From positions 8,769-72,768 of the forward strand of contig DASWUU010000155.1 of assembly GCA_036401515.1 (NCBI GenBank): 64,000 nt of DNA, written 5' to 3'. Shown here one piece after another: positions 1 to 64,000 of this stretch (the stretch's first letter is position 1; each line of letters begins with the position of its first letter). The notes under the pieces are model-generated. The model saw nothing but the letters and a program-made list of their open reading frames with translations, searched no databases and was not told the origin of the DNA. Source of the DNA: Steroidobacteraceae bacterium. Lineage in GTDB: Bacteria > Pseudomonadota > Gammaproteobacteria > Steroidobacterales > Steroidobacteraceae. The position numbers were made by a program, and so were the translations under genes.

Positions 1-902
1 CGCATGGAATGACCGACACTATAGATTCGGTGATTATTTTTTCGGGACACTACCCAGGAATGTCCTAGAGAACTTGTCCAAAGGTCGCCGGTTGATACAA
101 ACGTTGGATTTGGCCTACACTGCAAACGCAGTGGCCCTCCCGATTTGAGCTAAACCCAGCTGAGCGTGTTCGGATTGGACTTTTTTGCACGCGAGTGGGA
201 GTTTAGTGGCTGCAGTTCCGTAAACACTAATCTTGAGCATCAGGCGGACGCCCTACTCTCAAAGGTGTTAAGTGCCTAGCAGCATACCGATGCCCGTGTA
301 ACCGCCGCCCAATACTAGTCGAACGGTGATTTTGTCAGTCCCATCCGGGTAGCATGCCGCGAGCGCATGTGCGATTGAGCGTTCCACAATGCCGCGTTCC
401 AGCGGGGGAATGCTGGAACCAGCACTACAGCGACCCTTAGTCACGCGCGAAGGCTTTCGGCCGGTCGTCCTGTCATTGATGGGTCGTCGGGTATACAGCC
501 AGGTCAGTCTAAGATTACAGCGTCTTTGCCGTGCTGCATTTACACAATGGCCAGTGGAAGATTGTAGCCCTGAGAGAGCAGATCAGTGCTCGAGCGATGA
601 GAGAACGAGAGACGCAACCCGTCTTTTCTGGGGCGTCGCATGTTATCAACGCGAATGACGAATACATCTGTGCAATCTGGCGAGCTCATCTTTATTTCGC
701 GCGCACCTCGCCTCACTGCCCCGGGAATCGGGGCGGCTTCTTGCACCGAGCTCGGCCCAAGTATGCGCCCCCATTTCTTAACTCACGCCAGCCGCTGCGC
801 ACATCCGCCGAAGAGTAGTCATAGTTTTGTCATTCTCATCCAATCATCGACGGCGCGTATGTTGCTAACGTGCGCAGGAGCTGAATATTTAAGGAGATCG
901 AA

Positions 903-1256
903 ATGAGTTCGTCAATGTTGGTCAAACAGTGGGCCCATCAAGTGTCCGCGGGGAACAAAACAATTCTCGCATTCCTTGCCGTCCTCACCATTACGGGGGC
1001 AGCGCCTGGATGCGCCGTCTTTCCACGCTCATCTAACCCGCTTGCCGACGAAAAGGTCACAGCAAATGTCGAGGCAAGATTTGGCCGCATGCCGGAGCTC
1101 GAAGCCCCAAATCTGCTTAGGGTACAGACAATAGACCGGGTCGTGTACCTCTCCGGGACGGTTGCAACTGGCCTACAGCGCAGGGACGCTGAAATCGCGG
1201 CCAACCAAGCTCAAGGGGTTGCAAAAGTCATCAATTCAATAGTCGTCGATCACTAG
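903..1256 (+). CDS. BON domain-containing exported protein (OsmY-like)
   Basis: 117-aa ORF with AAGGAG 6 nt before the ATG. Hydrophobic N-terminus ends ...GAAPGC (signal/lipobox-like). C-terminal RVQTIDRVVYLSGTVATGLQRRDAEIAA...GVAKVINSIVV fits the BON-domain pattern. Confidence 0.7.
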   Translation: MSSSMLVKQWAHQVSAGNKTILAFLAVLTITGAAPGCAVFPRSSNPLADEKVTANVEARFGRMPELEAPNLLRVQTIDRVVYLSGTVATGLQRRDAEIAANQAQGVAKVINSIVVDH

Positions 1257-1499
1257 CGGATTTTGAGAGCTATAATCCCGCGCTTGAATTTTGGACGTCC
1301 TTGCGACTAATCATCGATGGTTCGTTGCATTGCTCGCCGCAGTCGTCATTATCGCGGCGATCCCCTGCGGCGTTTCAGGGCGACCCGAGAAAAGTAGGCA
1401 GCGATTAGGGGTGGTCGATGGGGATTCATATCTTGCCCGCCCCAGTAGAGGCGTTGGGAAAAGGCTATTTCTCACCATTCACGCCGAGCTGGGGTCGCC

Positions 1500-2245
1500 T
1501 TGATTTCCGTGCAAACGGTAATTTGCCCCCGATATTTTCGGGGAAATCGCATAGTTTGCCGGAACGTGCTGAATAACGGGCGTTCTATCCGCATGCGACG
1601 GGGCGTTTGGAGGCCACTTTTGTGTGTAACCATCAAAGGCTCGTGATTTTGCCGAAAGTGACTGTAACACTTGTGCCCGGTATTGCTCGATCGGGAAAGT
1701 AAACACACCGCGCAAATCAATACGCTCGGCACGAGTCGGAGCGACACGCCCGATCAACGCTGGCGGCACAGCCGTTGTAGCGACGGCATTCCATTGGTCC
1801 AGCACGGACTGCATTAAATCGTGCTCCAGGCCAGCACCAGCTTCGCCAACAGGCTCGGCGCATCGGGGACGCATAGCGTGTGCTGATGAGTTCGAACACC
1901 ACCAGTACAGCTTGATTCTTGGTGACATAGGCGATGTCATCGAAAATCGAGAGATCGCGGTCCATTTCTCGATTGCCGCCTCGAGCACGAACTCGCTACG
2001 GCGTCAGCTTTTGCACGAGTCTGAGGTTTGGTTCAGAGCACCCGCCAGCCTTACTCGACCAAGGTCAAGCCGGTTGCCGAGCACAGGTGCGATTTCCGGC
2101 CTCCCGACGGTCCCGACAAGAGCAGGTTGGCTCCCTTGTCCAACCAGTTGTCGCCGGCGCACAGCGCGCACACTGATCCTTGGAGATCATGGGAACGGCT
2201 GCGAAGTTCTCAATGATCGTTGTGGCAAGAACAGAATCCTGCGAC
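1500..2245 (-). pseudogene. istB: IS21-family IstB (helper ATPase) relic, 5'-truncated, with several frameshifts and in-frame stops
   Basis: Minus-strand translation across three frames gives, in IstB order: IIENFAAVPMISKDQ, DNWLDKGANLLLSGPSGGRKSHL (Walker A with GK changed to RK), LVE*GWRVL*, LVQKL, EFVLEAAIEKW, DRDLSIFDDIAYVTKNQAVLVVFELISTRY. About the first 65 codons are absent. Boundaries are approximate. Confidence 0.6.
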
Positions 2246-2302
2246 CGGTATCGGCAATTCACCTCAAACGATGGCCAACTTTTGCTTTAGTTTGCGAGAT
2301 GC

Positions 2303-3052
2303 TCATATTTTTCGCTTGCGGCGCAGCTCATCTTCAATCCGGCGAATGTTCATCTCGCCTTGCGCGAGCGCAGTCTCACTCGTGTGCACGGAGTAGTAAC
2401 CCATCACCAGACCATGCGGATGCTTGACGGCCGATCCGAGCACGAAGCCGGTATCAACTTCGGCTCGGAACGTGATGGGTGCTTGCGACTCATCAAAAAT
2501 CGCGAGTTCCCCAGCTGGTATGGAGCCAGGCGTCAGAGCGTTGCCCTCGTGCACCGCCACCCATGCAACCTCGTGTCCCGGCGGGGGATCGTAACGCCAG
2601 GTATCACCAGCCCTGAGGCAAACATCGAGGTAGTTCATCGGTGAGGGCGAATTGATGGGGCTTCGAGCCTGGCCTAATTCACCCAAAATCAGACGTGCCG
2701 GCCCAATTTTGGGAAAACTGCCCTGGTCTAGGTATCTGCTTAGAGCCGAGGCCGCCTCCAACTCCGGCGGTAATGCTACCCAGAGCTGATAACCTCTTAT
2801 GCGCTGACCGGTCCCACTGCCGGTATGCCATACTCCACCCCCCGCCTGCATCCATTCCACTGCGCCTTGGGTCATGGTTCCCGTCGCCCCTGTGCTGTCT
2901 TCGTAGTTGAATCCGCCTTCGAACAGGAGCGTCAGCGTTGCAATACCCGAGTGGGGATGCCATGAGAATCGCGGCGCGAACTTCATATCCACATCAAGCT
3001 GGTCGAGGAAAATGAATGGCTTGATAAGCTGACCGAGGTCGGATGGGCTCAT
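2303..3052 (-). CDS. pirin family protein
   Basis: 249-aa ORF. WHPHSGIATLTLLFEGGFNYEDS and AVEWMQAGGGVWHTG cupin motifs are typical of pirins. Confidence 0.85.
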   Translation of the reverse strand: MSPSDLGQLIKPFIFLDQLDVDMKFAPRFSWHPHSGIATLTLLFEGGFNYEDSTGATGTMTQGAVEWMQAGGGVWHTGSGTGQRIRGYQLWVALPPELEAASALSRYLDQGSFPKIGPARLILGELGQARSPINSPSPMNYLDVCLRAGDTWRYDPPPGHEVAWVAVHEGNALTPGSIPAGELAIFDESQAPITFRAEVDTGFVLGSAVKHPHGLVMGYYSVHTSETALAQGEMNIRRIEDELRRKRKI

Positions 3053-3259
3053 CAGCCTGACGATCGGACCGTGCCGCTGACCGCGCGTGCGATGCGCGAC
3101 GCGGCGGGATTTGATAGTCGCGCTCCCGGGGAATGAAATGGCGACTGATCCAAAGTAATTTTAATCTTTGCTGGCGCGTAATCGTCTCGTCGATCGCGGC
3201 AGAATTGTTACGAAACAGGCGCTGTGTGTGGGCGCCCATAGGAAAGTTCTCGGTGAATG

Positions 3260-3604
3260 TCATCGTCGCGAAAATTTTGTTGCGGCAGCCGCTAACAAGG
3301 CTAGACCATCGACTGCAAGGGCGCGATTTTCTTGCGAAAGCGTTTCCAAAAGTCCTGCGAGGCGGTCCGAATCCAGCACAGACGCCGCGGACGCCGCCGC
3401 GATCCCCTTGGGGGTCAATTCGAGACTGATGAGCCGGTGATCAGCCGGCGACCGCGATCGCTTGAGATAATTCAGGGCCTCCAGATGCTTGATGCGCGCC
3501 CAGAGGCTGGAGGCCGCAATGCCAAGGTGGCGGGCCAGCGCGCCGGGCGTCACCGTGGAGTCGAAGGTAAGATGCGCCAGGATCGAGGCGTCTGCCGAAG
3601 ACAA
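3260..3604 (-). CDS. MarR-family (winged-helix) transcriptional regulator, short form
   Basis: 114-aa ORF. TPGALARHLGIAASSLWARIKHLEALNYLKRSRSPADHRLISLELTPKG matches the MarR wHTH plus wing pattern. Confidence 0.7.
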   Translation of the reverse strand: MSSADASILAHLTFDSTVTPGALARHLGIAASSLWARIKHLEALNYLKRSRSPADHRLISLELTPKGIAAASAASVLDSDRLAGLLETLSQENRALAVDGLALLAAAATKFSRR

Positions 3605-3722
3605 TTGCGACGCGCGCGTGCGTCGGCGTACGTGGTCGATGTGGCAGGCAAGATAGATTTGCGGGTATGCGCTTTGAATGGTTCAGACGAGCGCCAGCAG
3701 TTCTCCCGCGGGCCTGTGTCCG

Positions 3723-4262
3723 TCACGAGCCATGGAGATTGTTTCGCGCGCTTGCGGCAGCCGACAGCGCCGCCAGATATCGCTTCATAGTGGTGTCATA
3801 ACCTAAGATGAAGCGCTGAACGGGCCTGAAAGGCGCGGCGGCGATCCAGCCTTTTTCTTCGATGCTCACCTGGGTTTCATTTCCCATCGCCTCCAGATTG
3901 ATCGACCAGGTGCCACCAAACGTCCCGCTGGGATCGCGCACCGCGCGGATGTACAGGGAGGGAGCTTCGCGCCGCACTGTCACATAGGTCAGTGAATTTC
4001 CAGCCGCATCATCCACTTTCCAGACCTCATGATCACCTTCCTGCGGCACTCTGTGAACCGAAGCAGCCTCCTTGAACCAAGCTGGCATGTCCTGGGTATC
4101 GGAAACCAGCACCCAGACCAGGCTCCGCGGCGCGGGAATACGCATCGAGACACGCACCTGGTGATCGCGCGGCATCGCATAACCGCTGGCGAGAAACAGC
4201 AGACCAAGCCCCGTGACGACCAGCACGGGGTAGAGACCAAATTTGAATATGGCTATTGTCAT
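3723..4262 (-). CDS. SRPBCC-family protein with N-terminal membrane anchor
   Basis: Start taken at the internal ATG (MTIAIFKFGLYPVLVVTGLGLLFLASG, one TM). The rest (IPAPRSLVWVLVSDTQDMPAWF...GTWSINLEAMGNETQVSIEEKG) resembles polyketide-cyclase/SRPBCC folds. Confidence 0.55.
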   Translation of the reverse strand: MTIAIFKFGLYPVLVVTGLGLLFLASGYAMPRDHQVRVSMRIPAPRSLVWVLVSDTQDMPAWFKEAASVHRVPQEGDHEVWKVDDAAGNSLTYVTVRREAPSLYIRAVRDPSGTFGGTWSINLEAMGNETQVSIEEKGWIAAAPFRPVQRFILGYDTTMKRYLAALSAAASARNNLHGS

Positions 4263-4393
4263 TCCAGGGGCATTGGAACTTGAAAATAATACTTCGTCAA
4301 ACCGAAGGATCACTAGCGTCGAGGCGACGGAGGATTTGCCAATTCGATAGGGAACTGAACGCCCGCTCGATCCGAATATAGTGTAGGGGTCAC

Positions 4394-5257
4394 GTGCCCC
4401 CAGCGTCAGTGTTGGTGCATGATACAGCCATCATGGACCTCTTCTTTACTCGCTCGGGCGTGCGCCTGCGTCGACACTCGGCAAAGGCGGGCAAGTTAAA
4501 CTGGCTTTTACTCCCCGGCGGTCCAGGAATTGGTTCCGAAAGCTTGCACGAACTCGCGGACTCGCTCCGCGTGCCCGGTTCGATATGGCTCGTGGACCTG
4601 CCCGGTGATGGCTCCAACCGCACTCCACCAGGCGCGTCGGCTAATCCGTTCTCCCGCTGGCCGAAAGTGCTGATCGAAGCTGCTCAGGCCTTGCCAAATG
4701 CGGTGTTTGCAGGGCACTCCACCGGCGGCATGTACCTTCTCGCTACCCCCAAGCTCGATGGGCACGTCTGCGGGCTCGCGCTTCTCGACACGGCGCCGGA
4801 TGCCTCTTGGCATCCGCGTTTTGTGGAGATGACATTGAACCGGCCGCTCCCGGCGGTCGAAATTGCGACCGCAGTCTACGAGAAGGATCGCCGAGACGAA
4901 CATATCGCCGCAATTGCCGTGGCCTCGGCTGAATGGAATTTCACGTCCGCGGGCATTTCCGCGGGCCGGGACCTTCTGGCCCGGATGCCCTACAACAGCG
5001 CTGCCGTCGAGTGGTCTGAAGCAAATTTCGACCATAGCTATCAAGCCGTCTGGTGGCCGCGCTCAATGCCTGTGCTGGTGCTAGCAGGAGCTGAAGACAG
5101 GATCGTTTGGCAGGGAGGATGGGCTTGCAATTGCTTCCGAACACCCAACGCCCTTTTTCGTACGGTCGCCGGAGGCGGGCACTTCCCTTGGATCGAAAAC
5201 CCGGTGGCAGTCAGTGCGGCATTTCTGGAATTGACCGAAAGGATCCTAATGCGCTGA
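4394..5257 (+). CDS. alpha/beta hydrolase
   Basis: LLLPGGPGIGSE, nucleophile elbow FAGHSTGGMYLL, C-terminal GGGHFPWIENP. Start is uncertain (GTG 4394 or ATG 4433). Confidence 0.75.
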   Translation: MPPASVLVHDTAIMDLFFTRSGVRLRRHSAKAGKLNWLLLPGGPGIGSESLHELADSLRVPGSIWLVDLPGDGSNRTPPGASANPFSRWPKVLIEAAQALPNAVFAGHSTGGMYLLATPKLDGHVCGLALLDTAPDASWHPRFVEMTLNRPLPAVEIATAVYEKDRRDEHIAAIAVASAEWNFTSAGISAGRDLLARMPYNSAAVEWSEANFDHSYQAVWWPRSMPVLVLAGAEDRIVWQGGWACNCFRTPNALFRTVAGGGHFPWIENPVAVSAAFLELTERILMR

Positions 5258-5986
5258 GCAAAGTTACCTTCGTTTTCGCAGCGGGCCCCAAAAAAAAGCG
5301 GCCCGACCCGAGTCGGCCAATACCGGTAATTCGCAATCGCAAAGCGCTATCGAATTTGCGCTCATTCGTGAGATATAGTTAATGGCGCTCCCTCGGTGGC
5401 AGATAGAAGGGCGGCCGCGTGTTGCGCAGACGCTTTATCAGCGGCATAAAGATGCACACGAAGGGGCGCCCACAAGTGCTCAGCCGAACGAGCCTCCCCC
5501 CGCTTCGAATCCGTACGACCATGGCGGCTCAGTCGGGCTGACCTGATGGCATTCGTCGGTCCACCGATAACCTAGGAAATCGCCTGCCGCCTGCATTGCC
5601 TTTTTCAGACAGCGCGTCGCTGAGACGCCTTAATATTTGCGATTGGCGTTGCGGCGGTCGTCATCGCCTGGTCTCATTGCAGGTGCCAGTATTTCTTTTG
5701 ATCCGAGGACTCAAAGCTGACATCGCCAGTCACCATGGCTCTATTGTTAAGCAGCTAACGTTGAGCAGCGATCGCACAGCATCCACTGCCTTCGGGCGAT
5801 GCCCCCCGCGTTCATCGCGGGGGTCATGCCCATCAACCATAAAACTTAAAAAACATCCAATTTATTAGGACGCGCGCCCTCAGGCACAAAGGCCTGCTTC
5901 AACGATTGCTTCTCGCGCCGGATCGAGTCTGCGACTGCCAATTGTCTGGCCGTGTTTGCGGGGGAGGAACGATAGCGGGGACGGAT

Positions 5987-6222
5987 TTATTGATAACGTA
6001 CCAACAAGCGTTGCACGGTTCGGGTTGAGCAGCCCGCTCTTTCGGCGGCTTCCTCGACGCTCGTCCGAAGTGCTGACTTCACGATTCGATCTTTTGCCTT
6101 AGCGATCGCCCAGTCAGCTTTCGGAATTGCCAATAGGTCGCCGTGAGCGCTACGCCATCAGAGTCGATCCGCGCGATAGATGCGAGACCGGAGGGACGCT
6201 TGCGCTTCTGCGTGGTTGCCAT
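5987..6222 (-). pseudogene. possible frameshifted small HTH gene relic (transposase/resolvase-type HTH)
   Basis: ATG at 6222 opens a 50-codon frame. A second frame reads KADWAIAKAKDRIVKSALRTSVEEAAERAGCSTRTVQRLLVRYQ*, an HTH-like segment. No catalytic domain follows. Confidence 0.25.
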
Positions 6223-6595
6223 TCGCAGCCTTGTCGATTTCTGAGAGCATTGCGTGACAAAATTGACCGGCCACGGGCTTTACGCGCTTTAAAGAAATTG
6301 GCACGCGAGAACGCAAGTCCCGGAGCAGTCTGAGAAAACTAGCCTAGGGTGCGGTCAGCGAGCAGGGAAAAAGACAGTAATTAGGGCAATCCACAACTGG
6401 ATCGATGCCACGCAAAATACGATAATCCCTTCGATCTTGATGAACTTCATATGTGCTTGAATGATGCGAAAGGCGCTTACGATGAATGTTTGGATGACTG
6501 CGCAACTTCAGTGCGGCAGCAAGGGGGCCGTGCGCTCACCAAGGCGGTAGGCGTTTAGGAATATTCTAGCCAGTAAATTCGGTAGGAGAATCAAA

Positions 6596-8095
6596 TTGGA
6601 CACCCGTTTTACTCGCCGCGAGTTCAGTGGTTTAGTGGTATCGAGTGCTGCAGCAATTAGCTTGGGCGCCTCGCTGTCAAAGGCCTCGCAAACTGCAGAC
6701 GTCAGCTGGACCTCGGATGACCCTCACTTAAGCGGTAACTATCTACCGGTAGCTCGCGAGGTGGATTCAGCCAACCTACAGGTAATCTCGGGCCGCATCC
6801 CGCCCGAGCTGAGTGGCGCTTATATGCGCAATGGACCGAATCCACTTTTCGAGCCCATCTGGTACGCCTATCCCATGGATGGCGATGGGATGATCCACGG
6901 GGTCTATTTTGAGAACGGCCGGGCACGCTACCGCAACCGCTTTGTGCAGACTAAGGGCCTCGCGACCGAGCGTCGCGCAGGTCGCGCAATTTATGGCAGC
7001 TTTACGCATCCGGTTCCTATCGACACCGCGCTGATCGGCCCCGACGGACAAACCGGTCCATTCAAAAACGGCGCCTTCATCAGCGTCTTAAGTCACGGTG
7101 GTCACCTGCTGGCGCTCGACGAAGCGACCACTTGCTACGAAATGACGATGGACCTCGACACGATCGGGGAATGGAAGGCGGGCACTGACAAACCGATTAG
7201 GCTCGGCGCGCATAACCGCCGGCACCCAAAGACGGGCGCCCTGTTCACGCTCGCTTATTCAATCAAAGAACCTACGGTCGAGTTCCACCAAATCGATGCT
7301 TCGGGCAATCTTGCCAAGACTTTTTCGGTCGCCCTCGCGGCGCCGACAATGATTCATGACTTCGTACTAACCGAACGATACATCGTGCTGCTCGCTTGTC
7401 CGGCAATCTTCGATCTGAATGCGGCGCAATCGGGAAAACCTCTGATGCAATGGCAGCCTAGCCTCGGTACTCGCATCGGCCTCATCGCGCTCGATGGAAG
7501 CTCTGCAGAGTGGCTCGGCGCGGATCCTTTCTTCGTATTTCATTTCGGGAATGCCTATGAGCGTGGCGGCCAACTCTTCATCAACTATGTTCGCCATGAA
7601 AGTCTCATCCTCGGCTACGGAGCAGCTGGCCACAAATTTCCGACCCTGCATCAGATGGTCATCGATCTTAAAAGCCGCAAGATCACCGACGCAGAGATCG
7701 CGAATATGGTGGTCGAATTCCCTCGAGTGAATGACACGCTCAATGCGCTTCCGACTCGTTTTGTCTACCTGCCGACTCTAACCAATACGCTTAAGATTGC
7801 AAATGCGCCTTCAGCTACTTTTAATACGATGTTGAAAGTAAACACGGAGACCGGCGATATCGTTCGCCATGATTTTGGCAATCAGGTCGCGGGCGAGGCG
7901 ACGTTTATTCCACGCAAACCAAATCGTCGCGAAGATGATGGTTACTTAGCGATATTCGCCTTCAATTCCGTCAACCGGACCAGTAATCTAGTCCTCCTCG
8001 ATGCTGAGCATATCGACGCGGAGCCCGTGGCCGTCATCCGTCTTCCGCAGCGCGTCCCTCAAGGTCTACACGGAAATTGGATACCGATAGTCTAA
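6596..8095 (+). CDS. carotenoid oxygenase family protein (carotenoid/stilbene-cleaving dioxygenase type), Tat-exported
   Basis: 499-aa ORF, TTG start after GGTAGGAGA. Twin-arginine leader TRREFSGLVVSSAAAISLGASLSKA. Family motifs include GNYLPV, YMRNGPNP, MDGDGMIHGV, RYRNRFVQT, MIHDF, FHFGNAYE and GLHGNW. Confidence 0.9.
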   Translation: MDTRFTRREFSGLVVSSAAAISLGASLSKASQTADVSWTSDDPHLSGNYLPVAREVDSANLQVISGRIPPELSGAYMRNGPNPLFEPIWYAYPMDGDGMIHGVYFENGRARYRNRFVQTKGLATERRAGRAIYGSFTHPVPIDTALIGPDGQTGPFKNGAFISVLSHGGHLLALDEATTCYEMTMDLDTIGEWKAGTDKPIRLGAHNRRHPKTGALFTLAYSIKEPTVEFHQIDASGNLAKTFSVALAAPTMIHDFVLTERYIVLLACPAIFDLNAAQSGKPLMQWQPSLGTRIGLIALDGSSAEWLGADPFFVFHFGNAYERGGQLFINYVRHESLILGYGAAGHKFPTLHQMVIDLKSRKITDAEIANMVVEFPRVNDTLNALPTRFVYLPTLTNTLKIANAPSATFNTMLKVNTETGDIVRHDFGNQVAGEATFIPRKPNRREDDGYLAIFAFNSVNRTSNLVLLDAEHIDAEPVAVIRLPQRVPQGLHGNWIPIV

Positions 8096-8124
8096 TTGTT
8101 CAGGGAATCCCTCGCTGACGGAGT

Positions 8125-8650
8125 GTGGCGATCAAACGCCAGATCGAACTCGTTGTCGAAGCCGGCGGCGCGGGCGAACATCAACTGGCTGAAGCCGAGC
8201 ACGGCGACGAACACCCACGCTTGGTGGACTCTCCGGTTTTGAGATCGAACCACTCGATCGGATCGCCGGCGTAGTCGACTTCCTCGCGTTCGCCGGCCGC
8301 GAACTCGCGGACAGTAACGCTCGCCTGCCGGTATTGCGGGAACTTGCGGTAAAATGGCTTCCAGAAGTTTGAGTAAGTGGCAGGTGCTGGGCGCGTTCCT
8401 CCCACAGGAACTTCAACTGATGACCAAGCCCCAGATCGTGGATGAGCGGCCGCCAGTCGACCTGCAGCATCCACACCGGCTCCGGCAGCGACTTCGGTGC
8501 GTCGGGTGAGTGTCGTAGGCCGTCGCGGACCTCGCGCACCGTGTCGAGGGAACAGCCAAGAGCTCGGGCGATCTCCCGTAATCCGCGACCTTCCACCAGT
8601 CGGCGCCGGATCTCCTCGAACCGCCGCACCGTCATGCTGCGTACCCCCAT
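8125..8650 (-). pseudogene. istA: IS21-family IstA transposase relic (about the first 175 codons, two frameshifts, 3'-truncated)
   Basis: MTVRRFEEIRRRLVEGRGLREIARALGCSLDTVREVRDG (HTH), then ...LKFLWEE. Frameshift near 8380-8390 to ATYSNFWKPFYRKFPQYRQASVTVREFAAGEREEVDYAGDPIEWFDLKTGE. Frameshift near 8230 to VHQAWVFVAVLGFSQLMFA. Similarity stops about 30 nt from the oxygenase stop codon. Confidence 0.7.
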
Positions 8651-8836
8651 GTCGTCAACTCCTTCGTATGGACCCACGAAGGTGGCCGGATCGGATTTGG
8701 CGACCGCCAATATCAGCCGTTGACGTCGCCAACCGCGGCAGCGGCGGCGACACAAAATCGACGGAAATCCGAGCATCGACGGACCTTTGGCGCCCTCCGG
8801 GCGCCTCAAAAAGCGCCCCGCAGGTGGTCCCCAACA
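8651..8836 (-). mobile_element. putative istA-proximal end of the IS21-like element (terminal region)
   Basis: About 185 nt lie between the relic's ATG and the point where an unrelated gene fragment begins. Minus strand reads TGTTGGGGACC... from 8836 (TGT-type terminus). A 9-nt direct repeat atcgacgga occurs at 8757-8765 and 8775-8783, as expected for multiple transposase-binding repeats. The terminus position is inferred. Confidence 0.35.
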
Positions 8837-8850
8837 GAGGGAATTCTGCA

Positions 8851-9024
8851 GACGACTTCGGCATGCTCGCACCCGGCAAGCGCGCGGATTTGATATTGTT
8901 CAAGGGCGATCCGGCCGCCCGCATTTCGGATAGCGAAAATGTGGATATCGTGTTCAAGAATGGCGTTGGGTACGACTCCGATCGCCTAATCGAGTCGGTG
9001 CGCGGACAGATACGCATCCGTTGA
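8851..9024 (+). pseudogene. 3' fragment of a metal-dependent amidohydrolase
   Basis: DDFGMLAPGKRADLILFKGDPAARISDSENVDIVFKNGVGYD parallels the C-terminus of the intact amidohydrolase at 31233-32729 (GTVERGKNADLVLLDADP...VVRAGRY). Nothing upstream remains, and it abuts the IS21 end. Confidence 0.55.
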
Positions 9025-9169
9025 GATTCTTTCTCTGGGATTTTCTAGGGGTTTGGCGCCTCGACTTCCGCAGATCCTGTGAGAGTTTACGTCCCTTTGT
9101 TGGAATTTAACCTGATAGGAAATATTTCGATATGTGTGCTGTTCGGGCGGCGGCCCGGGCAGCCCGGTT

Positions 9170-9385
9170 AAGGCTGACCGTCGGGTTGTGCGCCCGAATA
9201 TCCACTCACGACGAGCAGACGCTGCCTATGCAGTTGGCCCCATGCGCACCTATGCATGGCGGCGGGGTTGGAAGATTATTGTCGAAGAGCAATGCCGATG
9301 AGATACGGCGAGGAAGTGCTGGCAGCTCAAGGAGGCGTGGCGCCCGCCCAAGCACAGGGCGGGATCACGATAAGGAATGATTTCC
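9170..9385 (+). pseudogene. serine recombinase (resolvase/invertase) N-terminal relic
   Basis: VGLCARISTHDEQTLPMQL resembles the catalytic-Ser start (YaRVSt.dQ...Q). A second frame continues MRTYAWRRGWKIIVEE (..a...GW.iv.e). Only about 70 codons remain, and they are frameshifted. Confidence 0.4.
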
Positions 9386-9554
9386 TGTGCTAAAACTCTT
9401 GCCGCATGCGACTTTTTGTCGCTTCATTTTGGGACTGAATATTGGGACGCGTGAGTGCTACTTTTGTAGATTTTGGCATTTCGTCCCGAAACGTACCCTT
9501 TGCGCAACTAAAATCTGATAAGACGACGGTGAAAACACGGGAGTTAGATCAGGC

Positions 9555-10067
9555 ATGGACAATTTTGCGGTGAAGAGAACTACCGTGACTTTCTTCAGAG
9601 TCATTTGGCTCATGCCCTTGGCTTTGGCGTTGCACAACACCGAGGAATAGGTCGGCAACTTTCCGGGCTGGGTGTCAAATGTGCTAGGGGAATCGATGGA
9701 CCCAGATTCATCGCGCGTAACAGTGGACTTATGATTGGTCTTCTTGTGACGACAGCGTGGGCGTCAGCGGCTAGAAGTAAGCTTTCTGTGACCGTACTCA
9801 TCGCCTGGGCGAGCGCAAATCTATTTCGGGATTTTGTATACCACGTTCTGACTGTCGCCGTTTTTTGATCGGTACTCACCCGGTTTGGTCACGGCGACCT
9901 TTCTTTATTTTCCGCTGTCGTGCGCCGCGGCGAGAATTTGTTTGCGAGATCGGATAATTGCGCCACCCGCATGCGCCGGCGCGACCGGGGTCGGTGCGCT
10001 GCTAATGGCTATCGTTATTTGGGAGGTCTTTACCAGTTCGCGCTTTGAACGTCATACCGGATTGTGA
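9555..10067 (+). pseudogene. HXXEE-domain membrane protein, disrupted by an in-frame TAG and two frameshifts
   Basis: ATG 9555 gives MDNFAVKRTTVTFFRVIWLMPLALALHNTEE, then TAG (9648-9650), then VGNFPGWV. A second frame carries ...LIAWASANLFRDFVYHVLTVAVF. A third carries DRYSPGLVTATFLYFPLS..., the family's HxxEE ... H ... Y.PG..TA pattern. Confidence 0.6.
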
Positions 10068-10692
10068 GTTTGATCTTTGTCACAAATCTACCCCTTGTGA
10101 GAACAAAGAGACAACAGCCGCAGCGCCGAGGAAAGACGGGGTGATCCTCAATTAGTGATCCTCTTAAACCTTCGCGCATCTCTCGATAACAACCTCGAGC
10201 ATTCGCAAGCAGCATCTCGTGTTCACGGAACCAAATGCCGCGGTTCTCAACTCCTTTCCGCTTGCGCATCCTAAGCCTGGCAAGATCGTGCTCCTTGGAG
10301 AAGTCTGGGCGGATACCTCGTCCGCGAGCTGCCGCCTTCGACCCAACGCATCGATGGGTTCGTCTCCGTATGCAACCCAGCCCATAATTTTGCCGCGCCA
10401 GCGGCTGCCGGTTCGTATTATCCCTGCCCGGTGGCGGATCGCGCTTTGGCCTGTCGGGCCGTTGGGTTGGTCGATCGCCGCCGCTATCTGGCGCCGATCT
10501 ATTAGGGCGCGACGCACCAGGTCGACCCGATGGCGGGCGCGCATCGGGAGGTGGGGATCGCGATGGCGGTTTTGGCTGCGGTTGCGCTGGTGTTTGAGGC
10601 GGTGACTGCGTGGGGGGCCTCCTTGACTGCGGTCTTGGACGAGTTGGTGGCCGAATCGGATGCGGGCGCCGCGGCGGCGGCTGGCGATGCAG

Positions 10693-11075
10693 CTAGCGGT
10701 CGCGCTGCCCGTACCAAGGCCGGCCCGCATAGTACCGGCCCCAATAGTCACCGACGCTAAACAGTTCGATCGTGAGCCCAAGCCGCGGCCCATACTCAAT
10801 GATCGGTACACGCGAATTCTGATAGTCGTAGTAAAGACAGTTGGCGTACACCCCTCCGCGATTGCCTTCCGAGTCGACATCACACCAGGTCCAGTCCTCG
10901 ACGCAGCCATTCAGTTTGGCGGCAGGCTTATCACCAGCGGATAGTCGCTGCTGGGTCCCGCGCGCAGGTGCACTTCGCTGTGAGCGTGCGTGTAGGCGCC
11001 GTCGGCCAATGCCACTGGCACACAGAAGACCAAGACCAGGCTCAAGAGGGAAATCGCGGTGCATTTGCGACTCAT
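10693..11075 (-). pseudogene. secreted bacterial SH3-domain protein, frameshifted and apparently amber-truncated
   Basis: ATG 11075 gives signal peptide MSRKCTAISLLSLVLVFCVPVALA, then VHLRAGPSSDYPLVISLPPN* (TGA 10911-10913). The next frame carries KLNGCVEDWTWCDVDSEGNRGGVYANCLYYDYQNSRVPIIEYGPRLGL...GDYWGRYYAGRPWYGQRDR and ends at TAG 10693-10695. Confidence 0.55.
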
Positions 11076-11118
11076 CGGCCTTTCCATCTAAAACCACTTC
11101 ACCGCACCCGTCCTCATA

Positions 11119-11786
11119 TCATGCATGGCTGATAAGGCTGTTCAGTTTGCCGTCCTTTACCAGCGCCGCCAAAACCGGGCTGTGCATCGTCAGTCCGGCC
11201 GCCGAATCCTTGGCGTTGCGGCGAGCCACATTTTGCACGAATTTCTTGTTCTTGGAATTGCGCGCGCCTTCGATATCCGTGACCTCTTTGACGACCGGTC
11301 GAATCTTGGCGAGCGCGCTGGTGAGGTGGCCGAGCTGCACATCGTCAATCGCACCTTTGATGGCGCCGCTATCGGAATGCCCAAGTACGACGATAAGCAT
11401 GCGCCGGCCATCTGAGCGGTATACTCGAGGCTGCCAACAATATCCGTATTGACGAAATTGCCGGCCATCCGCACCGCAAAGATGTCGCCGAGGCGCTGAT
11501 CGAACACGAGTTCTGGTGGCACCCGGCTATCCATGCAGCCCAGAACGGCGGCGAACGGGGCTTGCCCACTCGCAGTGTCCTTCACCTGTGCCCGCAGATC
11601 ACAGTGAATCGTTAGACCCGTCAGGAAACGCGTGTTGCCTTCCTTGAGTCGAGGGAGCGCTTGCTCGGGTGTGGTCGCTGACTGTGTCGCCTTTGTGAAT
11701 ACAATGTAGGCTTCCTGCGGTTGGGCGCTGGCCGCACCTGAAGCCAGCACTCCGACTGTCGACAGAAAGTCTCGTCGCGTGGACAT
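11119..11786 (-). pseudogene. beta-class carbonic anhydrase (Tat signal), frameshifted, with zinc-ligand Cys replaced by Ser
   Basis: GGAGGT then ATG 11786. MSTRRDFLSTVGVLASGAASA (Tat leader), then GCMDSRVPPELVFDQRLGDIFAVRMAGN...SLEYTAQMAG. A frame change near 11400 leads to LIVVLGHSDSGAIKGA, where the family motif is HxxCG. The Ser codon AGC is at 11368-11370. Confidence 0.75.
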
Positions 11787-12124
11787 GTTACCTCCGCACT
11801 CAGTGCGACCGCGACATGCGCGATCTGATGTAACGCCGCCGAGGAAGACGTATACGCCGAAGTGTGCTTTGCGACGCACCCTTTATTTTTCTTCCGGAAT
11901 CAATTTGCGATAGCCAGCTAGCCCGCAAATCACAACTTGGCTAAACCGTTCTTGCGGCTGCTGGCGACGGAATTGACACAGAAATCTCATTCATCTACCT
12001 CGAGTCGCTACCGCCGCCCTGGTCACCAATCTTTGTCACCGCGTACTGCGCCCAGGTCAAGGCCAGTAACGATTGTCGCAAAACCTGAGTCCGAATCGCG
12101 GCCGCGAAGGACGCGTTGGTCGTG

Positions 12125-12538
12125 TCAGCCCGTTGTTGCGCCGCCGCGGCGAAAAGTGAGCCAATAGCCGCCGGCCAAGGCGATGATAAGGACTGCCAAT
12201 CCAATGATCGCGTTGGCTGGATATTCCTTTAAATTGACAGCTATAACTTTGCGCGCGACTGCGACCAGCGCTACGGACAGGATCACGTCTACGTGTACAG
12301 TATGATCCTGCTGATAAACCTTGACGGTATGAATCAGCTCTAGGCCGATTAATATTAGTAAAAGGTCCCCGAATATCTGAAATATCTGTTCGTTGGCCAT
12401 GGAACCGACCAGGAACACCGAGACGTTGCGTGCAAGGTCAATGGCGAAACTGACCGTGAGCATCACTACGACCACCGCCATCATCAAAAGCACTAGCCAG
12501 TTGATCGCGGATTCGAACTTTTCAACCCATTTCAACAT
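12125..12538 (-). CDS. PsiE-family (phosphate-starvation-inducible-like) inner-membrane protein
   Basis: Start at MLKWVEKF. Four hydrophobic segments, and ...LLILIGLELIHTVKVY...VHVDVILSVALVAVARKVI resembles the PsiE family. Confidence 0.6.
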   Translation of the reverse strand: MLKWVEKFESAINWLVLLMMAVVVVMLTVSFAIDLARNVSVFLVGSMANEQIFQIFGDLLLILIGLELIHTVKVYQQDHTVHVDVILSVALVAVARKVIAVNLKEYPANAIIGLAVLIIALAGGYWLTFRRGGATTG

Positions 12539-12765
12539 GCAATTACCTCTAACGGATTGCCGAGGCGCGTGCTCTGGTTGCCCCACGGCACAATCACCGC
12601 ACTTGCAATTAGCAGATCGTACCGAGAATCTATCATTGTTCGACGCGGGGTGGGAATGCCGCCGAGCGCCCCTTCTGACCGAGCAACGAGGGAAACCAGC
12701 CCGGGATCGGTTCGCACAAGAGCACGGTCGCGGTCAGCGGGTCATCCGGTGCCTCAACAGGCCGG

Positions 12766-13391
12766 TCACAATATTTGGCTGCTCCAGTGGCGTGAAATGC
12801 GCCGCAGCGCCAATGCGGTAAGTTCTGATCCAGGACTCTCCTGCGCTAACAGCTCATGGGCTGCTGGCGTAGTGCGGCGATCCTTACGACCAACCAACAG
12901 GATGATCGGGCAGTGAATCTGCCCTAAACCCGTAAACGGTCCGTCTATCGCGAGGAGCGCTCGCATCTGCCATAGACCAGCGTCCTTGCCAACAGTTCTT
13001 GCCATCTCGAGGAAGCATCGCTTCAACACCGGATCGCGAGCGTGGTCAGCTGAGAAATAGGTCGGATAGCTGCCCTCGAGGTAACCGTCAAAACCTCCCC
13101 GCTCGATGGTCTCGATGGCACGGCGAAGGACGGTAGCTACGGGAAGAGGCAGGCCGCCATGCGTCGCGCTCAAAAGCGCCAACCGTTCAAGCCGTGCGCT
13201 GGAAGCGCTCATGATTTCGAGCGCCACCTGGCTACCCAGAGAAAAGCCCGGATGACAAAAGCGTTTAGGAATTCTTTCGATAACGGCCGAGGCCATCTCC
13301 GTTAAGGTTTTCCCTCCGTAAGCTCAGGTACGATGATGAGCGCATAACCCGCTAGATCCTCAATCTGACTTCTCCACAATTCCGATTGCAT
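12766..13391 (-). pseudogene. alpha/beta hydrolase relic (N-terminus lost, frameshift near 13300)
   Basis: The 176-aa ORF starts just before the nucleophile elbow (HPGFSLGSQVAL). An upstream piece in another frame reads LWRSQIEDLAGYALIIVPELTEGKP. The first ~40 codons have no room, because the neighbouring relic starts at 13390. Confidence 0.5.
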
Positions 13392-14407
13392 GCGCAAATC
13401 GATCACAGCAAGACTACTACTGATCCTCGCCGGCAAACTGTCTGTGCTTTTCGGCAACGCAGCGTCCGCCCAAAGTGCCTTCTACTCGGTCGATAATTCC
13501 GACATACGTCCTACGCGAATTGTGCGTTAATTTGTTCTGAGCCGATCTATGGCGTTCCAGAAGGCACTTCGCCTTATCGGGTGCTCTACCGCTCAGAGGG
13601 GCTGCATGGCGAACCTATCGCGGTTTCAGGCGTCGTGATCGTTCCTGCGGGATCGATTCCTCCGGCGGGCCGCCAAATTGTTGCGAGGGCGCACCCCACG
13701 ACTGGAATCGTCTCCGAATGCGCCCCGTCGCTCACTTGCGTGTTTTTCTGGACGATTCAAGGTCTGCGCGACATGCTACAGCGTGGTTACGTAGTTGCGG
13801 CGACCGACTACCCGGGCCTCGGTACTGCTGGGCCGCACCCGTACCTGGTGGGAATCAGCGAGGGCCGAGCGGTGCTCGACTCCGTGCGTGTCGCGCGCCT
13901 CATGCGTGGTGCCGGTGGTGGCCGAGCGTTCGCCGTTTGGCGTCATTCCCAGCTCTCCGATGACCTTAACACGACCAGCGGAAAGAACGTCACTGCGATG
14001 GCCCTTTGGTCGTGGTCCCGTGTTTACGGAGCGCCCTTGTTCAATGTCGTCCGTCCGGCGGCGGTGCCAGCGATCAATGAATTGGCAGGAAAGTGCATTG
14101 AGCGCTTCTTCGATCTGATAGCACGTCGCGGTCCCTCAAAAAGAACTCGATCGCAGTTTTTGAAGGTGAACAATTTTCAGATGTCCAACCGTGGCGCGAT
14201 CTGCTTGCGAGCACCACGGCCGAGAGCCTTCCGCCGAACATCCCAGTTTTCCTTGCTCAAGGCACCAAGGACAACCTGATTCTGCCGAAGGTGACACAGG
14301 CCTACATGTCCATCTTGTGCAAAGCTGGAAGTCCCGTCCAGTGGTATCTAGTGCCGGGCGTTGGACACCCCTTCGTGGCTCGTGACAGCGCCACAGCTGC
14401 GCCGTGA
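13390..14407 (+). pseudogene. secretory-lipase-family (LIP-type) alpha/beta hydrolase relic
   Basis: ATG 13390 gives signal peptide MRKSITARLLLILAGKLSVLFGNAASA. Frameshift near 13500-13525, then SEPIYGVPEGTSPYRVLYRSEGLHGEPIAVSGVVIVP...AHPTTGIVSECAPS...ATDYPGLGTAGPHPYLVG. The elbow reads RHSQLS instead of GHSQGG, with residues after it missing. Frameshift near 14170, then QPWRDLL...IPVFLAQGTKDNLILP...VPGVGHPF. Confidence 0.6.
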
Positions 14408-15439
14408 ACTGAAAGTCGCGCCCTGAGCAGAAACGTAGCTCGATACACTCAACGCGCTGGGCATGATGAGGGCTGGATGTTATGCGCGCGGCTGAGGCCA
14501 GCCGCGACGTTGCCGTCATCGGTACGGATTCGGTGCAGCTCTTTGCTCTTTGAGCAGATCGATTCTCTCGTTCGTCAATCAACGCTACGCCTTTTACATC
14601 GGTATTTAGGACTGTTTGCCGCGCGGGTCACAAACACGGAGACGATTCCGTAAATGCCGGGTAGGGGGTCTCACCGGAGTCGCTCTACGAGCCACCGCGC
14701 GAGCGCAGCGCGTTGTGCACTTTCCACCTTAAGCCTGGCGGCCGGCTACCATTTATGTGGCTTTCGATCTCTCCTTCAGCCACTTCGGAAATCGCCACTC
14801 ACTCAACATCCCGGTAGGCCCTGTCAAATCGTACCTAGGGCGTGCACCTGCCGCCCGTATCACGATGGCAGGACCTTATATCGTCCAAGCGTGCGGTTGT
14901 GCTTCCGACAAGCGTCCGGATTAAAACGTTGGAAGAGATCGCTAAGGAATTCCCCAACAGCAAGTGGATGCAGATGTCTGCTAGCGCATCGGCTAAAACC
15001 AGCAGTGAGGAACTACGGTGGCAGGGATTCGTGAGAAATAGAAAAGCTAGTTCTTTTCTTGGTCGTTCATGCTCCGTGAAGGTTTTGGCGAATAGCGCCC
15101 ATGCTGCGGCCAAACACCGGCTCCGACCGTTCAGCCGCAATAACCGCGCCTCTGCCAGCGCTCCGCTTAAGATTCTGAGGTACGCGAGTTCTATGCCTTT
15201 GCAATTGGATTCACAGGTGAAACATTGCCGCGCCCATGTCTGGCGCAGAGACGTCCTATTCATCATGCGATCCCGGACCAGGCTGCAGCCCTGTCCCTGC
15301 CAGAATTGTTATTGTCCCCACCGAGTGCACGGCAAAAGCTTCTCAGGAGGGAACCCTTCCTAAGCTTGAATAGCAGTAATCCATACGCTGTGAACCACAC
15401 TAGCTGCACTACTCCTGTAGAGCGTTGGTAAAACCGCTC

Positions 15440-16010
15440 GCAAATATTATGCCGCTGGAAAATGGCGTCAGCAGCACATAATCTCGTCGGTGACACCGGG
15501 AAAGACAAGGCGTGCAACCCAGTTCAGCGGTTCGCTGCTGCGCGAGCGCTGCATCTAGCGCCGCTTGATCCGCAAACATGGTTCGTCGTTATCCAATTTT
15601 GCGATTGCGCGATCGCCTATTTCTTGGCCAATCGCGTATCTCGCGCCACATTGAGTTTGGAATTGCCTAGATTGGCCACTGCGCGCCAGCCAACCTCGCC
15701 TTGGCTTGATCGAGGCCGGCGCATAGAGGCCGCGGGTCGATCTCAAAGAGAAGTTGGCCCTTAGTGACAAAATAGCCCTCCTTTGTAATTACGCTTGACG
15801 ATTTAGCCGGACACTCTGGGCGAAATCTGCGCGTTCACGGGACCGTTCAATGCGCTATCCTTTCGCCACAGATCGCAACATCACGCTGTTCTACCGTCGT
15901 CACCAATACTGGCGGCGGCTTTTGCGCGCCCGGCACTTTGCTAGAGTGACAGCCCTCCGACAAAGCACCAGTGCGAACAATAGCGCGCCTGAGCTTCTCA
16001 CCCTGGCGAG
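15440..16010 (-). pseudogene. RND/HlyD-type periplasmic adaptor (membrane fusion protein) relic
   Basis: One minus frame reads AQKPPPVLVTTVEQRDVAICGERIAH*TVP*TRRFRPECPAKSSSVITKEGYFVTKGQLLFEIDPRPLCAGLDQAKARLAGAQ, with in-frame TGAs at 15847-15849 and 15835-15837. Downstream pieces are scattered over other frames. It may extend to about 14830. No RND pump gene follows. Confidence 0.55.
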
Positions 16011-16153
16011 GGGGATCACTCGGCTATTATCTTCGCTTGATTGTCGAATGCGTGCATGTAAGTACTCCCTGAATGGGAGGAAAACAATGCTGAGATAAGC
16101 GAGGTCTAGGCCTCTCCGCTTCATGGCGCGGGTAGGCCCCGTCAAACTCATCT

Positions 16154-17263
16154 TCAATCTTGAAATATCAGCAATACATACGCCGCAAATAACACGATAT
16201 GCACCCCGCCCTGCAGAACATTGGTACGACCGCTCGCAAATGTGATACCGCTGGAAAACAGTGTCAACAGCAACATCACGATGTCGGTATGCTCAAGACC
16301 TAAAACAAAATGCCTGCCAGTGAGATTTCCTATGATCAGCATGGCTGGAATGGTCAGACCAATGGTGGATAGCACCGAACCTAAAAATATATTCATTGAC
16401 CGCTGCAGCTGATTGGCCATCGCCGCGCGGACAGCGCCGAGCCCCTCCGGCGTCGCTACGAGCACGGCTATGATCACTCCTCCGAGAGCGGTGGGCGCCT
16501 TTAAGTTCTCAATGACATAACTGATCGGCTGAGCGAGTAAGTCAGCCATGTAAATGATGGGAACTAGATAGCCCAGCAACAATAATCCGCTGATGGTGGC
16601 TGACCTGTCATCGCTGACCGATTTAAGCTGGGGAGCGGGTTCTCGGGTAGGAGTTTGATCAAATAGCTGATGATGCCGCCCGGTCTGAAGCGCTAGAAAA
16701 GCGCAGTACAGCCCGCTTGCAATCACAACCAGAAACATTTGCTGGTCGAAGGATAGAGTTGGACCTGGGGTCGTGCGCGTAAAATCCGGCATGATGAGGC
16801 TTAAGACCGCTAGCGGCACGATAACGCTCAAATAGGCATTGGCCCCTTGCAGGTTGTAGTCTTGTTCTTTGTGTATCCACCCTCCCAACAAGAGTGACAT
16901 TCCAACCATCCCATTGAGAATGATCATGATGACGGCGAACAGGGTCTCGCGAACGAGAGTAGGGTTTCCCTCACCATGCAACATGACGGCCGATATGCTG
17001 GCCACTTCGATGGCTGTTACCGATAAGGTGAGTATCAGCGTACCGAAGGGCTCGCCGAGCCGATGGGCAAGGTGTTCTGCATGCCGAACTACCGCCACGG
17101 ACGCAACGAGGATAAGACCAAATAGCCATACAAAAGTCAGGCTAATCCAAGGCACGCCCATGACGGTACGCGTGAGGGGCTCTCCCCCGCTCAAAAATAC
17201 CAACGAAGTCGCGACGCTCAAAGCGAGCGGCCATTCTTTTTTCCATCGATTACCCCGGATCAC
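16154..17263 (-). CDS. Ca2+/H+ (cation/proton) antiporter, CaCA family (ChaA-like)
   Basis: 369-aa polytopic ORF. GEPFGTLILTLSVTAIEVASISAVML and GGVIIAVLVATPEGLGAVRAA look like paired alpha-repeat motifs. Confidence 0.75.
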   Translation of the reverse strand: MIRGNRWKKEWPLALSVATSLVFLSGGEPLTRTVMGVPWISLTFVWLFGLILVASVAVVRHAEHLAHRLGEPFGTLILTLSVTAIEVASISAVMLHGEGNPTLVRETLFAVIMIILNGMVGMSLLLGGWIHKEQDYNLQGANAYLSVIVPLAVLSLIMPDFTRTTPGPTLSFDQQMFLVVIASGLYCAFLALQTGRHHQLFDQTPTREPAPQLKSVSDDRSATISGLLLLGYLVPIIYMADLLAQPISYVIENLKAPTALGGVIIAVLVATPEGLGAVRAAMANQLQRSMNIFLGSVLSTIGLTIPAMLIIGNLTGRHFVLGLEHTDIVMLLLTLFSSGITFASGRTNVLQGGVHIVLFAAYVLLIFQD

Positions 17264-17422
17264 CTGACCACCCCCGGGGAATGCGATTCATGTTCAGGGG
17301 CTCCAGCAACAGTGCAAATCGGCGGACAGCAGTGACCGCGAGCGAAACTCTACCAAGAGTTGAGAGCACGGCGCCGCGTTGTCCCTCGGCCTCCCTCGCG
17401 CCTCGATAACTCCGGTACCTAA

Positions 17423-17761
17423 CTAAGGAGCGTCAAAACCATACCCTAGATCATCAATCTGCACGACCGTGCCATTTTCAATTCTAACTCGCTGCATTAA
17501 CTGATTGGGGCCGAAGTTGTAGGTCCAGATCTGCGCGTCGGTATCCCCGGAGGAGCTCGATATATCACCCTCCCTCCCGGCTCGTTCGTCACGGCCGCCG
17601 TACGAGGAGCTTCTGCTAATCTGGACAGGGTCTCCGCAAAAAGCAGTAAGTTCGGCGCTGCTGCTGCCCCGCAGTATCAGGCGGCTGCCGCAGCGAATTC
17701 CCTCCGCCATCAGGATGGATGGTAAACACGCCAAAATAGCGAAAGCGGATAAGGTTTTCAT
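17423..17761 (-). CDS. DUF2845-family exported protein (paralog a)
   Basis: Start at MKTLSAFAILACLPSILMA (signal). Then CGSRLILRGSSSAELTAFCGDP ... WTYNFGPNQLMQRVRIENGTVVQIDDLGYG. Confidence 0.7.
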   Translation of the reverse strand: MKTLSAFAILACLPSILMAEGIRCGSRLILRGSSSAELTAFCGDPVQISRSSSYGGRDERAGREGDISSSSGDTDAQIWTYNFGPNQLMQRVRIENGTVVQIDDLGYGFDAP

Positions 17762-17933
17762 CCGCCAGACACTAATAGATTGATTATCCACAATCAATCC
17801 CTTCTAGGCTTCTCTTCAGCCATTGCTCGCTGTTTAAGCCACCTTTATTATGCGGGACGCGGGCGCTGGCAAAAAGCCCCTAGAAATCTGCGTGATACGT
17901 AAGATAGCTGCCTCGTTTCAAGGAGATAGAGAG

Positions 17934-18593
17934 ATGAAATTTTCAGTAGTATTGGCCGCAACTCTTGTAATGAGCAGCCTTGTAATGCGCGCCGCCGAGC
18001 CCCCGGCACCCTCGCCTCAAGAAGAGGAGGGCCTGGTGGCCGTCAAGGTTAGTGGTCTTGACCATGTCTACGCGCGGCCCGGTGCCAACTTAAGCGATTA
18101 CGATAAAGTCATGCTCGATCCCGTTGAGGTTTCATTCAGAAAGGACTGGAAGCCCGACCGGGCCGGTGGCCCCATCACTGCCTCGGAAAGAGTGACAATC
18201 AAGGACGGTCTGGCAAAGATTTTTCGCGAGGAGCTAACAAAAGAAATCCAACAGTCCGCCGGCTATAAAATCGTTAGCAAACCAGATGCAAACGTGTTGC
18301 GAATCCGAGCTGAGATTCGGGATCTTTATATTAATGCCCCGGACGTGCCGCGGGCCGGCCCCACTCGAATGTATGCTCTGTCGGTGGGGGAGATGAGATT
18401 GGTCGCCGAGCTACGCGATGGCCCTACAGGCGCGTTAATTGCGCGCGTGGTTGACCTTAAGAGAGATCCCGATGCGCCTTGGCTCCATCTTACAACGCAA
18501 GTTGATAATGTTGCCGCGGCACGCAGAGCGATCGCCGATTGGGCGCAGATTTTGCGGCGACAATTAGACGCCGCACATGGTCTGAAGAATTAG
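17934..18593 (+). CDS. DUF3313-family exported protein
   Basis: AGGAGATAGAGAG then ATG 17934. Signal MKFSVVLAATLVMSSLVMRAA. The body (VSGLDHVYARPGANLSDYDKVMLDPVEVSF..., RVTIKDGLAKIFREEL) resembles DUF3313 lipoprotein-like proteins. Confidence 0.65.
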   Translation: MKFSVVLAATLVMSSLVMRAAEPPAPSPQEEEGLVAVKVSGLDHVYARPGANLSDYDKVMLDPVEVSFRKDWKPDRAGGPITASERVTIKDGLAKIFREELTKEIQQSAGYKIVSKPDANVLRIRAEIRDLYINAPDVPRAGPTRMYALSVGEMRLVAELRDGPTGALIARVVDLKRDPDAPWLHLTTQVDNVAAARRAIADWAQILRRQLDAAHGLKN

Positions 18594-18725
18594 TCGCACT
18601 GGACCTACTCTATATTTGATAACGTAAGTAACTCCATGCCGCGCACAGTTCTCACGCGAAATCTGGACGTCATCCTATGGTTAGTCTCATATCGAACCCG
18701 ACCATTGCCATGTGAGAATAAATGA

Positions 18726-19058
18726 ATGATAAAGGGCCTCGTGCTTGCCATGTCCGTGTTAACACCGTCTCTTGCAATCGCGAATTTTATCGAATGCGGC
18801 GGTCGCATGATCTCTCGGGGGTCCAGCAGCGCTGAGGTTGCCGCGCTTTGTGGGAAGCCTGCTCAGGTGGATGATAATTCGGTGTTAATCGGTGTAGCTG
18901 CTCCGACTGCGGGCGAACCTAATGCAATTGCGGGCTCGGTGTCTCGGCAAAAGATCGAAACCTGGACCTACAATTTTGGTCCCGACAGTCTCATGGAGCG
19001 AATCCATTTTGTCGACGGACGAGTTACCGAGATCGAAGATCTAGGATACGGGTACTGA
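18726..19058 (+). CDS. DUF2845-family exported protein (paralog b)
   Basis: MIKGLVLAMSVLTPSLAIA (signal). Then CGGRMISRGSSSAEVAALCGKP ... WTYNFGPDSLMERIHFVDGRVTEIEDLGYGY. The frame motifs match paralog a. Confidence 0.7.
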   Translation: MIKGLVLAMSVLTPSLAIANFIECGGRMISRGSSSAEVAALCGKPAQVDDNSVLIGVAAPTAGEPNAIAGSVSRQKIETWTYNFGPDSLMERIHFVDGRVTEIEDLGYGY

Positions 19059-19282
19059 TGCTGTGCACGGTAACCGCTAGTGAGGTCCCGCCAACAGCGC
19101 ATCAGCATTGGCGCGGCCCCTGTCTTTTCGAGCACGGTGAAAAAGGTCGGGATGACATCAGATTTCAGATTAGCCCTGAGCGCGCACCGGCGCTCGTGGA
19201 TGTGTTAACCTGACACCGTGTCGGTAGCGAGTTATTCCGCCCTCTGATCGGTCACATACTCGTCTCTTCACGCGTTTGCGCC

Positions 19283-19654
19283 TCAGCGGGGCGAAACTGA
19301 ATAGAATGCCCAAGACCCAGACGAGCGTCTGCACAAAATATAAGTGCCATGATCTTTCATGCCACCGGACTCGATATCCAGGCGCGTCTGCCGGCAACCC
19401 TTGTGACCACCGATGTCGAGGGTCTTCACAATGGTAATTGTCCCAGACGCCCGAGTCGCCGGATTCGTCCAGTTGCCATTCTGGCCCGCATCGAGCGCAG
19501 CAACGGCTGCGGCGGTGCCAATTTTGACGTCTTGGGGGGTGAGCTTTGCAACCACAGTGTGTGCAAGGAATCCGTAGCCGGCTGCATGCGCCGTCCAAGC
19601 AGCGATGGTGGCAAGGCCGAACACAAGCACTCTGGCGGTCTTTTTACCTTGCAT
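19283..19654 (-). CDS. exported surface-antigen-like protein (COG4520/17-kDa-antigen-like)
   Basis: GGGGAGAA then ATG 19654. Signal MQGKKTARVLVFGLATIAAWTAHA. Then ...ALDAGQNGNWTNPATRASGTITIVKT...GCRQTRLDIESGG...YILCRRSSGSWAF. Confidence 0.45.
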   Translation of the reverse strand: MQGKKTARVLVFGLATIAAWTAHAAGYGFLAHTVVAKLTPQDVKIGTAAAVAALDAGQNGNWTNPATRASGTITIVKTLDIGGHKGCRQTRLDIESGGMKDHGTYILCRRSSGSWAFYSVSPR

Positions 19655-20144
19655 GGAACATTCTCCCCGTTGGTATTTGGCAAAAGAGCGTACGTAATCG
19701 CAGTCAAAAAGAAAAGCATTCGCCGATAGCAGACGGGCGTTTGAACGCCCAGATAGATTTTCTCTTTCCGCCACATGGGAATTACCAGCGTGGAGCGGCA
19801 GCTGACGGTTGTGCCTTGGCAATGCTGCGTAGGTCAAGCGGGCGTAAACCCGCCCGGGTAACCGCCAGCCGAAATTTTCGTCTTCTGCCTGTGTCGAGTC
19901 ATCAATAGGCGCTGTTCGAACTCACTTTTTTTTCAGGTGAGCCTGGACGCTATACCGAAGACGTGTAGGGCTTTCCGAATGATGCGCTTGCTGTTCGTGG
20001 CCTTAAGCGTTCCGTCGCCCCGCTCCCGGCCAAGGCGTTTTTCGCCAATCCTGCCTCAGTTGCCTCAATCGCGGACCCTTGGGCTTCTGTGCCCGATATA
20101 CGTCGTGACGTGCAAGAACCGCCCAAGCGGCCATTTTGGGACTC

Positions 20145-20546
20145 TTATACGCCCGGGATCGATCGGGCCCACCACGGCATGAGGAAGATAGCCGTATTCA
20201 CCGCGAAACCCAAATTCCACAAGAGAGTTCTGATTGTCGGTCGATTCGCCAAATATGCGGCCGCGAATCCTACTCGAACTATGAGGAAGCTGACAGCTAG
20301 CTGGTCGACTAGATGCTGGGGTTGATTACGAAACTCCGCCAAAAGTACTGCCGCGGCAAAAAATGGAAACGTTTCGATGCCATTGACGTGAGCACCGAAG
20401 GCGCGGCTAGGAAGGCCGGACGTATAGAAGCTAGGATCGCGCGGATTAGAGTTATCGAACCGGCGATAGCCGAGAGCCTTCACGGGCGCGACTGTAAGCA
20501 AGTAGAGAATCACAGCTCCTAAAACCGCCATTTCAGCACTGGTCAT
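20145..20546 (-). CDS. MAPEG-family membrane protein
   Basis: 133 aa from ATG 20546. FDNSNPRD...RAFGAHVNGIETFPFFAAAVLLAE...RVGFAAAYLANRPTIRTLLWNLG. Confidence 0.7.
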   Translation of the reverse strand: MTSAEMAVLGAVILYLLTVAPVKALGYRRFDNSNPRDPSFYTSGLPSRAFGAHVNGIETFPFFAAAVLLAEFRNQPQHLVDQLAVSFLIVRVGFAAAYLANRPTIRTLLWNLGFAVNTAIFLMPWWARSIPGV

Positions 20547-20642
20547 TGGCGCACTGTCCCACAACATGCCCTTTATGGGAATGCCTTCCGAGTGCTTCAA
20601 ATCTACTTTTCAAGGCGATGCCAATAGCTAAAATGCCGACCA

Positions 20643-20977
20643 CTAAAACCAGCGTGCGCACGGTTCTAAAGGCCGAGTGGCCTCGAGTGTCAATTCGAGA
20701 CCGGCCCCCAAGCGGACACGCGCCATATCAAATACATCGCTGTCGATGCACTTGTTCCACCGTTGCACCACTCCGGGAAGCACCGCTGGGTCATGAACGC
20801 TCTGCCACCCCAGACCTGCATCTCATTGAGCGTTGTGCCGGTGAATTCGTACGAACGACTGTTGTGCCAGAAGATCCATCCATCGGCCCCTGCCATCCAG
20901 CAGAGGGTTGGCACGAGCATCGCGAGCGTGTAGAACTGCTCAGCGATCGCGCCTTCCAGCAACCTCGGTTCAGGCAT
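20643..20977 (-). pseudogene. PAS-domain fragment of a sensor protein (frameshifted, truncated at both ends)
   Basis: AEQFYTLAMLVPTLCWMAGADGWIFWHNSRSYEFTGTTLNEMQ. A frameshift leads to GLGWQSVHDPAVLPGVVQRW...RPLEPCARWF*. This is the pattern of N-terminal PAS domains of hybrid kinases. Confidence 0.5.
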
Positions 20978-21145
20978 CTGGTCGCTTCGGTGGTATCTTG
21001 CGTGTCAGAGCTTTAAATTCCTCTGAGGAACACTCCAGGGTCGTAACGAGCTCATGTCGCAATTCCATTCCATTTAGCGCTACCATTTTGGGCCCACCTG
21101 TAGGGTACGAGCGCTTGAGTTTCTGTCGCTCAGCTCTCATTCAGC

Positions 21146-21394
21146 CTAACTTGGGCGAAAAATGTGAAGCCCCGCTGGCCCGGGATGGCTCAACGTGACG
21201 ATTCCATCGATCGCCTCCAATCGGTGCCGCAAAAAACCTAGAGCCACATCGCCACGGCTGCCCTCTTCGGGTAACAAGGCAGCTCCATCCGCTTGCACAC
21301 GCATGCTGAAAAGACTCTCGTGCACCGTAATTTCAAAATCCAGTTGAGTTGCGCCAGTTTGATTCTCCGCCACGATCAGAGCCTCTTGCCCCAC
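21146..21394 (-). pseudogene. possible C-terminal fragment of a histidine-kinase ATPase domain
   Basis: ...RVQADGAALLPEEGSRGDVALGFLRHRLEAIDGIVTLSHPGPAGLHIFRP resembles the G-box end of an HATPase_c domain. No HisKA part lies upstream. Confidence 0.3.
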
Positions 21395-21420
21395 TCTGAA
21401 AGCGTTATGGCAGTATTAGG

Positions 21421-23010
21421 CCGAAGTTTGAGCTCTTGTTCGGGCAAATAATCAGTGCAGACCGCCCGGGACCAATGACACATATGCTTAATTTGCCAGC
21501 GAAGGGCTGCAAAAAGTCCCACAGGGTCGGGTGTTGGGGGAGAGCGAGGCTGCACATCCGCCATTGCTGGGATCGTGGCTGCGCAGCTGAAGGTGGCGCC
21601 GGCGGCCTGGTCCTTCTATGCGACGCGCGATGAGACCCTCCGCGAGCATCTGCAGGAGCTGCTGGATCGATCGGTGTTGCGGCAATTCGCGCGGGGCGAC
21701 TATCGCGGTCTCACCGAGTGGATGACGCCCCTAGCGATGCAAACCACCCAAGGCATGGTGCTGGCTCAGGCCCTCGCGGAGGAGCTCCGCGTGCGGCACG
21801 TGCTCCTGCCGCCGATCCAGGTAATTGAGCATCTGTGTGCGACCGCGCTGACTCGCGCCGAACGGGCGACCTTCGACCGACTGACGAAGCCGCTGACGGC
21901 AGCCCATCGTGCGGCCCTCGATTCGGTGCTCACCGTTCGCACAGGCGAGGCCACGAGCACGCTCGCGTGGTTGCGCCAGGCTCCGGGAAACCCGAGCGCC
22001 AACGCCGTCCTGGCGCATCTGGCTCGATTGCGTGCCGTGCGTGAACTCGCTCTGCCGGTCGAGCTCGGCCGCGACGTACACCAAAATCGGTTGCTGCGGC
22101 TCGCGCGCGAAGGGGCACAGACCGCGGTCTATCAGATCCAGGAATATGAGAAGTCCCGGCGGTACGCGATCTTGGTCGCAATATTGCTCGACACCATGGC
22201 AACGCTGACGGACGAAACGCTGGAACTGCATGATCGGCTGATTGGGACGTTCTTCAGCAAGGCACGGAGCAAGCACGACCGAGAGTTAGCGGCGGATGGA
22301 CGCGCCGTCAACGAGAAAGTCCGGCTTTATGCGAAAGTCGGTAAAGCGCTGAGCGCCTCCAAGGAGGAGAAGTCGGACCCCTTCGCGGCCATCGAGGCAA
22401 TCCTCCCATGGGAGGCGTTCACGGAATCCGTTGAGCAAGCCGACCAACTGTCGCGTGATGAGGCGTTCGACGCACTGGAACTGATCACCGATTACTTCTC
22501 GACCTTGCGTAAGTACTCCCCGTCCTTCCTGGAAATGTTCGAGTTCCGGGGTGCACCGGTCACCCAGCCCGTCTTGGAAGCGCTGGATGTTCTACGAAAC
22601 ATGAACAGAATCGGCGCCCGCAAGGTTCCCGCCGATGCACCCATGGCATTCGTCCCAACCCGCTGGTCCCGTAGCGTGGGCGTCGGCGACAGCGTTGACC
22701 GTCGATTCTATGAATTCTGCGCCCTCAGTGAACTCAAAAATCGCCTACGCGCCGGCGATCTGTACGTACCTGGCAGCCGACAGTTCCGCAACTTCGATGA
22801 CTACCTCCTTCCGCGTTCGGCGTTCCGCTCGATGCACAGAGAGGGACGCCTCGGGATATCGGTGCCGACGACAGCGACGGCCTATATCGCGGACCGCCTT
22901 CAGATGCTGCGGAGCGCATTGGACGAGACGAACCGGTTAGCGGCGGCGGACGAACTCGTCGATGCGCGGTTGAATGACAAAGGGTTGAAAATCGCGCCGG
23001 TCGAAGACGA
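21421..23010 (+). mobile_element. tnpA: Tn3-family transposase relic (N-terminal half only; degraded 5' end, 3'-truncated)
   Basis: AAQLKVAPAAWSFYATRDETLREHLQEL...VHQNRLLRLAREGAQT...RRYAILVAILLD...LTDETLELHD...DRRFYEFCALSELKNRLRAGDLYVPGSRQFRNFDDYLLP follows the Tn3-family N-terminal layout. The upstream segment GRVLGESEAAHPP is in another frame, with a shift near 21560. Similarity ends after ...KGLKIAPVEDD, and the DDE half is absent. Confidence 0.75.
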
Positions 23011-23074
23011 CAATGGATACTGGATGCCCTCGACAATCACACCAGAATCACGGCGGCCGCCGCGCAGCTGTATT

Positions 23075-23512
23075 TCAAGTGGAGGCAATGTCGTCGCGAG
23101 AAAGTTCGGGTACCGGACTACGAGCAATAGAGCACCCAGTATTCAATTCGCCATGAAGACGCTGCAAGACTATCATTTGCTTGCGCAATTCCCGGCTTTC
23201 TAATCGCAACATGTAGCGTGCGTCGCCGGCGTTGTCGCCCAAACTTATCGCAGCGCGATCGCGCGATTCAGCGCGGCACCGTAACGAATTAATTTCCCCC
23301 GCTAGCATATCGCTCGCGTTTGCTGGGCTCGCTACTCTTCGGTGAAGACAACCTTCATTATCCAACTCCGAGTCATCGACGACCAGCTGCGTTTCCATGA
23401 CAGGCTCACCGCGGCCACGAATGGCCTCCAAAGTAGCTCGGTAATTCGAAACGGCCATCGTGCCCGTCTGAGTGTCGAAGCGAGTGAACAAATAAATATA
23501 AGCGTCGCTCAT
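23075..23512 (-). CDS. hypothetical protein (no recognisable motif)
   Basis: 145 codons from ATG 23512 (MSDAYIYLFTRFDTQTG...), with a weak RBS. The 3' end overlaps the non-homologous tail of the Tn3 ORF. Confidence 0.3.
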   Translation of the reverse strand: MSDAYIYLFTRFDTQTGTMAVSNYRATLEAIRGRGEPVMETQLVVDDSELDNEGCLHRRVASPANASDMLAGEINSLRCRAESRDRAAISLGDNAGDARYMLRLESRELRKQMIVLQRLHGELNTGCSIARSPVPELSRDDIAST

Positions 23513-23690
23513 AACACTCTCTGATGCAGGACCTACCACTGTAACTGTTACAAATGATTTCGTCCGTGCGGTGTCGCACATAGCCACACGCGGCAGGACC
23601 TCTGTTGTCGCGATTTGTCCCAGGTTATTCCTGCGCGCAAGGTTCGCACAGAGATTGCCCTGAAAAATGGTCTACACTCGGGGGCTTGAT

Positions 23691-23912
23691 TTAAGTCAGG
23701 ACTACTGATGCAAAAGAGCCCATCAGTCGATCGCTCATCGAAAGGCGCTGGTATAGCGCGCGTTCCCGCTCGGTCAGGAGCTGGCGCTTGGCCTCGAGCG
23801 GCCAGGGATTCGCGAATAAGCTGTCACCCGATTTGAGTTTCTTGGCGAAGGCGCCGAGGATTGCGGCAACCACCACGAGCACTATAAGAAGAACAAAAAG
23901 AGGGCTGTGCAT
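23691..23912 (-). pseudogene. DUF2726-type protein, N-terminal stub only
   Basis: MHSPLFVLLIVLVVVAAILGAFAKKL (TM), then PWPLEAKRQLLTERERALYQRL, which is the usual start of DUF2726 proteins. The domain itself is missing. Confidence 0.4.
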
Positions 23913-24029
23913 GCGCCCTATCTTATATTGATAAAATATGAGGCTGTTGAGAAACGCCCAGTTCCGGGGCATTCGCGCCGCGATGCTATGCGCCAGGTCG
24001 GAGTGACTACACGGGTTTGGGAGTCATTA

Positions 24030-24980
24030 CTAGGCTGTGAGTGCTTCGCGATTTCTGGATTCGCAATGTTTGACCAACCTTTTGATGTTTTGGGCGGTTG
24101 CGGCCATTAGCATTTGTTCTGAGACATGCCGTAGCCGACGTAGCCTAAGTCTACGAAGATTGATTTGCTCCTTAAGCTCGCCAAACAGCGATTCGATCCG
24201 TCGCCGCTCGCGCTGCGAGCATCTATACGCGTCGGTAGTCGCGAGCTCTCGTGCGCGGTCTCGGACCGGTTCAAGCCAATGTCGCAGGAGCGTTCGGCCC
24301 CTACCAGTCGTGCACTGTGTTTTAAGCGAACATCGACCACACCCATTCTTCGGCACACGGTATATGTCGGACTTCGACGGTCGCGTACTACCTACGCATA
24401 CAAGCTGCTCGCCGGCAGGGCATATGTAACAGTTGTTCTCCGGGACAAAGCGGAAATCCTTTCGCGTGAACGCCCCCGTCGTTTGCTTATAGCGATCGAG
24501 AACAGGGATGTGAGGTTCTATGCCTTTGTCGAACACCCACGCTAGAAAGTCGCCCGTGCCATAGCTTGTGTCCGCCGCGAGAACACGAGGAGTGACGCCG
24601 AGGCGCGACTTGATCCGCTCGATCATCGTACGCGCGGCAACAATTTCTCGGCTGAGCCTCGCTGTAGTCGGTTCGACATCCAAGATTACACGGTGAGCAT
24701 TGTCGATCAGATAATTATCAAAATAGCCTAAAATTGCGGCTCCGGTGCCTTTTGTCGTGTAACAAGCGTCTGGATCGGTGGTGGAGACGGTCGCTGTCGC
24801 GGCGCCCTTGTCTGTAGTATCAAAGCCGCTTGGTCCAGGGTCGAGCTCGTCCACCGGATTCAACGTCTCTACTTCCGTCAAGAATTCGCGAACCGTCTTA
24901 GAGACTTTCGCAGCTTCCGCGAGCTCACAGGCTTTCACGCGGCTTGTCCGGCTCAAGCACATCAACGACACGCGCGGCCA
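24030..24980 (-). mobile_element. IS1182-type (IS5-superfamily) DDE transposase, 5'-truncated
   Basis: STTDPDACYTTKGTGAAILGYFDNYLIDNAHRVILDVEPT...VLAADTSYGTGDFLAWVFDKGIEPHIPV...CYICPAGEQL...CGRCSLKTQC...RERRRIESLFGELKEQINLRRLRLRRLRHVSEQMLMAATAQNIKRL. The N-terminal ~100+ residues of the family are absent. Confidence 0.75.
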
Positions 24981-25044
24981 CGCTTCGATCACGATTGGAC
25001 ATATATCCGATCGACGCAAGAGTTCCAGCGTCAACCGCGATGGC

Positions 25045-25470
25045 GCTCTCGTCTGTGGCAACTTGGCGTCCAGCCGATCCCACGGTTGGGCACTCGAAAC
25101 CCAAAGTTCAACCACCGGTTTAAACCAACTAGGATCATTCAGCGTTCCCGCCTTAATCGCGGCGCATCCGGATCCCGCCCTGGCCACCCTCGCAGGCGTT
25201 CGGGTGATCTCGGTGGATCGCCCGGGAATCTGACAGTCCTCTCAACTCAGGAATCGAGCATTATTGAATTGGCCAAGGGACGTCTCTGAAATAGCAGACA
25301 AATTCGGAAGCAAGCGATTCGGGGTCCTAGGCCAGGCTAGCCGATCGGGTTTCCGTCGCACGCTTGTTTTCGTGAGCGCCTCGGTTCGCGACAAACAGGC
25401 GATTGCGTCCATGCCCACCGAAGTGAAACGCGTGGCGATCACTGCCCAATCTGCACCGGTCTTTCTGCAA
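25045..25470 (-). pseudogene. GFA-family (glutathione-dependent formaldehyde-activating-like) relic
   Basis: The C-terminal piece SGCAAIKAGTLNDPSWFKPVVELWVSSAQPWDRLDAKLP is read in the same frame as the IS1182 relic. An upstream piece CRKTGADWAV... is in another frame. Confidence 0.45.
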
Positions 25471-25672
25471 GTGAGCTTCTGGAATCATTGCCGGCAGATC
25501 CGAGAGGATGCCGACTCTTTGCTGCTGAAGTCGATTGACGATACTGTGTCAGGCAGACCAAGATATCATTCGTGTTCCGGCGAGGTGGCGAATTTACCCA
25601 GACAGTGCGCTATGTAGTCTGCGTTATCTTGCGATTACACGGCTAAAGCTTCCGACATTGTCGAGGTCCAGC

Positions 25673-26713
25673 ATGAAAGAATGGTCGAACACTTCTGAAG
25701 AGAGCCGTTCAAGTGGCAACAGTCCGCATCACCCCAGTACAGTTTTCGTAAGTCGAGCCTTTATTCGATTCTTGAACCTAGCTGCGCTTACTTGTGCTCT
25801 CTCGGTGTTAGCGACATTGACGGACGCACACTCTAGTCCATCCCTCTCTCACGGTGACCCGAGAACAAGTCCACAAGACGATGCCCCGTGTGAAATCTGC
25901 TTCTACGGTCCGGATAACATTGCGTTTGATGCCGACGAAAATGCTTACGTAACAGACGGAGACCAATCCGCACGCTTTCGCGTGCTAAAGATATCTGCGT
26001 CCGGCAAGAAGCTTATGGATTGGCACGCATTCATGGTGGCACCGAATCGGCGAAATGGTCCGGAAGGCATTGCGGTGTCAAATCAAAACGAGATATTTGT
26101 CACCGACGGTGGGGCCCTGCAAGTCATAAAGTTTTCAGCGCACGGGAGGCCAATGATGCGCATTGGAGATAAGGCGCCCGTATTCCAAGATTTAGGTCAC
26201 GTCGCCGTGGACAAAGCCGGTAATATTTTTGTCGCAGAAGGCGGCGTTAATCGAATCCAGCAATTTTCACCTCGCGGTAAGAGGCTCACAGTTTGGCAAA
26301 AACCTAAAGGCCATGGCGAGAATGAGTGGAACATGCCCGAAGGCATCGGTTTACAACCTAATGGCAACATTGTGGTTGAGGACGCGGGGAATCAGCGAGT
26401 CCTGATCGTGAACGCAAATGGCGACACTGTTTCTTCAATTGATCTGAAACACCTAACTCCGCACTTTTCTGCTGGGTTGGCGGTGGATGCGATAGGGAAC
26501 ATCTATGTTGCCGACGATAAATTGCACAGTGTGCAGATGTTTGATCCTAAAGGATCTTGGATTCGCAATATTGCAAACGGCGACCACGACTTACTGTTTC
26601 GCAGCGGGCCTACCAGCATTAGTGTCGGCCCCCACGATATTCTCTATGCAGCCGACGGCCGGACCGTAGTGAAATTTACCGTGGACGGTGAACTGCTGGG
26701 CCGCTGGCGATAG
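25673..26713 (+). CDS. NHL-repeat beta-propeller protein, secreted
   Basis: ATG 25673. Hydrophobic segment LNLAALTCALSVLATLTDA. Six repeats of the type GPEGIAVSNQNEIFVTDGG.LQVIKF / LGHVAVDKAGNIFVAEGGVNRIQQF / MPEGIGLQPNGNIVVEDAGNQRVLIV / GLAVDAIGNIYVADDKLHSVQMF. Confidence 0.8.
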   Translation: MKEWSNTSEESRSSGNSPHHPSTVFVSRAFIRFLNLAALTCALSVLATLTDAHSSPSLSHGDPRTSPQDDAPCEICFYGPDNIAFDADENAYVTDGDQSARFRVLKISASGKKLMDWHAFMVAPNRRNGPEGIAVSNQNEIFVTDGGALQVIKFSAHGRPMMRIGDKAPVFQDLGHVAVDKAGNIFVAEGGVNRIQQFSPRGKRLTVWQKPKGHGENEWNMPEGIGLQPNGNIVVEDAGNQRVLIVNANGDTVSSIDLKHLTPHFSAGLAVDAIGNIYVADDKLHSVQMFDPKGSWIRNIANGDHDLLFRSGPTSISVGPHDILYAADGRTVVKFTVDGELLGRWR

Positions 26714-27129
26714 AAGAGGCCTCACTACACCGGGCGCTTTCGGATAGATCACCTTTTAGAACCGATAGTTCGCCATCGGCTACGTTCGAACGGATTACTT
26801 CGTTTGCGAGAACAGACAAACAATGATCTGGCGGGAGCAAAGATGTTGGTGCGCAGCCTGCACGGCGTTTCGACACCGTTTTTGGTATCAGGCTAGAGAG
26901 TACCGCTGCTTCGAGAAGGGGTTTTACCGATTTCCACGACGATGTGGAACACGGGTCGCAGGAGTTTGGGGTAGGAGTAATTTACGCGCCGCTCAGGCAG
27001 CGCCTTCCGCTCACTTCTGCCGCACAGTATTTATACGATTCGTTCAATTGTGACGGCGCGGAAGAAACCGATCAACAAAACCAGCGAGGCGACAGGGAAT
27101 AGAACCGACGCCCGTCGAAGTCACAAAGA

Positions 27130-27480
27130 TTAGTCAGCAGTCGAGTTTTGATGCGACGTACAGGAAGGTTTACCGACTGCGGACAATTGTGCAGCGAGCT
27201 CGGTTAGCAGTTGTTGGAAAGTTTCCAGTTCTGAGTTACTGAACGTTTCCATGACCATATAGAATTTATCCTTGCCGCTCTGCAAGGAAGTTGCAACTCA
27301 ACCTTTTCTTTGGTTCCGATCTCGACGCACACGTTCCAACAAACCACGTCCGTTAACTGATCTATCACGCGGGTGAGCGCTCCGCAACTTCGTAATGCGG
27401 CTTCGGCATTGGCCAAAACTCTTGAAAATCGGTCAGTTCCGTGAAGCTGCGAATGAGTCGATACGCGGCCGCTGAAAAGT
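27130..27480 (-). pseudogene. MarR-family regulator relic (frameshifted, N-terminus overlapped by the neighbouring gene)
   Basis: LANAEAALRSCGALTRVIDQLTD(R)GL.. (wHTH). A shift leads to SRSEPKKRLSCNFLAERQG (wing), and another to GKDKFYMVMETFSNSELETFQQLLTELAAQL. Confidence 0.35.
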
Positions 27481-27515
27481 CACCTTAAGGGCGTATACCA
27501 GTGAGTGAAGAATGG

Positions 27516-29531
27516 TTAGCTCACCCGAGTAGCCTGAAATCCGCATTGAGCCCATCCATCTCGCTGCTTCACCCAAATCTGAGTTGCCACCGCATGCATT
27601 TCGACCGTGTCACCCGTTTGCACGATACGAATAAGCTGCTTGAGTGGACCCGTAACGATGGCTGTTGCACCGATCATGCGTATATCCAAGGAGGGACGTT
27701 CCACCTCGATAATCTCGAACTTCGTGGCCATCGTTGCCATATAAGAGGCCTTGTCTTCCACAGTGCCGTTGGCATGCACGTGAACTAGATCGTCGCTCAG
27801 AAGCGATTTCAGTGTGGGCCAATCTTTGGACACCAAGGCCCTGATGCGCCTGTCCTCCAGTTGCCGGATCACAGTGTCGGTATCTTCAGCCACAGTGTCG
27901 CCGTCCGATGCAGCCGCAGTCAGAGTGCCCGAAGCCTGCGCCAACAAGGCATCGCAATGTGCCGGCAAATTATCGCCCCTCCAGGCCACATGCTGATCGG
28001 GTCGTATGAGTGCGAATCGAGCCTGGTACCGCGCGCGTAAGCGCGAATCAGGAGGCAAAATCACCGCGAGAGGAATGTTTTGGGTCTCGGCAGCGGCGAT
28101 CATCGGCGCAGCGTCGGATCGCGGCTCACTGGTGACTAACAGTGTAAAGCCCGGCCCAAAGTGGTCGTAAAGCGAGGATCCGTCGTCGAGCCAGAGATGC
28201 GGAGCCAGACATCCGGGATACGCTGACGGAACGTACAGCGTTGGATTTTCCGCCGGCGGCGAGGCGTCATCGGGCAAAATTAGAGGTGATTCGTAACGCG
28301 AACCCAGGACGACGCCGAGCGTCTTGAACTCTCGTATCTTGATTGCGAGGATGAGCTCGGATACCTCGTTGCGGGTTGCATCCCCAGCAATGCCCACGTC
28401 TTCCAGGCCTGGTCGGACGAGCTGATTGCCGACTGCGCCGTAGTTATGCACCGCCTCGGCAATCGTGCGCTGGTGTACCGCACGCCGCTCTTGCGCGTAC
28501 GAGGGCAATAATGCGGGTCCTCCCCAGCCTTGCAGGGTGGCGGCGATCTTCCAGCCCAGATCCACCGCATCACCGATGCCCATGTTCATGCCAAAGCCGC
28601 CAAAAGGCGGATGCAGATGACAAGCGTCTCCCGCAAGCATCACGCGAAGCGTCGCATATCGGTCTGCGATTAACTGCTGAGCAGTCCAAGGAAAGTTTGC
28701 GACCACCTCGATTTCAAGATCGCTCAATCCGGAAGAGCGTCTGATAAGATCGACGGGATTGAGCGTCGCCGGGTCGACATTGTTGGCCAACTTGGTGGCG
28801 ATAAAAGACCACAAGCCGTTCTCATCGAGGGGGCTCAATACCGAAGGGACATCATCGTTAACCATCCAGTACATAATTGCGGGACCGTGCGCATGTCGAG
28901 CGGACAGAGTCGGGGCACGGAATATGGTGTTGTAGTTGCGAAATGTGCCGCGATCTCCCTGCATCGTGGCGCCGATTCCTTCCCGTACCGTGCTGCGCGC
29001 GCCGTCCGCGCCGACCAAATAGCGGGCGCTCATCGTACGCGACTCGCCGGTGCTCACATTCCTGAGTACGGCGGAGACGCTTTCGTCAGATTCGACGAAT
29101 GACAGGAGTTCCGTATTGAAGGCCAATGTCACCCCGGGGAGCGAAGTCGCGTGGGTTCGCAGTACTTCCTCCAAGACGTACTGCGGTACCCACTGCGCCT
29201 CCTCTGAATACAAATTGTTGCGCTCGCGGGAGCCGTTCAAGGCATTTTCAAAGCGCGCCAATTCAGGGCCGTTCATTCGCGTGGCAAAAATGATGGTCGA
29301 CGGATAGTCAGGAGACATCGGGGAAGCGGCGCGCAGAGCGTCGGCTATTCCCCAACGTCGCAGATGCTCACGAGTCCTGACATTAGTGGTTTTTGCTCGC
29401 GGGCTATATCCAACCCGATCATTGCGTTCGACCACCACGCACTTGATGTTGCGCTGACCCAATTCAATGGCAGCGGCGAGGCCCACCGGACCGGCCCCGG
29501 CAATCAGTACATCGACTTGACTGTCAGTCAC
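27516..29531 (-). CDS. PheA/TfdB-type FAD-dependent aromatic monooxygenase fused to a C-terminal NTF2-like (DUF4440/SnoaL-like) domain
   Basis: GTG 29531 overlaps the upstream stop (GTGA). VDVLIAGAGPVGLAAAIELG, RAKTTNVRTREHLRRWGIA, GADGARSTVRE, GDACHLHPPFGGFGMNMGIGDAVDLGWKIAATLQGWGG. After ...RPDQHVAWRGD come a linker (AAASDGDTVAEDTDTV) and a 120-aa IRQLEDRRIRALVSKDWPTLKSLLSDDLVHVHANG...VWVKQRDGWAQCGFQATRV domain. Confidence 0.85.
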   Translation of the reverse strand: MTDSQVDVLIAGAGPVGLAAAIELGQRNIKCVVVERNDRVGYSPRAKTTNVRTREHLRRWGIADALRAASPMSPDYPSTIIFATRMNGPELARFENALNGSRERNNLYSEEAQWVPQYVLEEVLRTHATSLPGVTLAFNTELLSFVESDESVSAVLRNVSTGESRTMSARYLVGADGARSTVREGIGATMQGDRGTFRNYNTIFRAPTLSARHAHGPAIMYWMVNDDVPSVLSPLDENGLWSFIATKLANNVDPATLNPVDLIRRSSGLSDLEIEVVANFPWTAQQLIADRYATLRVMLAGDACHLHPPFGGFGMNMGIGDAVDLGWKIAATLQGWGGPALLPSYAQERRAVHQRTIAEAVHNYGAVGNQLVRPGLEDVGIAGDATRNEVSELILAIKIREFKTLGVVLGSRYESPLILPDDASPPAENPTLYVPSAYPGCLAPHLWLDDGSSLYDHFGPGFTLLVTSEPRSDAAPMIAAAETQNIPLAVILPPDSRLRARYQARFALIRPDQHVAWRGDNLPAHCDALLAQASGTLTAAASDGDTVAEDTDTVIRQLEDRRIRALVSKDWPTLKSLLSDDLVHVHANGTVEDKASYMATMATKFEIIEVERPSLDIRMIGATAIVTGPLKQLIRIVQTGDTVEMHAVATQIWVKQRDGWAQCGFQATRVS

Positions 29532-30370
29532 GGGATTGCAAAGAGCAAGTTTGGGGGCCCGACGGCTTTCAATTCGCGAAGCATCAAACGAAGTTCGCTT
29601 GCGAAAGTTGCGGCGTCCGCCTGATAGGACAGATGGTGTCCGGAAATTACTCGGTGGACGCATCCCACCACGTCGCTGACTATTTTTGCTGTCCGCGCAT
29701 AGTAGGCATCCTTGCTGTCGCGCCCCGAAACCGCAAACATAGGAATCTTGGTGTGCTTGATGCGCTGTAGATCGGGAGCATAGCGGCTGAAATTGTGTAT
29801 CTCATGGGCAAAGAAGAAATTCCAACTCACTTCCACCGCCTTAGCCGCATCTGAGCCCGTCGGTGGTCGGCTTGGGGGTGTGACTCCCACCAGCGCGCTG
29901 GCAAACTTACCGAGGGCTGGCCCAAATCCGCGAGCTCGAAAAATCGTCTCCGCCTCGTCGCCAAAGATAAACCACTCCTGAGCGTCGGGCAGAACCCAAA
30001 GAACAGGGGGCTCGTGCGCAACCAAGCCGGCGATATACTGCGGCGTGTCCTCCGCCATCTTCAGGGCAATATTTGCCCGCGAGCTGCTCCCGAAAACTAG
30101 TGCTTGCTTCGCATTCATTGCCTTGATCACTGCGACCGCATCGCGCGCTTGTTGCGCGATATCCCCGTCGAGTGAACGATCGCCCGTGCTGCGCGAATTG
30201 CAACGGCGGTCATAGCAAACAACCGTGTATTCGTCCTTTAAAATTGTCGATACGGCTGCATAGCGCTGCCCCGAGCCGCCGGCACCAGGAATGAGCAGAA
30301 GCAGCGGCCCTTCGCCTTCATAGTCAATGTGAATTTCCGCGCCTTCGTTCTCCACTGTCGCGTTCGTCAT
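29528..30370 (-). CDS. alpha/beta hydrolase (atypical nucleophile elbow)
   Basis: ATG 30370 overlaps the upstream stop (ATGA). LLLLIPGAGGSG..VVCYDRR; the elbow reads LVFGSSSRANIAL; ...AHEPP. Confidence 0.75.
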   Translation of the reverse strand: MTNATVENEGAEIHIDYEGEGPLLLLIPGAGGSGQRYAAVSTILKDEYTVVCYDRRCNSRSTGDRSLDGDIAQQARDAVAVIKAMNAKQALVFGSSSRANIALKMAEDTPQYIAGLVAHEPPVLWVLPDAQEWFIFGDEAETIFRARGFGPALGKFASALVGVTPPSRPPTGSDAAKAVEVSWNFFFAHEIHNFSRYAPDLQRIKHTKIPMFAVSGRDSKDAYYARTAKIVSDVVGCVHRVISGHHLSYQADAATFASELRLMLRELKAVGPPNLLFAIP

Positions 30371-31236
30371 GTGCCGTCTCCTGACGAAGGTCTTTCCACT
30401 GCGCATTGTAGAGCGAAGCCCAACTGCTGCAGCTGCAAAGCAGGGCCGACAGCGTGCAACTCCATACAGTGACCGGTATTGCGGATCATGGCGGCGTCCA
30501 CGCGGGGTGCAGCAGAGAAACGCCGCGCGAACGCTTCAACTTCGTCTTTATCTACGATCCACAGTCGGTCCTGCTCCGCCTGCCGGTAATGCACGGGAAC
30601 GCGCACGCTGGAGCAGATCGCTGCGGCTTGCGCCTGCCATCCGCCGACGATGTCGATAAGCTCTGCTTTGGGCACTGGTGCATCGGTGGCGTGGCTTGCT
30701 GCCGCTACGGCAGGGTCAAAACTGCCCGGGGGCCCGAACATCAGCTGGTCCTTAACTGCCGCAGGCATCTCAACGGTAGGCAAATCCGGGAGTGAGTTCC
30801 ACATCGCAGAGTGCGCGGCGGGCGTTCGTACGCCGATTCCTGACACGGCAATGCCCAATAAAGGGAGTTCTCCGGGATTGCCGGCCACGCCGAGAGCGAT
30901 AGCAGCGCCGATCGAATGACCGATCAAGACAACGCCATTCGCATCGGCGCGGTACTGAGTCCAAACGTCGTTGAGTGCGCCGCTGAGGAGTGCCGCCTGC
31001 CCGAGAATGCTCATGTCGTCGATGAACGGCGTCTTGCCATATCCGTACCGATCAATTGCGATTGCCGTGATTCCATTTCTTTCAGCCTGATCCAGCAGCG
31101 AATGACCGTCGACATCGAAGTACGCGGAGGTATAAGTTCCACCGTGAATAGCGATAACCAGTGGTCGCGTACCTCCCGACGCCTGTGAGATGGAAGCGCG
31201 GCCGCTAAAGACGCCGAATCGTCCTGTCGCTCTCAT
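30367..31236 (-). CDS. alpha/beta hydrolase
   Basis: ATG 31236 overlaps the upstream stop (ATGA). LVIAIHGGTYTS, elbow VLIGHSIGAAIAL, C-terminal NTGHCMELH. Confidence 0.8.
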   Translation of the reverse strand: MRATGRFGVFSGRASISQASGGTRPLVIAIHGGTYTSAYFDVDGHSLLDQAERNGITAIAIDRYGYGKTPFIDDMSILGQAALLSGALNDVWTQYRADANGVVLIGHSIGAAIALGVAGNPGELPLLGIAVSGIGVRTPAAHSAMWNSLPDLPTVEMPAAVKDQLMFGPPGSFDPAVAAASHATDAPVPKAELIDIVGGWQAQAAAICSSVRVPVHYRQAEQDRLWIVDKDEVEAFARRFSAAPRVDAAMIRNTGHCMELHAVGPALQLQQLGFALQCAVERPSSGDGT

Positions 31237-32729
31237 GGCAGACTGTCCTGTGCGCGGGTTTCGAGCGCATCAAGGTCGGCCCGGCTGAGATAACGTCCGG
31301 CACGGACCACTGCAGATACCCGGTGCAGGTTCGCAATAGCCTTGGTCGGATCGGCGTCGAGGAGTACCAAATCAGCGTTTTTCCCGCGCTCGACCGTGCC
31401 CATGGTTGTTTCGCGCTGCAGAAACCTCGCCGGATCAACCGTCGTCATCTGCAAAACGCGAAGGGGTGAGACCCCTGCTCGGGCGAGCAGATCGAATTCG
31501 TGATGCAACGAGAATCCCGAAACGATCCACTGACCGCCGAAGTCGGTGCCGGTCAACATTTTGACACCAGCTTTATCGAAGAGCCCAGTGAGTCGCAATT
31601 GGGTCTCGAACAACTCTGCCAGCAGCTTGCGCTGATCCGGCGTCAGCTTTTCGTCGAATTCGTTGCCGACATCCCGCCAAAGTGCACGCGACTCGGTAGG
31701 CGCGTAACGCTGATCCGGATTGTCCCTGAGAGCAGGCGTGTTGCCCAATTCCATCGCCTCCAGGCGTGTTAGCGTCGGCACCATCCAGGTTGAGCTCGCC
31801 GCCACTTCTGCGGCAAAGGCACGACACTTCTCTCCATCGTAGGTCTCAAGCACGCGGTGCATGAGCGCGAAGCCTTGGGGCGGAGTGAGCAGAAGCGGGT
31901 TCGCGAGCATCCGCCGCACCTGTTCAGGTTCGGCGTTGAAGTGTGAACCGCCGCCTGAACCCAACGGAATCGCGGCAATCATTGATCGGAGGGCAGCATC
32001 GTCGCGCGAGCAGTTGAGCAGCAGGGTAATGCCGGGTCCGAGATGTTCCACTGAGTTCATTCCGCGACGAATGGCCTCCCGCGCATCTAAGGCCAAGGGA
32101 AGATGCCCGGAAATGGGCAGCCCGTTTTCTCGCGCGGCGTCCTCCGCGGCAAAGAAAGCGGCCGGAGGCACATCGATCACCTTGATGAAATCCGCGCCTT
32201 GCGCTTTCTGGCGGCCGATCTCCGCAACCGCCGCGGCGGGATCGGCGAATGCCGCGCCGGCGAGGATGGTCCCCGGCATGGCGAGCAGGGCCGGAGAGTC
32301 GGGCGGCATCCGGGTTTTGCGGGCTGCGCGCTTCGCCAACAGTTCCGGTGAACCTGCCATCTGGCGAAAGCCTGTGACGCCGTTCGCGAGCATCAGCGGC
32401 AGGCTCGTCTCGGGGCTCTCGGTATTGAGGTTGTGCGCATGCATGTCATTGAAGCCGGGAACGACGAAGCGACCATTGCCTTCTATGAGTCGTCCCGCGC
32501 CGGTCACCCGGACGGTGCCGCCGCGCGCTACCTCGACAATCTTGCCGTCAGCAACGACCAGGGCGCGATCCCGCACCAGTTGTCCGGTGCGGACGTCGAC
32601 GACGACCACGTGGTCGAGTACAAGGCCTGTGCGAACGGTTTCCGGCTGCGCGGCGCCCGCGCGGCCGACGTTCAGTGCCACTAGAAGACCCAGCGCTCCC
32701 AGGTCACGCGGTCGCAAGTGTGACTTCAT
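31233..32729 (-). CDS. metal-dependent amidohydrolase (COG1228-like), periplasmic
   Basis: AGGAGAG then ATG 32729. Signal MKSHLRPRDLGALGLLVALNVGRAGAA. Then VVPGFNDMHAHN, ...SVEHLGPG..., TGTDFGG, GTVERGKNADLVLLDADP. Confidence 0.85.
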   Translation of the reverse strand: MKSHLRPRDLGALGLLVALNVGRAGAAQPETVRTGLVLDHVVVVDVRTGQLVRDRALVVADGKIVEVARGGTVRVTGAGRLIEGNGRFVVPGFNDMHAHNLNTESPETSLPLMLANGVTGFRQMAGSPELLAKRAARKTRMPPDSPALLAMPGTILAGAAFADPAAAVAEIGRQKAQGADFIKVIDVPPAAFFAAEDAARENGLPISGHLPLALDAREAIRRGMNSVEHLGPGITLLLNCSRDDAALRSMIAAIPLGSGGGSHFNAEPEQVRRMLANPLLLTPPQGFALMHRVLETYDGEKCRAFAAEVAASSTWMVPTLTRLEAMELGNTPALRDNPDQRYAPTESRALWRDVGNEFDEKLTPDQRKLLAELFETQLRLTGLFDKAGVKMLTGTDFGGQWIVSGFSLHHEFDLLARAGVSPLRVLQMTTVDPARFLQRETTMGTVERGKNADLVLLDADPTKAIANLHRVSAVVRAGRYLSRADLDALETRAQDSLP

Positions 32730-32783
32730 TCGAAACTCTCCTGCGTACAAACACGGCACCTTGCTCGCGCTGCCGCGATCTTG

Positions 32784-35225
32784 TCAGCGTCCAAACCGTG
32801 CAGAGACACGGAGGCCAAATGTGCGTGGCGCCGTGGTACCCACGGTGAGAAAATTCGCAGTCGGATGGGTCGAGTTGAACACCTGGACACGGTTGTCTTC
32901 GATGTTCTGGACGTAAGCGGCAATGGTCCAATGTTCGCTCGTCGGGCCGAATGATAGTTGGGCATTGGTTACCCAGTCCGCGGCAGCGACCTGCTCAGGT
33001 AAGTAGGCAAAGCCAATCGCGCGACTGCTCTTGTATTGCGTATCGACTCCGGCGATGAGCCGGTAGTTGCCGAGCGGTATCGTCTGCTGGCCGGCGAGGT
33101 TCACTGTCCATCTTGGAGAGTTATAGGAGGGTTGCCCCGCGCAGTTGATCAAGTAGGGTGAAGCGTTGGCGACGGCATAGGTGACCTGGCAGCCCGTAAG
33201 CGGCGGGGTGCCAGGGCCCGCGAGATAGCTGAACTGCAGCTGCTTGGCGTCGAGATACTGAAGGTCGGCGCTGAGAAGTGTCGTCGGTGTGGCCAGAAAC
33301 CGAGCTTCGACTTCGCTGCCCTCAATGCGTGACTTGCCGACATTCTGCGTGTAGTTCGCGGTCTGTCCGTGGATATCGAGACCGACGTGATTGACCTGCT
33401 GGTTGGTGTAGTTCCACAGAAACGCTTCGAGGTTCAATTGAACACGATTGTCGACGAAGCGGTTTTTCGCTCCAAGCGTGTAGGCTGTGATGTACTCCGG
33501 CTGATAGGTCTCGAATCCTGCTGCGGCCGAGAAGCCGCCAGAACGGTAGCCTGACTCGACACTCGCATAGAGAAGCGAACTTGGCGTGAGATCGAACTCC
33601 GCAGCCCCGCGATACGTCGTTCGACTGCTGGAGAGATTCCGGTTGATCCTGCTGTCAGTACGGATAATGAGATAGTTCGGAGGACCTGGCGATGTAAAGA
33701 CTGGGATCGGAGGCGCGCCGGCAGCAGGAAAGGGAAAGCCTAGCTGTGCCGATTGGTTGAACAGCGGTACGTACGGCGCCGTCGGACAATTGGGTGCGCC
33801 GAACGCGTTTACCGCGAGACAGTCCACGATAGCAGTGATTGCAGAATAGTTGAAGCTCTTGTCGTCCTTCGTATAGCGCAGACCGCCCACGAGTCGAAAC
33901 CGGTCAGTCAGGTTCGCGACCAAGCGGCCAAAGCCCGCATAGGACTTCGTGCCCAAATCCTGATCGATGTAGTTGCCCAGGTTGGAGAGGGACAGCGATA
34001 CGCGCTCATGAATCGTTTCATTGTAGAAGAATCCGCCGACGGTGAAATCGAAGATGCCCACGCGAGTTGCAGCGAAGCGGGCTTCGAGGCTGGTCTGATC
34101 GTCGGTCTCAAGGTCCTGATAGGCGAACGCAGCTGCGGGCGCGAGATAGTTCAATTCAGCGTGCCGGAATGCGGGAATGACAGTCACCGTGCCGGCAGCG
34201 GAATTTTGCTCGATATCGGCGTTGAAGCCATAGAAGCTGTTGTCCTGATAGGGATATGGCGCAAGAGCATTCAGCGTGCTTCCGTAGGGTCCAAACGGTG
34301 TCGCTTGACGATAGGCTTGAGACGCAGCGCCGAAAACTCCACCATCGTTGGGAAGTCCCGATGGCAGGAAGGTGTAATAGTTGGTGCCTGGCACGGGAGT
34401 CGCTGAGCGCGGGACCCGCGGGTTAAATGCATAGCGTCCGTCGTAGTTGACGCTGTTACCGACGCCGCCGTCGTGAGAGTAATCACCGGCCACACGTACC
34501 GTCAGATCGGGCGTGAATTCCGCCTTCGCTTGCAGACGCACTGCCCAGGTTTTTTGGTCATCGGTCCCGTCTCTGAAGTATGCATCATGATTTGCCGTCG
34601 TGGCGGACGCCCGCAGGGCAATCTTGTCTCCTACAGGAACGTTGATCGCGCCTTCCGCGTTAATAGTGTTGTAGTTTCCGTAGGTTAATGTGGCGTAGCC
34701 GGACGCTTCCCCCAGCTTTGGCTGGGCGGGCAGCACGTTGATCGCACCGCCCGTCGCGTTGCGGCCGTACAAAATGCCTTGGGGGCCTTTGAGCACCTCG
34801 ATGCGATCGAGATCATAGAACACGCCGGTGGTGGAGGTGGGTCTGCCGACATAGACACCGTCGTAGTTAAATGCGACTGCAGGATCGCTTGTTGCGACCA
34901 AGGTGAAATTGCCGACCCCACGGATAAAAATCAAATTGCCGGTGCTGCTGGGCTCGATCGACAGTGCGGGTACGAGTTGGTTTAGGCGATCCGCCTGGGT
35001 AACCCCGGCGTTCGTCAGAGCAGCGCCATCAACGATCGACAGCGGTATCGCGGCGTGCTGCGCACTTTCGGACTTACGCTGGGCTGTTACAATGATCTCT
35101 TCGAGCTGATTCCCGCCATTCGTGGTCGCGCTCGTCTGGGCGTTGGGCACCGTCTGCGCGAACCCCGTTGCCATAAAAAGCGCGAGTGAGGCGGCGATGG
35201 GGATTAAGTGAAGTCGCGTAAACAT
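32784..35225 (-). CDS. TonB-dependent receptor
   Basis: Signal MFTRLHLIPIAASLALFMATGFA. TonB-box/plug region QLEEIIVTAQRK...IEVLKGPQGILYGRNATGGAINV, followed by a long beta-barrel ending ...RTFGLRVSARFGR. Confidence 0.9.
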   Translation of the reverse strand: MFTRLHLIPIAASLALFMATGFAQTVPNAQTSATTNGGNQLEEIIVTAQRKSESAQHAAIPLSIVDGAALTNAGVTQADRLNQLVPALSIEPSSTGNLIFIRGVGNFTLVATSDPAVAFNYDGVYVGRPTSTTGVFYDLDRIEVLKGPQGILYGRNATGGAINVLPAQPKLGEASGYATLTYGNYNTINAEGAINVPVGDKIALRASATTANHDAYFRDGTDDQKTWAVRLQAKAEFTPDLTVRVAGDYSHDGGVGNSVNYDGRYAFNPRVPRSATPVPGTNYYTFLPSGLPNDGGVFGAASQAYRQATPFGPYGSTLNALAPYPYQDNSFYGFNADIEQNSAAGTVTVIPAFRHAELNYLAPAAAFAYQDLETDDQTSLEARFAATRVGIFDFTVGGFFYNETIHERVSLSLSNLGNYIDQDLGTKSYAGFGRLVANLTDRFRLVGGLRYTKDDKSFNYSAITAIVDCLAVNAFGAPNCPTAPYVPLFNQSAQLGFPFPAAGAPPIPVFTSPGPPNYLIIRTDSRINRNLSSSRTTYRGAAEFDLTPSSLLYASVESGYRSGGFSAAAGFETYQPEYITAYTLGAKNRFVDNRVQLNLEAFLWNYTNQQVNHVGLDIHGQTANYTQNVGKSRIEGSEVEARFLATPTTLLSADLQYLDAKQLQFSYLAGPGTPPLTGCQVTYAVANASPYLINCAGQPSYNSPRWTVNLAGQQTIPLGNYRLIAGVDTQYKSSRAIGFAYLPEQVAAADWVTNAQLSFGPTSEHWTIAAYVQNIEDNRVQVFNSTHPTANFLTVGTTAPRTFGLRVSARFGR

Positions 35226-35754
35226 GGATTTCTCTCCCAAGTGTCTTTTATTCGGCTCGCCAGTTCGCTGGTGGAACGCCGTTCTTTATGAATCGTGCCA
35301 GCAAGCAAAATTTCCTTTCCTGTGGATTGGCATGCGATGCCAATGAGGAAGACCCGGACCATTGGGGTTTTTGCGAGCGGCGGCGCCGTGTAAGGAATAT
35401 TCTCGAAAACCAGAGCGCCATCAGCATTCCGGTCCGCACCCACAATGTAGCCTTGCGGTTACCAGCGCTCGGCGGTCGAGCGCCGCAGGCTCGGCTAGTG
35501 CCGTCAACGCGGACATGATCGTCAGCGAAGCTGCCAGCATGATCCGCGGCATCGATGTCATCACCAAGCCGACCCCCATTTTTTTAATCGCCGAGCCAAC
35601 TACGAAAAAGTATCACCAGGTGTTGGCGGCGAGGAGATAGCATCATTGCGCGTGCGATGCTCAGAACACATCGCCCCCAAAATATAGGCTACCTGTACAC
35701 TCCAACCATACGTCGCCTTGCGCAGAGCCTGTACTGCAGATTGAAGGGGGAGTA

Positions 35755-36555
35755 GTGATGAGTCTCGACAACATTTACTTTACCCGCTGGGGCGATACCG
35801 GTCCGCGCGTCGTTTTGGTTCATGGCAGTGCCCAGGGCAGCAAGGTCGGAGGTGCTAGGCACTTCGCGCGCCAAGCGCATCTTGGCGTACAAGGTTGGCA
35901 GTTGATTGTTCCCGACCGACCCGGCCATGGCCGCAGCCCGTCACCCGGGCGCCCTGATGATGCTGAGGCCGATGCGGTGTGGGTTGCACAATTGCTCGGA
36001 GACGGTGCCCATCTCGTCGGCCATTCATTCGGCGGCACAGTGGCGCTCGCGGCCGCGGCGCGCAGGCCCGAGGCAGTACGCTCACTGACCGTGATCGAGC
36101 CGGCGATGCTGCCGCTCGCGATAAAAAGTCCGCATGTACGCCGCGTGATCTTGAGCATGATCTCGATGCAAATCTTCTCGCTGTCGGACGCGTCGCGCGC
36201 GCGCAAGATCTCTCGGCTGCTGGGTATACCCGACGAAATCCGGGGCGAATCGGACCATGCCGAGCTGACCGCGGTAGGGCGTAGCCTGAGGAAGCTTAAG
36301 GTACCTGCGAAGGCTGACATTCAGCGCGAATTAATTCTTATCCGCGACGCCAACATTCCGCTGATGGTCGTGACCGGCGGCTGGAGCCCGGCGTTCGAAG
36401 CGACCAGCGATGCCGTGGCGGCGTTGGGAGGCGGTCGCCGCGTCGTCATCCAGTCTCCGCATCACTTTCCGCAAAATATCTCAGAAGAATTCAATGCGAC
36501 TCTTGTCGCTTTCATGCGCGAAGCTGATGCGAGTCGTGCAGTCGCGGTGGTCTGA
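35755..36555 (+). CDS. alpha/beta hydrolase
   Basis: GAAGGGGGAG then GTG/ATG 35755/35758. VVLVHGSAQG, PDRPGHGRS, elbow HLVGHSFGGTVAL, C-terminal SPHHFPQ. Confidence 0.8.
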   Translation: MMSLDNIYFTRWGDTGPRVVLVHGSAQGSKVGGARHFARQAHLGVQGWQLIVPDRPGHGRSPSPGRPDDAEADAVWVAQLLGDGAHLVGHSFGGTVALAAAARRPEAVRSLTVIEPAMLPLAIKSPHVRRVILSMISMQIFSLSDASRARKISRLLGIPDEIRGESDHAELTAVGRSLRKLKVPAKADIQRELILIRDANIPLMVVTGGWSPAFEATSDAVAALGGGRRVVIQSPHHFPQNISEEFNATLVAFMREADASRAVAVV

Positions 36556-36574
36556 AGGGATTGAAGGCCGACTC

Positions 36575-37427
36575 TTAAGCCACCACGTTTTCAATGACTC
36601 CGATGCCCTCAATTTCGCAACGGACTACATCGCCTTTTTTTGGAAATTGAGGAGGCTTCATGCCAATCCTAGCGCCATCCGGTGTACCGGTAGCGATAAG
36701 ATCCCCTGTTTCAAGAGTGAATGCGGTTGATAGGTAGCTGGTTTGTTGCCAGATGTTGTAGATCAATTCGGCCGTAGTGCTTTCTTGGCGCTTGACGCCG
36801 TTTACCAGGCAGCGCAGTGCGAGATCATGCGGGTTGGGCACTTCGTCCGCAGTCACAATCCATGGGCCCTGGGTCCGTGAGTATCGAATGATTTGCCCAC
36901 TGTGAACGTCGGTGAATGGAACTGCCAGTCACGGGCGGTAGACATCGTTCGCCACGAAGTAGCCGAATACATGGCTGCTAGCGTCGGCTTCTTGGACGTG
37001 TTTCGCAGGCGCGCCAATCATGCCGCCGAGCTCGACCTCGTAATCGAGCTTCTCGGTGACACCGGGCCCAATCGGGTCGAAGGGGCCCGAGATGCAAGAA
37101 GTCTGCTTTGTTGAATCACAGCTGCTGCTTCGGGGCCGGTACGCCGAGACCCACCGCTTCCTCGAGGTGCTTGCGATAATTCATGCCGATGGCGAGGTAC
37201 TTACCTGGTCGCTCGATGGGTGCAAGCAGCCGGACCGAAGCGAGTGGAATGCTGGCTTGGGTCGTTGAGATGTGCGCCGCCAACCGCTCCAGCGCGGGAG
37301 CGCCCCCAGACACGACGGCTTGAATGGTCGGGAATTCACGGTTCAAGGCATCTAGGGGTACGATGCTTTCACCCTTCAGTGCGCCCAAGTAAATTCTACT
37401 GGCTTGCTCGTATCTCAAAAATCGCAT
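36575..37427 (-). pseudogene. fumarylacetoacetate hydrolase (FAH)-family gene with three frameshifts
   Basis: GGAGAAAAAG then ATG 37427, MRFLRY...LLAPIERPGKYLAIGMNYRKH...PKQQL* (TGA at 37116-37118). The next frame reads KQTSCISGPFDPIGPGVTEKLDYEVELGGMIG...VFGYFVANDV, ending at TGA 36929-36931. The block STARDWQFHSPTFTVGKSFDTHGP is in a third frame. Reading then returns to GPWIVTADEVPNPHDLALRCLVNG...GDLIATGTPDG. Confidence 0.7.
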
Positions 37428-37661
37428 GAATCTTTTTCTCCTACGGGAGACTGGGTGGACAAAAGCAGCAGTCTGGCGGATCCGGAATTTACCGAACAGA
37501 CGGCTTTTCCAGTAATCCGACACCGAAGTAGGATCGGCTCGACCCCCAGAATGCCAGCAGCAGAGTGATGCTCAATGAGCATCGCGCGAATGCTTTCACC
37601 ATCGTGGCGGACTGGGGACGCGGCCTTATCCTACTGAGATAGAAAGGGGAGAAGCAACTTC

Positions 37662-38240
37662 ATGCCGCACGTCAAACCGATCAAATTCGCGCATGTCGTC
37701 TATCGCACGCGACGTTTTGAGCAGATGGTGCACTGGTACAAAACGGTGTTCGATGCCAAGGAGCAATTCAAGAACGAAATGCTGGCCTTTGTCACCTACG
37801 ATGATGAACACCACCGCGTCGCCTTGGTCAATCTTGGGGTGTTGGACCCGGGAGGCGCGCCGACGGAACGGCGTGGCAAGATCGGTGTTGATCACGTGGC
37901 ATACACCTACCAAACCTTGCGCGATTTGCTCGAGAACTATGCGCACTTGAAAGCTCTCGGGATCGAGCCTTACTGGGCTATTCACCATGGCGTCACCGTA
38001 TCACTCTACTACGCCGATCCCGACGGCAATCAGATGGAATTTCAAGTCGATAGCTTTCCAACCAACGAAAAAGCCAATGCTTATATGTATGGCCCCAATT
38101 ACGCCGCAAATTCGCTGGGAGTGGAGTACAACCCCGATGAATGGCTCACGCGCCTTCGCGCTGGCGAACCGGAATTGGGAATGCTTTTGCGCAGTAGGGA
38201 TGAGCCGATATCGCCGTTCCGAGGCTCGTTGGTCCAGTAA
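37662..38240 (+). CDS. VOC-superfamily protein (single-module extradiol-dioxygenase-like)
   Basis: GGGGAGAAG then ATG. FAHVVYRTRRFEQMVHWYKTVF...HHRVALVN...GVDHVAYTY...GVTVSLYYADPDGNQMEFQVD. Confidence 0.75.
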   Translation: MPHVKPIKFAHVVYRTRRFEQMVHWYKTVFDAKEQFKNEMLAFVTYDDEHHRVALVNLGVLDPGGAPTERRGKIGVDHVAYTYQTLRDLLENYAHLKALGIEPYWAIHHGVTVSLYYADPDGNQMEFQVDSFPTNEKANAYMYGPNYAANSLGVEYNPDEWLTRLRAGEPELGMLLRSRDEPISPFRGSLVQ

Positions 38241-38403
38241 TCGTTCGCAGAGTTTCATGATCTGCTGCGTCGTGAACGCCGACTAACTGCAAGTTCGTAC
38301 GACCCCAGTCGGGCGTTATCGGTGTGTTGGTTCTAGGACCGTCGAGCGGATATCCTACCAGTCATCCGCAATCTGCAATCTTTGCTGAGGAGCTCGAATT
38401 GGC

Positions 38404-39405
38404 ATGCGCTTGATCGCCGTGGAAGAAGCATTCGCAACCCAGGAATACTTCGACGAATACTTGAAGCTGGCGGAACGCATCGACTCGCCGGCCACGCGCT
38501 ACCTCAAGATGTACTACCGCGGTCCTTTGGTACGTCAATTGACGGACCTCGAGTATCGGCTGAAAGACATGGATGAGCATGGGGTGGACATGCAAGTCTT
38601 GTCCTTTACGGCGCCGGGCGTGCAAGCGTTCGACGCTGCATTGGGCAGTGAGATGGCGGTGCGTGTGAACGATTGTCTGGCGGCCGCCATCAGGGCTCAT
38701 CCAAAACGTTTCGCCGGGCTCGGAGCTATTGCGCCGCAATCACCAGAGCGAGCCGCCCGGGAAATTGGCCGCATCATGCAGGACCTTAAATTGAGCGGGG
38801 TTATCGTCAACTCGCACACCCAGGGGGAGTTCCTGGACGATGAGAAGTTCGCGCCGATACTGGCCGCTGCGGTGGAACACGACGCTCCGATATATCTGCA
38901 CCCAAATTTCCCAGCCGATGCGATGATTGAGCCCTATGCGCGCTACGGAATGATGGGAGCGCTGTGGGGGTTTGCCGCGGAGTGTTCACTCCATGCGGTC
39001 AGAATGATTTTGGCTGGAGTTTTCGATCAGTTTCCAAGCCTTAAAATCGTGCTTGGGCATCTTGGTGAGGGATTGCCATTCTGGCTAGACCGCCTCGATA
39101 ACCGCTACGCAAATATTCTGCGCCGCGGCGGTCTCGAGCCGCTCGGTATGAAACGCCTTAAGCGTCAGCCGAGCGAGTACTTCCGTTCCAATTTCTGGGT
39201 CAGTACCAGTGGAATGAACACACATCCGCCGCTCGAGTTCGTTCTATCGCGACTCGGCGCGGAGCGCATTATGTTCGCCGTTGACTACCCGTATGAACAG
39301 AGCGCCGAAGCAACCGCCTTCATCCGCTCTGCGCCCTTGACCGCAGACGTCCTGAAAAAGGTCGCCCATGAAAATGCCGAGCGTCTGTTCAGAATTCCAA
39401 CTTAA
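38404..39405 (+). CDS. amidohydrolase_2 (ACMSD/LigW-type decarboxylase or hydratase) family protein
   Basis: MRLIAVEEAFATQEY..., GVDMQVLSF, APIYLHPN, VLGHLGEGLPFWL, IMFAVDYPYE. Confidence 0.75.
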   Translation: MRLIAVEEAFATQEYFDEYLKLAERIDSPATRYLKMYYRGPLVRQLTDLEYRLKDMDEHGVDMQVLSFTAPGVQAFDAALGSEMAVRVNDCLAAAIRAHPKRFAGLGAIAPQSPERAAREIGRIMQDLKLSGVIVNSHTQGEFLDDEKFAPILAAAVEHDAPIYLHPNFPADAMIEPYARYGMMGALWGFAAECSLHAVRMILAGVFDQFPSLKIVLGHLGEGLPFWLDRLDNRYANILRRGGLEPLGMKRLKRQPSEYFRSNFWVSTSGMNTHPPLEFVLSRLGAERIMFAVDYPYEQSAEATAFIRSAPLTADVLKKVAHENAERLFRIPT

Positions 39406-39577
39406 ACATGGGGGAGAGGGAGGGCGTCTGGCTTTCGGCGATACAGCAATCACATCGCCGCTCTTCTCAGGCGATGCAACTCAGGCATCGCCGTAACGCT
39501 TTGGGTTCTATCCCCTCGAGACGGACGAATTATGCTGTCGGCTTCCGGGCCTTTTGTCCCGTCGAGGAGCAATCGAG

Positions 39578-40681
39578 ATGATCGCTGCGCTGAGCCTACC
39601 CCGCCTCGTATTCGGTACCGGTTCGCTGTCACAACTGACGGCGGAACTGTTGGAACTTGGGGTGCACAGGCCGTTGTTGATCAGCGACCGGGGTCTAAAG
39701 CGCGCCGGAATAGTTGACAAAGTGTTGGCGGCGATGCCCGCGCATACCAGCACCTTTCTCGACGTGCCCGAGAATCCCACCACGGGCGGTGCCGATGCTG
39801 CGCTTCAGTATTATCGAACGAACGATGCGGACGGTGTTGTGGCTCTGGGCGGCGGCTCGGTGCTCGACAGCGCCAAGTTTGTTGCGGCGCTTGCGCATCT
39901 TCGCGTCGAGGCGCGATCGCTGGTCGGGAAGCCGGAACTCATCGTGCAGTTAGCGCCATTGGTTGCCATTCCCACCACGCTCGGAACAGGTAGTGAAAGC
40001 TCACCGGTCGCCGCCTTGCATATCGAAATTGGGGGCACCGCCCTCGGCACCCGCAGCCACCTTCTGGTGCCGAAGGTTGCCCTGTGTGATCCTGACCTGG
40101 CGCGAACTTTGCCCCGCCGACTCATCGCGGCTACCGGCATCGATGCGCTGTCGCATTGTATCGAAGGGTTCTTCGCCGAACCGGAAAATTCTTTCATCGA
40201 TGCGCTGGCCTTGGATGGCATCGCGCGCGTGTTCGATAGCCTGCATGCCGCCTTGGCGAGCGACGGAGATGCCGCACGCACCTCCCTCATGGCCGCTGCC
40301 TATGCGGGTGGAATTGCCATCAACAAAGGATTGGGTCCTGCGCACGCCGTTGCACTCGCCTGCAGCGACCAAGAATTGCACCACGGCACACTCATCGCGG
40401 TGGCGTTGCCAGCGGCGGTCTCGTTGGTGACTCCTCATCTTCCGCACAAGGCGGCGCGCTTGGCTGCCGCGCTCGGCGCTCGGGATTCGGCCGAAGTGGC
40501 GATTATGTTGCGAAAGCTAACTGCCGCAGTCGGCCTGCCGCACTCCCTCAAACACGCAGGCTACCACGGCGAGGTGCAAGCATTAACGGACAGACTGATC
40601 GTGAGCCCGTTCAATCGCACCAGTCCTTACGTGCCCTCGGCAGTGGAGTATCGGCAGATGGCGGTTGAACTGCTGGCGTGA
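39578..40681 (+). CDS. iron-containing alcohol dehydrogenase family protein (maleylacetate-reductase-like)
   Basis: GAGGAG then ATG 39578. PLLISDRGL, VVALGGGSVLDSAKFVA, AIPTTLGTGSESS, DALSHCIEG. Confidence 0.8.
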   Translation: MIAALSLPRLVFGTGSLSQLTAELLELGVHRPLLISDRGLKRAGIVDKVLAAMPAHTSTFLDVPENPTTGGADAALQYYRTNDADGVVALGGGSVLDSAKFVAALAHLRVEARSLVGKPELIVQLAPLVAIPTTLGTGSESSPVAALHIEIGGTALGTRSHLLVPKVALCDPDLARTLPRRLIAATGIDALSHCIEGFFAEPENSFIDALALDGIARVFDSLHAALASDGDAARTSLMAAAYAGGIAINKGLGPAHAVALACSDQELHHGTLIAVALPAAVSLVTPHLPHKAARLAAALGARDSAEVAIMLRKLTAAVGLPHSLKHAGYHGEVQALTDRLIVSPFNRTSPYVPSAVEYRQMAVELLA

Positions 40682-40776
40682 GCCGCGATGCGCTTCCGGT
40701 ATCGCCACGATAAACTTCGCATCTGGCCGCTTCCTGCGCCATCTGCCAGCTTTACATCGACAAGGGGACTCTTCTC

Positions 40777-42267
40777 ATGACGCAGTCGACGGCGGTCCCG
40801 CCGCTCAATACACCGCTGAAAACTACGCATTTTATCAACGGCAAATGGTCCGCGGCCGGCGGCCGCACCTTCCCCGACTACAACCCGTTCGATGACGAGT
40901 TGCTATTCCAAGTAGCTGCGGGTGGCCGTGCCGAATCCGAGTCGGCCGTAGCCGCCGCGACCCAGGCATTTCCCGCCTGGGCGGCCCTGCCGCCCACTGA
41001 GCGGCAGCGATTATTTCTGAAGGCGGCTGACATCATTGACCGGCGCTTGCCGCAGATTGTGCACACCATGGCCGTAGAGAGCGGCTCGTGTCATGCCTTC
41101 GCGACGTTCCAGGTGCGATGGTCGTCGAATCTGATGCGACAGGCCGCCAGCTGGGGATACCTGCCGGCCGGCGACTATCTGCCTAGCGATACACCAGGCC
41201 GCATCGCTCTGGCAGTTCGCAAACCACTCGGCGTCGTGGCCGGCTTCACACCATGGAACGGCGCGTTCAGTCTGGCGTGGCGCACCATCGCCTTGCCCAT
41301 GGCTTTCGGCAACACCGTCGTGATCAAGCCCTCGGAACTTGCGCCCATTTCCGCAGGCCTTCTGCACGCGGAGATCCTCGAGGAAGCCGGCTTTCCAGCC
41401 GGAACGATTAACGTGGTGACCCACGCGCCGGGAGAAGCAGGCGCGATTGCAGATGTGTTCTTTGAAAGCCGAGCCGTGCGGTGTATCAACTTCACGGGCT
41501 CCGCGGCCACGGCGCGCATGCTGGGCGCGAAGGCCGGGCAGGCATTGAAGCGCACCGTATTCGAACTCGGCGGCTTCAATCCAATGCTGGTGCTTCGAGA
41601 CGCCAATATCGCCGAGGCAGTCAACGCCACTGCATTCGGCGCCTTCTTTCATCAGGGTCAGATCTGCATGAATACCCGCAAGGTTTATGTCGAGCGGCAG
41701 GTGCACGATGAATTTGTCGAAAAGCTTGCGCTCAAGGTGCGCGGCATCAAGTCCGGCAATCCGACCGATCCGTCCAGCGTCATCGGCCCGCTCATCTCGG
41801 AAAAAGCGTTACAGCAATGTCAGGAACGCGTGAAAGATGCTCTGGATCGCGGCGCCAAGCTGGTGATCGGCGGCACCTCGCAGGGGAGGATCTATGCGCC
41901 CACTATACTTACGCACGTGCCGAAGGAAGCGATTTGTACCACCGGCAGCGAAGAGACATTCGGCCCTGTGCTGATCATCGAAGCGGTCGACAGTGCCGAG
42001 GAAGCGCTGCGGCGAGCGCAGGACACCCCATATGGCTTAAGTGCCGCCATCATGACGGGGGATCAAGACAAAGGACTGGCGCTTGCGCAGCAGTTCGACG
42101 TCGGCATTATCCACATTAACGCCTCGACCATGGCGAGCGAGCCGTCCTTGCCCAATGGAGGCGTGAAGGACAGTGGCTGGGGACGCTCCGGCCTCTACGC
42201 GGTCGAAGACTTCACGGAAGTGCGGCTGACGACATTGAACAGCGGCGCAAGTCGCTACCCCTTCTGA
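40777..42267 (+). CDS. NAD(P)-dependent aldehyde dehydrogenase
   Basis: 496 aa. FINGKW, GFTPWNGAF, VVIKPSELAP, FELGGFNP, EETFGPVL, PNGGVKDSGWGR. Confidence 0.9.
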   Translation: MTQSTAVPPLNTPLKTTHFINGKWSAAGGRTFPDYNPFDDELLFQVAAGGRAESESAVAAATQAFPAWAALPPTERQRLFLKAADIIDRRLPQIVHTMAVESGSCHAFATFQVRWSSNLMRQAASWGYLPAGDYLPSDTPGRIALAVRKPLGVVAGFTPWNGAFSLAWRTIALPMAFGNTVVIKPSELAPISAGLLHAEILEEAGFPAGTINVVTHAPGEAGAIADVFFESRAVRCINFTGSAATARMLGAKAGQALKRTVFELGGFNPMLVLRDANIAEAVNATAFGAFFHQGQICMNTRKVYVERQVHDEFVEKLALKVRGIKSGNPTDPSSVIGPLISEKALQQCQERVKDALDRGAKLVIGGTSQGRIYAPTILTHVPKEAICTTGSEETFGPVLIIEAVDSAEEALRRAQDTPYGLSAAIMTGDQDKGLALAQQFDVGIIHINASTMASEPSLPNGGVKDSGWGRSGLYAVEDFTEVRLTTLNSGASRYPF

Positions 42268-42290
42268 CTCGCGCAACAGTCTAGAGCCGC

Positions 42291-43733
42291 GTGCCGAAAA
42301 AAACTGAAGCCCGAGAAGTCACGCTGACCGATCTCATCGACGGTCAGAAGATTGGCCTGCGTCTGAGCTTGTTAGTGCTCGTCGCTATGCTCGTGCTGAT
42401 CAGCGATGGCTTCGATCTGGCCAGTATTGGTTACGTGGTCCCTGAGCTGCTGAAGCATTGGCACATCAAACGCGAGGCGCTTACGCCGGCATTGACCGCG
42501 GGCACAGTCGGTTTGCTTTTGGGCGCGCCACTCTTGAGTTTCGCGGGCGATCGCTACGGTCGAAAGGTTGCGATACTTTCCGGGCTGGCCTTCTTTGGCC
42601 TCATGTCGCTGCTCACGGGTTTTGCCATGACGCTTACGCAGATCACCGCGTTGCGCTTTCTGACCGGCATCGGCTTGGGCGGGGTCATCCCGAACATTGT
42701 GGCGCTGGTATCGGAGTTCGCGCCACGAAGGTTACGCGGCCGCTGTCTCGTGCTGGTCACCTTCGGGGTGGCCCTAGGCATCGCGCTCGCCGGCCGCGTC
42801 GCTGCCGCATTTGTACCCGAATTCGGCTGGCAAGTGCTAATGGTGGTGGGCGGGGTGTCCCCGCTTCTGCTGATCGTGATCGTGCATTTTGCGGTGCCCG
42901 AGTCCATCAAATATCTCGCCGAGCGCGGCGACAAGGATGCACAAGTGAGGCGCCTCGCCTCGGACCTACGCCCCGACATGGACATCGACGACAACACGCA
43001 GCTCATCGTGCCTACCGTGAGCGCACCGTCTGTCCGCGGATCGCCCAAGCAATTGTTCGAGGGTGGTTTATTGGTGATCACTCCGTTGTTGTGGATCGCG
43101 CAGGCGACCAATCAGGTCGCCAATTTCTTTTCGCTCACCTGGCTGCCCACGCTTTTGCAGGCCACTGGCTCAAGCACTCAACAAGCCGGCGCGATCAACT
43201 CGTGGTTTTCATTCGGAGGAATGATCGGCGGCCTCTGCCTGATGTTCACGATCGATCGAGTCGGCACCTTACCGCTGGTCATCCTGTTTGTATTGGGTAC
43301 GCCGCTCGTTGGCATTTTGACCCTGGGCGGGCTGTCATCGTCTGAGCAGACCCTGGTGTTCGCAGGCGCCGGCTTCTGTGTTGTGGGCCTCCAAATGGGC
43401 ATCACCGCTGTGCAGGGGATGATTTATCCCACTCCCGTTCGTTCCACGGGAGCCGGCTGGTGCCAGGCGGCGGGTCGCATCGGCGCAATCGTGGCGCCAT
43501 TGGGTGGGGGCGCGCTGTTGGCGGCTAGAGTCCCCATTCCGCAGTTATCGCATTATGCGGCAGCGCTAATGGGAATCGGCGCGGTAGCTTGTATAACGCT
43601 CGCTTTGCTTTGCATTCGCCGCCTCGGCGGCTACCAGTTGAAAGAGTTTCACACTCGAGTGGAAGGCGCGCCCCGAGTAGCGGCATCGCGGTCCCCACTT
43701 AGCACATCGCCTCCAGCCGCAGAATCCCGCTGA
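42291..43733 (+). CDS. MFS transporter (aromatic-acid/H+ symporter-like)
   Basis: 12-TM profile. DGFDLASIGYVVPEL, LSFAGDRYGRKVAILSG, GIGLGGVIPN. Confidence 0.85.
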   Translation: MPKKTEAREVTLTDLIDGQKIGLRLSLLVLVAMLVLISDGFDLASIGYVVPELLKHWHIKREALTPALTAGTVGLLLGAPLLSFAGDRYGRKVAILSGLAFFGLMSLLTGFAMTLTQITALRFLTGIGLGGVIPNIVALVSEFAPRRLRGRCLVLVTFGVALGIALAGRVAAAFVPEFGWQVLMVVGGVSPLLLIVIVHFAVPESIKYLAERGDKDAQVRRLASDLRPDMDIDDNTQLIVPTVSAPSVRGSPKQLFEGGLLVITPLLWIAQATNQVANFFSLTWLPTLLQATGSSTQQAGAINSWFSFGGMIGGLCLMFTIDRVGTLPLVILFVLGTPLVGILTLGGLSSSEQTLVFAGAGFCVVGLQMGITAVQGMIYPTPVRSTGAGWCQAAGRIGAIVAPLGGGALLAARVPIPQLSHYAAALMGIGAVACITLALLCIRRLGGYQLKEFHTRVEGAPRVAASRSPLSTSPPAAESR

Positions 43734-43855
43734 ATCTGTCATGAGCGCGCTCGACGCGCGCTGATACCTGCAACACATCGCTCAGTGCCTTTTGCCATCT
43801 CTGTCGTTGTTCGGCCCACGCTTAGACTTCTTCACATTCTCGGTAAAAGGGAAGG

Positions 43856-45514
43856 GTGATGTCCGCGGTTCCAAACATTAAGCCAAGAGTGGTCATCGTC
43901 GGCGCGGGCCCCGTGGGCATCGCGACTGCGATTGAGTTGGGACAAAGATCCATCTCTTGTGTAGTAATTGAGCGCAACAATCGCGCCGGGAACGCGCCGC
44001 GCGCCAAGACTACGCATACGCGAACGCGTGAACATCTGCGGCGGTGGGGAATCGCGCAGCGGCTGGCAGAGGCCGCGCCCTTCGGTATCGAATATCCGCC
44101 CAATGTCGTGTTTGTTACACGACTGGCCGGTCCTGAAATTACGCGCTTCGAGGGATCACTGTATTGCTCTCCAAAGCGCGATGAGCGCTACTCGGAACAC
44201 AGTCAGTGGATTCCGCAGTACAAGCTCGAAGCGGTTTTGCGGGACCACGCTAAGACATTACCCTGTGTCGACATTCAGTTCGGAAAAGAGTACCTATCTT
44301 GCGAACAGGATGAGCGCGGAGTGCACGTGCACGTGCGCGACTGTGCCAGCGGCAGTGAACAGCGCCTCGATGCGGAATATCTGGTAGGCGCTGATGGCAG
44401 CCGCAGCGCGGTGCGAGAATCCATTGGCGCAAAAATGGTCGGCACCTATGGCCTGTCTCGCAACTATAACACGATTTTCAAGGCGCCGGGCCTTGCCGGG
44501 GCGCACCGGCACGGACCCGGCATCATGTATTGGCAGTGCAACTCGGAGGTTCCAAGTCTAATCGGTCCGATGGACAGCGACGATGTCTGGTTCTTCATGC
44601 CCATGCAGCTGGGCCCCGGCGTGACATTTACGCCAGAGCAGACGGTGGAGCGAATCCGCACAGCTACCGGCATCGATCTGCCTTATCAGATATTGAGCTC
44701 CGATGAATGGGTGGCGAATAAACTGCTCGCTAACCGCTACCGCAAAGGGCGCGCATTCCTGGTGGGCGATGCCTGTCATCTGCATCCGCCGTTCGGCGGA
44801 TTTGGCATGAACATGGGCATCTCAGACGGCGTCGACATCGGCTGGAAACTGGCGGCGGTGTTGCAGGGTTGGGGCGGCGAGATCTTGCTCGACAGTTACG
44901 AAGTCGAGCGGCGTGCGGCGCATGAAGTCGTTCTGGAGGAATCCGATGCCAATCATTCGCAGCTGCCGGGACAGCTGGCGCGCGAGGGCATCGAGGAACT
45001 CACGCCTAGGGGGGATGAGGTGCGTCGCGAAGTCGCCGAGCTGGTGAAGCGTACCAAACACCGAGAGTTCTTCGCGCTCGGGGTCATGCTTGGCTACAGC
45101 TACAAAGGTTCGCCCATTGTGGTGAGCGACGGCCGGCCGAGCGGCTGGTGCCGCTCGCTCGACTATGTGCCGACGGCGGAGCCTGGCTGCCTCGCACCAC
45201 ATCGGTGGCTCTCGGACGACAAGTCCTTGTACGATCTCTTCGGCTTAGGTTTTACGCTGCTGGCGCTCGATGATGTCGATGCGCGGGACTTGGACGTCGC
45301 GGTCAGTGAGGCGCGCGCTGCAGGAGTGCCGATGGATGTCCTTCGCCTACCAGACCCTGCGCTACGGGAGCTGTATCAAGCCAAACGCGCGCTGATCCGG
45401 CCGGATCAGCATGTGGCATGGCGCGGCGATGCCTGGCCTGCCAATGAGGTACTCGCCGTCGCCTGTGGGCTATCGCGCCGGCATTCGGTACCGGAAGTCG
45501 CCAGTCTCGCTTGA
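43856..45514 (+). CDS. PheA/TfdB-type FAD-dependent aromatic monooxygenase (paralog 2, no extra domain)
   Basis: VVIVGAGPVGIATAIELG, RAKTTHTRTREHLRRWGIA, GADGSRSAVRE, GDACHLHPPFGGFGMNMGISDGVDIGWKLAAVLQGWGG, RPDQHVAWRGD. 552 aa. Confidence 0.9.
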   Translation: MMSAVPNIKPRVVIVGAGPVGIATAIELGQRSISCVVIERNNRAGNAPRAKTTHTRTREHLRRWGIAQRLAEAAPFGIEYPPNVVFVTRLAGPEITRFEGSLYCSPKRDERYSEHSQWIPQYKLEAVLRDHAKTLPCVDIQFGKEYLSCEQDERGVHVHVRDCASGSEQRLDAEYLVGADGSRSAVRESIGAKMVGTYGLSRNYNTIFKAPGLAGAHRHGPGIMYWQCNSEVPSLIGPMDSDDVWFFMPMQLGPGVTFTPEQTVERIRTATGIDLPYQILSSDEWVANKLLANRYRKGRAFLVGDACHLHPPFGGFGMNMGISDGVDIGWKLAAVLQGWGGEILLDSYEVERRAAHEVVLEESDANHSQLPGQLAREGIEELTPRGDEVRREVAELVKRTKHREFFALGVMLGYSYKGSPIVVSDGRPSGWCRSLDYVPTAEPGCLAPHRWLSDDKSLYDLFGLGFTLLALDDVDARDLDVAVSEARAAGVPMDVLRLPDPALRELYQAKRALIRPDQHVAWRGDAWPANEVLAVACGLSRRHSVPEVASLA

Positions 45515-45518
45515 GCAA

Positions 45519-48224
45519 ATGAAGTTGATGCAAGAACCGGTACCTGATCACGATCCGTTTGCAGAGCCGCAACCATTCGAATCGCTCGAGGACAGCGACG
45601 CCGAAGAGACTGAGGAGTGGAAGGCCGCGATTGAAAGTGTAGTGCAGCACGTCGGCACGAAACGCGCCGCATTTCTCATCAAGCAGGTCACCGACCACGC
45701 CCTGCAGCTCGGCGTAGCGGGACTCGCTCAGCCGTACTCTGCCTACCACAATACGATCCCGCTCGCGCGGCAGGCCGCGCATCCTGGAAATGTGGCGCTC
45801 GAAGAGCGCCTTACCGCCGTCATCCGCTGGAATGCGCTGGCGATGGTCATGCGCGCCAACCGCGCCTACGGCGATCTCGGCGGTCATGTCGCCAGCTATG
45901 CTTCGGCGGCTGAGATCTTCGAAGTCGGATTCAATCATTTCTTTCGCGGAGCCAGCGACGAGTCGCGCGGCGATCTGGTGTTCTTTCAGGCGCATTCGGC
46001 GCCGGGCGTATATGCACGCGCCTACCTTGAAGGGCGGCTGCCAGAGGAGAGATTGGCGAACTACCGGCAAGAAGTGAGCGGTGGGGGCCTTTGCTCCTAT
46101 CCTCATCCTTGGCTAATGCCGGACTTCTGGCAATTTCCCACCGGCTCCATGGGGCTCGGGCCCCTCATGTCCATCCAACAAGCGCGCTTCATGCGCTACT
46201 TGCAGCACCGTGAGGTGGCCGCACCTTCTGCACGTCATGTGTGGGGTGTGTTTGGCGACGGCGAAATGGACGAGCCCGAGTCCATTAGCGCCTTGACGCT
46301 GGCGGCTCGCGAAAAGCTCGACAATTTGACCTTCATCGTCAACTGCAATCTTCAGCGGCTCGATGGTCCGGTGCGCGGCAATGGCCAGATCGTTCAAGAG
46401 CTCGAAGCGTTGTTCACCGGTGCAGGGTGGAATGTCATCAAAGTTTTGTGGGGATCGGACTGGGACCCTTTGTTCGCGCGCGATCGGCACGGCGCACTGC
46501 TGAAACAATTTGCGCATACCGTGGATGGACAGTACCAGACGCTGGGCGCGAATGATGGCGCGTACAACCAGAGTCATTTCTTTGCTCTCGACCCCGATCT
46601 GCGCGGGCTGGTCGCGCACATGTCCTACCAGGAGATCGATGCGCTCAAGCGCGGCGGCCATGACTTTCGCAAATTGTATGCGGCCTTCAGCGCCGCGCGC
46701 GCACATCGTAATCGTCCCACCGTGATTCTCGCGAAGACCAAAAAGGGCTACGGAATGGGTCGCGCAGGCGAATCACGCATGACCGCCCATCAAGACAAAA
46801 AGCTTGATGTCCGTGCGCTGCAGGCCTTTCGGGACCGTTTCAATCTTTCGCTGAGCGATGAAGATTTGGTACATATGCGCTTCCTCAAACCGGCGGATGA
46901 TAGCGAGGAGATGCGCTATTTGAAGGAGCGGCGCGCCTTGCTCGGCGGCTATCTGCCTGTCCGCATCAGCGCGGCGCCCGCCGTGGCGGTGCCACCTATC
47001 GGCAGCTACGCGACATTTGCACTTGCGGCGGAGCAAAAGGAAATGTCCACCACGATGGCGTTCGTGCGAATGCTGAGCGCGCTCCTACGGGACAAGACCC
47101 TCGGGCCGCGAGTCGTACCGATCGTGGCCGACGAGGCGCGCACATTCGGCATGGCAAGCCTGTTCCGTCAGATCGGTATTTATTCACCGAGCGGTCAGCT
47201 GTACGAGCCTGAGGACTCCAGTTCGTTGCTTGCGTATCGCGAGTCACGGCAGGGCCAACTCATGGAGGAGGGGATAACCGAGGCAGGCGCGCTGTCGACG
47301 TGGATCTCCGCGGCCACTTCCTACAGCGTGCATGGCATCGCCATGCTGCCGTTTTACATCTACTACTCTATGTTTGGCTTCCAGCGGGTCGGCGATTTGA
47401 TTTGGGCCGCTGCCGATCAGAGAGCTCGCGGCTTCTTGATCGGCGCCACTGCTGGACGCACTACCCTGGGCGGCGAAGGATTGCAGCACCAAGACGGTAC
47501 CAGTCATCTTATCGCAGCGACCATTCCCAATTGTCGTGCTTTCGATCCCGCCTTCGCCTTTGAGTTGGCGGTGATCGTCGATCATGGCATGCGACGCATG
47601 CTTGAAGAGCAAGTGGACGAGTTCTACTACGTCACCGCGATGAACGAGAACTATGCACAGCCCTCGATGCAGCCTGGCGTTGCTGCAGACATCATCAAGG
47701 GACTGTATCGATTTCAGGCGGCGACGCGGGACGCACAGGTCAGACTGGTGGGCTCCGGCGCAATCCTGCGCGAGGTGATCGAGGCGGCCGAGCTGTTGCA
47801 GACCGATTTCGGTGTCGCGGCGGAGGTCTTCAGCGCGACGAGTTTCAGCGAACTCGCCCGCAACGCGCGCGAGATCGAACGTCTGAACCGATTGCATCCT
47901 GAAGCGCCGCGGCGCCAAAGCCATCTTGAGCTGAATCTTGCTGGCGACGTGCCGATTATTGCGGCAAGCGACTATGTGCGCGCCTATGCCCAAATGATCG
48001 TCCCGTACCTATCCGCCCGCTGTATGGTGCTCGGAACCGATGGTTTTGGCCGAAGCGACACCCGCACCGAATTGCGGCGATTCTTCGAGGTCGACCGATA
48101 TCAAATTGTAGTGGCGGCCCTGTTATCACTGGCGGAGCTTGGCAGACTGGAAAGGTCGGTCGTTACGCACGCCATCGAACGCTACCGGATCAACGCAGAC
48201 GCAGAAGCACCCTGGTTGCTTTGA
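45519..48224 (+). CDS. aceE: pyruvate-dehydrogenase-type E1 component, homodimeric (AceE-like)
   Basis: ATG 45519 lies 4 nt after the monooxygenase stop. About 900 aa. ThDP motif FGDGEMDEPESISALTLAAREKLDNLTFIVNCNLQRLDGPVRGN; HQDGTSH. No E2 or E3 gene lies downstream. Confidence 0.85.
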   Translation: MKLMQEPVPDHDPFAEPQPFESLEDSDAEETEEWKAAIESVVQHVGTKRAAFLIKQVTDHALQLGVAGLAQPYSAYHNTIPLARQAAHPGNVALEERLTAVIRWNALAMVMRANRAYGDLGGHVASYASAAEIFEVGFNHFFRGASDESRGDLVFFQAHSAPGVYARAYLEGRLPEERLANYRQEVSGGGLCSYPHPWLMPDFWQFPTGSMGLGPLMSIQQARFMRYLQHREVAAPSARHVWGVFGDGEMDEPESISALTLAAREKLDNLTFIVNCNLQRLDGPVRGNGQIVQELEALFTGAGWNVIKVLWGSDWDPLFARDRHGALLKQFAHTVDGQYQTLGANDGAYNQSHFFALDPDLRGLVAHMSYQEIDALKRGGHDFRKLYAAFSAARAHRNRPTVILAKTKKGYGMGRAGESRMTAHQDKKLDVRALQAFRDRFNLSLSDEDLVHMRFLKPADDSEEMRYLKERRALLGGYLPVRISAAPAVAVPPIGSYATFALAAEQKEMSTTMAFVRMLSALLRDKTLGPRVVPIVADEARTFGMASLFRQIGIYSPSGQLYEPEDSSSLLAYRESRQGQLMEEGITEAGALSTWISAATSYSVHGIAMLPFYIYYSMFGFQRVGDLIWAAADQRARGFLIGATAGRTTLGGEGLQHQDGTSHLIAATIPNCRAFDPAFAFELAVIVDHGMRRMLEEQVDEFYYVTAMNENYAQPSMQPGVAADIIKGLYRFQAATRDAQVRLVGSGAILREVIEAAELLQTDFGVAAEVFSATSFSELARNAREIERLNRLHPEAPRRQSHLELNLAGDVPIIAASDYVRAYAQMIVPYLSARCMVLGTDGFGRSDTRTELRRFFEVDRYQIVVAALLSLAELGRLERSVVTHAIERYRINADAEAPWLL

Positions 48225-48370
48225 GTTTGACCTCAGCTGATGAAGGTAGTTCGCCGGCCGCCTTTCTCGCAGCCGCCTCGGCGTGCGCTATTGCGCAGAG
48301 GGCATTTAAGGTCCGCCCGACCCATAAGTGGCGGCAGGTTCCCAAAATTCTAAATTTGGTGGCAAAATGG

Positions 48371-48390
48371 CCTATCCGATAACAAATAGG
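48371..48390. promoter_or_regulatory. CCTAT-N10-ATAGG inverted repeat immediately upstream of the LysR start
   Basis: cctatccgataacaaatagg is seen directly. It fits the loose T-N11-A LysR-box idea, but its position 8 nt before the ATG is unusual. Confidence 0.2.
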
Positions 48391-48397
48391 CATCACC

Positions 48398-49348
48398 ATG
48401 AAACTGACTCAACTACGGGACGTGGTCACCGTTGGCGAGCGCGGCAGTCTTCGCGGAGCGGCTCGTCATTTAGGCCTGGCTCAACCGGCCATCACCCGCA
48501 GTATCCGCGAAATCGAACGTGAACTCGGCGTGCCGCTGTTCGAGCGGCAGGCGAAGGGAATGGTGTTGACCCCAATGGGGGAGCGCTTCGTGCTACGCGC
48601 CCGCACCGTTCAAGATGAGCTGCGGCGCGCTCGCGAAGAAATCGATCAGCTGCGCGGTCAAACCACCGGTAGGGTGACCGTAGGTCTGTCCACGGTTTCG
48701 CACATTGCGCTCCTGCCTCGCTCGCTGCAAACGTTTCGTACGCGCTATCCGGACGTACTGCTCGACATCGAAGAGTCGCTTTACCCCAATATCGAAATCG
48801 CCTTGATCACGGGCAAGCTGGACTTCTACGTAGGACCTTTGCCGGAGACGCCGTTACCGAAGGATCTGGCAGCCGAAAAGCTGTTCGACAACAAGCGTGT
48901 CGTGTTGGCGCGCAAAGGACATGCGCTATCCGGCGCGCGTTCGTTACGTGAACTCGTGGACGCCAACTGGATTACCACGTCGGTAACCACGCAAAGGAGT
49001 GCAGAACTCGGCCCGCTATTTGAGCATCACGGGCTGGCCGCCCCGAAGGTGCGCATGCAGGCACACTCTGCGCTCACGATGATCATGGCAGCTGCGCATT
49101 CGGACCTTTTGGCGATGATGCCGCAGCAGTGGCGCGACTCGCCTTGGTCAAACGAGCTGTTGCAAGTCATCGAGGTGGAGGAGTTGCTCACCGCTGCGGC
49201 CATGCACATCGTGAAGCGCACACGTCTGCCCCTGACGCCCGCGGCAGAGTACTTGTGCGACTTGTTACGTCGGGCCAAACCGCCCGAGGCAGCACCTTTA
49301 CGCGCCCTCACCCAAGCAAAGGATCGCAAGTTGGGCCGACGTAAATAG
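48398..49348 (+). CDS. LysR-family transcriptional regulator
   Basis: MKLTQLRDVVTVGERGSLRGAARHLGLAQPAITRSIREIERELGVPLFER, plus a substrate-binding domain. It is a paralog of 58378-59388. Confidence 0.9.
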   Translation: MKLTQLRDVVTVGERGSLRGAARHLGLAQPAITRSIREIERELGVPLFERQAKGMVLTPMGERFVLRARTVQDELRRAREEIDQLRGQTTGRVTVGLSTVSHIALLPRSLQTFRTRYPDVLLDIEESLYPNIEIALITGKLDFYVGPLPETPLPKDLAAEKLFDNKRVVLARKGHALSGARSLRELVDANWITTSVTTQRSAELGPLFEHHGLAAPKVRMQAHSALTMIMAAAHSDLLAMMPQQWRDSPWSNELLQVIEVEELLTAAAMHIVKRTRLPLTPAAEYLCDLLRRAKPPEAAPLRALTQAKDRKLGRRK

Positions 49349-49360
49349 GCAAACCAAACC

Positions 49361-50320
49361 TTACGCGATTTGCTCGGCCGTTCTGTAGGGGTTCACATCT
49401 ACCTCATAGTTGTGAACGAAGTCCTGCGGAAGATCAGGTCCCCAATTGTCGAGCGAGTCTTCCATGCCGTAGTTGGTAGGAGACCATGTCGCGTAGTCCG
49501 CGATGTAGTCGATGTCAGAGTAGTATTCGAACCAGCTTCCCCAGGGATCCTGGATGTAATGGAAGAAATTCGAGCCGATGGTGTGGCGGCCGAAACCCCA
49601 ATGCCCGCGTTTGGCCAACTGCGAAAGGCGGCGGCCACCGCGGCCCACATCATCCGGTGTTGGCACCAGAAAGCTGGCGTGATGAAAACCGATGCCCGGA
49701 GATTTTGCAAAAGCCACCACATGATGGTCACTTCCATGTCGCGCGCACATGAAAGCGATCACGTCCTGCGCACGATCGGCAAGCCCCATGCCGAGCGCGT
49801 CGCTGAAGAACCGCACGCTGCGGGAGACATCCGGAGAAAAAAGCAAAACGTGTCCAAGGCGTACCGGCCTGACATCGGCTGTCTTTGCTTTGCCCAACAT
49901 GGCGGATCGGTTTTCGCGAACGACCCGGCCAGGACCGTTTATCGAGAACGGCTCAGGGCACGTCGGTTCGTTCTCACGCAGCGCATCTACCAAGTGAACA
50001 CGCAAGCCGTGCGGATCCTCCAGCCAGACACCATCGGCGGAGAATCCTTTGGGTGCAGCGATTAACTGGCCACCCTGGGCTGGTACTGCGCGCCTAACCT
50101 CGTTGAAAAGCTCAGGATCTGCACGCAACGTTAAATGATGCAGGCGCTTGCGTGCTGCGCCCCCTAACAGAGTGATGCATTCGTGCGTACCGGCATCGCA
50201 GCTTAACCGAGCTAGATTGCCATCGACCTTCGCCTGTAGGCCGGCCGCCGAGTAATATTGGACCCCCGGCTCAATGTCGGGCACCTCTAGGGTGACGCCA
50301 TACGGTCCCAGGACTGCCAT
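49361..50320 (-). CDS. two-module VOC-superfamily extradiol ring-cleavage dioxygenase
   Basis: 319 aa. LGHVLLFSPDVSRSVRFFSDALGM, GSDHHVVAF, GFHHASFLV, GFGRHTIGSNFFHYIQDPWGSWFEYYSD. Confidence 0.8.
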   Translation of the reverse strand: MAVLGPYGVTLEVPDIEPGVQYYSAAGLQAKVDGNLARLSCDAGTHECITLLGGAARKRLHHLTLRADPELFNEVRRAVPAQGGQLIAAPKGFSADGVWLEDPHGLRVHLVDALRENEPTCPEPFSINGPGRVVRENRSAMLGKAKTADVRPVRLGHVLLFSPDVSRSVRFFSDALGMGLADRAQDVIAFMCARHGSDHHVVAFAKSPGIGFHHASFLVPTPDDVGRGGRRLSQLAKRGHWGFGRHTIGSNFFHYIQDPWGSWFEYYSDIDYIADYATWSPTNYGMEDSLDNWGPDLPQDFVHNYEVDVNPYRTAEQIA

Positions 50321-50526
50321 TTACGCTCTCCGCGGATTCGATGTCCCGATTATCCGCATCGGTGCCCCTGCAGTGGATGCCGAAAGCAACTGCACGATGC
50401 CGGAATGGCATCAGCCGCAGAACTTAAGTGATGCCTTTCGAGCATCGATACCGCCATCTCGACATCATCCCAACTGCTTCTCGATGCCTTATGTTGCACG
50501 TCACAACTGACAACTCCGGGAGGCCC

Positions 50527-50983
50527 ATGCACGACGTAATCCTGATTCGCCAACTCATCGAGAACTGGGCAGTATACCATGGAAGGTGCTAGCGTCGATG
50601 TCATTGGTCCGCGAGCGGTATCGATCAGTCGGATGGAAATCACACAGCGGGCAGTGGTCGACGGCGTCTTCGTGGCCGTGAATTGTGGCGGCCGGCTCTG
50701 GGACGCGTTACAGAAAAGCGATGGAAAATTTGAATTGATGCTGCGTCAACCGATCTACGAAATGGACCGAATGACAGTGGTTGAGCCGGCGATCACACTC
50801 AGACTCGATCCAGACCTTCTGGCCGCCTATCCAGAAGGATATCGTCATCTTGCTTATTTGCAGACTCGGCTGGGTCTAAAAGTTAAAGATAAATTGCCCG
50901 GCACGCGTGGACCCGAGATCGAGGCCTTAATGGCGCGTGGCATGCGCTGGCTACAAGGTGATGATCCGACCTGCCTCGAATAG
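50527..50983 (+). pseudogene. NTF2-like (SnoaL_4-type) protein with an internal out-of-frame deletion
   Basis: MHDVILIRQLIENWAVY then a stop. The +1 frame continues GASVDVIGPRAVSISRMEITQRAVVDG...GRLWDALQKSDGKFELMLRQPIYEMDRM...PEGYRHLAYLQ...LPGTRGPEIE. It is colinear with the intact paralog at 59491-60108 but lacks roughly 50 codons. Confidence 0.6.
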
Positions 50984-51037
50984 CTTGGCGACAAGGATTG
51001 TATAAACGCGGACCGCATTTTGGTGGAGAGCATTCAC

Positions 51038-52006
51038 ATGTTAGCAACCGTTGAGACTTTGACGGCAGAACTTTGTACTGCGCTCGGTGCTCCCGGAACA
51101 ATCGTCGGGCCGCCCAATGGCACGGAAGAACCGCGTTTCTCTTTGTTTCATGCCGCCAATTCGATTTGCTCACAAAAGGTTCGCCTCGTGCTAGCGCAGC
51201 ATCGGCTGCTCTACACATCTCACACGTTAAATATTTTCAGCGGACAAACCTATCTGCCCAGTTACGTTCGCCTAAGGCTGATCGGTTGTAACCGAATCGG
51301 ACTGCCGTTGGTGGTTACCCACACGGGTAGCACGTCAGTCACCTCCGGCGGGTGCGACCCCGCAGTGGTCCCCACGCTAATTGATCGGCAGACGAATCAG
51401 GTGATCGTCGATTCGAAACTCATCTGTCTTTATCTCGATGGGCTTGTACCCGAACCTCAACGATTGCGTCCGGCATTTCTCGCGAGGGCAGTCGACGAGG
51501 AACTCCAAATCGTCGACAATTTGCCTAATTACCAGATGGTCTTTGGCCGACCGACCGCCGCGGATTTACGGCCTGAGCAACTTAGACTTAACGATGGTGC
51601 AGATTTTTCGATGAGTAAGGTGAAGCGTTGCGATCAGTACTTAGCGGAATTCGCCGACGATAGGGCGCTGGTAGTCGCCTACCAGGCGAAGCGATCAAAG
51701 GAGCGCGAGGCGGCAAGAAGCCTTTTTTCCGATGAGGCGATGCAGGCTGCTTATGCAAAAGCCGCACAAGCCTGTGCCCTCTTGAATCTCAGGTTGCAGA
51801 CTCGTGACTCTACGTGGCTGACGGGAACTTCGGTAACAATGGCGGATTTATTCTGGGCAGTGGAATTGCTTAGGATGAAAAATCTCGGCGCGGCATACCT
51901 GTGGGAGCATAGAAAATTCCCTGCGGTCGAAAAATTTCTCGCGGCGGCTGAACGTCTCGCGTCCGTCCGTTCGGCTGTGCTTGAGTGGCCTGGAGCGCAA
52001 TTTTGA
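51038..52006 (+). CDS. glutathione S-transferase family protein, long form
   Basis: GGTGGAGAG then ATG 51038. FSLFHAANSICSQKVRLVLAQ...VVPTLIDRQTNQVIVDSKLICLYLD (thioredoxin-like N-domain with an insertion), followed by a helical C-domain. Confidence 0.65.
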   Translation: MLATVETLTAELCTALGAPGTIVGPPNGTEEPRFSLFHAANSICSQKVRLVLAQHRLLYTSHTLNIFSGQTYLPSYVRLRLIGCNRIGLPLVVTHTGSTSVTSGGCDPAVVPTLIDRQTNQVIVDSKLICLYLDGLVPEPQRLRPAFLARAVDEELQIVDNLPNYQMVFGRPTAADLRPEQLRLNDGADFSMSKVKRCDQYLAEFADDRALVVAYQAKRSKEREAARSLFSDEAMQAAYAKAAQACALLNLRLQTRDSTWLTGTSVTMADLFWAVELLRMKNLGAAYLWEHRKFPAVEKFLAAAERLASVRSAVLEWPGAQF

Positions 52007-52236
52007 GTGCTTGGCGGCGAGTAAGGTCGCAACGGTAAAAGCGCCCGTCGGAGAGGCTGACACTCCAACGACATCCACCTGAAGCCAATCATGTTTCGGG
52101 TAAGAGTAGGGGCATCAACTTAAGCTACATGAGCGATTTTCACTGAGAACAAGGACTTATGTAAAGTTCGCCCTGGCCAGCCGTCCCACCAATTTCAATG
52201 TCTTGCAGACATTATCAGATCTAGGTTATTGAACTG

Positions 52237-52608
52237 ATGATGAACAGCGCAACTCATTATGAACAGCTGCCGGACTGCGTAATGCAACTCAGGCCCGACA
52301 CTAAGAATCAACTGGAGCAGGGGTGGGAGCAACTGGGCATCGCGCCGCGTGTTGCTGCGGTTGCGCCCGGCTACGCGGTATTGGTTCTAACTTCTAGGTA
52401 CGGGGATGATGGCGAGCGCTCCAAGACGGCTTGCACAGATCTTTGCCCGCTCGCTAACCTGCGGGAGTTCGAATGCCCTATCCCGCTCGAGCCCTTTCAT
52501 CAAGAACTGCGCTGGCATCAACGCCACAATGCCGATCCCGCGCATACTTATCTCCGCTCGCTGCTGCTGCGAGTAGCCAAGCAGCAAGATGACCGCATCA
52601 TTGCCTAG
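52237..52608 (+). pseudogene. C-terminal fragment of a LysR-type regulator
   Basis: ...LEQLGIAPRVAAVAPGY...LREFECPIPLEPFHQELRWHQRHNADPAHTYLRSLL matches the end of the NodD/PecT-like LysR effector domain. There is no HTH part. Confidence 0.4.
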
Positions 52609-53135
52609 GCGTCTCATCGACGCAAGCATCGGCAGGCCAGCTAGACGCCTACATGGGCGTCGCTGAAGATGTTGCCCGACCGCGTACGGACCAGATCCTC
52701 GCCCGAGCGAAAGGCGACATTGATCGGATCCATACGCACACCGACAAACTTGATCTCGCGGCGCAGAACACGGCGCTGAATCCCGATGCCAATGTCGGCG
52801 CGCACCAGATGTTCTTGCGATCTGCTCGGCACGCCATTTGGCGCCTGGTTAGCCGGAGCTTCGTAGTCGTTCGGCGCGTCTTGGCGTTCCTCGATCGTCC
52901 TTTGCGACCAGGGCGTGCCGGCACCGATCGCTTTTCCGTCGAACGTACACCCCGCATTGGACTCGGTCGCGGGTGCACCTGTGTTAGCGGTCGAGAATAA
53001 CATTGGGCATCGAACGATCGCTTCTCAAACATTGCGATGCTATTTTGCGATCGCTGCACAACATCTGCTGTCTTACCCGTTCGTCACGACAGCAATACCA
53101 TTGCTCGGAACCCCACCTTGTTATTTGTCCTGAAG

Positions 53136-53906
53136 ATGACCCCGACCAGCAAAAAAGTCTGCGCTATCACCGGTTCCTCCTCGGGTATCGGCGCGGCAAG
53201 CGCCGAGCTATTCGCACAGCGCGGCTGGGATATCTGCATCAACTATTCGCGTCATCGCGAACGGGCAGAGGCGGTGGCGAGAATCTGCCGCGCGCACGGC
53301 GCGGAGGTCGTCGTCGAGTGCGCCGACGTGTCGGACAATGCCCAGTGCCTGGCGATGGCGGCTCAAGTTGAGCAGCGTTTCGGTCGTTGCGATGCGCTCG
53401 TCAATAACGCCGGCACCACGAAATTTGTGGACATCAAGGATCTCGATGGCTTGAGCGCCGAGGATTTCCAGCATGTCTTTGCCATCAATGTGATCGGCGC
53501 CTATCAAATGACGCGCGCGTTCGCACCCATGCTCAAACGCCAGCCGGGGGCCGGGGTCATCATGGTCTCTTCGGTCGCCTCGCTGCTCGCGGCGGGCTCA
53601 AGCACAGCCTATATCGTCTCGAAAGGGGCGCTCAATACCTTGACCCAGGTGTTGGCAAGGGCCTTGGGCCCGCAAGTGCGGGTGAACGCCGTCGCGCCAG
53701 GCATGGTCAACTCTACGTGGCTGCAACAAGGCCTCGGACCGGAGCGCTTTGCGATGGCGAAACAGTCCTATGAGACAGCGGCGGCCTTAGCCTCATTGGT
53801 AATGCCGCACGATGTGGCGGAAATGATTTTCTGGCTCGCCGCGGGCGCGCTCAAAACCACCGGTGAGATTCAGGTGGTCGATGCGGGACGGCGGATTGGC
53901 CGCTAG
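53136..53906 (+). CDS. SDR-family oxidoreductase
   Basis: ITGSSSGIGAA, NNAG, SSVASLLAAGSSTAYIVSKGAL, NAVAPG. Confidence 0.85.
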   Translation: MTPTSKKVCAITGSSSGIGAASAELFAQRGWDICINYSRHRERAEAVARICRAHGAEVVVECADVSDNAQCLAMAAQVEQRFGRCDALVNNAGTTKFVDIKDLDGLSAEDFQHVFAINVIGAYQMTRAFAPMLKRQPGAGVIMVSSVASLLAAGSSTAYIVSKGALNTLTQVLARALGPQVRVNAVAPGMVNSTWLQQGLGPERFAMAKQSYETAAALASLVMPHDVAEMIFWLAAGALKTTGEIQVVDAGRRIGR

Positions 53907-54066
53907 AATACCGCGGGTGCATGACGAGCCGATGATCTAGAAATGTGATCACCCGAGCTTATTTGTCCTCTGTGTGCCTCCTCGAAGGAGGGCTATCGTA
54001 GCGGGGCTGGCTTTGCGGCTTCTTCGCATCCCTGCCGTGGGGAAGCATTCATAATAAGGCGCAACA

Positions 54067-55191
54067 ATGGCTTGTGTTTCGACGGCATTAATCGTCGGCG
54101 GTGGTATCGCCGGTCTCTCCGCTTCCATCGCTCTGTCACGCGTCGGCGTAAGCTGCCTGGTGGTGGAGTTGGCCGATGCTCCGCTCGGATCATCACTCGG
54201 CATCTCCGGCCGCGCCGCGGAAGCCTTGAATGAGTTGGGCGTCTACGATGAGTGTTACGCCACGGGCACGCCGTTCACCAGTGCGACGACGGCGCTGCAC
54301 ATCATGAACGCCAAAGGCGAGCTGATTAGCGCCGGCCCCAAGCGCCCTGAATGGCCGGGTTCCAAGACACCGATCGGCGTTTACCGGCCGGTGCTGCTGC
54401 AGGTGTTGAATGACGCCGCGCGACGTTCGGGTGTCGAAGTGCGCCGTGGCGTGACCGCCGCGAAGATCGAGGAGGGCGACGCGGCATGCGCCGTGACGTT
54501 AAGCACCGGGGAGCAGCGACAGTTCGATTTTTTGGTGGGTGCGGATGGCATCTCCTCGCATACCCGCGAGATGATTTTTCCGGAGGCGCCGAAGCCTGAG
54601 TATTCCGGGCAAATGAGCATGCGCTGGATCGTGCCGGGTCCGCCGCTCACGGGTGAGGGCTGGTATGTCGGTCCGCTCGGACGGGTCGGTTTCTATCACT
54701 TGCCGCAGGGCATCTACGTGCCCGCGGTTCTAGATGAGCGTGAGTGGGTCCGCAAGACCGAAGAGCAGGTACACGCACTGTTTGCACGGCTGCTCGATTC
54801 GTTTACCGCGCCCGCGGTGGTCGAGCTGCGGCGGCGCTTGACCCCGGACTCGGAGGTCATCTGCCGACCGTTCGAATGGATTTTGTTGCCGAATCCCTGG
54901 CATCGCGGCCGAACGCTACTGATCGGCGATGCGGCGCACGCCACCACTGCGCACATGGGCATGGGGGGAGGGATGGCGCTCGAAGACGCAGTGGTGTTGG
55001 GTCAGTGCATCGGTGCCGCCAAGACGTTGCCTGAGGCGCTCGATGCCTTCATGGCGCGCCGTTTTGCGCGGGTCAGCATCGTGGTTGCGACCAGCGTGGA
55101 GTTGTCGCGTCTCGAACAAGCCAAGGCCCCGCAATCTGAGAATGTCGCGTTGCTGAGCGCCGCCTTCAAGAGCATTGCCCAACCGTATTGA
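54067..55191 (+). CDS. FAD-dependent monooxygenase (UbiH/salicylate-hydroxylase type)
   Basis: ALIVGGGIAGLSASIAL, GADGISSHTR, LIGDAAHATTAHMGMGGGMALEDAVVL. Confidence 0.85.
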   Translation: MACVSTALIVGGGIAGLSASIALSRVGVSCLVVELADAPLGSSLGISGRAAEALNELGVYDECYATGTPFTSATTALHIMNAKGELISAGPKRPEWPGSKTPIGVYRPVLLQVLNDAARRSGVEVRRGVTAAKIEEGDAACAVTLSTGEQRQFDFLVGADGISSHTREMIFPEAPKPEYSGQMSMRWIVPGPPLTGEGWYVGPLGRVGFYHLPQGIYVPAVLDEREWVRKTEEQVHALFARLLDSFTAPAVVELRRRLTPDSEVICRPFEWILLPNPWHRGRTLLIGDAAHATTAHMGMGGGMALEDAVVLGQCIGAAKTLPEALDAFMARRFARVSIVVATSVELSRLEQAKAPQSENVALLSAAFKSIAQPY

Positions 55192-55241
55192 ATCGCACGC
55201 CAGTTGCCATCACCGTGAGGTGTGACGAAATAAGGGGCCCC

Positions 55242-56576
55242 ATGATGAACGTCTCTGACACCGTCGCCACGATGCGCCGATCCTTGGATGACTCGCCCAT
55301 GATGGCCGGGCGAATCCTCATCGTAGCCTTGGTAGTGCTCATCGCCGGTCTTGATGGCTACGACGTGCAATCGATGTCTTTTGTCGCGCCGGTGGTCAGT
55401 AAAGCCTGGGGAGTTAACAAGGCTATGCTGGGAATTACCCTCGGTAGCAGCTTGTTCGGCATGGCCGCGGGCTCTTTGGGGCTCTCGCCACTCGCCGATG
55501 TGTTCGGACGCCGGCCGATAGTACTCGGCGGAATTTTTCTGATGACTTTGGGATCCCTCTTTTCGGCGCTCTCCCATACCGTTCGCGAGCTCGCGTCCAG
55601 CCGTGCCTTAACCGGTGTGGGGATCGGCGTACTGGTGCCGCTTACCACGGCGATGGCTGCGGAGTTTTCGAATGCGCGACGCCGGGGTCTGTCGGTGGCA
55701 GCGACCACGACCGGCTTCGCTTTCGGCGGCGTGAGCGGCGGGCTGATTGCCGCCGCACTGTTGAAGACCCAGGCCTGGGTTTGGGTGTTCTACGTCGGTG
55801 CCTCAGTGGGCGCAGTCTTATTCCTGCTGACGACGATTGCTCTTCCGGAATCTCCCGCCTACCTCAGCAAGCGCCAACCCGTGAACGCCTTGTCGCGCTT
55901 AAATCGCGTGCTGCAACGGTTGGGCCAGGCGCCCGTCGCGGCGTTGCCGCAGCCTGCGGGACGTCAACGCGTCTCGTATCGCGGATTGTTTACGCCCGGA
56001 GTCGCCGGCATGACCATCCGCTTCGCGGCGGTCTACATGCTGGTCGTGACCGCGGCCTACTATCTCCTCTCCTGGCTGCCGCAGCTGATAGCCGATGCGG
56101 GCTTCCCCGCTTCAACGGCCGCGATGGTATCGGCCATCACCGCCCTGGTCGGCGTGCCCGCGGGGCTCATCTTCGGTGCGCTGTCCGCACGCGTGGGCCC
56201 CTTGCGTCTCACCAGCATCGCCATGATCGGCTTCGGCGCAGCGATCGCTGGGATTGGCTTCGCACCGCCCAGCTTGCCCGCGTTGCTCACGGCCGCGTCG
56301 GCGTGCGGATTTTTCCTCGCCGCCACAACCGCTGTTTTTTACACCAGCATGACGGCATCCTATCCTCCGTTGGTGCGAGTCTCTGGGATGGGTCTGGTGA
56401 TGGGACTGGGCAGGTTGGCGAGCGGCCTCGGTCCAACCCTGGCCGGCGCCATGTTCGCAGCCGGTTTGACCCGAAGCGCGGTGTCGCTCAGCTTCGCAGC
56501 GCTGGCCTGCTTGGGTGGATTGATCCTCGCCTTCGGGATTCGCCGATCGCCGCAAGGCTTGGTGAAACCAGCTTAA
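55242..56576 (+). CDS. MFS transporter (aromatic-acid/H+ symporter-like)
   Basis: AAGGGG then ATG 55242. LDGYDVQSMSFVAPVV, LADVFGRRPIVLGG. 12-TM profile. Confidence 0.85.
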   Translation: MMNVSDTVATMRRSLDDSPMMAGRILIVALVVLIAGLDGYDVQSMSFVAPVVSKAWGVNKAMLGITLGSSLFGMAAGSLGLSPLADVFGRRPIVLGGIFLMTLGSLFSALSHTVRELASSRALTGVGIGVLVPLTTAMAAEFSNARRRGLSVAATTTGFAFGGVSGGLIAAALLKTQAWVWVFYVGASVGAVLFLLTTIALPESPAYLSKRQPVNALSRLNRVLQRLGQAPVAALPQPAGRQRVSYRGLFTPGVAGMTIRFAAVYMLVVTAAYYLLSWLPQLIADAGFPASTAAMVSAITALVGVPAGLIFGALSARVGPLRLTSIAMIGFGAAIAGIGFAPPSLPALLTAASACGFFLAATTAVFYTSMTASYPPLVRVSGMGLVMGLGRLASGLGPTLAGAMFAAGLTRSAVSLSFAALACLGGLILAFGIRRSPQGLVKPA

Positions 56577-56601
56577 AAACCTCGGACGCCGATCTTTCGC
56601 T

Positions 56602-57318
56602 TCAGGCACGTAGATGCAGGTCAAAGAACGCGCGGATGCGCCGTTTGGCATCCTGCGCCGAAGGGTCGTGATAGCCCACCCGCAAAATGGCCTTGATCGC
56701 GACCAACGCCCAAGGCAGTTTGTCGCGTGAATGATCATCGAGAAAGCCGTGACTGCTCGCCGGGTATTCTTTGACGTCGTGTACGATGTGATTGAGCGTG
56801 AGTGCGCGTTCAAGTTTTCTGGCGGCACCGCGTAACGTCGGATCACGACCGCCGAAACTGCCCACCACCGGGCAAGCGCCGGCAAAATACGTATGGGCAT
56901 CCTTCGGTACCTCGCCGTAATTCGGTGCCGCAGCGGCATAGTGACCACCCGGTGCCAGTAGCATTGCAATTGCACCGCCCATGCAAAAGCCCATGACGCC
57001 GATGCGCCCGGTGCAGTCCGCTTGGCCTTTGAGCCAGCACCTCGCCGCCTCGATGTCATCGAAGCTGCGCCCGCGGCGGGCCGCAATATCGCGCATCACG
57101 GCGCGTAAGCAGGTGAATTTTTTGTTCCAGTGAAGAAGATTGGGGGCGATGACGAAGTAGCCGCAGCTGGCCAGCCAGTCGGTATGTCGCCACAGATTCT
57201 CTCCCGCGCCGTAAGCATCATGAATCACGACCACCCCGGGCCACGGTCCTTCGCCCGCCGGTCGCGCGATATACGCGGGCATCTCGCCTGCAACTGTTGG
57301 AATGTGGATGTCCGTCAT
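56602..57318 (-). CDS. dienelactone hydrolase family protein
   Basis: PGVVVIHDAYG, nucleophile motif GVMGFCMGG, SSHGF. Confidence 0.85.
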   Translation of the reverse strand: MTDIHIPTVAGEMPAYIARPAGEGPWPGVVVIHDAYGAGENLWRHTDWLASCGYFVIAPNLLHWNKKFTCLRAVMRDIAARRGRSFDDIEAARCWLKGQADCTGRIGVMGFCMGGAIAMLLAPGGHYAAAAPNYGEVPKDAHTYFAGACPVVGSFGGRDPTLRGAARKLERALTLNHIVHDVKEYPASSHGFLDDHSRDKLPWALVAIKAILRVGYHDPSAQDAKRRIRAFFDLHLRA

Positions 57319-57352
57319 CGCATGGGGGTTGGTTCGCTTCAAGACATCTGCG

Positions 57353-58306
57353 CTACGGCCGTGTCAGTTCTTGGTAAGTGGTTTCGGTAAAGGTGGGAAA
57401 GAGCGCCGCTTCGGACGTCGGCGGCGGATCATTGAGTGCGGCTTTTACCTCCTCCAAGCTCTTGTGCTGCTCCACCAAGACCTTGATTTGCGCGCGCCGC
57501 GCCTCAGCGCTCTCGATCCGCGCGGCAATTTCATCTCTCGTTTGCGGCTCGCCATGTCCTGAGATAAAGGTGTCGGCATCCAGGGTCAGCATCGCCTTGG
57601 TGGACGCGATCCAACCCAGCGAGGAGCCGTGCTTGTTCAAATGGATACCGGGATAGGGCCCCACGCTCGGCGTCCACAGGTCGCCGGCAAAAACGATCTT
57701 TTGGGCCGGAAGATACACGATGAGATCGCCGTCGGTATGCGCCGGTGCGCTGTGCAAGAGAATCACGCGCACGCCATCCAGATTCAAAGTGGCTTCGCTC
57801 GTGACCAATCGCGACGGCAGATAGTCCTTGAGCGCTTGGGATGCGACGGCGAATGGCGAGTGAGGATCAGCGATCGCCTCCAACATGTCTTTTTTGGTGT
57901 TCTCCTGCGCGATGATCTCAAGCCCGCGCGGGTAGGCCGGCAGCCCATTGACGTGATCCGGATCGCTGTGAGTCAGGATGATTTCGTTGACGGGATAAGG
58001 CGTGATCTTGGCGATTTCCGCTAACACTTTTTCGGCGATCGGCACGAACATCTGTGCATCGATAACAATCACGCCCGTGTCGCCGACGATGAAACCGGTA
58101 TTGCTGACCCCGCCGGAAACCCAGTAAACGCCCCCACGCAACGGCTGGACCAAGATCGGGTGGTTGGCGAGCGCTCGCAGCATGGCGGCGCGGTCCGGTG
58201 GCGGATCCGCGAAGACCGGCGCAACTAAGACGAGCGCGAGCGAAATGATGAATAAGGTTTTTTTCGTGGGGCTCCCCGTGTAATCGAATATGCTAATGCA
58301 AGCCAA
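57353..58306 (-). CDS. MBL-fold metallo-hydrolase, secreted
   Basis: Signal-like FIISLALVLVAPVFA. Motif ILTHSDPDHVNG (HxDxDH in place of HxHxDH). HTDGD, SGHG. Confidence 0.75.
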   Translation of the reverse strand: MACISIFDYTGSPTKKTLFIISLALVLVAPVFADPPPDRAAMLRALANHPILVQPLRGGVYWVSGGVSNTGFIVGDTGVIVIDAQMFVPIAEKVLAEIAKITPYPVNEIILTHSDPDHVNGLPAYPRGLEIIAQENTKKDMLEAIADPHSPFAVASQALKDYLPSRLVTSEATLNLDGVRVILLHSAPAHTDGDLIVYLPAQKIVFAGDLWTPSVGPYPGIHLNKHGSSLGWIASTKAMLTLDADTFISGHGEPQTRDEIAARIESAEARRAQIKVLVEQHKSLEEVKAALNDPPPTSEAALFPTFTETTYQELTRP

Positions 58307-58377
58307 AACGATCGACTAGAGCTAGGTTTGTTCGCAGCGTTCGAAAATTTGCATCACTCAGGGTGCGCTCGTACTTG

Positions 58378-59388
58378 TCAACGCTTTGCCGAAGCGCCGC
58401 GGCGCGTGGCGCCTTCTTGCGCCAAAGTCCGTGAAGCCGCCTTTTTCTTGAGTGCGGCGGCCCGCCCCAGAAGCGGATCTTGCGTCTCGGCAGGGTAAAT
58501 GTTGGCGCTCGCGCGGCGCGCCAGATCGCAAAAGTACTCAGCGGCAGGCGTCATCGGAATATCCGTGCGCCGCAAGATGGAAATGGAGGGCGCGGGAAGT
58601 TTTTCGATCACATTGATTTTCTGCAACGCGTCGCGCGTGAAGGGAAACTCGGTCCATTGCCGCGGCAGCATAATCAAAAGATCGGAATAGGCAACCGAAA
58701 CAAACACCGTCAATGTCGATTGCGCCTGAACCGCGACGAGCGGCGGCGGCAGCCCATACTTCTCGAACATGGGCGCCAGTTCGTTCTCCGCCTTGTCGGT
58801 GATCGAGGTCGTGACCCATTTGGCGTTGACCAAATCGCGCAACGAGCGCGCACCAGCCAGCGGATGGCCGCGCCTGGCGAGGATGAAGCGAGTGTTATCG
58901 AATAATTTCTCCGATTGCAGACCATCCATCACCAACAATTCCGGAAGGGGACCGACGTAGAAATCGAGAACGCCGTCGCGCAGTTCCATCTCCACGTTGC
59001 GAAACGTGGTATCCCGGATTTTTAGCTGCAGGTCGGGATAACGGGCGCGAAACAGAGGCAGCACCGTCGGCAAGATGACGAAATGCGGAACGTTGGACAG
59101 GGCGATATTAATGGACCCTTGAGTACCTCCCTGGAGTTGGTGCATCTCCTCGCGCGCCCGGCGCATCTCCGCGCGTATCGTATGCGCGCGCCGCACGAAG
59201 CGTTCGCCCAAGCCCGTCAGTTTGGTTCCCTTGGCACCGCGTTCGAACAGCAGCGCGCCTAGTTCCTTTTCCAGTTCGCGGATGCTGCGCGTCAATGCGG
59301 ATTGCGCAACGCCCAATCCGCGGGCCGCTGCGCGGACGCTGCCGCGCTCGGTAACTGCCAAAACATCCCGCAGGTGATTCAGTTTCAT
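58378..59388 (-). CDS. LysR-family transcriptional regulator
   Basis: MKLNHLRDVLAVTERGSVRAAARGLGVAQSALTRSIRELEKELGALLFER. It is a paralog of 48398-49348. Confidence 0.9.
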   Translation of the reverse strand: MKLNHLRDVLAVTERGSVRAAARGLGVAQSALTRSIRELEKELGALLFERGAKGTKLTGLGERFVRRAHTIRAEMRRAREEMHQLQGGTQGSINIALSNVPHFVILPTVLPLFRARYPDLQLKIRDTTFRNVEMELRDGVLDFYVGPLPELLVMDGLQSEKLFDNTRFILARRGHPLAGARSLRDLVNAKWVTTSITDKAENELAPMFEKYGLPPPLVAVQAQSTLTVFVSVAYSDLLIMLPRQWTEFPFTRDALQKINVIEKLPAPSISILRRTDIPMTPAAEYFCDLARRASANIYPAETQDPLLGRAAALKKKAASRTLAQEGATRRGASAKR

Positions 59389-59490
59389 GCCGATGCCGTG
59401 TTTAGATCACATCAGCCTAGTCCCTTTCATGACCAAGTGAAACTGGTCGGCTGCCGTTCCGGTCTTGCCGTCGCGAAACCACTATTCTGG

Positions 59491-60108
59491 TTAATCCGCG
59501 ATCCAGCTCAGATCTAATGAAGCCGAAGGATCGCCGGCCAACCAGCGCTGGCCGTGCGCTTGCAATGTCTCGATCTGCGGCCCGCGGGTGCCAGGCAGGC
59601 TTTTGTTCACCTTGAAACCGATCTGTGACTGCAGATACCCCAGGTGCCGATAGCCCTCGGGAAAAGATGCCAACAAATTCGGGTCCAGTTCCACTCTGGC
59701 CGACGGACTCACCGTCGACATGCGATCCATTTCATAGATCGGCTGCCGCAGCAAAAGGCGCCAGTGACCGTTGCGTTTCTCCAATGCGTCCCAGAAGCGT
59801 CCACTGCAAATCACTTCCACGGGCACTTCATGCACCTGCGCGCGTTGGATGATTTGCATTTTCGTTTGCGCAATCGCGCGTGAATCCTGAACCTCGATAC
59901 TGCTGCCGCCCAAAAAGTGATATGCCGTTGAGCCCTGGTCCCAGGCGGCCCTTGCTCGCGCGATGAAATCCGTGGCGCTCGCCTGAAACCACGTCGCAAT
60001 CATGCGCCCTTCGGGGTGCCACAGCGTCGCAAAGCGATCCCAATCGCCCGAGTCGCGCCAGATGACCCAGTTGTCGAGCAGCTGGCGTATTTCCTCCTGA
60101 TCGCTCAT
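59491..60108 (-). CDS. NTF2-like (SnoaL_4-type) protein
   Basis: Start at MSDQEEIRQLLDNWVIWRDSGDWDRF...; 205 aa. It is the intact counterpart of the relic at 50527-50983. Confidence 0.7.
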   Translation of the reverse strand: MSDQEEIRQLLDNWVIWRDSGDWDRFATLWHPEGRMIATWFQASATDFIARARAAWDQGSTAYHFLGGSSIEVQDSRAIAQTKMQIIQRAQVHEVPVEVICSGRFWDALEKRNGHWRLLLRQPIYEMDRMSTVSPSARVELDPNLLASFPEGYRHLGYLQSQIGFKVNKSLPGTRGPQIETLQAHGQRWLAGDPSASLDLSWIAD

Positions 60109-60255
60109 GGATGACTTGACCCTCGTGCTGCTGAGAGAGGGAGACAGCAGGCTTCCCCCGATCTGTGGTCGGCGTTTAAATATCGAGCCCTCGCCCGCGA
60201 AAGGCCTACAGAAGATATCGGCGGAGAGCAAGTCGGCTTCATACTTAAACCCCGG

Positions 60256-62463
60256 TCAGAAATTAGCCGTCAGAGTTACGCCGTAGGTTCGCGGCGGCTC
60301 AATCTCATAGAGGTGGAAGGTCTGTCCCTCCCCGTAAACGTTGACGGGAGAATTTTCGAGATTCTTGCCCCACAGCCGCACCACGAATTTGTCGTGCGGC
60401 CAGTGATACGCCAGGCTCGTATCGGTCATGGTGTACGCGTTCTGAGTATCGGGCGGGTCGTTCGAGCCAATGACAACCAGGTATTTGCTGGAGATCTTGC
60501 TGTTTGCCGACGCTGTAATGCTCGCACCTGAATTCAAGCGCCAGGTGTGTTCGTAGCTGACCAGGCCGGTCCAATCCGGATCGTTGGTCAAAGGCTTACC
60601 AGAAGTCACATGGATGGTGGAAGAAGGGCCGAACGGCGGTGTGAAGGTGTCCAAGGAAATAGTGCCGAACCTTGCATGCGTCCAGCCGACCGATGCCGAA
60701 ACCCTGTCGTTTGAAGTCAATGCGAACACCGAGCTTAACTCCACGCCATAGGAGGTCGCTGTGGCGGCGTTCTGAATATTGAGGGCCTCATGCCCGCTCG
60801 GGCCGCCCTGAATGAGGGAGGGATACAAGTACTGATAGTTCTTGAAATCGTAATAATAGAGGTCGCCGTTCAGTTGCAGGCGCTGACTCAAGAAGCGGTT
60901 CTTCGAACCTATTTCATAGGCAGTAATCGTTTCCGGTTCGAACACCGACGGCGTGACGTTTCGCGGCAAGGGCACGGAGGCGTTACCGCCGTTAGCGCCG
61001 CCGGACACATAGCCCGTCGAGACATCAGCGTACAGCATCTTGTCGGATGCTAGATCGTATTCGACGCCACCCTTGTAAATTACTTTGTCGCCGGAATAAC
61101 TGCTGGTCCCGGTGATGGGCGGCGCCAAATGGGTAAAGGTCGGCGGCGCGTAGCTCTCGAAGCCATAATCGATTTCTTTGAAATCATTGATGTAGCGCAA
61201 GCCCGCGGTGATGCGCAAGCGATCGGTCACGCCATACGTCGTCTGCGCATACGCGGCCTGCGATGACTGCGGAATCTTGTTGAAAGTAAAGGTGCCCGTT
61301 GGGGGAAAATTCGAGCCCGGCACCTGCACGCCGGAATAATAGTCGCCCGTGCTGTCGAAGAAGTATGCTCCTACCTGCCAAGCAAAACCGCCCTGCTGAC
61401 CGGCGCTATCTCGGCCTGCGAGACGAATCTCCTCGGAGTAATCTAGATTGTCGATCTTCACGGTGTTGAGAAATGCCGAGCCGTTCGGCGAGTTGTACAA
61501 CCTTTCGTGCGTCCCGACAAAGCCGGTGATCGAGGTGAGGGTCGCCCAACTAAATTGATAGTCCACCTGCAGCAAATCGCTGGCGACAAAGCTGCCTTCG
61601 CTCCCCGTCAACGGGGCGGTGCCGCTGCGCAGTCCCCGAGGAGGGCAGGCGGTCGGCACCACCAACGACCAGGCCACCGACCCGTCACAGGGGTAGGAGC
61701 CGGTAAAAGAGCCGTGACCGCCAATCCTCGTGTAGTTCGTCTCGAAGTACACGCTGAGAGCGCCGGGGGTCCAGAGTGCGGAAAGCCTGCCGGAATCATT
61801 GTTGATGTCGTCGTAGTAACCGCTGATGTAGCCCTTGCGCCGGTCGCGATCGCCGGCAATGCGGAGGGCGAAATCATCGGTGATGGGTAGGTTCAATACT
61901 GCGGTGAAGTAATTCGCACCGAGATTCCCGCCCGAGGCACTGAAACTGCCGCCAAATTCTCGCGTGGGCCGATTGGTAACGATGTTGATCGCGCCGGCCG
62001 CGCTATTGCGGCCGTAAAGAGTGCCCTGTGGCCCTTCCAGAACTTCCACTCGGGACACATCCAGAAAGCCAAAGCCTATCGGCAACGGCCGCGCGTAGAA
62101 CAAACCATTGATGCTCGCAGCAACCACCGGATCGGCGCGCGGATCGATGAACGACGATCCAATCCCGCGGATATAGAACTGCGTTGCGGTGCCGATGGGC
62201 ACAATCTGCGTGCCGGTGAGGACGCTGTTCAGATCGGTGATTTCGACGATGTTCTGCCGTTGCAAGGTATCGCTGCTCACCACCTCGATGTTGGCGGGAG
62301 TGCGCTGCGCGGTTGACTGGACCTTTTCAGCGGTCACAATGATTTCCTCGAGCTGATCGCCGCGCGAAGCGCTTTGTGCCCAGGCGCTGCCTTGCGCGAC
62401 GAGCGCAGCGCTCAAAACTAAATATTTATAGTGTGCCTGCGCACAGAAACCCAGGTTTTGCAC
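60256..62463 (-). CDS. TonB-dependent receptor
   Basis: Signal ...LVLSAALVAQGSAWA. QLEEIIVTAEK, VEVLEGPQGTLYGRNSAAGAINIV. The barrel ends ...RTYGVTLTANF. Confidence 0.9.
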   Translation of the reverse strand: MQNLGFCAQAHYKYLVLSAALVAQGSAWAQSASRGDQLEEIIVTAEKVQSTAQRTPANIEVVSSDTLQRQNIVEITDLNSVLTGTQIVPIGTATQFYIRGIGSSFIDPRADPVVAASINGLFYARPLPIGFGFLDVSRVEVLEGPQGTLYGRNSAAGAINIVTNRPTREFGGSFSASGGNLGANYFTAVLNLPITDDFALRIAGDRDRRKGYISGYYDDINNDSGRLSALWTPGALSVYFETNYTRIGGHGSFTGSYPCDGSVAWSLVVPTACPPRGLRSGTAPLTGSEGSFVASDLLQVDYQFSWATLTSITGFVGTHERLYNSPNGSAFLNTVKIDNLDYSEEIRLAGRDSAGQQGGFAWQVGAYFFDSTGDYYSGVQVPGSNFPPTGTFTFNKIPQSSQAAYAQTTYGVTDRLRITAGLRYINDFKEIDYGFESYAPPTFTHLAPPITGTSSYSGDKVIYKGGVEYDLASDKMLYADVSTGYVSGGANGGNASVPLPRNVTPSVFEPETITAYEIGSKNRFLSQRLQLNGDLYYYDFKNYQYLYPSLIQGGPSGHEALNIQNAATATSYGVELSSVFALTSNDRVSASVGWTHARFGTISLDTFTPPFGPSSTIHVTSGKPLTNDPDWTGLVSYEHTWRLNSGASITASANSKISSKYLVVIGSNDPPDTQNAYTMTDTSLAYHWPHDKFVVRLWGKNLENSPVNVYGEGQTFHLYEIEPPRTYGVTLTANF

Positions 62464-62578
62464 TTTCTTTCCCCCGTTGCGGACGTTCTATGGTCGCGAT
62501 TGCGGTATGAGAAGTCCGATTACTGACGTGAGCGTTGACCAGCAACCTGCACCTCGACCGATTTGTTGTTCTCGTCAA

Positions 62579-62619
62579 ATGCCAACCGCCGGTCGCATGT
62601 TAAGGCCATGGGTTGGCAT
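62579..62619. promoter_or_regulatory. perfect 9-bp inverted repeat (ATGCCAACC-N23-GGTTGGCAT) in the divergent receptor/monooxygenase intergenic region
   Basis: Read directly: 62579-62587 and 62611-62619. It is a candidate operator or RNA hairpin, and no more than that. Confidence 0.25.
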
Positions 62620-62862
62620 GCGGCAGTCCACAGATACTTCTGAGTGATCTAAAAACAGCATCGCGTGGCGGCAGTTGCTTTACACCTCGCTGGTTAAGAC
62701 GTGAGACAAAAACAGTGTCACTGGGGGTAATTTGTTATCTAGGCAGACAGCTCAAGCACTGCCACACTGAATTAGAGCCACCAATGCAGGCAACGGCTCC
62801 TTCGGGGAATGGGGCCACCGTTGAGCGTCAACGACAAGTATATAAAGGACGGAAATACTTAA

Positions 62863-64000
62863 GTGGAACATACCGAAGATTATGACGTCGTCGTAGTCGG
62901 GGCCGGCCCCGTTGGGCTCGCTCTAGCGATCGAGTTGGGAAGTCGGGGAGTAAGCTGCCTGATCGTGGAGCGCAACGATCGGGTGGGGTACGCGCCGCGA
63001 GCGAAGACAACCAATGTGCGCACGCGTACGCACTTGCGCCGATGGGGCATCGCCGAGCAGTTGGCCGCAGCCTCGCCGTTCGGCATCGATTACCCCTCCA
63101 ACGTCGTTTTTACGACACGCATTTCCGGCGTCGAGCTTGCTCGCTTCACTGATGCATTCAATACCGCGCCCACCCGCAGCCCTCTCTACCCTGAACATGC
63201 GCAGTGGATTCCGCAATACAAGCTCGAGGAGGTGTTGCGCGCGCATGCGGCGAGCCTGCCGTCTGTGACCATTAGCTTCAATACGGAGTTCGAGTCCTTC
63301 GCACAGGATTACGAGCACGTGATCGCGTGCTTTCACGATACCAGCAACTCAGCCTCGTTCACCGCTCGCGCTCGATATTTGGTCGGTGCCGATGGCGCGC
63401 GCAGCAAGACGCGCGAGCTCATTGGCGCGACGATGTCCGGCAAGCATGGCTTGTCGTTCAACTACAACGTCATCTTCCGAGCACCAGGCCTTGCCCAGGC
63501 CCATCGCCACGGACCGGCGATTTTCTACTGGCAGGTCAACGCGGATGCGCCGAGTGCGCTCGGACCCATGGACCGTGACGATATCTGGTTCATCGGTTTG
63601 GTGGGCCTGCCTCGCGACATCAATCTCACGCCCGAGCAGGCTCGGGCCCATATCGTGAAAGCCACCGGCATCGATTTACCGTACGAGATCTTGAGTTCCG
63701 ATCAGTGGACCGCCAGCCGGCTGATCGCGAACAAATATCGACAGGGACGCGTATTTCTTGCGGGCGATGCCTGCCATCTCCATCCGCCTTACGGCGGTTA
63801 TGGCATGAACATGGGTATCGGGGATGGCGCCGATCTCGGTTGGAAACTGGCCGCCGTATTACAAGGGTGGGGCGGCGAGCCGCTGCTCGATAGTTATGAG
63901 GAAGAACGCAAGCCTGTGCACCTGTGGATAATGGATGAGGCAGAAGCCAACCATGCGGTGCTCGGGAAACAGCTGTTCCAACCGGGCGTCGAGGATGAGG
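62863..64000 (+). CDS. PheA/TfdB-type FAD-dependent aromatic monooxygenase (paralog 3, 3' end outside the window)
   Basis: AAGGA then GTG 62863. This frame is not in the ORF track because it has no early ATG. My translation gives EDYDVVVVGAGPVGLALAIELG, RAKTTNVRTRTHLRRWGIA, GADGARSKTRE, GDACHLHPPYGGYGMNMGIGDGADLGWKLAAVLQGWGG. The frame is open to the window end. Confidence 0.85.
   Translation, partial: MEHTEDYDVVVVGAGPVGLALAIELGSRGVSCLIVERNDRVGYAPRAKTTNVRTRTHLRRWGIAEQLAAASPFGIDYPSNVVFTTRISGVELARFTDAFNTAPTRSPLYPEHAQWIPQYKLEEVLRAHAASLPSVTISFNTEFESFAQDYEHVIACFHDTSNSASFTARARYLVGADGARSKTRELIGATMSGKHGLSFNYNVIFRAPGLAQAHRHGPAIFYWQVNADAPSALGPMDRDDIWFIGLVGLPRDINLTPEQARAHIVKATGIDLPYEILSSDQWTASRLIANKYRQGRVFLAGDACHLHPPYGGYGMNMGIGDGADLGWKLAAVLQGWGGEPLLDSYEEERKPVHLWIMDEAEANHAVLGKQLFQPGVEDE

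Follow-up and report, generated by a model that had tools for sequence, protein, structure and literature searches.

The locus described here lies in a window of 64,000 nucleotides, the whole stretch of DNA that was analysed. Its core is a row of five genes on the minus strand, from 27516 to 35225, which encode a TonB-dependent receptor, an amidohydrolase (AH), two alpha/beta hydrolases (ABH1 and ABH2) and an FAD monooxygenase (FMO) fused to an NTF2-like DUF4440 domain (Table 1). All five open reading frames claimed in the preliminary description are present, and the same boundaries are set by an independent gene caller on a public 9.5-kb contig of identical sequence (L001; other loci are likewise designated by L numbers), with products of 813, 498, 289, 280 and 671 aa. 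The families assigned earlier hold in Pfam and NCBIfam profile searches: Plug and TonB barrel, Amidohydro_1/3, two Abhydrolase, and FAD_binding_3, Rng_hyd_C and DUF4440.

Table 1. Features of the five-gene row and of its flanks (positions in the window)
Feature	Position	Strand	Remarks
Terminator-like stem, T-rich tail	27105..27118	-	just past the MarR relic; weak, such matches no commoner than in shuffles
MarR pseudogene	27157..27424	-	alignable part of the intact L044 MarR (130 aa): residues 56-129 only
FAD monooxygenase, PRK06126 / RebC-like, thioredoxin-like C-domain, fused NTF2-like DUF4440	27516..29531	-	671 aa
Fused DUF4440 domain	~27552-27869	-	residues 555-660 (Pfam)
ABH2, accessory alpha/beta hydrolase	29528..30370	-	280 aa; Abhydrolase_1; FphE-like
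ABH1, cytoplasmic alpha/beta hydrolase	30367..31236	-	289 aa; Abhydrolase_6
AH, amidohydrolase, predicted periplasmic, binuclear-metal type	31233..32729	-	498 aa; Pfam Amidohydro_1/3
Receptor-amidohydrolase spacer	32730..32783	-	54 nt; six nt separate AGGAGAG from the amidohydrolase ATG
TonB-dependent receptor	32784..35225	-	813 aa; signal peptide, Plug, barrel; start agrees with the L001 gene call
Leader/promoter region, conserved	35226..35340	-	upstream of receptor; 112 nt 87.5% identical to L048
ABH3, alpha/beta hydrolase	35755..36555	+	candidate hydrolase for ring-cleavage product
Fumarylacetoacetate-hydrolase-family (FAH) pseudogene	36575..37427	-	one frameshift, one in-frame stop
One-domain VOC (glyoxalase-family)	37662..38240	+	Pfam Glyoxalase; candidate extradiol ring-cleavage dioxygenase
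Rest of divergent cluster	38404..45514	+	Amidohydro_2, Fe-ADH, aldehyde dehydrogenase, MFS, FMO paralogue (Pfam, NCBIfam)
Aromatic-acid/H+ symporter (AAHS) MFS	42291-43733	+	TIGR00895 311 bits, under the 418.55 cut-off; AAHS by best hit only
FMO paralogue	43856-45514	+	
PDH-E1-like gene (TIGR03186) and LysR regulator	45411..49348	+	NCBIfam

Organisation of the row and of its surroundings

The gene junctions were confirmed by direct reading of the sequence: the receptor stop codon (TGA, 32784-32786) is followed by the 54-nt spacer carrying AGGAGAG and by the ATG at 32729, after which come two ATGA overlaps (31233-31236 and 30367-30370) and a GTGA overlap (29528-29531). The GTG start of the monooxygenase is backed by the identical N-terminus VTDSQVDVLIAGAGPVG in the relative L044, and the two monooxygenase paralogues reported earlier are indeed present (the second runs from 62917 to the window end). 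Since 4-nt overlaps are the commonest overlap class of bacterial operons and the window contains a further one at 55188-55191, three of them in succession indicate a tight operon and are no oddity. The receptor stop codon of L048 lies only 8 nt from the amidohydrolase ATG, so that about 46 nt of the 54-nt spacer look like an insertion. A consensus scan detected no convincing terminator inside the row, the promoter scan gave no promoter-like site and the terminator-like matches were no commoner than in shuffled sequence; no repeats were found at the row borders within the window. In the leader upstream of the receptor there is no match to the sigma-70 consensus, and the inverted repeats present upstream of the receptor are not conserved in L048, so that no operator is claimed.

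The row had been described as devoid of an inner-membrane transporter and of a regulator, which is true inside it and fails beyond it, where an aromatic-acid MFS gene and a LysR gene lie nearby. The MarR relic seen downstream is real: it shows an in-frame stop and a 10-residue gap relative to the MarR of L044, and about 186 nt with the MarR start are deleted at the DNA level; the relative L044 has an intact MarR gene at the operon end. On the opposite strand, at 0.5-13 kb from the row, are found the ring-cleavage genes, the aromatic-acid/H+ symporter and the LysR gene; as these are placed beyond the divergent intergenic region, the row by itself does not make up a complete pathway. Several of these flanking genes have counterparts in other loci. 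ABH3 is 56-61% identical to the hydrolase that follows FMO and VOC in L039-L042 and to that near AH in L003 and L005; the VOC is 41-47% identical to the one placed directly after FMO::DUF4440 in L039-L042 and L047; the FAH pseudogene gives two-frame tblastn matches to the intact FAH of L041 (64% identical over the C-terminal part); and an E1-like gene is also found beside this gene set in L039, L047, L049, L051 and L052. Remnants of Tn3 and of IS elements are located 2-6 kb from the row.

Properties of the encoded proteins

A signal peptide had been attributed to the amidohydrolase only. By inspection, the N-terminus of the amidohydrolase does look like a signal peptide and those of ABH1, ABH2 and the monooxygenase do not, but the N-terminus of the receptor has this appearance too. 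The receptor contains the two domains of TonB-dependent receptors, the Plug (PF07715, 8e-12) and the 22-strand barrel (PF00593, 1e-25), and has no N-terminal signalling extension. A siderophore uptake function was rejected, because the best score against the siderophore, B12 and haem receptor equivalogs is 85 bits for a cutoff of 223 (TIGR01783) and no Fur box was found in the window. A C-terminal Phe or Trp is part of the beta-signal for outer-membrane assembly. All seven receptor orthologues (7/7) end in F; in the window the stop codon has changed from TGA to GGA and the protein ends in ...SARFGR, two residues beyond the usual terminal Phe, without a terminal aromatic residue.

The amidohydrolase exhibits, on a TIM barrel, the HxH motif, the carboxylatable Lys, the two His and the Asp of the binuclear enzymes: among 35 homologues, H97, H99, H209, H229, D396 and also C240 and C302 never vary, and K183 is kept in at least 90%. 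It is predicted to carry a full binuclear metal site, whose ligands are assigned by motif pattern and not by structural superposition. The AF2 model (pLDDT 89.7) matches PDB amidohydrolases at a Foldseek probability of 1.00, the best matches being the bottromycin amidohydrolase, Cc2672, Xaa-Pro dipeptidases and ochratoxin amidohydrolases (E 1e-15 to 4e-24); the nearest solved structures are all amide hydrolases. With the ochratoxin amidohydrolases (ADH3 and the A. niger ochratoxinase), Cc2672/Sgx9260 and PurAH, all of which cut an amide next to an amino-acid carboxylate, the enzyme shares the fold and the candidate binuclear ligands, but it is only 15-23% identical to them and about 80-100 residues longer than these 400-420-residue relatives, with an apparent helical insert. 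It falls into a family of its own with about 700 members, all uncharacterised. The presence of the Lys/Arg carboxypeptidase Cc2672 and of Xaa-Pro dipeptidases among the nearest characterised relatives could point to a scavenging role of receptor and amidohydrolase, directed at peptides or amino acids in the manner of the periplasmic Cc2672-type carboxypeptidases of Caulobacter and unconnected with aromatic catabolism. We consider this very improbable: the score against the Cc2672/Xaa-Pro dipeptidase equivalog NF051886 is 90 bits for a cutoff of 500, with only a C-terminal stretch aligned, the identity is only 15-20%, an extra helical insert of about 90 residues (judged by length against the 400-420-residue relatives) is present, and the neighbours are consistently FMO, VOC, FAH and NTF2-like genes.

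ABH1 possesses a nucleophile elbow and a Ser-Asp-His triad, with HGG invariant and HSIG, D223 and H256 invariant among 34 homologues. The best fold match of its AF2 model (pLDDT 92.6) is the streptonigrin methylesterase StnA (PDB 5hdf, E 8.5e-17), a Ser hydrolase whose substrate is the methyl ester of an aromatic carboxylate; the identity between the two is about 17%, with no sequence-level match, and the function proposed below for ABH1 is read from the fold only. Sequence searches of the PDB were uninformative for ABH1, VOC and ABH3. The ABH1 gene lies at most 70 nt downstream of that of AH in L002, L005, L044, L048, L049/50 and L052, and ABH1 is, judged by gene order, the constant partner of the amidohydrolase. 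ABH2 has orthologues only in L001, L044 and L045 and is, on the same kind of evidence, accessory and dispensable, since it is missing from the otherwise syntenic L048. Its nucleophile elbow reads GSSSGA in L044 and L045 and GSSSRA in the window, where Arg replaces the second Gly, which is found in 149 of 149 homologues, and breaks the G-x-S-x-G motif, which calls for a small residue at its last position; the window copy of ABH2 is probably crippled.

This substitution, together with the lost receptor stop codon and its 2-residue tail past the conserved terminal Phe, the frameshift and stop of the FAH gene, the deletion in MarR and the transposase remnants close by, raises the question of whether the locus is a decaying remnant that is no longer functional in this genome. 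We give this reading a modest chance. The five open reading frames are all intact, synonymous changes predominate on the window branch (47 N / 131 S, against 38 N / 152 S on the L044 branch), the test for relaxed selection on the window branch relative to the L044 branch is not significant (Fisher p = 0.17), and some relatives dispense with ABH2 and FAH.

The monooxygenase falls into the PRK06126 subfamily (590.5 bits for an NCBIfam cutoff of 445), displays the GAGPVG and GDACH motifs and PF21274, matches RebC at 3.5e-87 and scores 272 bits against the RdmE model, under the equivalog cutoffs. With RebC/StaC and the aklavinone hydroxylase RdmE, all of them group A flavoprotein monooxygenases, it has in common the three-domain core, including the thioredoxin-like C-domain, but those are biosynthetic tailoring enzymes, whereas the monooxygenase of the row occurs in catabolic contexts and has an extra NTF2-like domain. 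The FMO::DUF4440 fusion was found in 8 protein clusters, and dN/dS of the fused domain is 0.08-0.25. An unfused FMO of Bosea vestrisii (71% identical) is accompanied by a VOC, a SnoaL-like gene, an FAH and a TRAP transporter. The enzymes of the row are at most about 23% identical to characterised structures, the match of FMO to RebC excepted, and that match says little on the substrate.

The FMO family also takes in rifampin monooxygenase-like enzymes. Combined with the MarR gene at the operon end of the intact relative, the ochratoxin-detoxifying enzymes among the fold relatives of AH and the weak matches of ABH2 to zearalenone lactonases, this would fit a detoxification operon under MarR control, in which hydrolysis and hydroxylation serve not nutrition but the inactivation of a toxic natural product of aromatic nature, such as a mycotoxin or an antibiotic. 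Such a role seems distinctly unlikely to us, as the energised importer at the head of the operon speaks for acquisition and the recurrent neighbours (ring-cleavage, FAH, aldehyde dehydrogenase and E1 genes) are typical of mineralisation.

Conservation of the row and its two modules

Conservation of the gene order in other genomes had been proposed as a check, and the row does recur in the metagenomic relatives L044, L045 and L048, whose FMO is 88-94% identical to that of the window. L044 and L045 have the order amidohydrolase-ABH1-ABH2-FMO and L048 the order receptor-amidohydrolase-ABH1-FMO, without ABH2; all three 4-nt overlaps are retained in L044. The dN/dS ratios (0.10-0.18) show purifying selection on the row, whose genes behave as a single unit, conserved and under selection. 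Receptor orthologues (46-88% identity) stand beside amidohydrolase orthologues in nine other loci, and the receptor, the amidohydrolase and ABH1 recur jointly down to about 54-75% identity (L002, L049/50, L052). A megablast search of the 8-kb region against plasmids gave as sole match 162 nt of FMO in Massilia, and the region therefore has no close DNA relative among them.

Judged by these gene orders, the row is the junction of two modules that are found apart elsewhere: receptor-amidohydrolase-ABH1 in L002 and L049/50, and FMO::DUF4440 in L039-L042 and L047. In the latter loci the VOC gene directly follows the fusion, and an ABH3-like hydrolase comes next after VOC in L039/L040 and further downstream in L041/L042. 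The preliminary description of a dedicated route does not survive this result, nor the dispensability of ABH2, and the row is not self-contained. Since the row is a mosaic of the two modules, we infer its joint function from adjacency, and the modules could have been joined recently by rearrangement, to be merely co-transcribed while acting on different substrates. The many loci in which they are apart, the presence or absence of ABH2 between them, the nearby Tn3 and IS remnants and the loss of homology to L048 some 115 nt before the receptor gene are consistent with such an event. We nevertheless hold it to be unlikely, because the separated modules are usually still no more than 10 kb apart (L049/50, L051, L052, L018) and the joined arrangement spans a dS of about 0.3-0.6 under purifying selection.

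The contexts of the AH homologues are variable. A PRK06126-type FMO occurs within 10 kb of AH in 6 of 13 long genome loci seeded with AH and is missing at that distance in about half of the long loci; in individual loci of Alpha- and Betaproteobacteria, AH is joined by VOC, FAH and NTF2-like genes together with a receptor or a porin. In Sphingobium fuliginis a stand-alone DUF4440 gene adjoins AH. In the plasmid loci of Massilia and Burkholderia, VOC, FAH and porin genes surround AH, with an NTF2-like gene in Massilia only. The preliminary description supposed a substrate too large for porins; the porin gene lies directly after AH in Burkholderia sp. PAMC 26561 and about 1 kb from it in Massilia putida, and neither locus has an annotated receptor.

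A model for the uptake and breakdown of an aromatic conjugate

The model we propose, in which each chemical step, the substrate and the co-transcription of the genes are inferred, treats the five genes as one operon that supplies uptake and the peripheral ('upper') steps within a larger locus for aromatic catabolism, a reading that we consider fairly probable. The TonB-dependent receptor would carry a conjugated phenolic compound into the periplasm, where the binuclear-metal amidohydrolase would cleave an amide, with N-acyl-amino-acid or peptide-like bonds as the likeliest type. The freed aromatic acid would pass the inner membrane with the help of a transporter whose gene lies beyond the row; the symporter at 42291-43733 is a candidate for it by proximity only. 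In the cytoplasm, ABH1 would take off an ester of the methyl-ester or lactone type, ABH2 being a former optional second esterase, probably crippled in the window copy, and the FAD monooxygenase would hydroxylate the ring with the assistance of its fused NTF2-like domain. The one-domain VOC dioxygenase encoded across the divergent intergenic region would then open the ring, and ABH3, joined in relatives by an FAH-family enzyme, would process the ring-cleavage product. The earlier suggestion of an amide/ester hydrolysis route is retained in so far as the amidohydrolase is predicted to be periplasmic with amide hydrolases as its nearest structures, and abandoned in so far as the row was taken for a dedicated route of its own. 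An orcinol/resorcylate or depside substrate, an idea prompted by the Amidohydro_2, FMO, VOC and FAH genes and by the lichen-derived hosts, is a guess and is not claimed.

The row is nothing out of the ordinary: among sphingomonads, catabolic loci headed by a receptor gene and equipped with peripheral hydrolases and flavin hydroxylases are frequent. It can be compared by description with the DDVA system of Sphingobium sp. SYK-6, in which uptake by DdvT/DdvK combines a TonB-dependent receptor with an MFS inner-membrane transporter; on our model the two have in common a receptor dedicated to aromatic import, an MFS and cytoplasmic ring-modifying and ring-cleaving enzymes in a sphingomonad-type locus, but the DDVA route has no periplasmic hydrolase and uses a Rieske O-demethylase where the row has a group A flavin monooxygenase (PMC6874591). 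The fde genes of Herbaspirillum seropedicae and the ifc genes of Variovorax encode a flavonoid/isoflavone A-ring meta-pathway (PMC11069340, PMC11303751), in which an FAD monooxygenase hydroxylates a polyphenol and a glyoxalase-family dioxygenase opens the ring, with an alpha/beta hydrolase and a LysR in the cluster. They differ from the row in that descriptions of them mention neither a receptor nor a periplasmic amidohydrolase, their flavonoid 8-hydroxylase (FdeE/IfcA type) is small, about 41 kDa for FdeE (PMC11303751), whereas the FMO of the row is of the PRK06126/RebC type and has 671 aa, a thioredoxin-like domain and DUF4440, and the ifc cluster has, beside the FdeC/IfcB glyoxalase, the cupin IfcD (PMC11069340), which has no counterpart in the row. 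A flavonoid identity for FMO was rejected, since size and subfamily differ, and the fde/ifc pathway is kept only as an analogy, drawn from enzyme size, subfamily and cluster composition. The statement that the gene combination matches no described pathway agrees with the literature searched, where none was found for PRK06126, for DUF4440 with monooxygenase, for orcinol hydroxylase with extradiol dioxygenase or for combinations of receptor, amidohydrolase, monooxygenase and glyoxalase.

More tentatively, the recurring gene set may represent a widespread and so far undescribed pathway whose substrate would be an aromatic amide/ester conjugate of natural origin, such as the polyketide- or phenolic-acid conjugates of fungi, lichens or plants. 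The channel would be a TonB receptor in Alphaproteobacteria and a porin in Burkholderiales; the periplasmic AH family, ABH1, a free or FMO-fused NTF2-like protein and a RebC-like FAD monooxygenase would follow, and the later steps would involve a VOC dioxygenase, an FAH or alpha/beta hydrolase and often a PDH-E1-like enzyme. Its unusual traits would be the de-conjugation in the periplasm that precedes uptake and the action of an NTF2 domain with the hydroxylase.

In conclusion, our observations describe a real conserved row of genes, probably one operon that provides the first steps of a larger, uncharacterised locus for the breakdown of aromatics. If this is true, three uncharacterised components, namely the periplasmic AH family of about 700 proteins, its esterase partner ABH1 and the monooxygenase::NTF2 fusion, would travel jointly in soil and in lichen- or plant-associated bacteria, and the locus would be a further case of TonB-dependent aromatic uptake coupled to periplasmic hydrolysis. 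Versions of the set are carried by the culturable strains Sphingobium fuliginis ATCC 27551, Massilia putida 6NM-7 and Burkholderia sp. PAMC 26561, which makes the question of the substrate directly testable.

Boundaries and conservation of the gene row

The five minus-strand ORFs that the preliminary description placed in one row are confirmed, as are its three 4-nt overlaps, and Pfam and NCBIfam searches of each product uphold the families assigned (see the table). An independent gene call on L001, a public contig of 9.5 kb that matches this stretch exactly, gives the same boundaries, with 813, 498, 289, 280 and 671 residues for the TonB receptor, the predicted periplasmic amidohydrolase (AH), two alpha/beta hydrolases (ABH1 and ABH2) and the FAD monooxygenase fused to DUF4440 (FMO). 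A Shine-Dalgarno sequence, AGGAGAG, lies six bases 5' of the AH start codon. Since 4-nt overlaps are common in operons and another occurs elsewhere in the window, those of the row point to a tight operon but to nothing out of the ordinary.

The conservation of gene order holds for the four enzymes in L044 and L045 but not throughout, ABH2 being missing from L048, the third of the closest relatives. L044 (FMO 94% identical) has the order AH-ABH1-ABH2-FMO-MarR with all three overlaps, L045 (88%) the order AH-ABH1-ABH2-FMO with two, and L048 (FMO 90%, AH 85-86%) the order receptor-AH-ABH1-FMO. The receptor-AH spacer is about 46 nt longer here than in L048, and the 112 nt or so immediately upstream of the receptor gene match that locus at 87.5% identity, with no homology beyond them. 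The L048 receptor gene itself (506-2945 of that contig, coverage about 4.8x) is split into two ORFs of 441 and 377 residues, a split that may stem from misassembly instead of marking a pseudogene. The dN/dS ratios against L044 and L045 are 0.10-0.18 for all four enzymes and 0.08-0.25 for the DUF4440 part alone. The FMO-seeded search returns the fusion in eight protein clusters (71-94% identity), together with many unfused relatives of 553 residues (about 72%).

Features of the window, with family assignments from Pfam/NCBIfam for the gene row
Feature	Position	Strand	Annotation
TonB receptor		minus	Plug + TonB barrel
Receptor stop codon	32784-32786	minus	TGA
Receptor-AH spacer	32730-32783	minus	54 nt
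AH	start 32729 (ATG)	minus	Amidohydro_1/3
AH/ABH1 overlap	31233-31236	minus	ATGA
ABH1, ABH2		minus	alpha/beta hydrolases
ABH1/ABH2 overlap	30367-30370	minus	ATGA
ABH2/FMO overlap	29528-29531	minus	GTGA
FMO		minus	FAD_binding_3 + Rng_hyd_C + DUF4440; PRK06126, 590 bits (cutoff 445)
ABH3 (alpha/beta hydrolase)	35755-36555		across divergent intergenic region from row
FAH (fumarylacetoacetate-hydrolase family), broken	36575-37427	minus	across divergent intergenic region from row
VOC (glyoxalase family, candidate ring-cleavage dioxygenase)	37662-38240		across divergent intergenic region from row
Genes after VOC/ABH3/FAH			Amidohydro_2, Fe-ADH, aldehyde dehydrogenase, aromatic-acid/H+ symporter (best match), FMO paralogue, E1-like gene, LysR regulator
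E1-like gene	45411-48224		homodimeric PDH-E1-like (TIGR03186)
Second gene set of similar vocabulary	49361-64000		includes extradiol dioxygenase, GST-like gene, SDR, dienelactone hydrolase, MBL-fold gene, LysR, SnoaL_4
Small FAD monooxygenase	54067-55191		4-nt overlap with MFS gene
That 4-nt overlap	55188-55191
Second TonB receptor	60256-62463
Third PRK06126-type FMO	62917 onwards		cut by window end
NHL-repeat gene	25535-26713		between operon and transposase remnants
Tn3-family transposase fragment (DUF4158), IS DDE transposase	21575-25187		2-6 kb past operon end
Pirin, SRPBCC/polyketide-cyclase-like protein, another alpha/beta hydrolase, RPE65-family oxygenase (carotenoid/stilbene-cleaving type)	2303-8095

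Predicted activities and lesions in this copy

Among 35 AH homologues H97, H99, H209, H229 and D396 are invariant, as are two Cys residues, and K183 is nearly so; with K183, these His and Asp residues make up the predicted full binuclear ligand set. The AF2 model of AH (pLDDT 89.7) best matches, at 15-23% identity, the bottromycin amidohydrolase, the Cc2672 carboxypeptidase, Xaa-Pro dipeptidases, ochratoxin A amidohydrolases, molinate hydrolase and phenylurea hydrolase, and none of the roughly 700 detectable family members carries a functional name. In ABH1 the HGG and HSIG motifs, the Asp and the His are all invariant, and the best match of its model (pLDDT 92.6) is the aromatic methylesterase StnA. 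FMO is RebC-like (3.5e-87).

The nucleophile elbow of ABH2 reads GSSSRA, as against GSSSGA in L044 and L045, so that Arg replaces the second Gly of G-x-S-x-G; because this Gly is kept in 149 of 149 representative homologues and in the two closest orthologues, the hydrolase is probably impaired. The ancestral receptor stop has changed from TGA to GGA relative to L048 (32778-32790), adding Gly-Arg after the conserved terminal Phe (FGR here, F in seven orthologues). The FAH gene is frameshifted near 37110 and interrupted by an in-frame stop near 36930; several relatives have an intact orthologue adjoining FMO. The MarR relic reported downstream of the row is a true one: against the intact 130-residue MarR at the same place in L044, it aligns only over residues 56-129, interrupted by a stop and a gap, and a stretch of about 186 nt that held the start is deleted. 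Most substitutions on the branch leading to the window are synonymous, and they do not differ from those on the L044 branch (p = 0.17), so general decay is not shown.

Two modules and their distribution

Judged by gene content across loci, the row is the junction of two modules, A (receptor-AH-ABH1) and B (FMO::DUF4440). Module A recurs in L002 (a Sphingomonas MAG), L049/50, where an MBL-fold gene and a carboxylesterase are added, and L052; in nine loci receptor orthologues (46-88% identity) adjoin AH orthologues. In L039-L042 and L047, module B has a different receptor and a LysR gene before it and, immediately after it, a VOC gene of about 200 residues, with an ABH3-like hydrolase right after VOC in L039/L040 and farther downstream in L041/L042. 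Bosea vestrisii, with an unfused FMO, has the order LysR-VOC-SnoaL_4-FAH-FMO-TRAP transporter.

A PRK06126-type FMO (at least 50% identical) lies within 10 kb, mostly with FAH, in 6 of 13 long AH-seeded genome loci. Sphingobium fuliginis ATCC 27551 has VOC-receptor-AH, then a stand-alone DUF4440 gene, with a second DUF4440 gene, a LysR gene, a hydrolase and an FMO nearby. AH homologues are plasmid-borne in Massilia and lichen-derived Burkholderia (L053, L054 and H11, Burkholderia sp. PAMC 28687), where a porin accompanies AH in place of the TonB receptor and VOC and FAH genes are present: the Massilia putida plasmid (L053) has an NTF2-family gene then AH, flanked by two FMO-VOC-FAH sets, and that of Burkholderia sp. 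PAMC 26561 (L054) has FAH-VOC-AH-porin on one strand.

The surrounding locus and its probable role

That the row lacks an inner-membrane transporter and an intact regulator holds only inside it, since a symporter and a LysR regulator stand across the divergent intergenic region. Six loci (the window, L039, L047, L049, L051 and L052) have an E1-like 2-oxoacid dehydrogenase gene adjoining the gene set, sometimes with an E2 gene, and its product may process a 2-oxoacid produced by ring cleavage. Taken as a whole, the window resembles an island of aromatic catabolism.

Literature searches turned up no published pathway that has the gene set of the row. The flavonoid fde/ifc route shares its logic of hydroxylase, glyoxalase-dioxygenase and hydrolase (PMC11069340, PMC11303751) but its FMO is small (PMC11303751) and belongs to another subfamily, and DdvT of SYK-6 offers a precedent for TonB-dependent aromatic uptake (PMC6874591). 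The row is real and conserved, and we consider it rather probable that it forms, as an operon, the entry part of a larger locus for aromatic catabolism, in which we infer co-transcription and the successive steps of uptake, hydrolysis and hydroxylation; the candidate substrate would most plausibly be a phenolic amide or ester conjugate.

Follow-up and report, generated by a model that had tools for sequence, protein, structure and literature searches.

A group A FAD monooxygenase with a C-terminal NTF2-fold DUF4440 domain in a catabolic operon of a Steroidobacteraceae bacterium

We found that a gene in a 64,000-nucleotide stretch of DNA from a Steroidobacteraceae bacterium (the whole stretch analyzed, referred to here as the window) encodes a group A FAD monooxygenase of the RebC/PRK06126 type that carries a C-terminal NTF2-fold domain on a flexible linker. 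Given that the same small protein is free-standing in related gene clusters, the fusion is a clue to an uncharacterized pathway component and not a new kind of enzyme; it does not point to a novel type of system, and it is too early to assign a chemistry to it. The best explanation, to which we assign a probability of about 50%, is that the domain acts as a tethered module of the pathway, with a small molecule as its ligand or substrate, and serves the same function as its free-standing relatives.

Reading frame and domain layout of the fused gene

The fused gene (27516..29531, minus strand, as are all features of this section unless stated otherwise) codes for 671 amino acids, identical to a called protein (P0356), and runs from a GTG start codon at 29531-29529 to a stop codon at 27516-27518. 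An ATG at 29663, which would give an open reading frame (ORF) of 715 amino acids (27516..29663), was rejected as the start. Since the homologs of the fused protein all start at GTG 29531, this codon is the real start, as also favored by the called protein and by its overlap, as GTGA, with the TGA that ends the upstream hydrolase gene.

A Pfam profile search, the check proposed by an earlier sequence-only reading of this DNA, recovered both FAD_binding_3, the domain of group A flavoprotein monooxygenases (28458..29516; E = 3.9e-76), and DUF4440 (PF14534; E = 1.5e-16). All three motifs of group A aromatic hydroxylases are found in the fused protein: GAGPVG, of the GxGxxG type (29481-29498; residues 12-17), GADGARS, with the DG motif (28992-29012; residues 174-180), and GDACHLHPPFGGFGMNMG, of the GD(x)6P type (28578-28631; residues 301-318). 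They are followed by Rng_hyd_C, the thioredoxin-like C-terminal domain of aromatic-ring hydroxylases (27954..28220; E = 1e-11; 45.5 bits versus a cutoff of 27.5; residues 482-570 in the numbering of the 715-amino-acid ORF), which includes the sequence RPDQHVAWRGD (27972-28004). The NCBIfam model NF004780 (PRK06126) scores the fused protein at 590.1 bits versus a cutoff of 445, and the NCBIfam equivalog models (RdmE, MbnF, MhpA, and others) each score it below their cutoffs. The closest structure to the monooxygenase part (residues 1-535) is RebC, both in sequence (phmmer E = 3.5e-87) and in Foldseek comparison with 4eip_A (E = 3.1e-47; TM score of 0.92 normalized to RebC, over 536 columns), and this match spans the FAD-binding, middle, and thioredoxin-like C-terminal domains together with the three motifs.

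Behind the monooxygenase part, an acidic, Ala/Thr-rich linker of 19 amino acids, TLTAAASDGDTVAEDTDTV (27870..27926; AlphaFold2 pLDDT below 50 at residues 540-548), leads into a DUF4440/NTF2-fold domain of 117 amino acids (27519..27869; 61 to 65 bits in Pfam) that contains the stretches DDLVHVHANG (27765-27794), ATQIWVK (27567-27587), and FQATRVS (27519-27539). The sequence-only reading had reported exactly this arrangement, an acidic linker followed by a domain of about 120 residues, and the sequences it quoted are exact; the interval it assigned, 27516-27930, consists of the stop codon, the domain, the linker, and one further upstream codon. Its assignment of the extra C-terminal domain as NTF2/DUF4440-like also agrees with the profiles, since DUF4440 scores 61.2 bits in the full ORF versus a gathering threshold of 25.2 (residues 599-704 in the 715-amino-acid numbering), 64.8 bits versus the same threshold in the isolated domain, and E = 1.2e-17 in the last 139 amino acids alone. 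SnoaL_3 passed its cutoff of 22 bits marginally (23 to 27.5 bits, the higher value from the last 139 amino acids alone), and SnoaL_2 (16 to 20 bits versus 27) and SnoaL_4 (15 versus 24) stayed under theirs. The AlphaFold2 model of the domain (pLDDT of 96.6 and pTM of 0.89), with helices at residues 4-20, 24-29, and 47-56 and six strands, superimposes on the NTF2-like structures 3ksp, 2r4i, and 3fsd with Foldseek TM scores of 0.83 to 0.89. The C-terminal 117 residues are thus confidently predicted to form an NTF2-fold DUF4440 domain.

The window also contains an unfused paralog (43856..45514, plus strand; 552 amino acids), which is 50% identical. It has FAD_binding_3 and Rng_hyd_C but not DUF4440, as had been noted from the sequence, and it terminates 27 residues past RPDQHVAWRGD, close to the earlier estimate of about 25.

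Conservation and origin of the fusion

The DUF4440 domain belongs to what we call the HxH subfamily, a set that we defined from an alignment of free-standing proteins of ∼125 amino acids, whose profile matches the window ORF with E = 3e-52. The invariant residues of this subfamily (E6, R9, H31-x-H33, Y44, R59, G75, Q79, Q98-x-W100, and W107) are all kept in the window domain and in nine other monooxygenase fusions (P0001-P0008 and the fragment P0132), as well as in fusions of the domain to VOC, alpha/beta-hydrolase, and HbpS-like proteins. H31 aligns with a Phe of the core or pocket in 3fsd and 2r4i, an alignment that suggests a placement in the pocket, and the positions of Q98-x-W100 are taken by R-x-W in DUF4440 and CaMKII-hub proteins.

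An identical fused protein, together with the same upstream operon, was found on a contig (L093) of an independent Logan assembly of SRR11271805, and the same in-frame fusion occurs in eight further 90%-identity clusters from JGI, ENA, and Logan metagenomes, with 70 to 94% identity. When only the monooxygenase part is compared, the nine fused clusters form one clade. Among the fused relatives, the mean identity is 67% for the DUF4440 domain (67 to 81% for the domains overall) versus 14% for the linker columns, and the linker, with ∼18 to 35 amino acids, is conserved neither in length nor in sequence. The composition shows no break, with a GC3 of 0.65 in the monooxygenase part and 0.62 in the DUF4440 part. 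These comparisons indicate that the fusion arose once, in a single monooxygenase clade, and has since been maintained by purifying selection.

The fusion is rare. Counting the window protein, 9 of the 121 closest relatives carry it (8 of the 120 best matches when the window protein is left out), and it was found in none of 72,556 plasmids, where tblastn with the last 250 amino acids yielded 107 records, none of them across the junction; a megablast search of the window operon against plasmids returned nothing useful. Although such rarity would suit an artifact or a functionless read-through (misassembly, frameshift, or recent loss of a stop codon), a possibility that the sequence-only reading had itself raised for the assembly, this origin is effectively refuted by the independent assembly, the monophyly of the eight more diverged clusters, the conservation of the domain and its invariant residues next to a varying linker, and the unbroken composition.

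Gene company of the fused and free-standing domains

Pfam assignments place the fused gene in an operon on the minus strand whose first gene encodes a TonB-dependent receptor (32784..35240), followed by an Amidohydro_1/3-family metallohydrolase (31233..32759) and two alpha/beta hydrolases, one of the Abhydrolase_6 family (30367..31236) and one immediately upstream of the fused gene, with stop/start overlap (29528..30406). Both hydrolases are also present on the independent contig, the latter in the same order relative to the fused gene. The receptor and the amidohydrolase are orthologous to those of a locus in Sphingobium japonicum UT26 (L009; 54% and 53% identity, respectively), where the order is VOC, TonB receptor, amidohydrolase, and free-standing DUF4440, the latter within 1358707-1371087 of AP010803.1; the receptor is also 67% identical to that of a Sphingomonas MAG (L066). 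Downstream of the fused gene, the window holds insertion-sequence remnants.

On the plus strand, at 6 to 10 kb from the fused gene, lie a divergently transcribed alpha/beta hydrolase (35755..36555) and an FdeC-like single-module VOC protein of the glyoxalase fold, a putative extradiol dioxygenase (37662..38240), both assigned with Pfam. The hydrolase is 57 to 58% identical to one located downstream of the VOC gene in other loci of the fused clade, either directly (L001 and L002) or with two genes, for an NmrA-like protein and an aldo-keto reductase, in between (L003 and L004). The window VOC protein is 39 to 45% identical to VOC proteins encoded next to fused or free-standing DUF4440 genes elsewhere and 32 to 34% identical to Bosea-type ones. 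This VOC gene belongs to the module of the unfused paralog.

Members of the HxH subfamily are normally free-standing, with ∼125 amino acids, and encoded in aromatic ring-cleavage clusters. The subfamily is large, amounting to hundreds of 50%-identity clusters, and our search at E ≤ 1e-10 retrieved 214 free-standing representatives, nearly all of 120 to 135 amino acids. Their gene company consists of FAA-family or alpha/beta hydrolases, FdeC-like VOC proteins, PDH-E1-like proteins, LysR regulators, and PRK06126-type monooxygenases. Among direct neighbors, FAA-family hydrolases are the most frequent, followed by PDH-E1-like proteins and FdeC-like VOC proteins, with PRK06126-type monooxygenases being rarer. 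An FAA hydrolase gene directly adjoins the HxH gene in 21 of 59 metagenome loci (9 of the 25 informative ones), 14 of the 59 have a PDH-E1-like gene within 4 kb, and a PRK06126-type monooxygenase gene lies within 8 kb in 4 of the 25. The contexts are heterogeneous, with 10 of the 25 informative loci having no FAA hydrolase, VOC, or monooxygenase gene nearby. In Caballeronia the order is PDH-E1, E2, VOC, FAA hydrolase, and DUF4440. No HxH gene was found in 80 genome loci centered on the VOC proteins closest to that of the window, a scan biased toward relatives of the paralog module, so the association of HxH with VOC is not universal.

At the locus of the nearest unfused relative of the monooxygenase (P0024), the genes for VOC, DUF4440, and FAA hydrolase are divergent from those for LysR and the monooxygenase, and the free-standing DUF4440 protein, 42% identical to the window domain, is thus encoded between dioxygenase and hydrolase. 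Fusions of this domain also occur with an FdeC-like VOC dioxygenase (in P0209) and with an alpha/beta hydrolase (in P0178); inspection of the surroundings of the VOC fusion (L094) and a Pfam scan of an Acidovorax locus (L025) added nothing further. Given these two fusions and the free-standing copy between both genes, the fusion in the window ties the domain to the pathway and not specifically to the hydroxylase product.

Loci of the fused clade have the order LysR, TonB receptor, MO::DUF4440 (monooxygenase fusion), VOC, and alpha/beta hydrolase, and a FAD monooxygenase next to an FdeC/IfcB-like VOC protein and a hydrolase is present in five of them (L001-L004 and L095). This catabolic block resembles the flavonoid and isoflavone A-ring pathways described recently from root-associated bacteria, where at least one step has no assigned gene. 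The enzyme order is the same as in the fde (Herbaspirillum, naringenin) and ifc (Variovorax, isoflavone) pathways, which proceed from a FAD monooxygenase to a glyoxalase-type dioxygenase and a hydrolase, the gene for the step after the dioxygenase being not yet assigned in ifc (PMC11069340). PDH-E1-like and NTF2-like genes recur in clusters resembling fde and ifc. Unlike the window monooxygenase, FdeE and IfcA are unfused, and the Variovorax monooxygenase of a probable ifc locus gives only a weak match to our monooxygenase profile.

A flavonoid link through the regulator was rejected. BLASTP with FdeR (sequence from the supplement of PMC10799723; E < 1e-10) matched none of the ORFs of the window and the fused-clade loci, whose LysR genes are not FdeR-like (NodD-like); the matches were confined to LysR genes adjoining free-standing HxH genes (L009, L005/6, and L096/98/99), with 30 to 34% identity. 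Given this result, and with the FdeE and IfcA sequences outside the comparison, the flavonoid reading is an analogy. A single common substrate is likewise not obvious, since fused-clade loci have an alpha/beta hydrolase next to the VOC gene instead of an FAA hydrolase.

In 16 of 80 genome loci, including Variovorax, the FdeC-like VOC gene has an NTF2-like gene of the SnoaL_4 type as its direct neighbor, and in Bosea-type operons such a gene holds the fdeD position between VOC and monooxygenase. Its identity with the DUF4440 domain was rejected (hhalign probability of 0.2%, no detectable homology); on this comparison, the two share an operon position and not demonstrable ancestry. No curated NCBIfam name was found for the DUF4440 domain, the window VOC protein, or the SnoaL_4 protein.

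Possible roles of the domain and comparison with known systems

We consider the fusion a "Rosetta stone" that ties the HxH subfamily to the sequence of hydroxylation, extradiol cleavage, and C-C hydrolysis, and the corresponding VOC dioxygenase and alpha/beta hydrolase fusions strengthen the same tie to this block of aromatic catabolism. In the reading that we prefer, the job shared with the free-standing HxH protein would be to bind a pathway intermediate made after hydroxylation or to convert it by acid-base chemistry (tautomerase-, isomerase-, or dehydratase-like). This intermediate would be labile, carbonyl- or enol-bearing, and probably also carboxylate-bearing, i.e., the new diol or, more probably, its ring-fission product en route to the C-C hydrolase. 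The tether would provide 1:1 coexpression and colocalization with the first pathway enzyme; hydroxylation as such would not depend on it. As for the substrate class, the weakest step of this proposal, the TonB-dependent receptor probably imports a bulky phenolic of plant origin, either flavonoid-like or lignin-derived.

More tentatively, the HxH subfamily may be a new family of NTF2-fold enzymes that work without a cofactor as tautomerases, isomerases, or dehydratases, their substrate being the labile diol or ring-fission intermediate in a plant-phenolic catabolic route, with the window protein as a bifunctional hydroxylase/isomerase whose tether would couple the first and a later pathway step. 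This widespread and largely uncharacterized route would comprise the monooxygenase, an FdeC-like dioxygenase, an FAA-type or alpha/beta hydrolase, and a PDH-E1-like enzyme. In flavonoid A-ring degradation, the HxH family might account for the still missing step that follows the dioxygenase.

The sequence-only reading had proposed product channeling from the hydroxylase to an NTF2-type second step. In such a model, the NTF2 domain would catalyze the step right after hydroxylation (e.g., dienone-to-diol tautomerization, dehydration, or ring opening), and the tether would pass the product on from the flavin site to the NTF2 pocket. The fusion has proven real, rare, and selected, down to 70% identity within the clade with its invariant polar residues intact, and fused-clade loci have the segment for the domain placed between the coding sequences of monooxygenase and VOC protein. 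Moreover, FAD oxygenases act with separate NTF2-like partners in the pairs Lsd18/Lsd19, MonCI/MonB, XimD/XimE, and SnoaW/SnoaL2, where the partner acts on the oxygenated product or contributes to hydroxylation; these pairs are biosynthetic and unfused and belong to LEH/SnoaL-type families, with a likeness to the window domain at the fold level. In Herbaspirillum, naringenin hydroxylation is said to need an "FdeED complex," according to one citing paper (PMC8552027), which would fit the NTF2-like protein at the fdeD position in Bosea-type operons. However, purified IfcA hydroxylates isoflavones partner-free, and FdeE was reported to be active on flavonoids alone (PMC11069340; PMC11303751). The free-standing family keeps company with FAA hydrolases and PDH-E1-like proteins more than with monooxygenases, a dioxygenase and a hydrolase are further fusion partners of the domain, and the sister lineage encodes it between these two. 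A long, variable, and predicted disordered linker furthermore suggests proximity instead of a sealed channel. We therefore regard direct channeling as rather unlikely, even though the domain's tie to the pathway stands.

Improbable, in our view, is that the domain is non-catalytic, i.e., an oligomerization, stabilizing, or ligand-buffering module such as a hub or a carrier for a poorly soluble substrate. By structure and sequence, CaMKII association (hub) domains are among its nearest relatives, as are NTF2 scaffolds binding sterol-like ligands; that the domain is joined to three different enzymes of one pathway would suit a common scaffold or carrier, and the TonB receptor context suggests bulky hydrophobic substrates. 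In the crystal structure of the flavin monooxygenase JsFMO, the SnoaL-like domain has no contact to the active site (PMC10028610). Nevertheless, an invariant polar set of two His, Tyr, two Arg, Glu, and two Gln across a family at 35 to 50% identity would be expected more for catalysis or specific recognition than for a generic oligomerization surface, and most members are free-standing in operons next to enzymes.

Among known systems, the group A monooxygenases of the RebC/StaC and PRK06126 types (PDB 2r0c and 4eip) match residues 1-535, with PieE, HbpA, and RdmE being more distant relatives. No solved or named member of the RebC group has a fourth, NTF2-like domain, and RebC acts in indolocarbazole biosynthesis, whereas the window gene shares a catabolic operon with genes for a TonB receptor and for hydrolases. 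All 43 PDB sequence matches of the fused protein end at or before residue 535, and no characterized or solved enzyme with this architecture was found in these matches or in the literature, in agreement with the sequence-only reading. Our literature search found no group A monooxygenase fused to a DUF4440, SnoaL, or NTF2 domain and no NTF2 protein in flavonoid catabolism, the only fusions found being type II flavin monooxygenases with an N-terminal SnoaL-like domain.

On the side of the domain, the closest PDB relatives are structural-genomics NTF2-like/DUF4440 proteins (3ksp, 2r4i, 3fsd, and 3rob), which have the fold in common with it at 12 to 23% sequence identity and include no homolog of known function. 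The NTF2-fold enzymes BaiE, LinA, SgcJ, and limonene epoxide hydrolase (LEH) have only the fold in common with it (12 to 18% identity for BaiE, LinA, and LEH in Foldseek). The common fold consists of three helices on a curved six-stranded sheet (Foldseek TM scores of 0.67 to 0.89). The HxH motif itself is specific to the subfamily, with 3fsd and 2r4i having Phe and Asp/Ile at these positions. A related architecture is that of the type II enzyme JsFMO (PDB 8ACS; PMC10028610), in which, as in the window protein, a flavin monooxygenase is joined via a long linker to an NTF2/SnoaL-fold domain. However, enzymes of the JsFMO type belong to class B (two Rossmann domains and BVMO/FMO chemistry) and carry this domain at the N terminus, whereas the window enzyme belongs to group A and carries a domain of a different NTF2 family at its C terminus.

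Domain architecture and origin of the fused gene

The fused monooxygenase gene lies in a minus-strand open reading frame at 27516 to 29663. Given that a GTG at 29531 is the start common to all homologs, that it overlaps (GTGA) the stop codon of the preceding hydrolase gene, and that the publicly called 671-amino-acid product, P0356, is identical to the protein read from it, this GTG is the true start. Pfam models detect FAD_binding_3 (E value, 3.9e-76), Rng_hyd_C (1e-11), and, at the C terminus, DUF4440 (1.5e-16; 61.2 bits against a gathering score of 25.2), with SnoaL_3 as a weaker match. The paralog at 43856 to 45514 (plus strand), 50% identical to the fused protein, contains only FAD_binding_3 and Rng_hyd_C and terminates 27 residues past RPDQHVAWRGD, confirming the sequence-only reading that the C-terminal NTF2/DUF4440-like domain is extra and that the paralog ends shortly after this motif. 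NCBIfam model PRK06126 fits both proteins (590 and 554 bits; cut-off, 445), and NCBIfam equivalog models assign neither.

Among the best 120 relatives from 5.8 billion clustered proteins, the FAD_binding_3, Rng_hyd_C, and DUF4440 architecture occurs in eight clusters (P0001 to P0008; 94 to 70% identical; 670 to 700 amino acids), every one metagenome derived, and from P0009 on the relatives are unfused proteins of about 553 amino acids (about 73% identical) from Bosea, Roseiarcus, and others. A neighbor-joining tree built from only the monooxygenase part groups the nine fused proteins in a clade of their own, and they therefore derive from one single fusion event. Identity within this clade is 81% for the FAD domain, 73% for the middle and C-terminal part, and 67% for the DUF4440 domain, whereas the linker is 14% identical and ranges from about 18 to 35 residues. 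Mis-assembly is ruled out by this pattern of a conserved domain against a free linker, the single clade, an unchanged GC3 across the junction, and an independent Logan assembly bearing the identical protein and the same upstream genes; with eight further fused clusters, the chance that the fusion is an artefact is negligible. The fused protein has two modules on a flexible tether and is under selection; within a well-known enzyme class, it is a rare, monophyletic fusion variant that carries a member of an uncharacterized DUF4440 subfamily.

The DUF4440 subfamily and its fold

When the domain was searched exhaustively with HMMER against 1.84 billion representatives, 1,860 relatives were retrieved at an E value of ≤1e-3 and 214 at ≤1e-10, the nearest being free-standing proteins of 120 to 135 amino acids (up to 54% identical). 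Some relatives are long proteins of three to six tandem DUF4440 repeats (P0138, 1,169 amino acids; P0249, 730 amino acids; P0220; P0153), and at least P0249 has a signal-peptide-like N terminus. In the subfamily alignment, R9, H31, H33, R59, G75, Q98, W100, and W107 are invariant and E6, Y44, Q79, and T97 nearly so, with DDLVHxHANG, ATQxW, and FQAT as signature motifs. Every monooxygenase fusion keeps all of these residues, so that the domain, though tethered, is subject to the constraints that act on its free-standing form. Profile alignments place H31 opposite a Phe of 3fsd and 2r4i, and Q98-x-W100 opposite R-x-W in DUF4440 and CaMKII-hub proteins; this sequence comparison suggests that H31 and Q98-x-W100 line the cavity of the cone.

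The full-length AlphaFold2 model, based on a 106-sequence alignment, has a mean pLDDT of 86 and a pTM of 0.76. Values below 50 occur only at residues 540 to 548, in the linker, and the DUF4440 part scores 94 to 98 (96.6 when modeled alone). In Foldseek, residues 1 to 535 match RebC (E value, 3e-47; TM score of 0.92 on RebC), followed by PieE, HbpA, and RdmE. The closest matches of the domain are the NTF2-like structural-genomics proteins 3ksp, 2r4i, and 3fsd (TM scores of 0.83 to 0.89), with BaiE, LinA, SgcJ, limonene epoxide hydrolase, and CaMKII hubs more distant, all at 12 to 23% identity. By sequence, no PDB chain matched the domain better than an E value of 0.2, and its family profile reached only designed NTF2 ligand binders, 3fsd, 2r4i, and CaMKII hubs. 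None of the 43 PDB sequence matches of the full protein extends beyond residue 535, and no enzyme of this architecture is among them.

Genetic neighborhood and predicted role

Loci of the fused clade, and also L095, have the order LysR, TonB-dependent receptor, fused monooxygenase, VOC (a glyoxalase-fold, putative extradiol dioxygenase of about 200 amino acids), and alpha/beta hydrolase, and in many of them Rieske/VanA-type oxygenases are close by. Since the VOC and hydrolase follow the fused gene in these other loci, the window's cluster appears to be rearranged; the window homolog of the hydrolase lies at 35755 to 36555. Remnants of mobile elements, namely a Tn3-family transposase fragment (DUF4158; 21575 to 23203) and a DDE transposase (24030 to 25187), are found a few kilobases downstream of the fused gene, past an NHL-repeat gene. 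An FAA-family hydrolase is split into two minus-strand frames about 260 nt apart, a C-terminal PF01557 piece (36575 to 36856) and an N-terminal Rv2993c-like_N piece (37116 to 37523), and is probably a pseudogene. It and the FdeC-like VOC gene are divergent, and related clusters have intact FAA hydrolases at this position.

In the nearest unfused clade (P0024; locus L092), VOC and an FAA-family hydrolase sit on either side of a free-standing subfamily member (42% identical), and the three form a unit divergent from LysR and the monooxygenase. The latter is flanked by the same gene set as the window's unfused paralog, upstream of which 38404 to 43733 (plus strand) encode an Amidohydro_2 protein (decarboxylase-like), an Fe-ADH (maleylacetate-reductase-like), an aldehyde dehydrogenase, and an MFS transporter. 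A Caballeronia locus combines flavin reductase, PDH-E1, E2, VOC, FAA hydrolase, and DUF4440, and one in Sphingobium japonicum UT26 combines VOC, TonB receptor, amidohydrolase, and DUF4440, its receptor and amidohydrolase sharing 54% and 53% identity, respectively, with their counterparts in the window operon.

A metagenome scan with the subfamily profile yielded 59 loci, 25 of them informative (flanks on both sides). An FAA hydrolase lies within 300 nt of the subfamily gene in 21 of the 59 (9 of the 25), an FdeC-like VOC within 3 kb in 9, and a PRK06126-type monooxygenase within 8 kb in 5; 10 of the 25 have none of the three. A PDH-E1-like gene, 63 to 74% identical to that at 45411 to 48224 (plus strand) of the window, occurs within 4 kb in 14 of the 59, and a thiamine-dependent step seems to be part of this uncharacterized pathway. 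The window gene, of the homodimeric PDH-E1 type, exceeds the cut-off for the NCBIfam model TIGR03186 ("alpha-ketoglutarate dehydrogenase, not PDH") and also has orthologs in L001, L008, and L095. The subfamily domain is further fused to an FdeC-like VOC (P0209; hhalign probability of 100%), an alpha/beta hydrolase (P0178), and an HbpS-like fragment (P0150).

The domain is a genuine pathway component now tethered to the first enzyme. This supports the sequence-only reading in part, but its proposal of direct channeling from the hydroxylase to a second step is less likely, as the domain adjoins FAA-type hydrolases and VOC dioxygenases more often than monooxygenases, lies between dioxygenase and hydrolase in the sister lineage, and is fused to three different pathway enzymes. 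For the same reasons, we argue that its function relates to the entire pathway and not to the hydroxylase product in particular. We favor, at a probability of about 0.5, a predicted role near the ring-cleavage steps, either in acid-base chemistry of a tautomerase or isomerase-like kind or in binding of intermediates. The grounds are the invariant residues, His-x-His, Tyr, Arg, and Gln, in a fold that cofactor-free isomerases and dehydratases use, and the common need for dienol ring-fission products to be converted to the diketo form, which is what FAA-type and meta-cleavage-product hydrolases cleave. A noncatalytic scaffold or carrier role is unlikely, less probable again than channeling. The main value of the fusion is as a functional lead for the DUF4440 subfamily, and also for a widespread aromatic catabolic gene block without annotation.

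Elsewhere in the window, an RPE65/carotenoid-oxygenase-family gene (lignostilbene-dioxygenase-like; 6596 to 8095, plus strand; E value, 9e-111) fits a catabolic island for plant phenolics or lignin-derived compounds. A third module (58378 to 63999) contains minus-strand genes for LysR (58378 to 59388), a SnoaL_4 NTF2-like protein (59491 to 60231), and a TonB-dependent receptor (60256 to 62463), the last two divergent from a third PRK06126-type monooxygenase paralog (62863 onwards, plus strand) whose C-terminal end lies beyond the right edge.

Comparison with known systems

SnoaL_4, which has no detectable homology to the DUF4440 subfamily, is another NTF2 family found beside VOC. Bosea operons have the order VOC, SnoaL_4, FAA hydrolase, monooxygenase, and TRAP transporter, and SnoaL_4 directly adjoins the FdeC-like VOC in 16 of 80 genome loci (L012 to L091; e.g., L045, 10557 to 10982; L059, 5721 to 6131; L022, 10570 to 10977), including Variovorax loci that are probably ifc clusters. 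The enzyme order in fused-clade loci, with FAD monooxygenase, glyoxalase-type dioxygenase, and hydrolase under LysR regulation, is also that of the A-ring pathways for naringenin (fde) and isoflavones (ifc). In the published ifc pathway, purified IfcA hydroxylates C8 without a partner, ring cleavage falls to IfcB, and no gene has yet been identified for the conversion that follows, X2 to X3 (PMC11069340). The SnoaL_4-type gene is assigned no role in this pathway. An "FdeED complex" is credited with naringenin hydroxylation in a citing paper's account (PMC8552027).

Across all loci compared, the flavonoid sensor FdeR matched only LysR genes adjoining some of the domain's closest free-standing relatives (L005, L006, L096, L098, L099, and L009; 30 to 34% identical, full length), and none of the LysR genes of the window or the fused loci. 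The six matching loci also contain a Rieske dioxygenase alpha/beta pair, a P450, and a PRK06126-like monooxygenase. The flavonoid link of the fused gene is one of analogy only.

Literature searches for comparable cases returned nothing beyond JsFMO, a class B type II FMO; no other flavin monooxygenase has been described that carries an NTF2-type domain. In JsFMO, the SnoaL-like domain is N terminal and does not contact the active site (PMC10028610).
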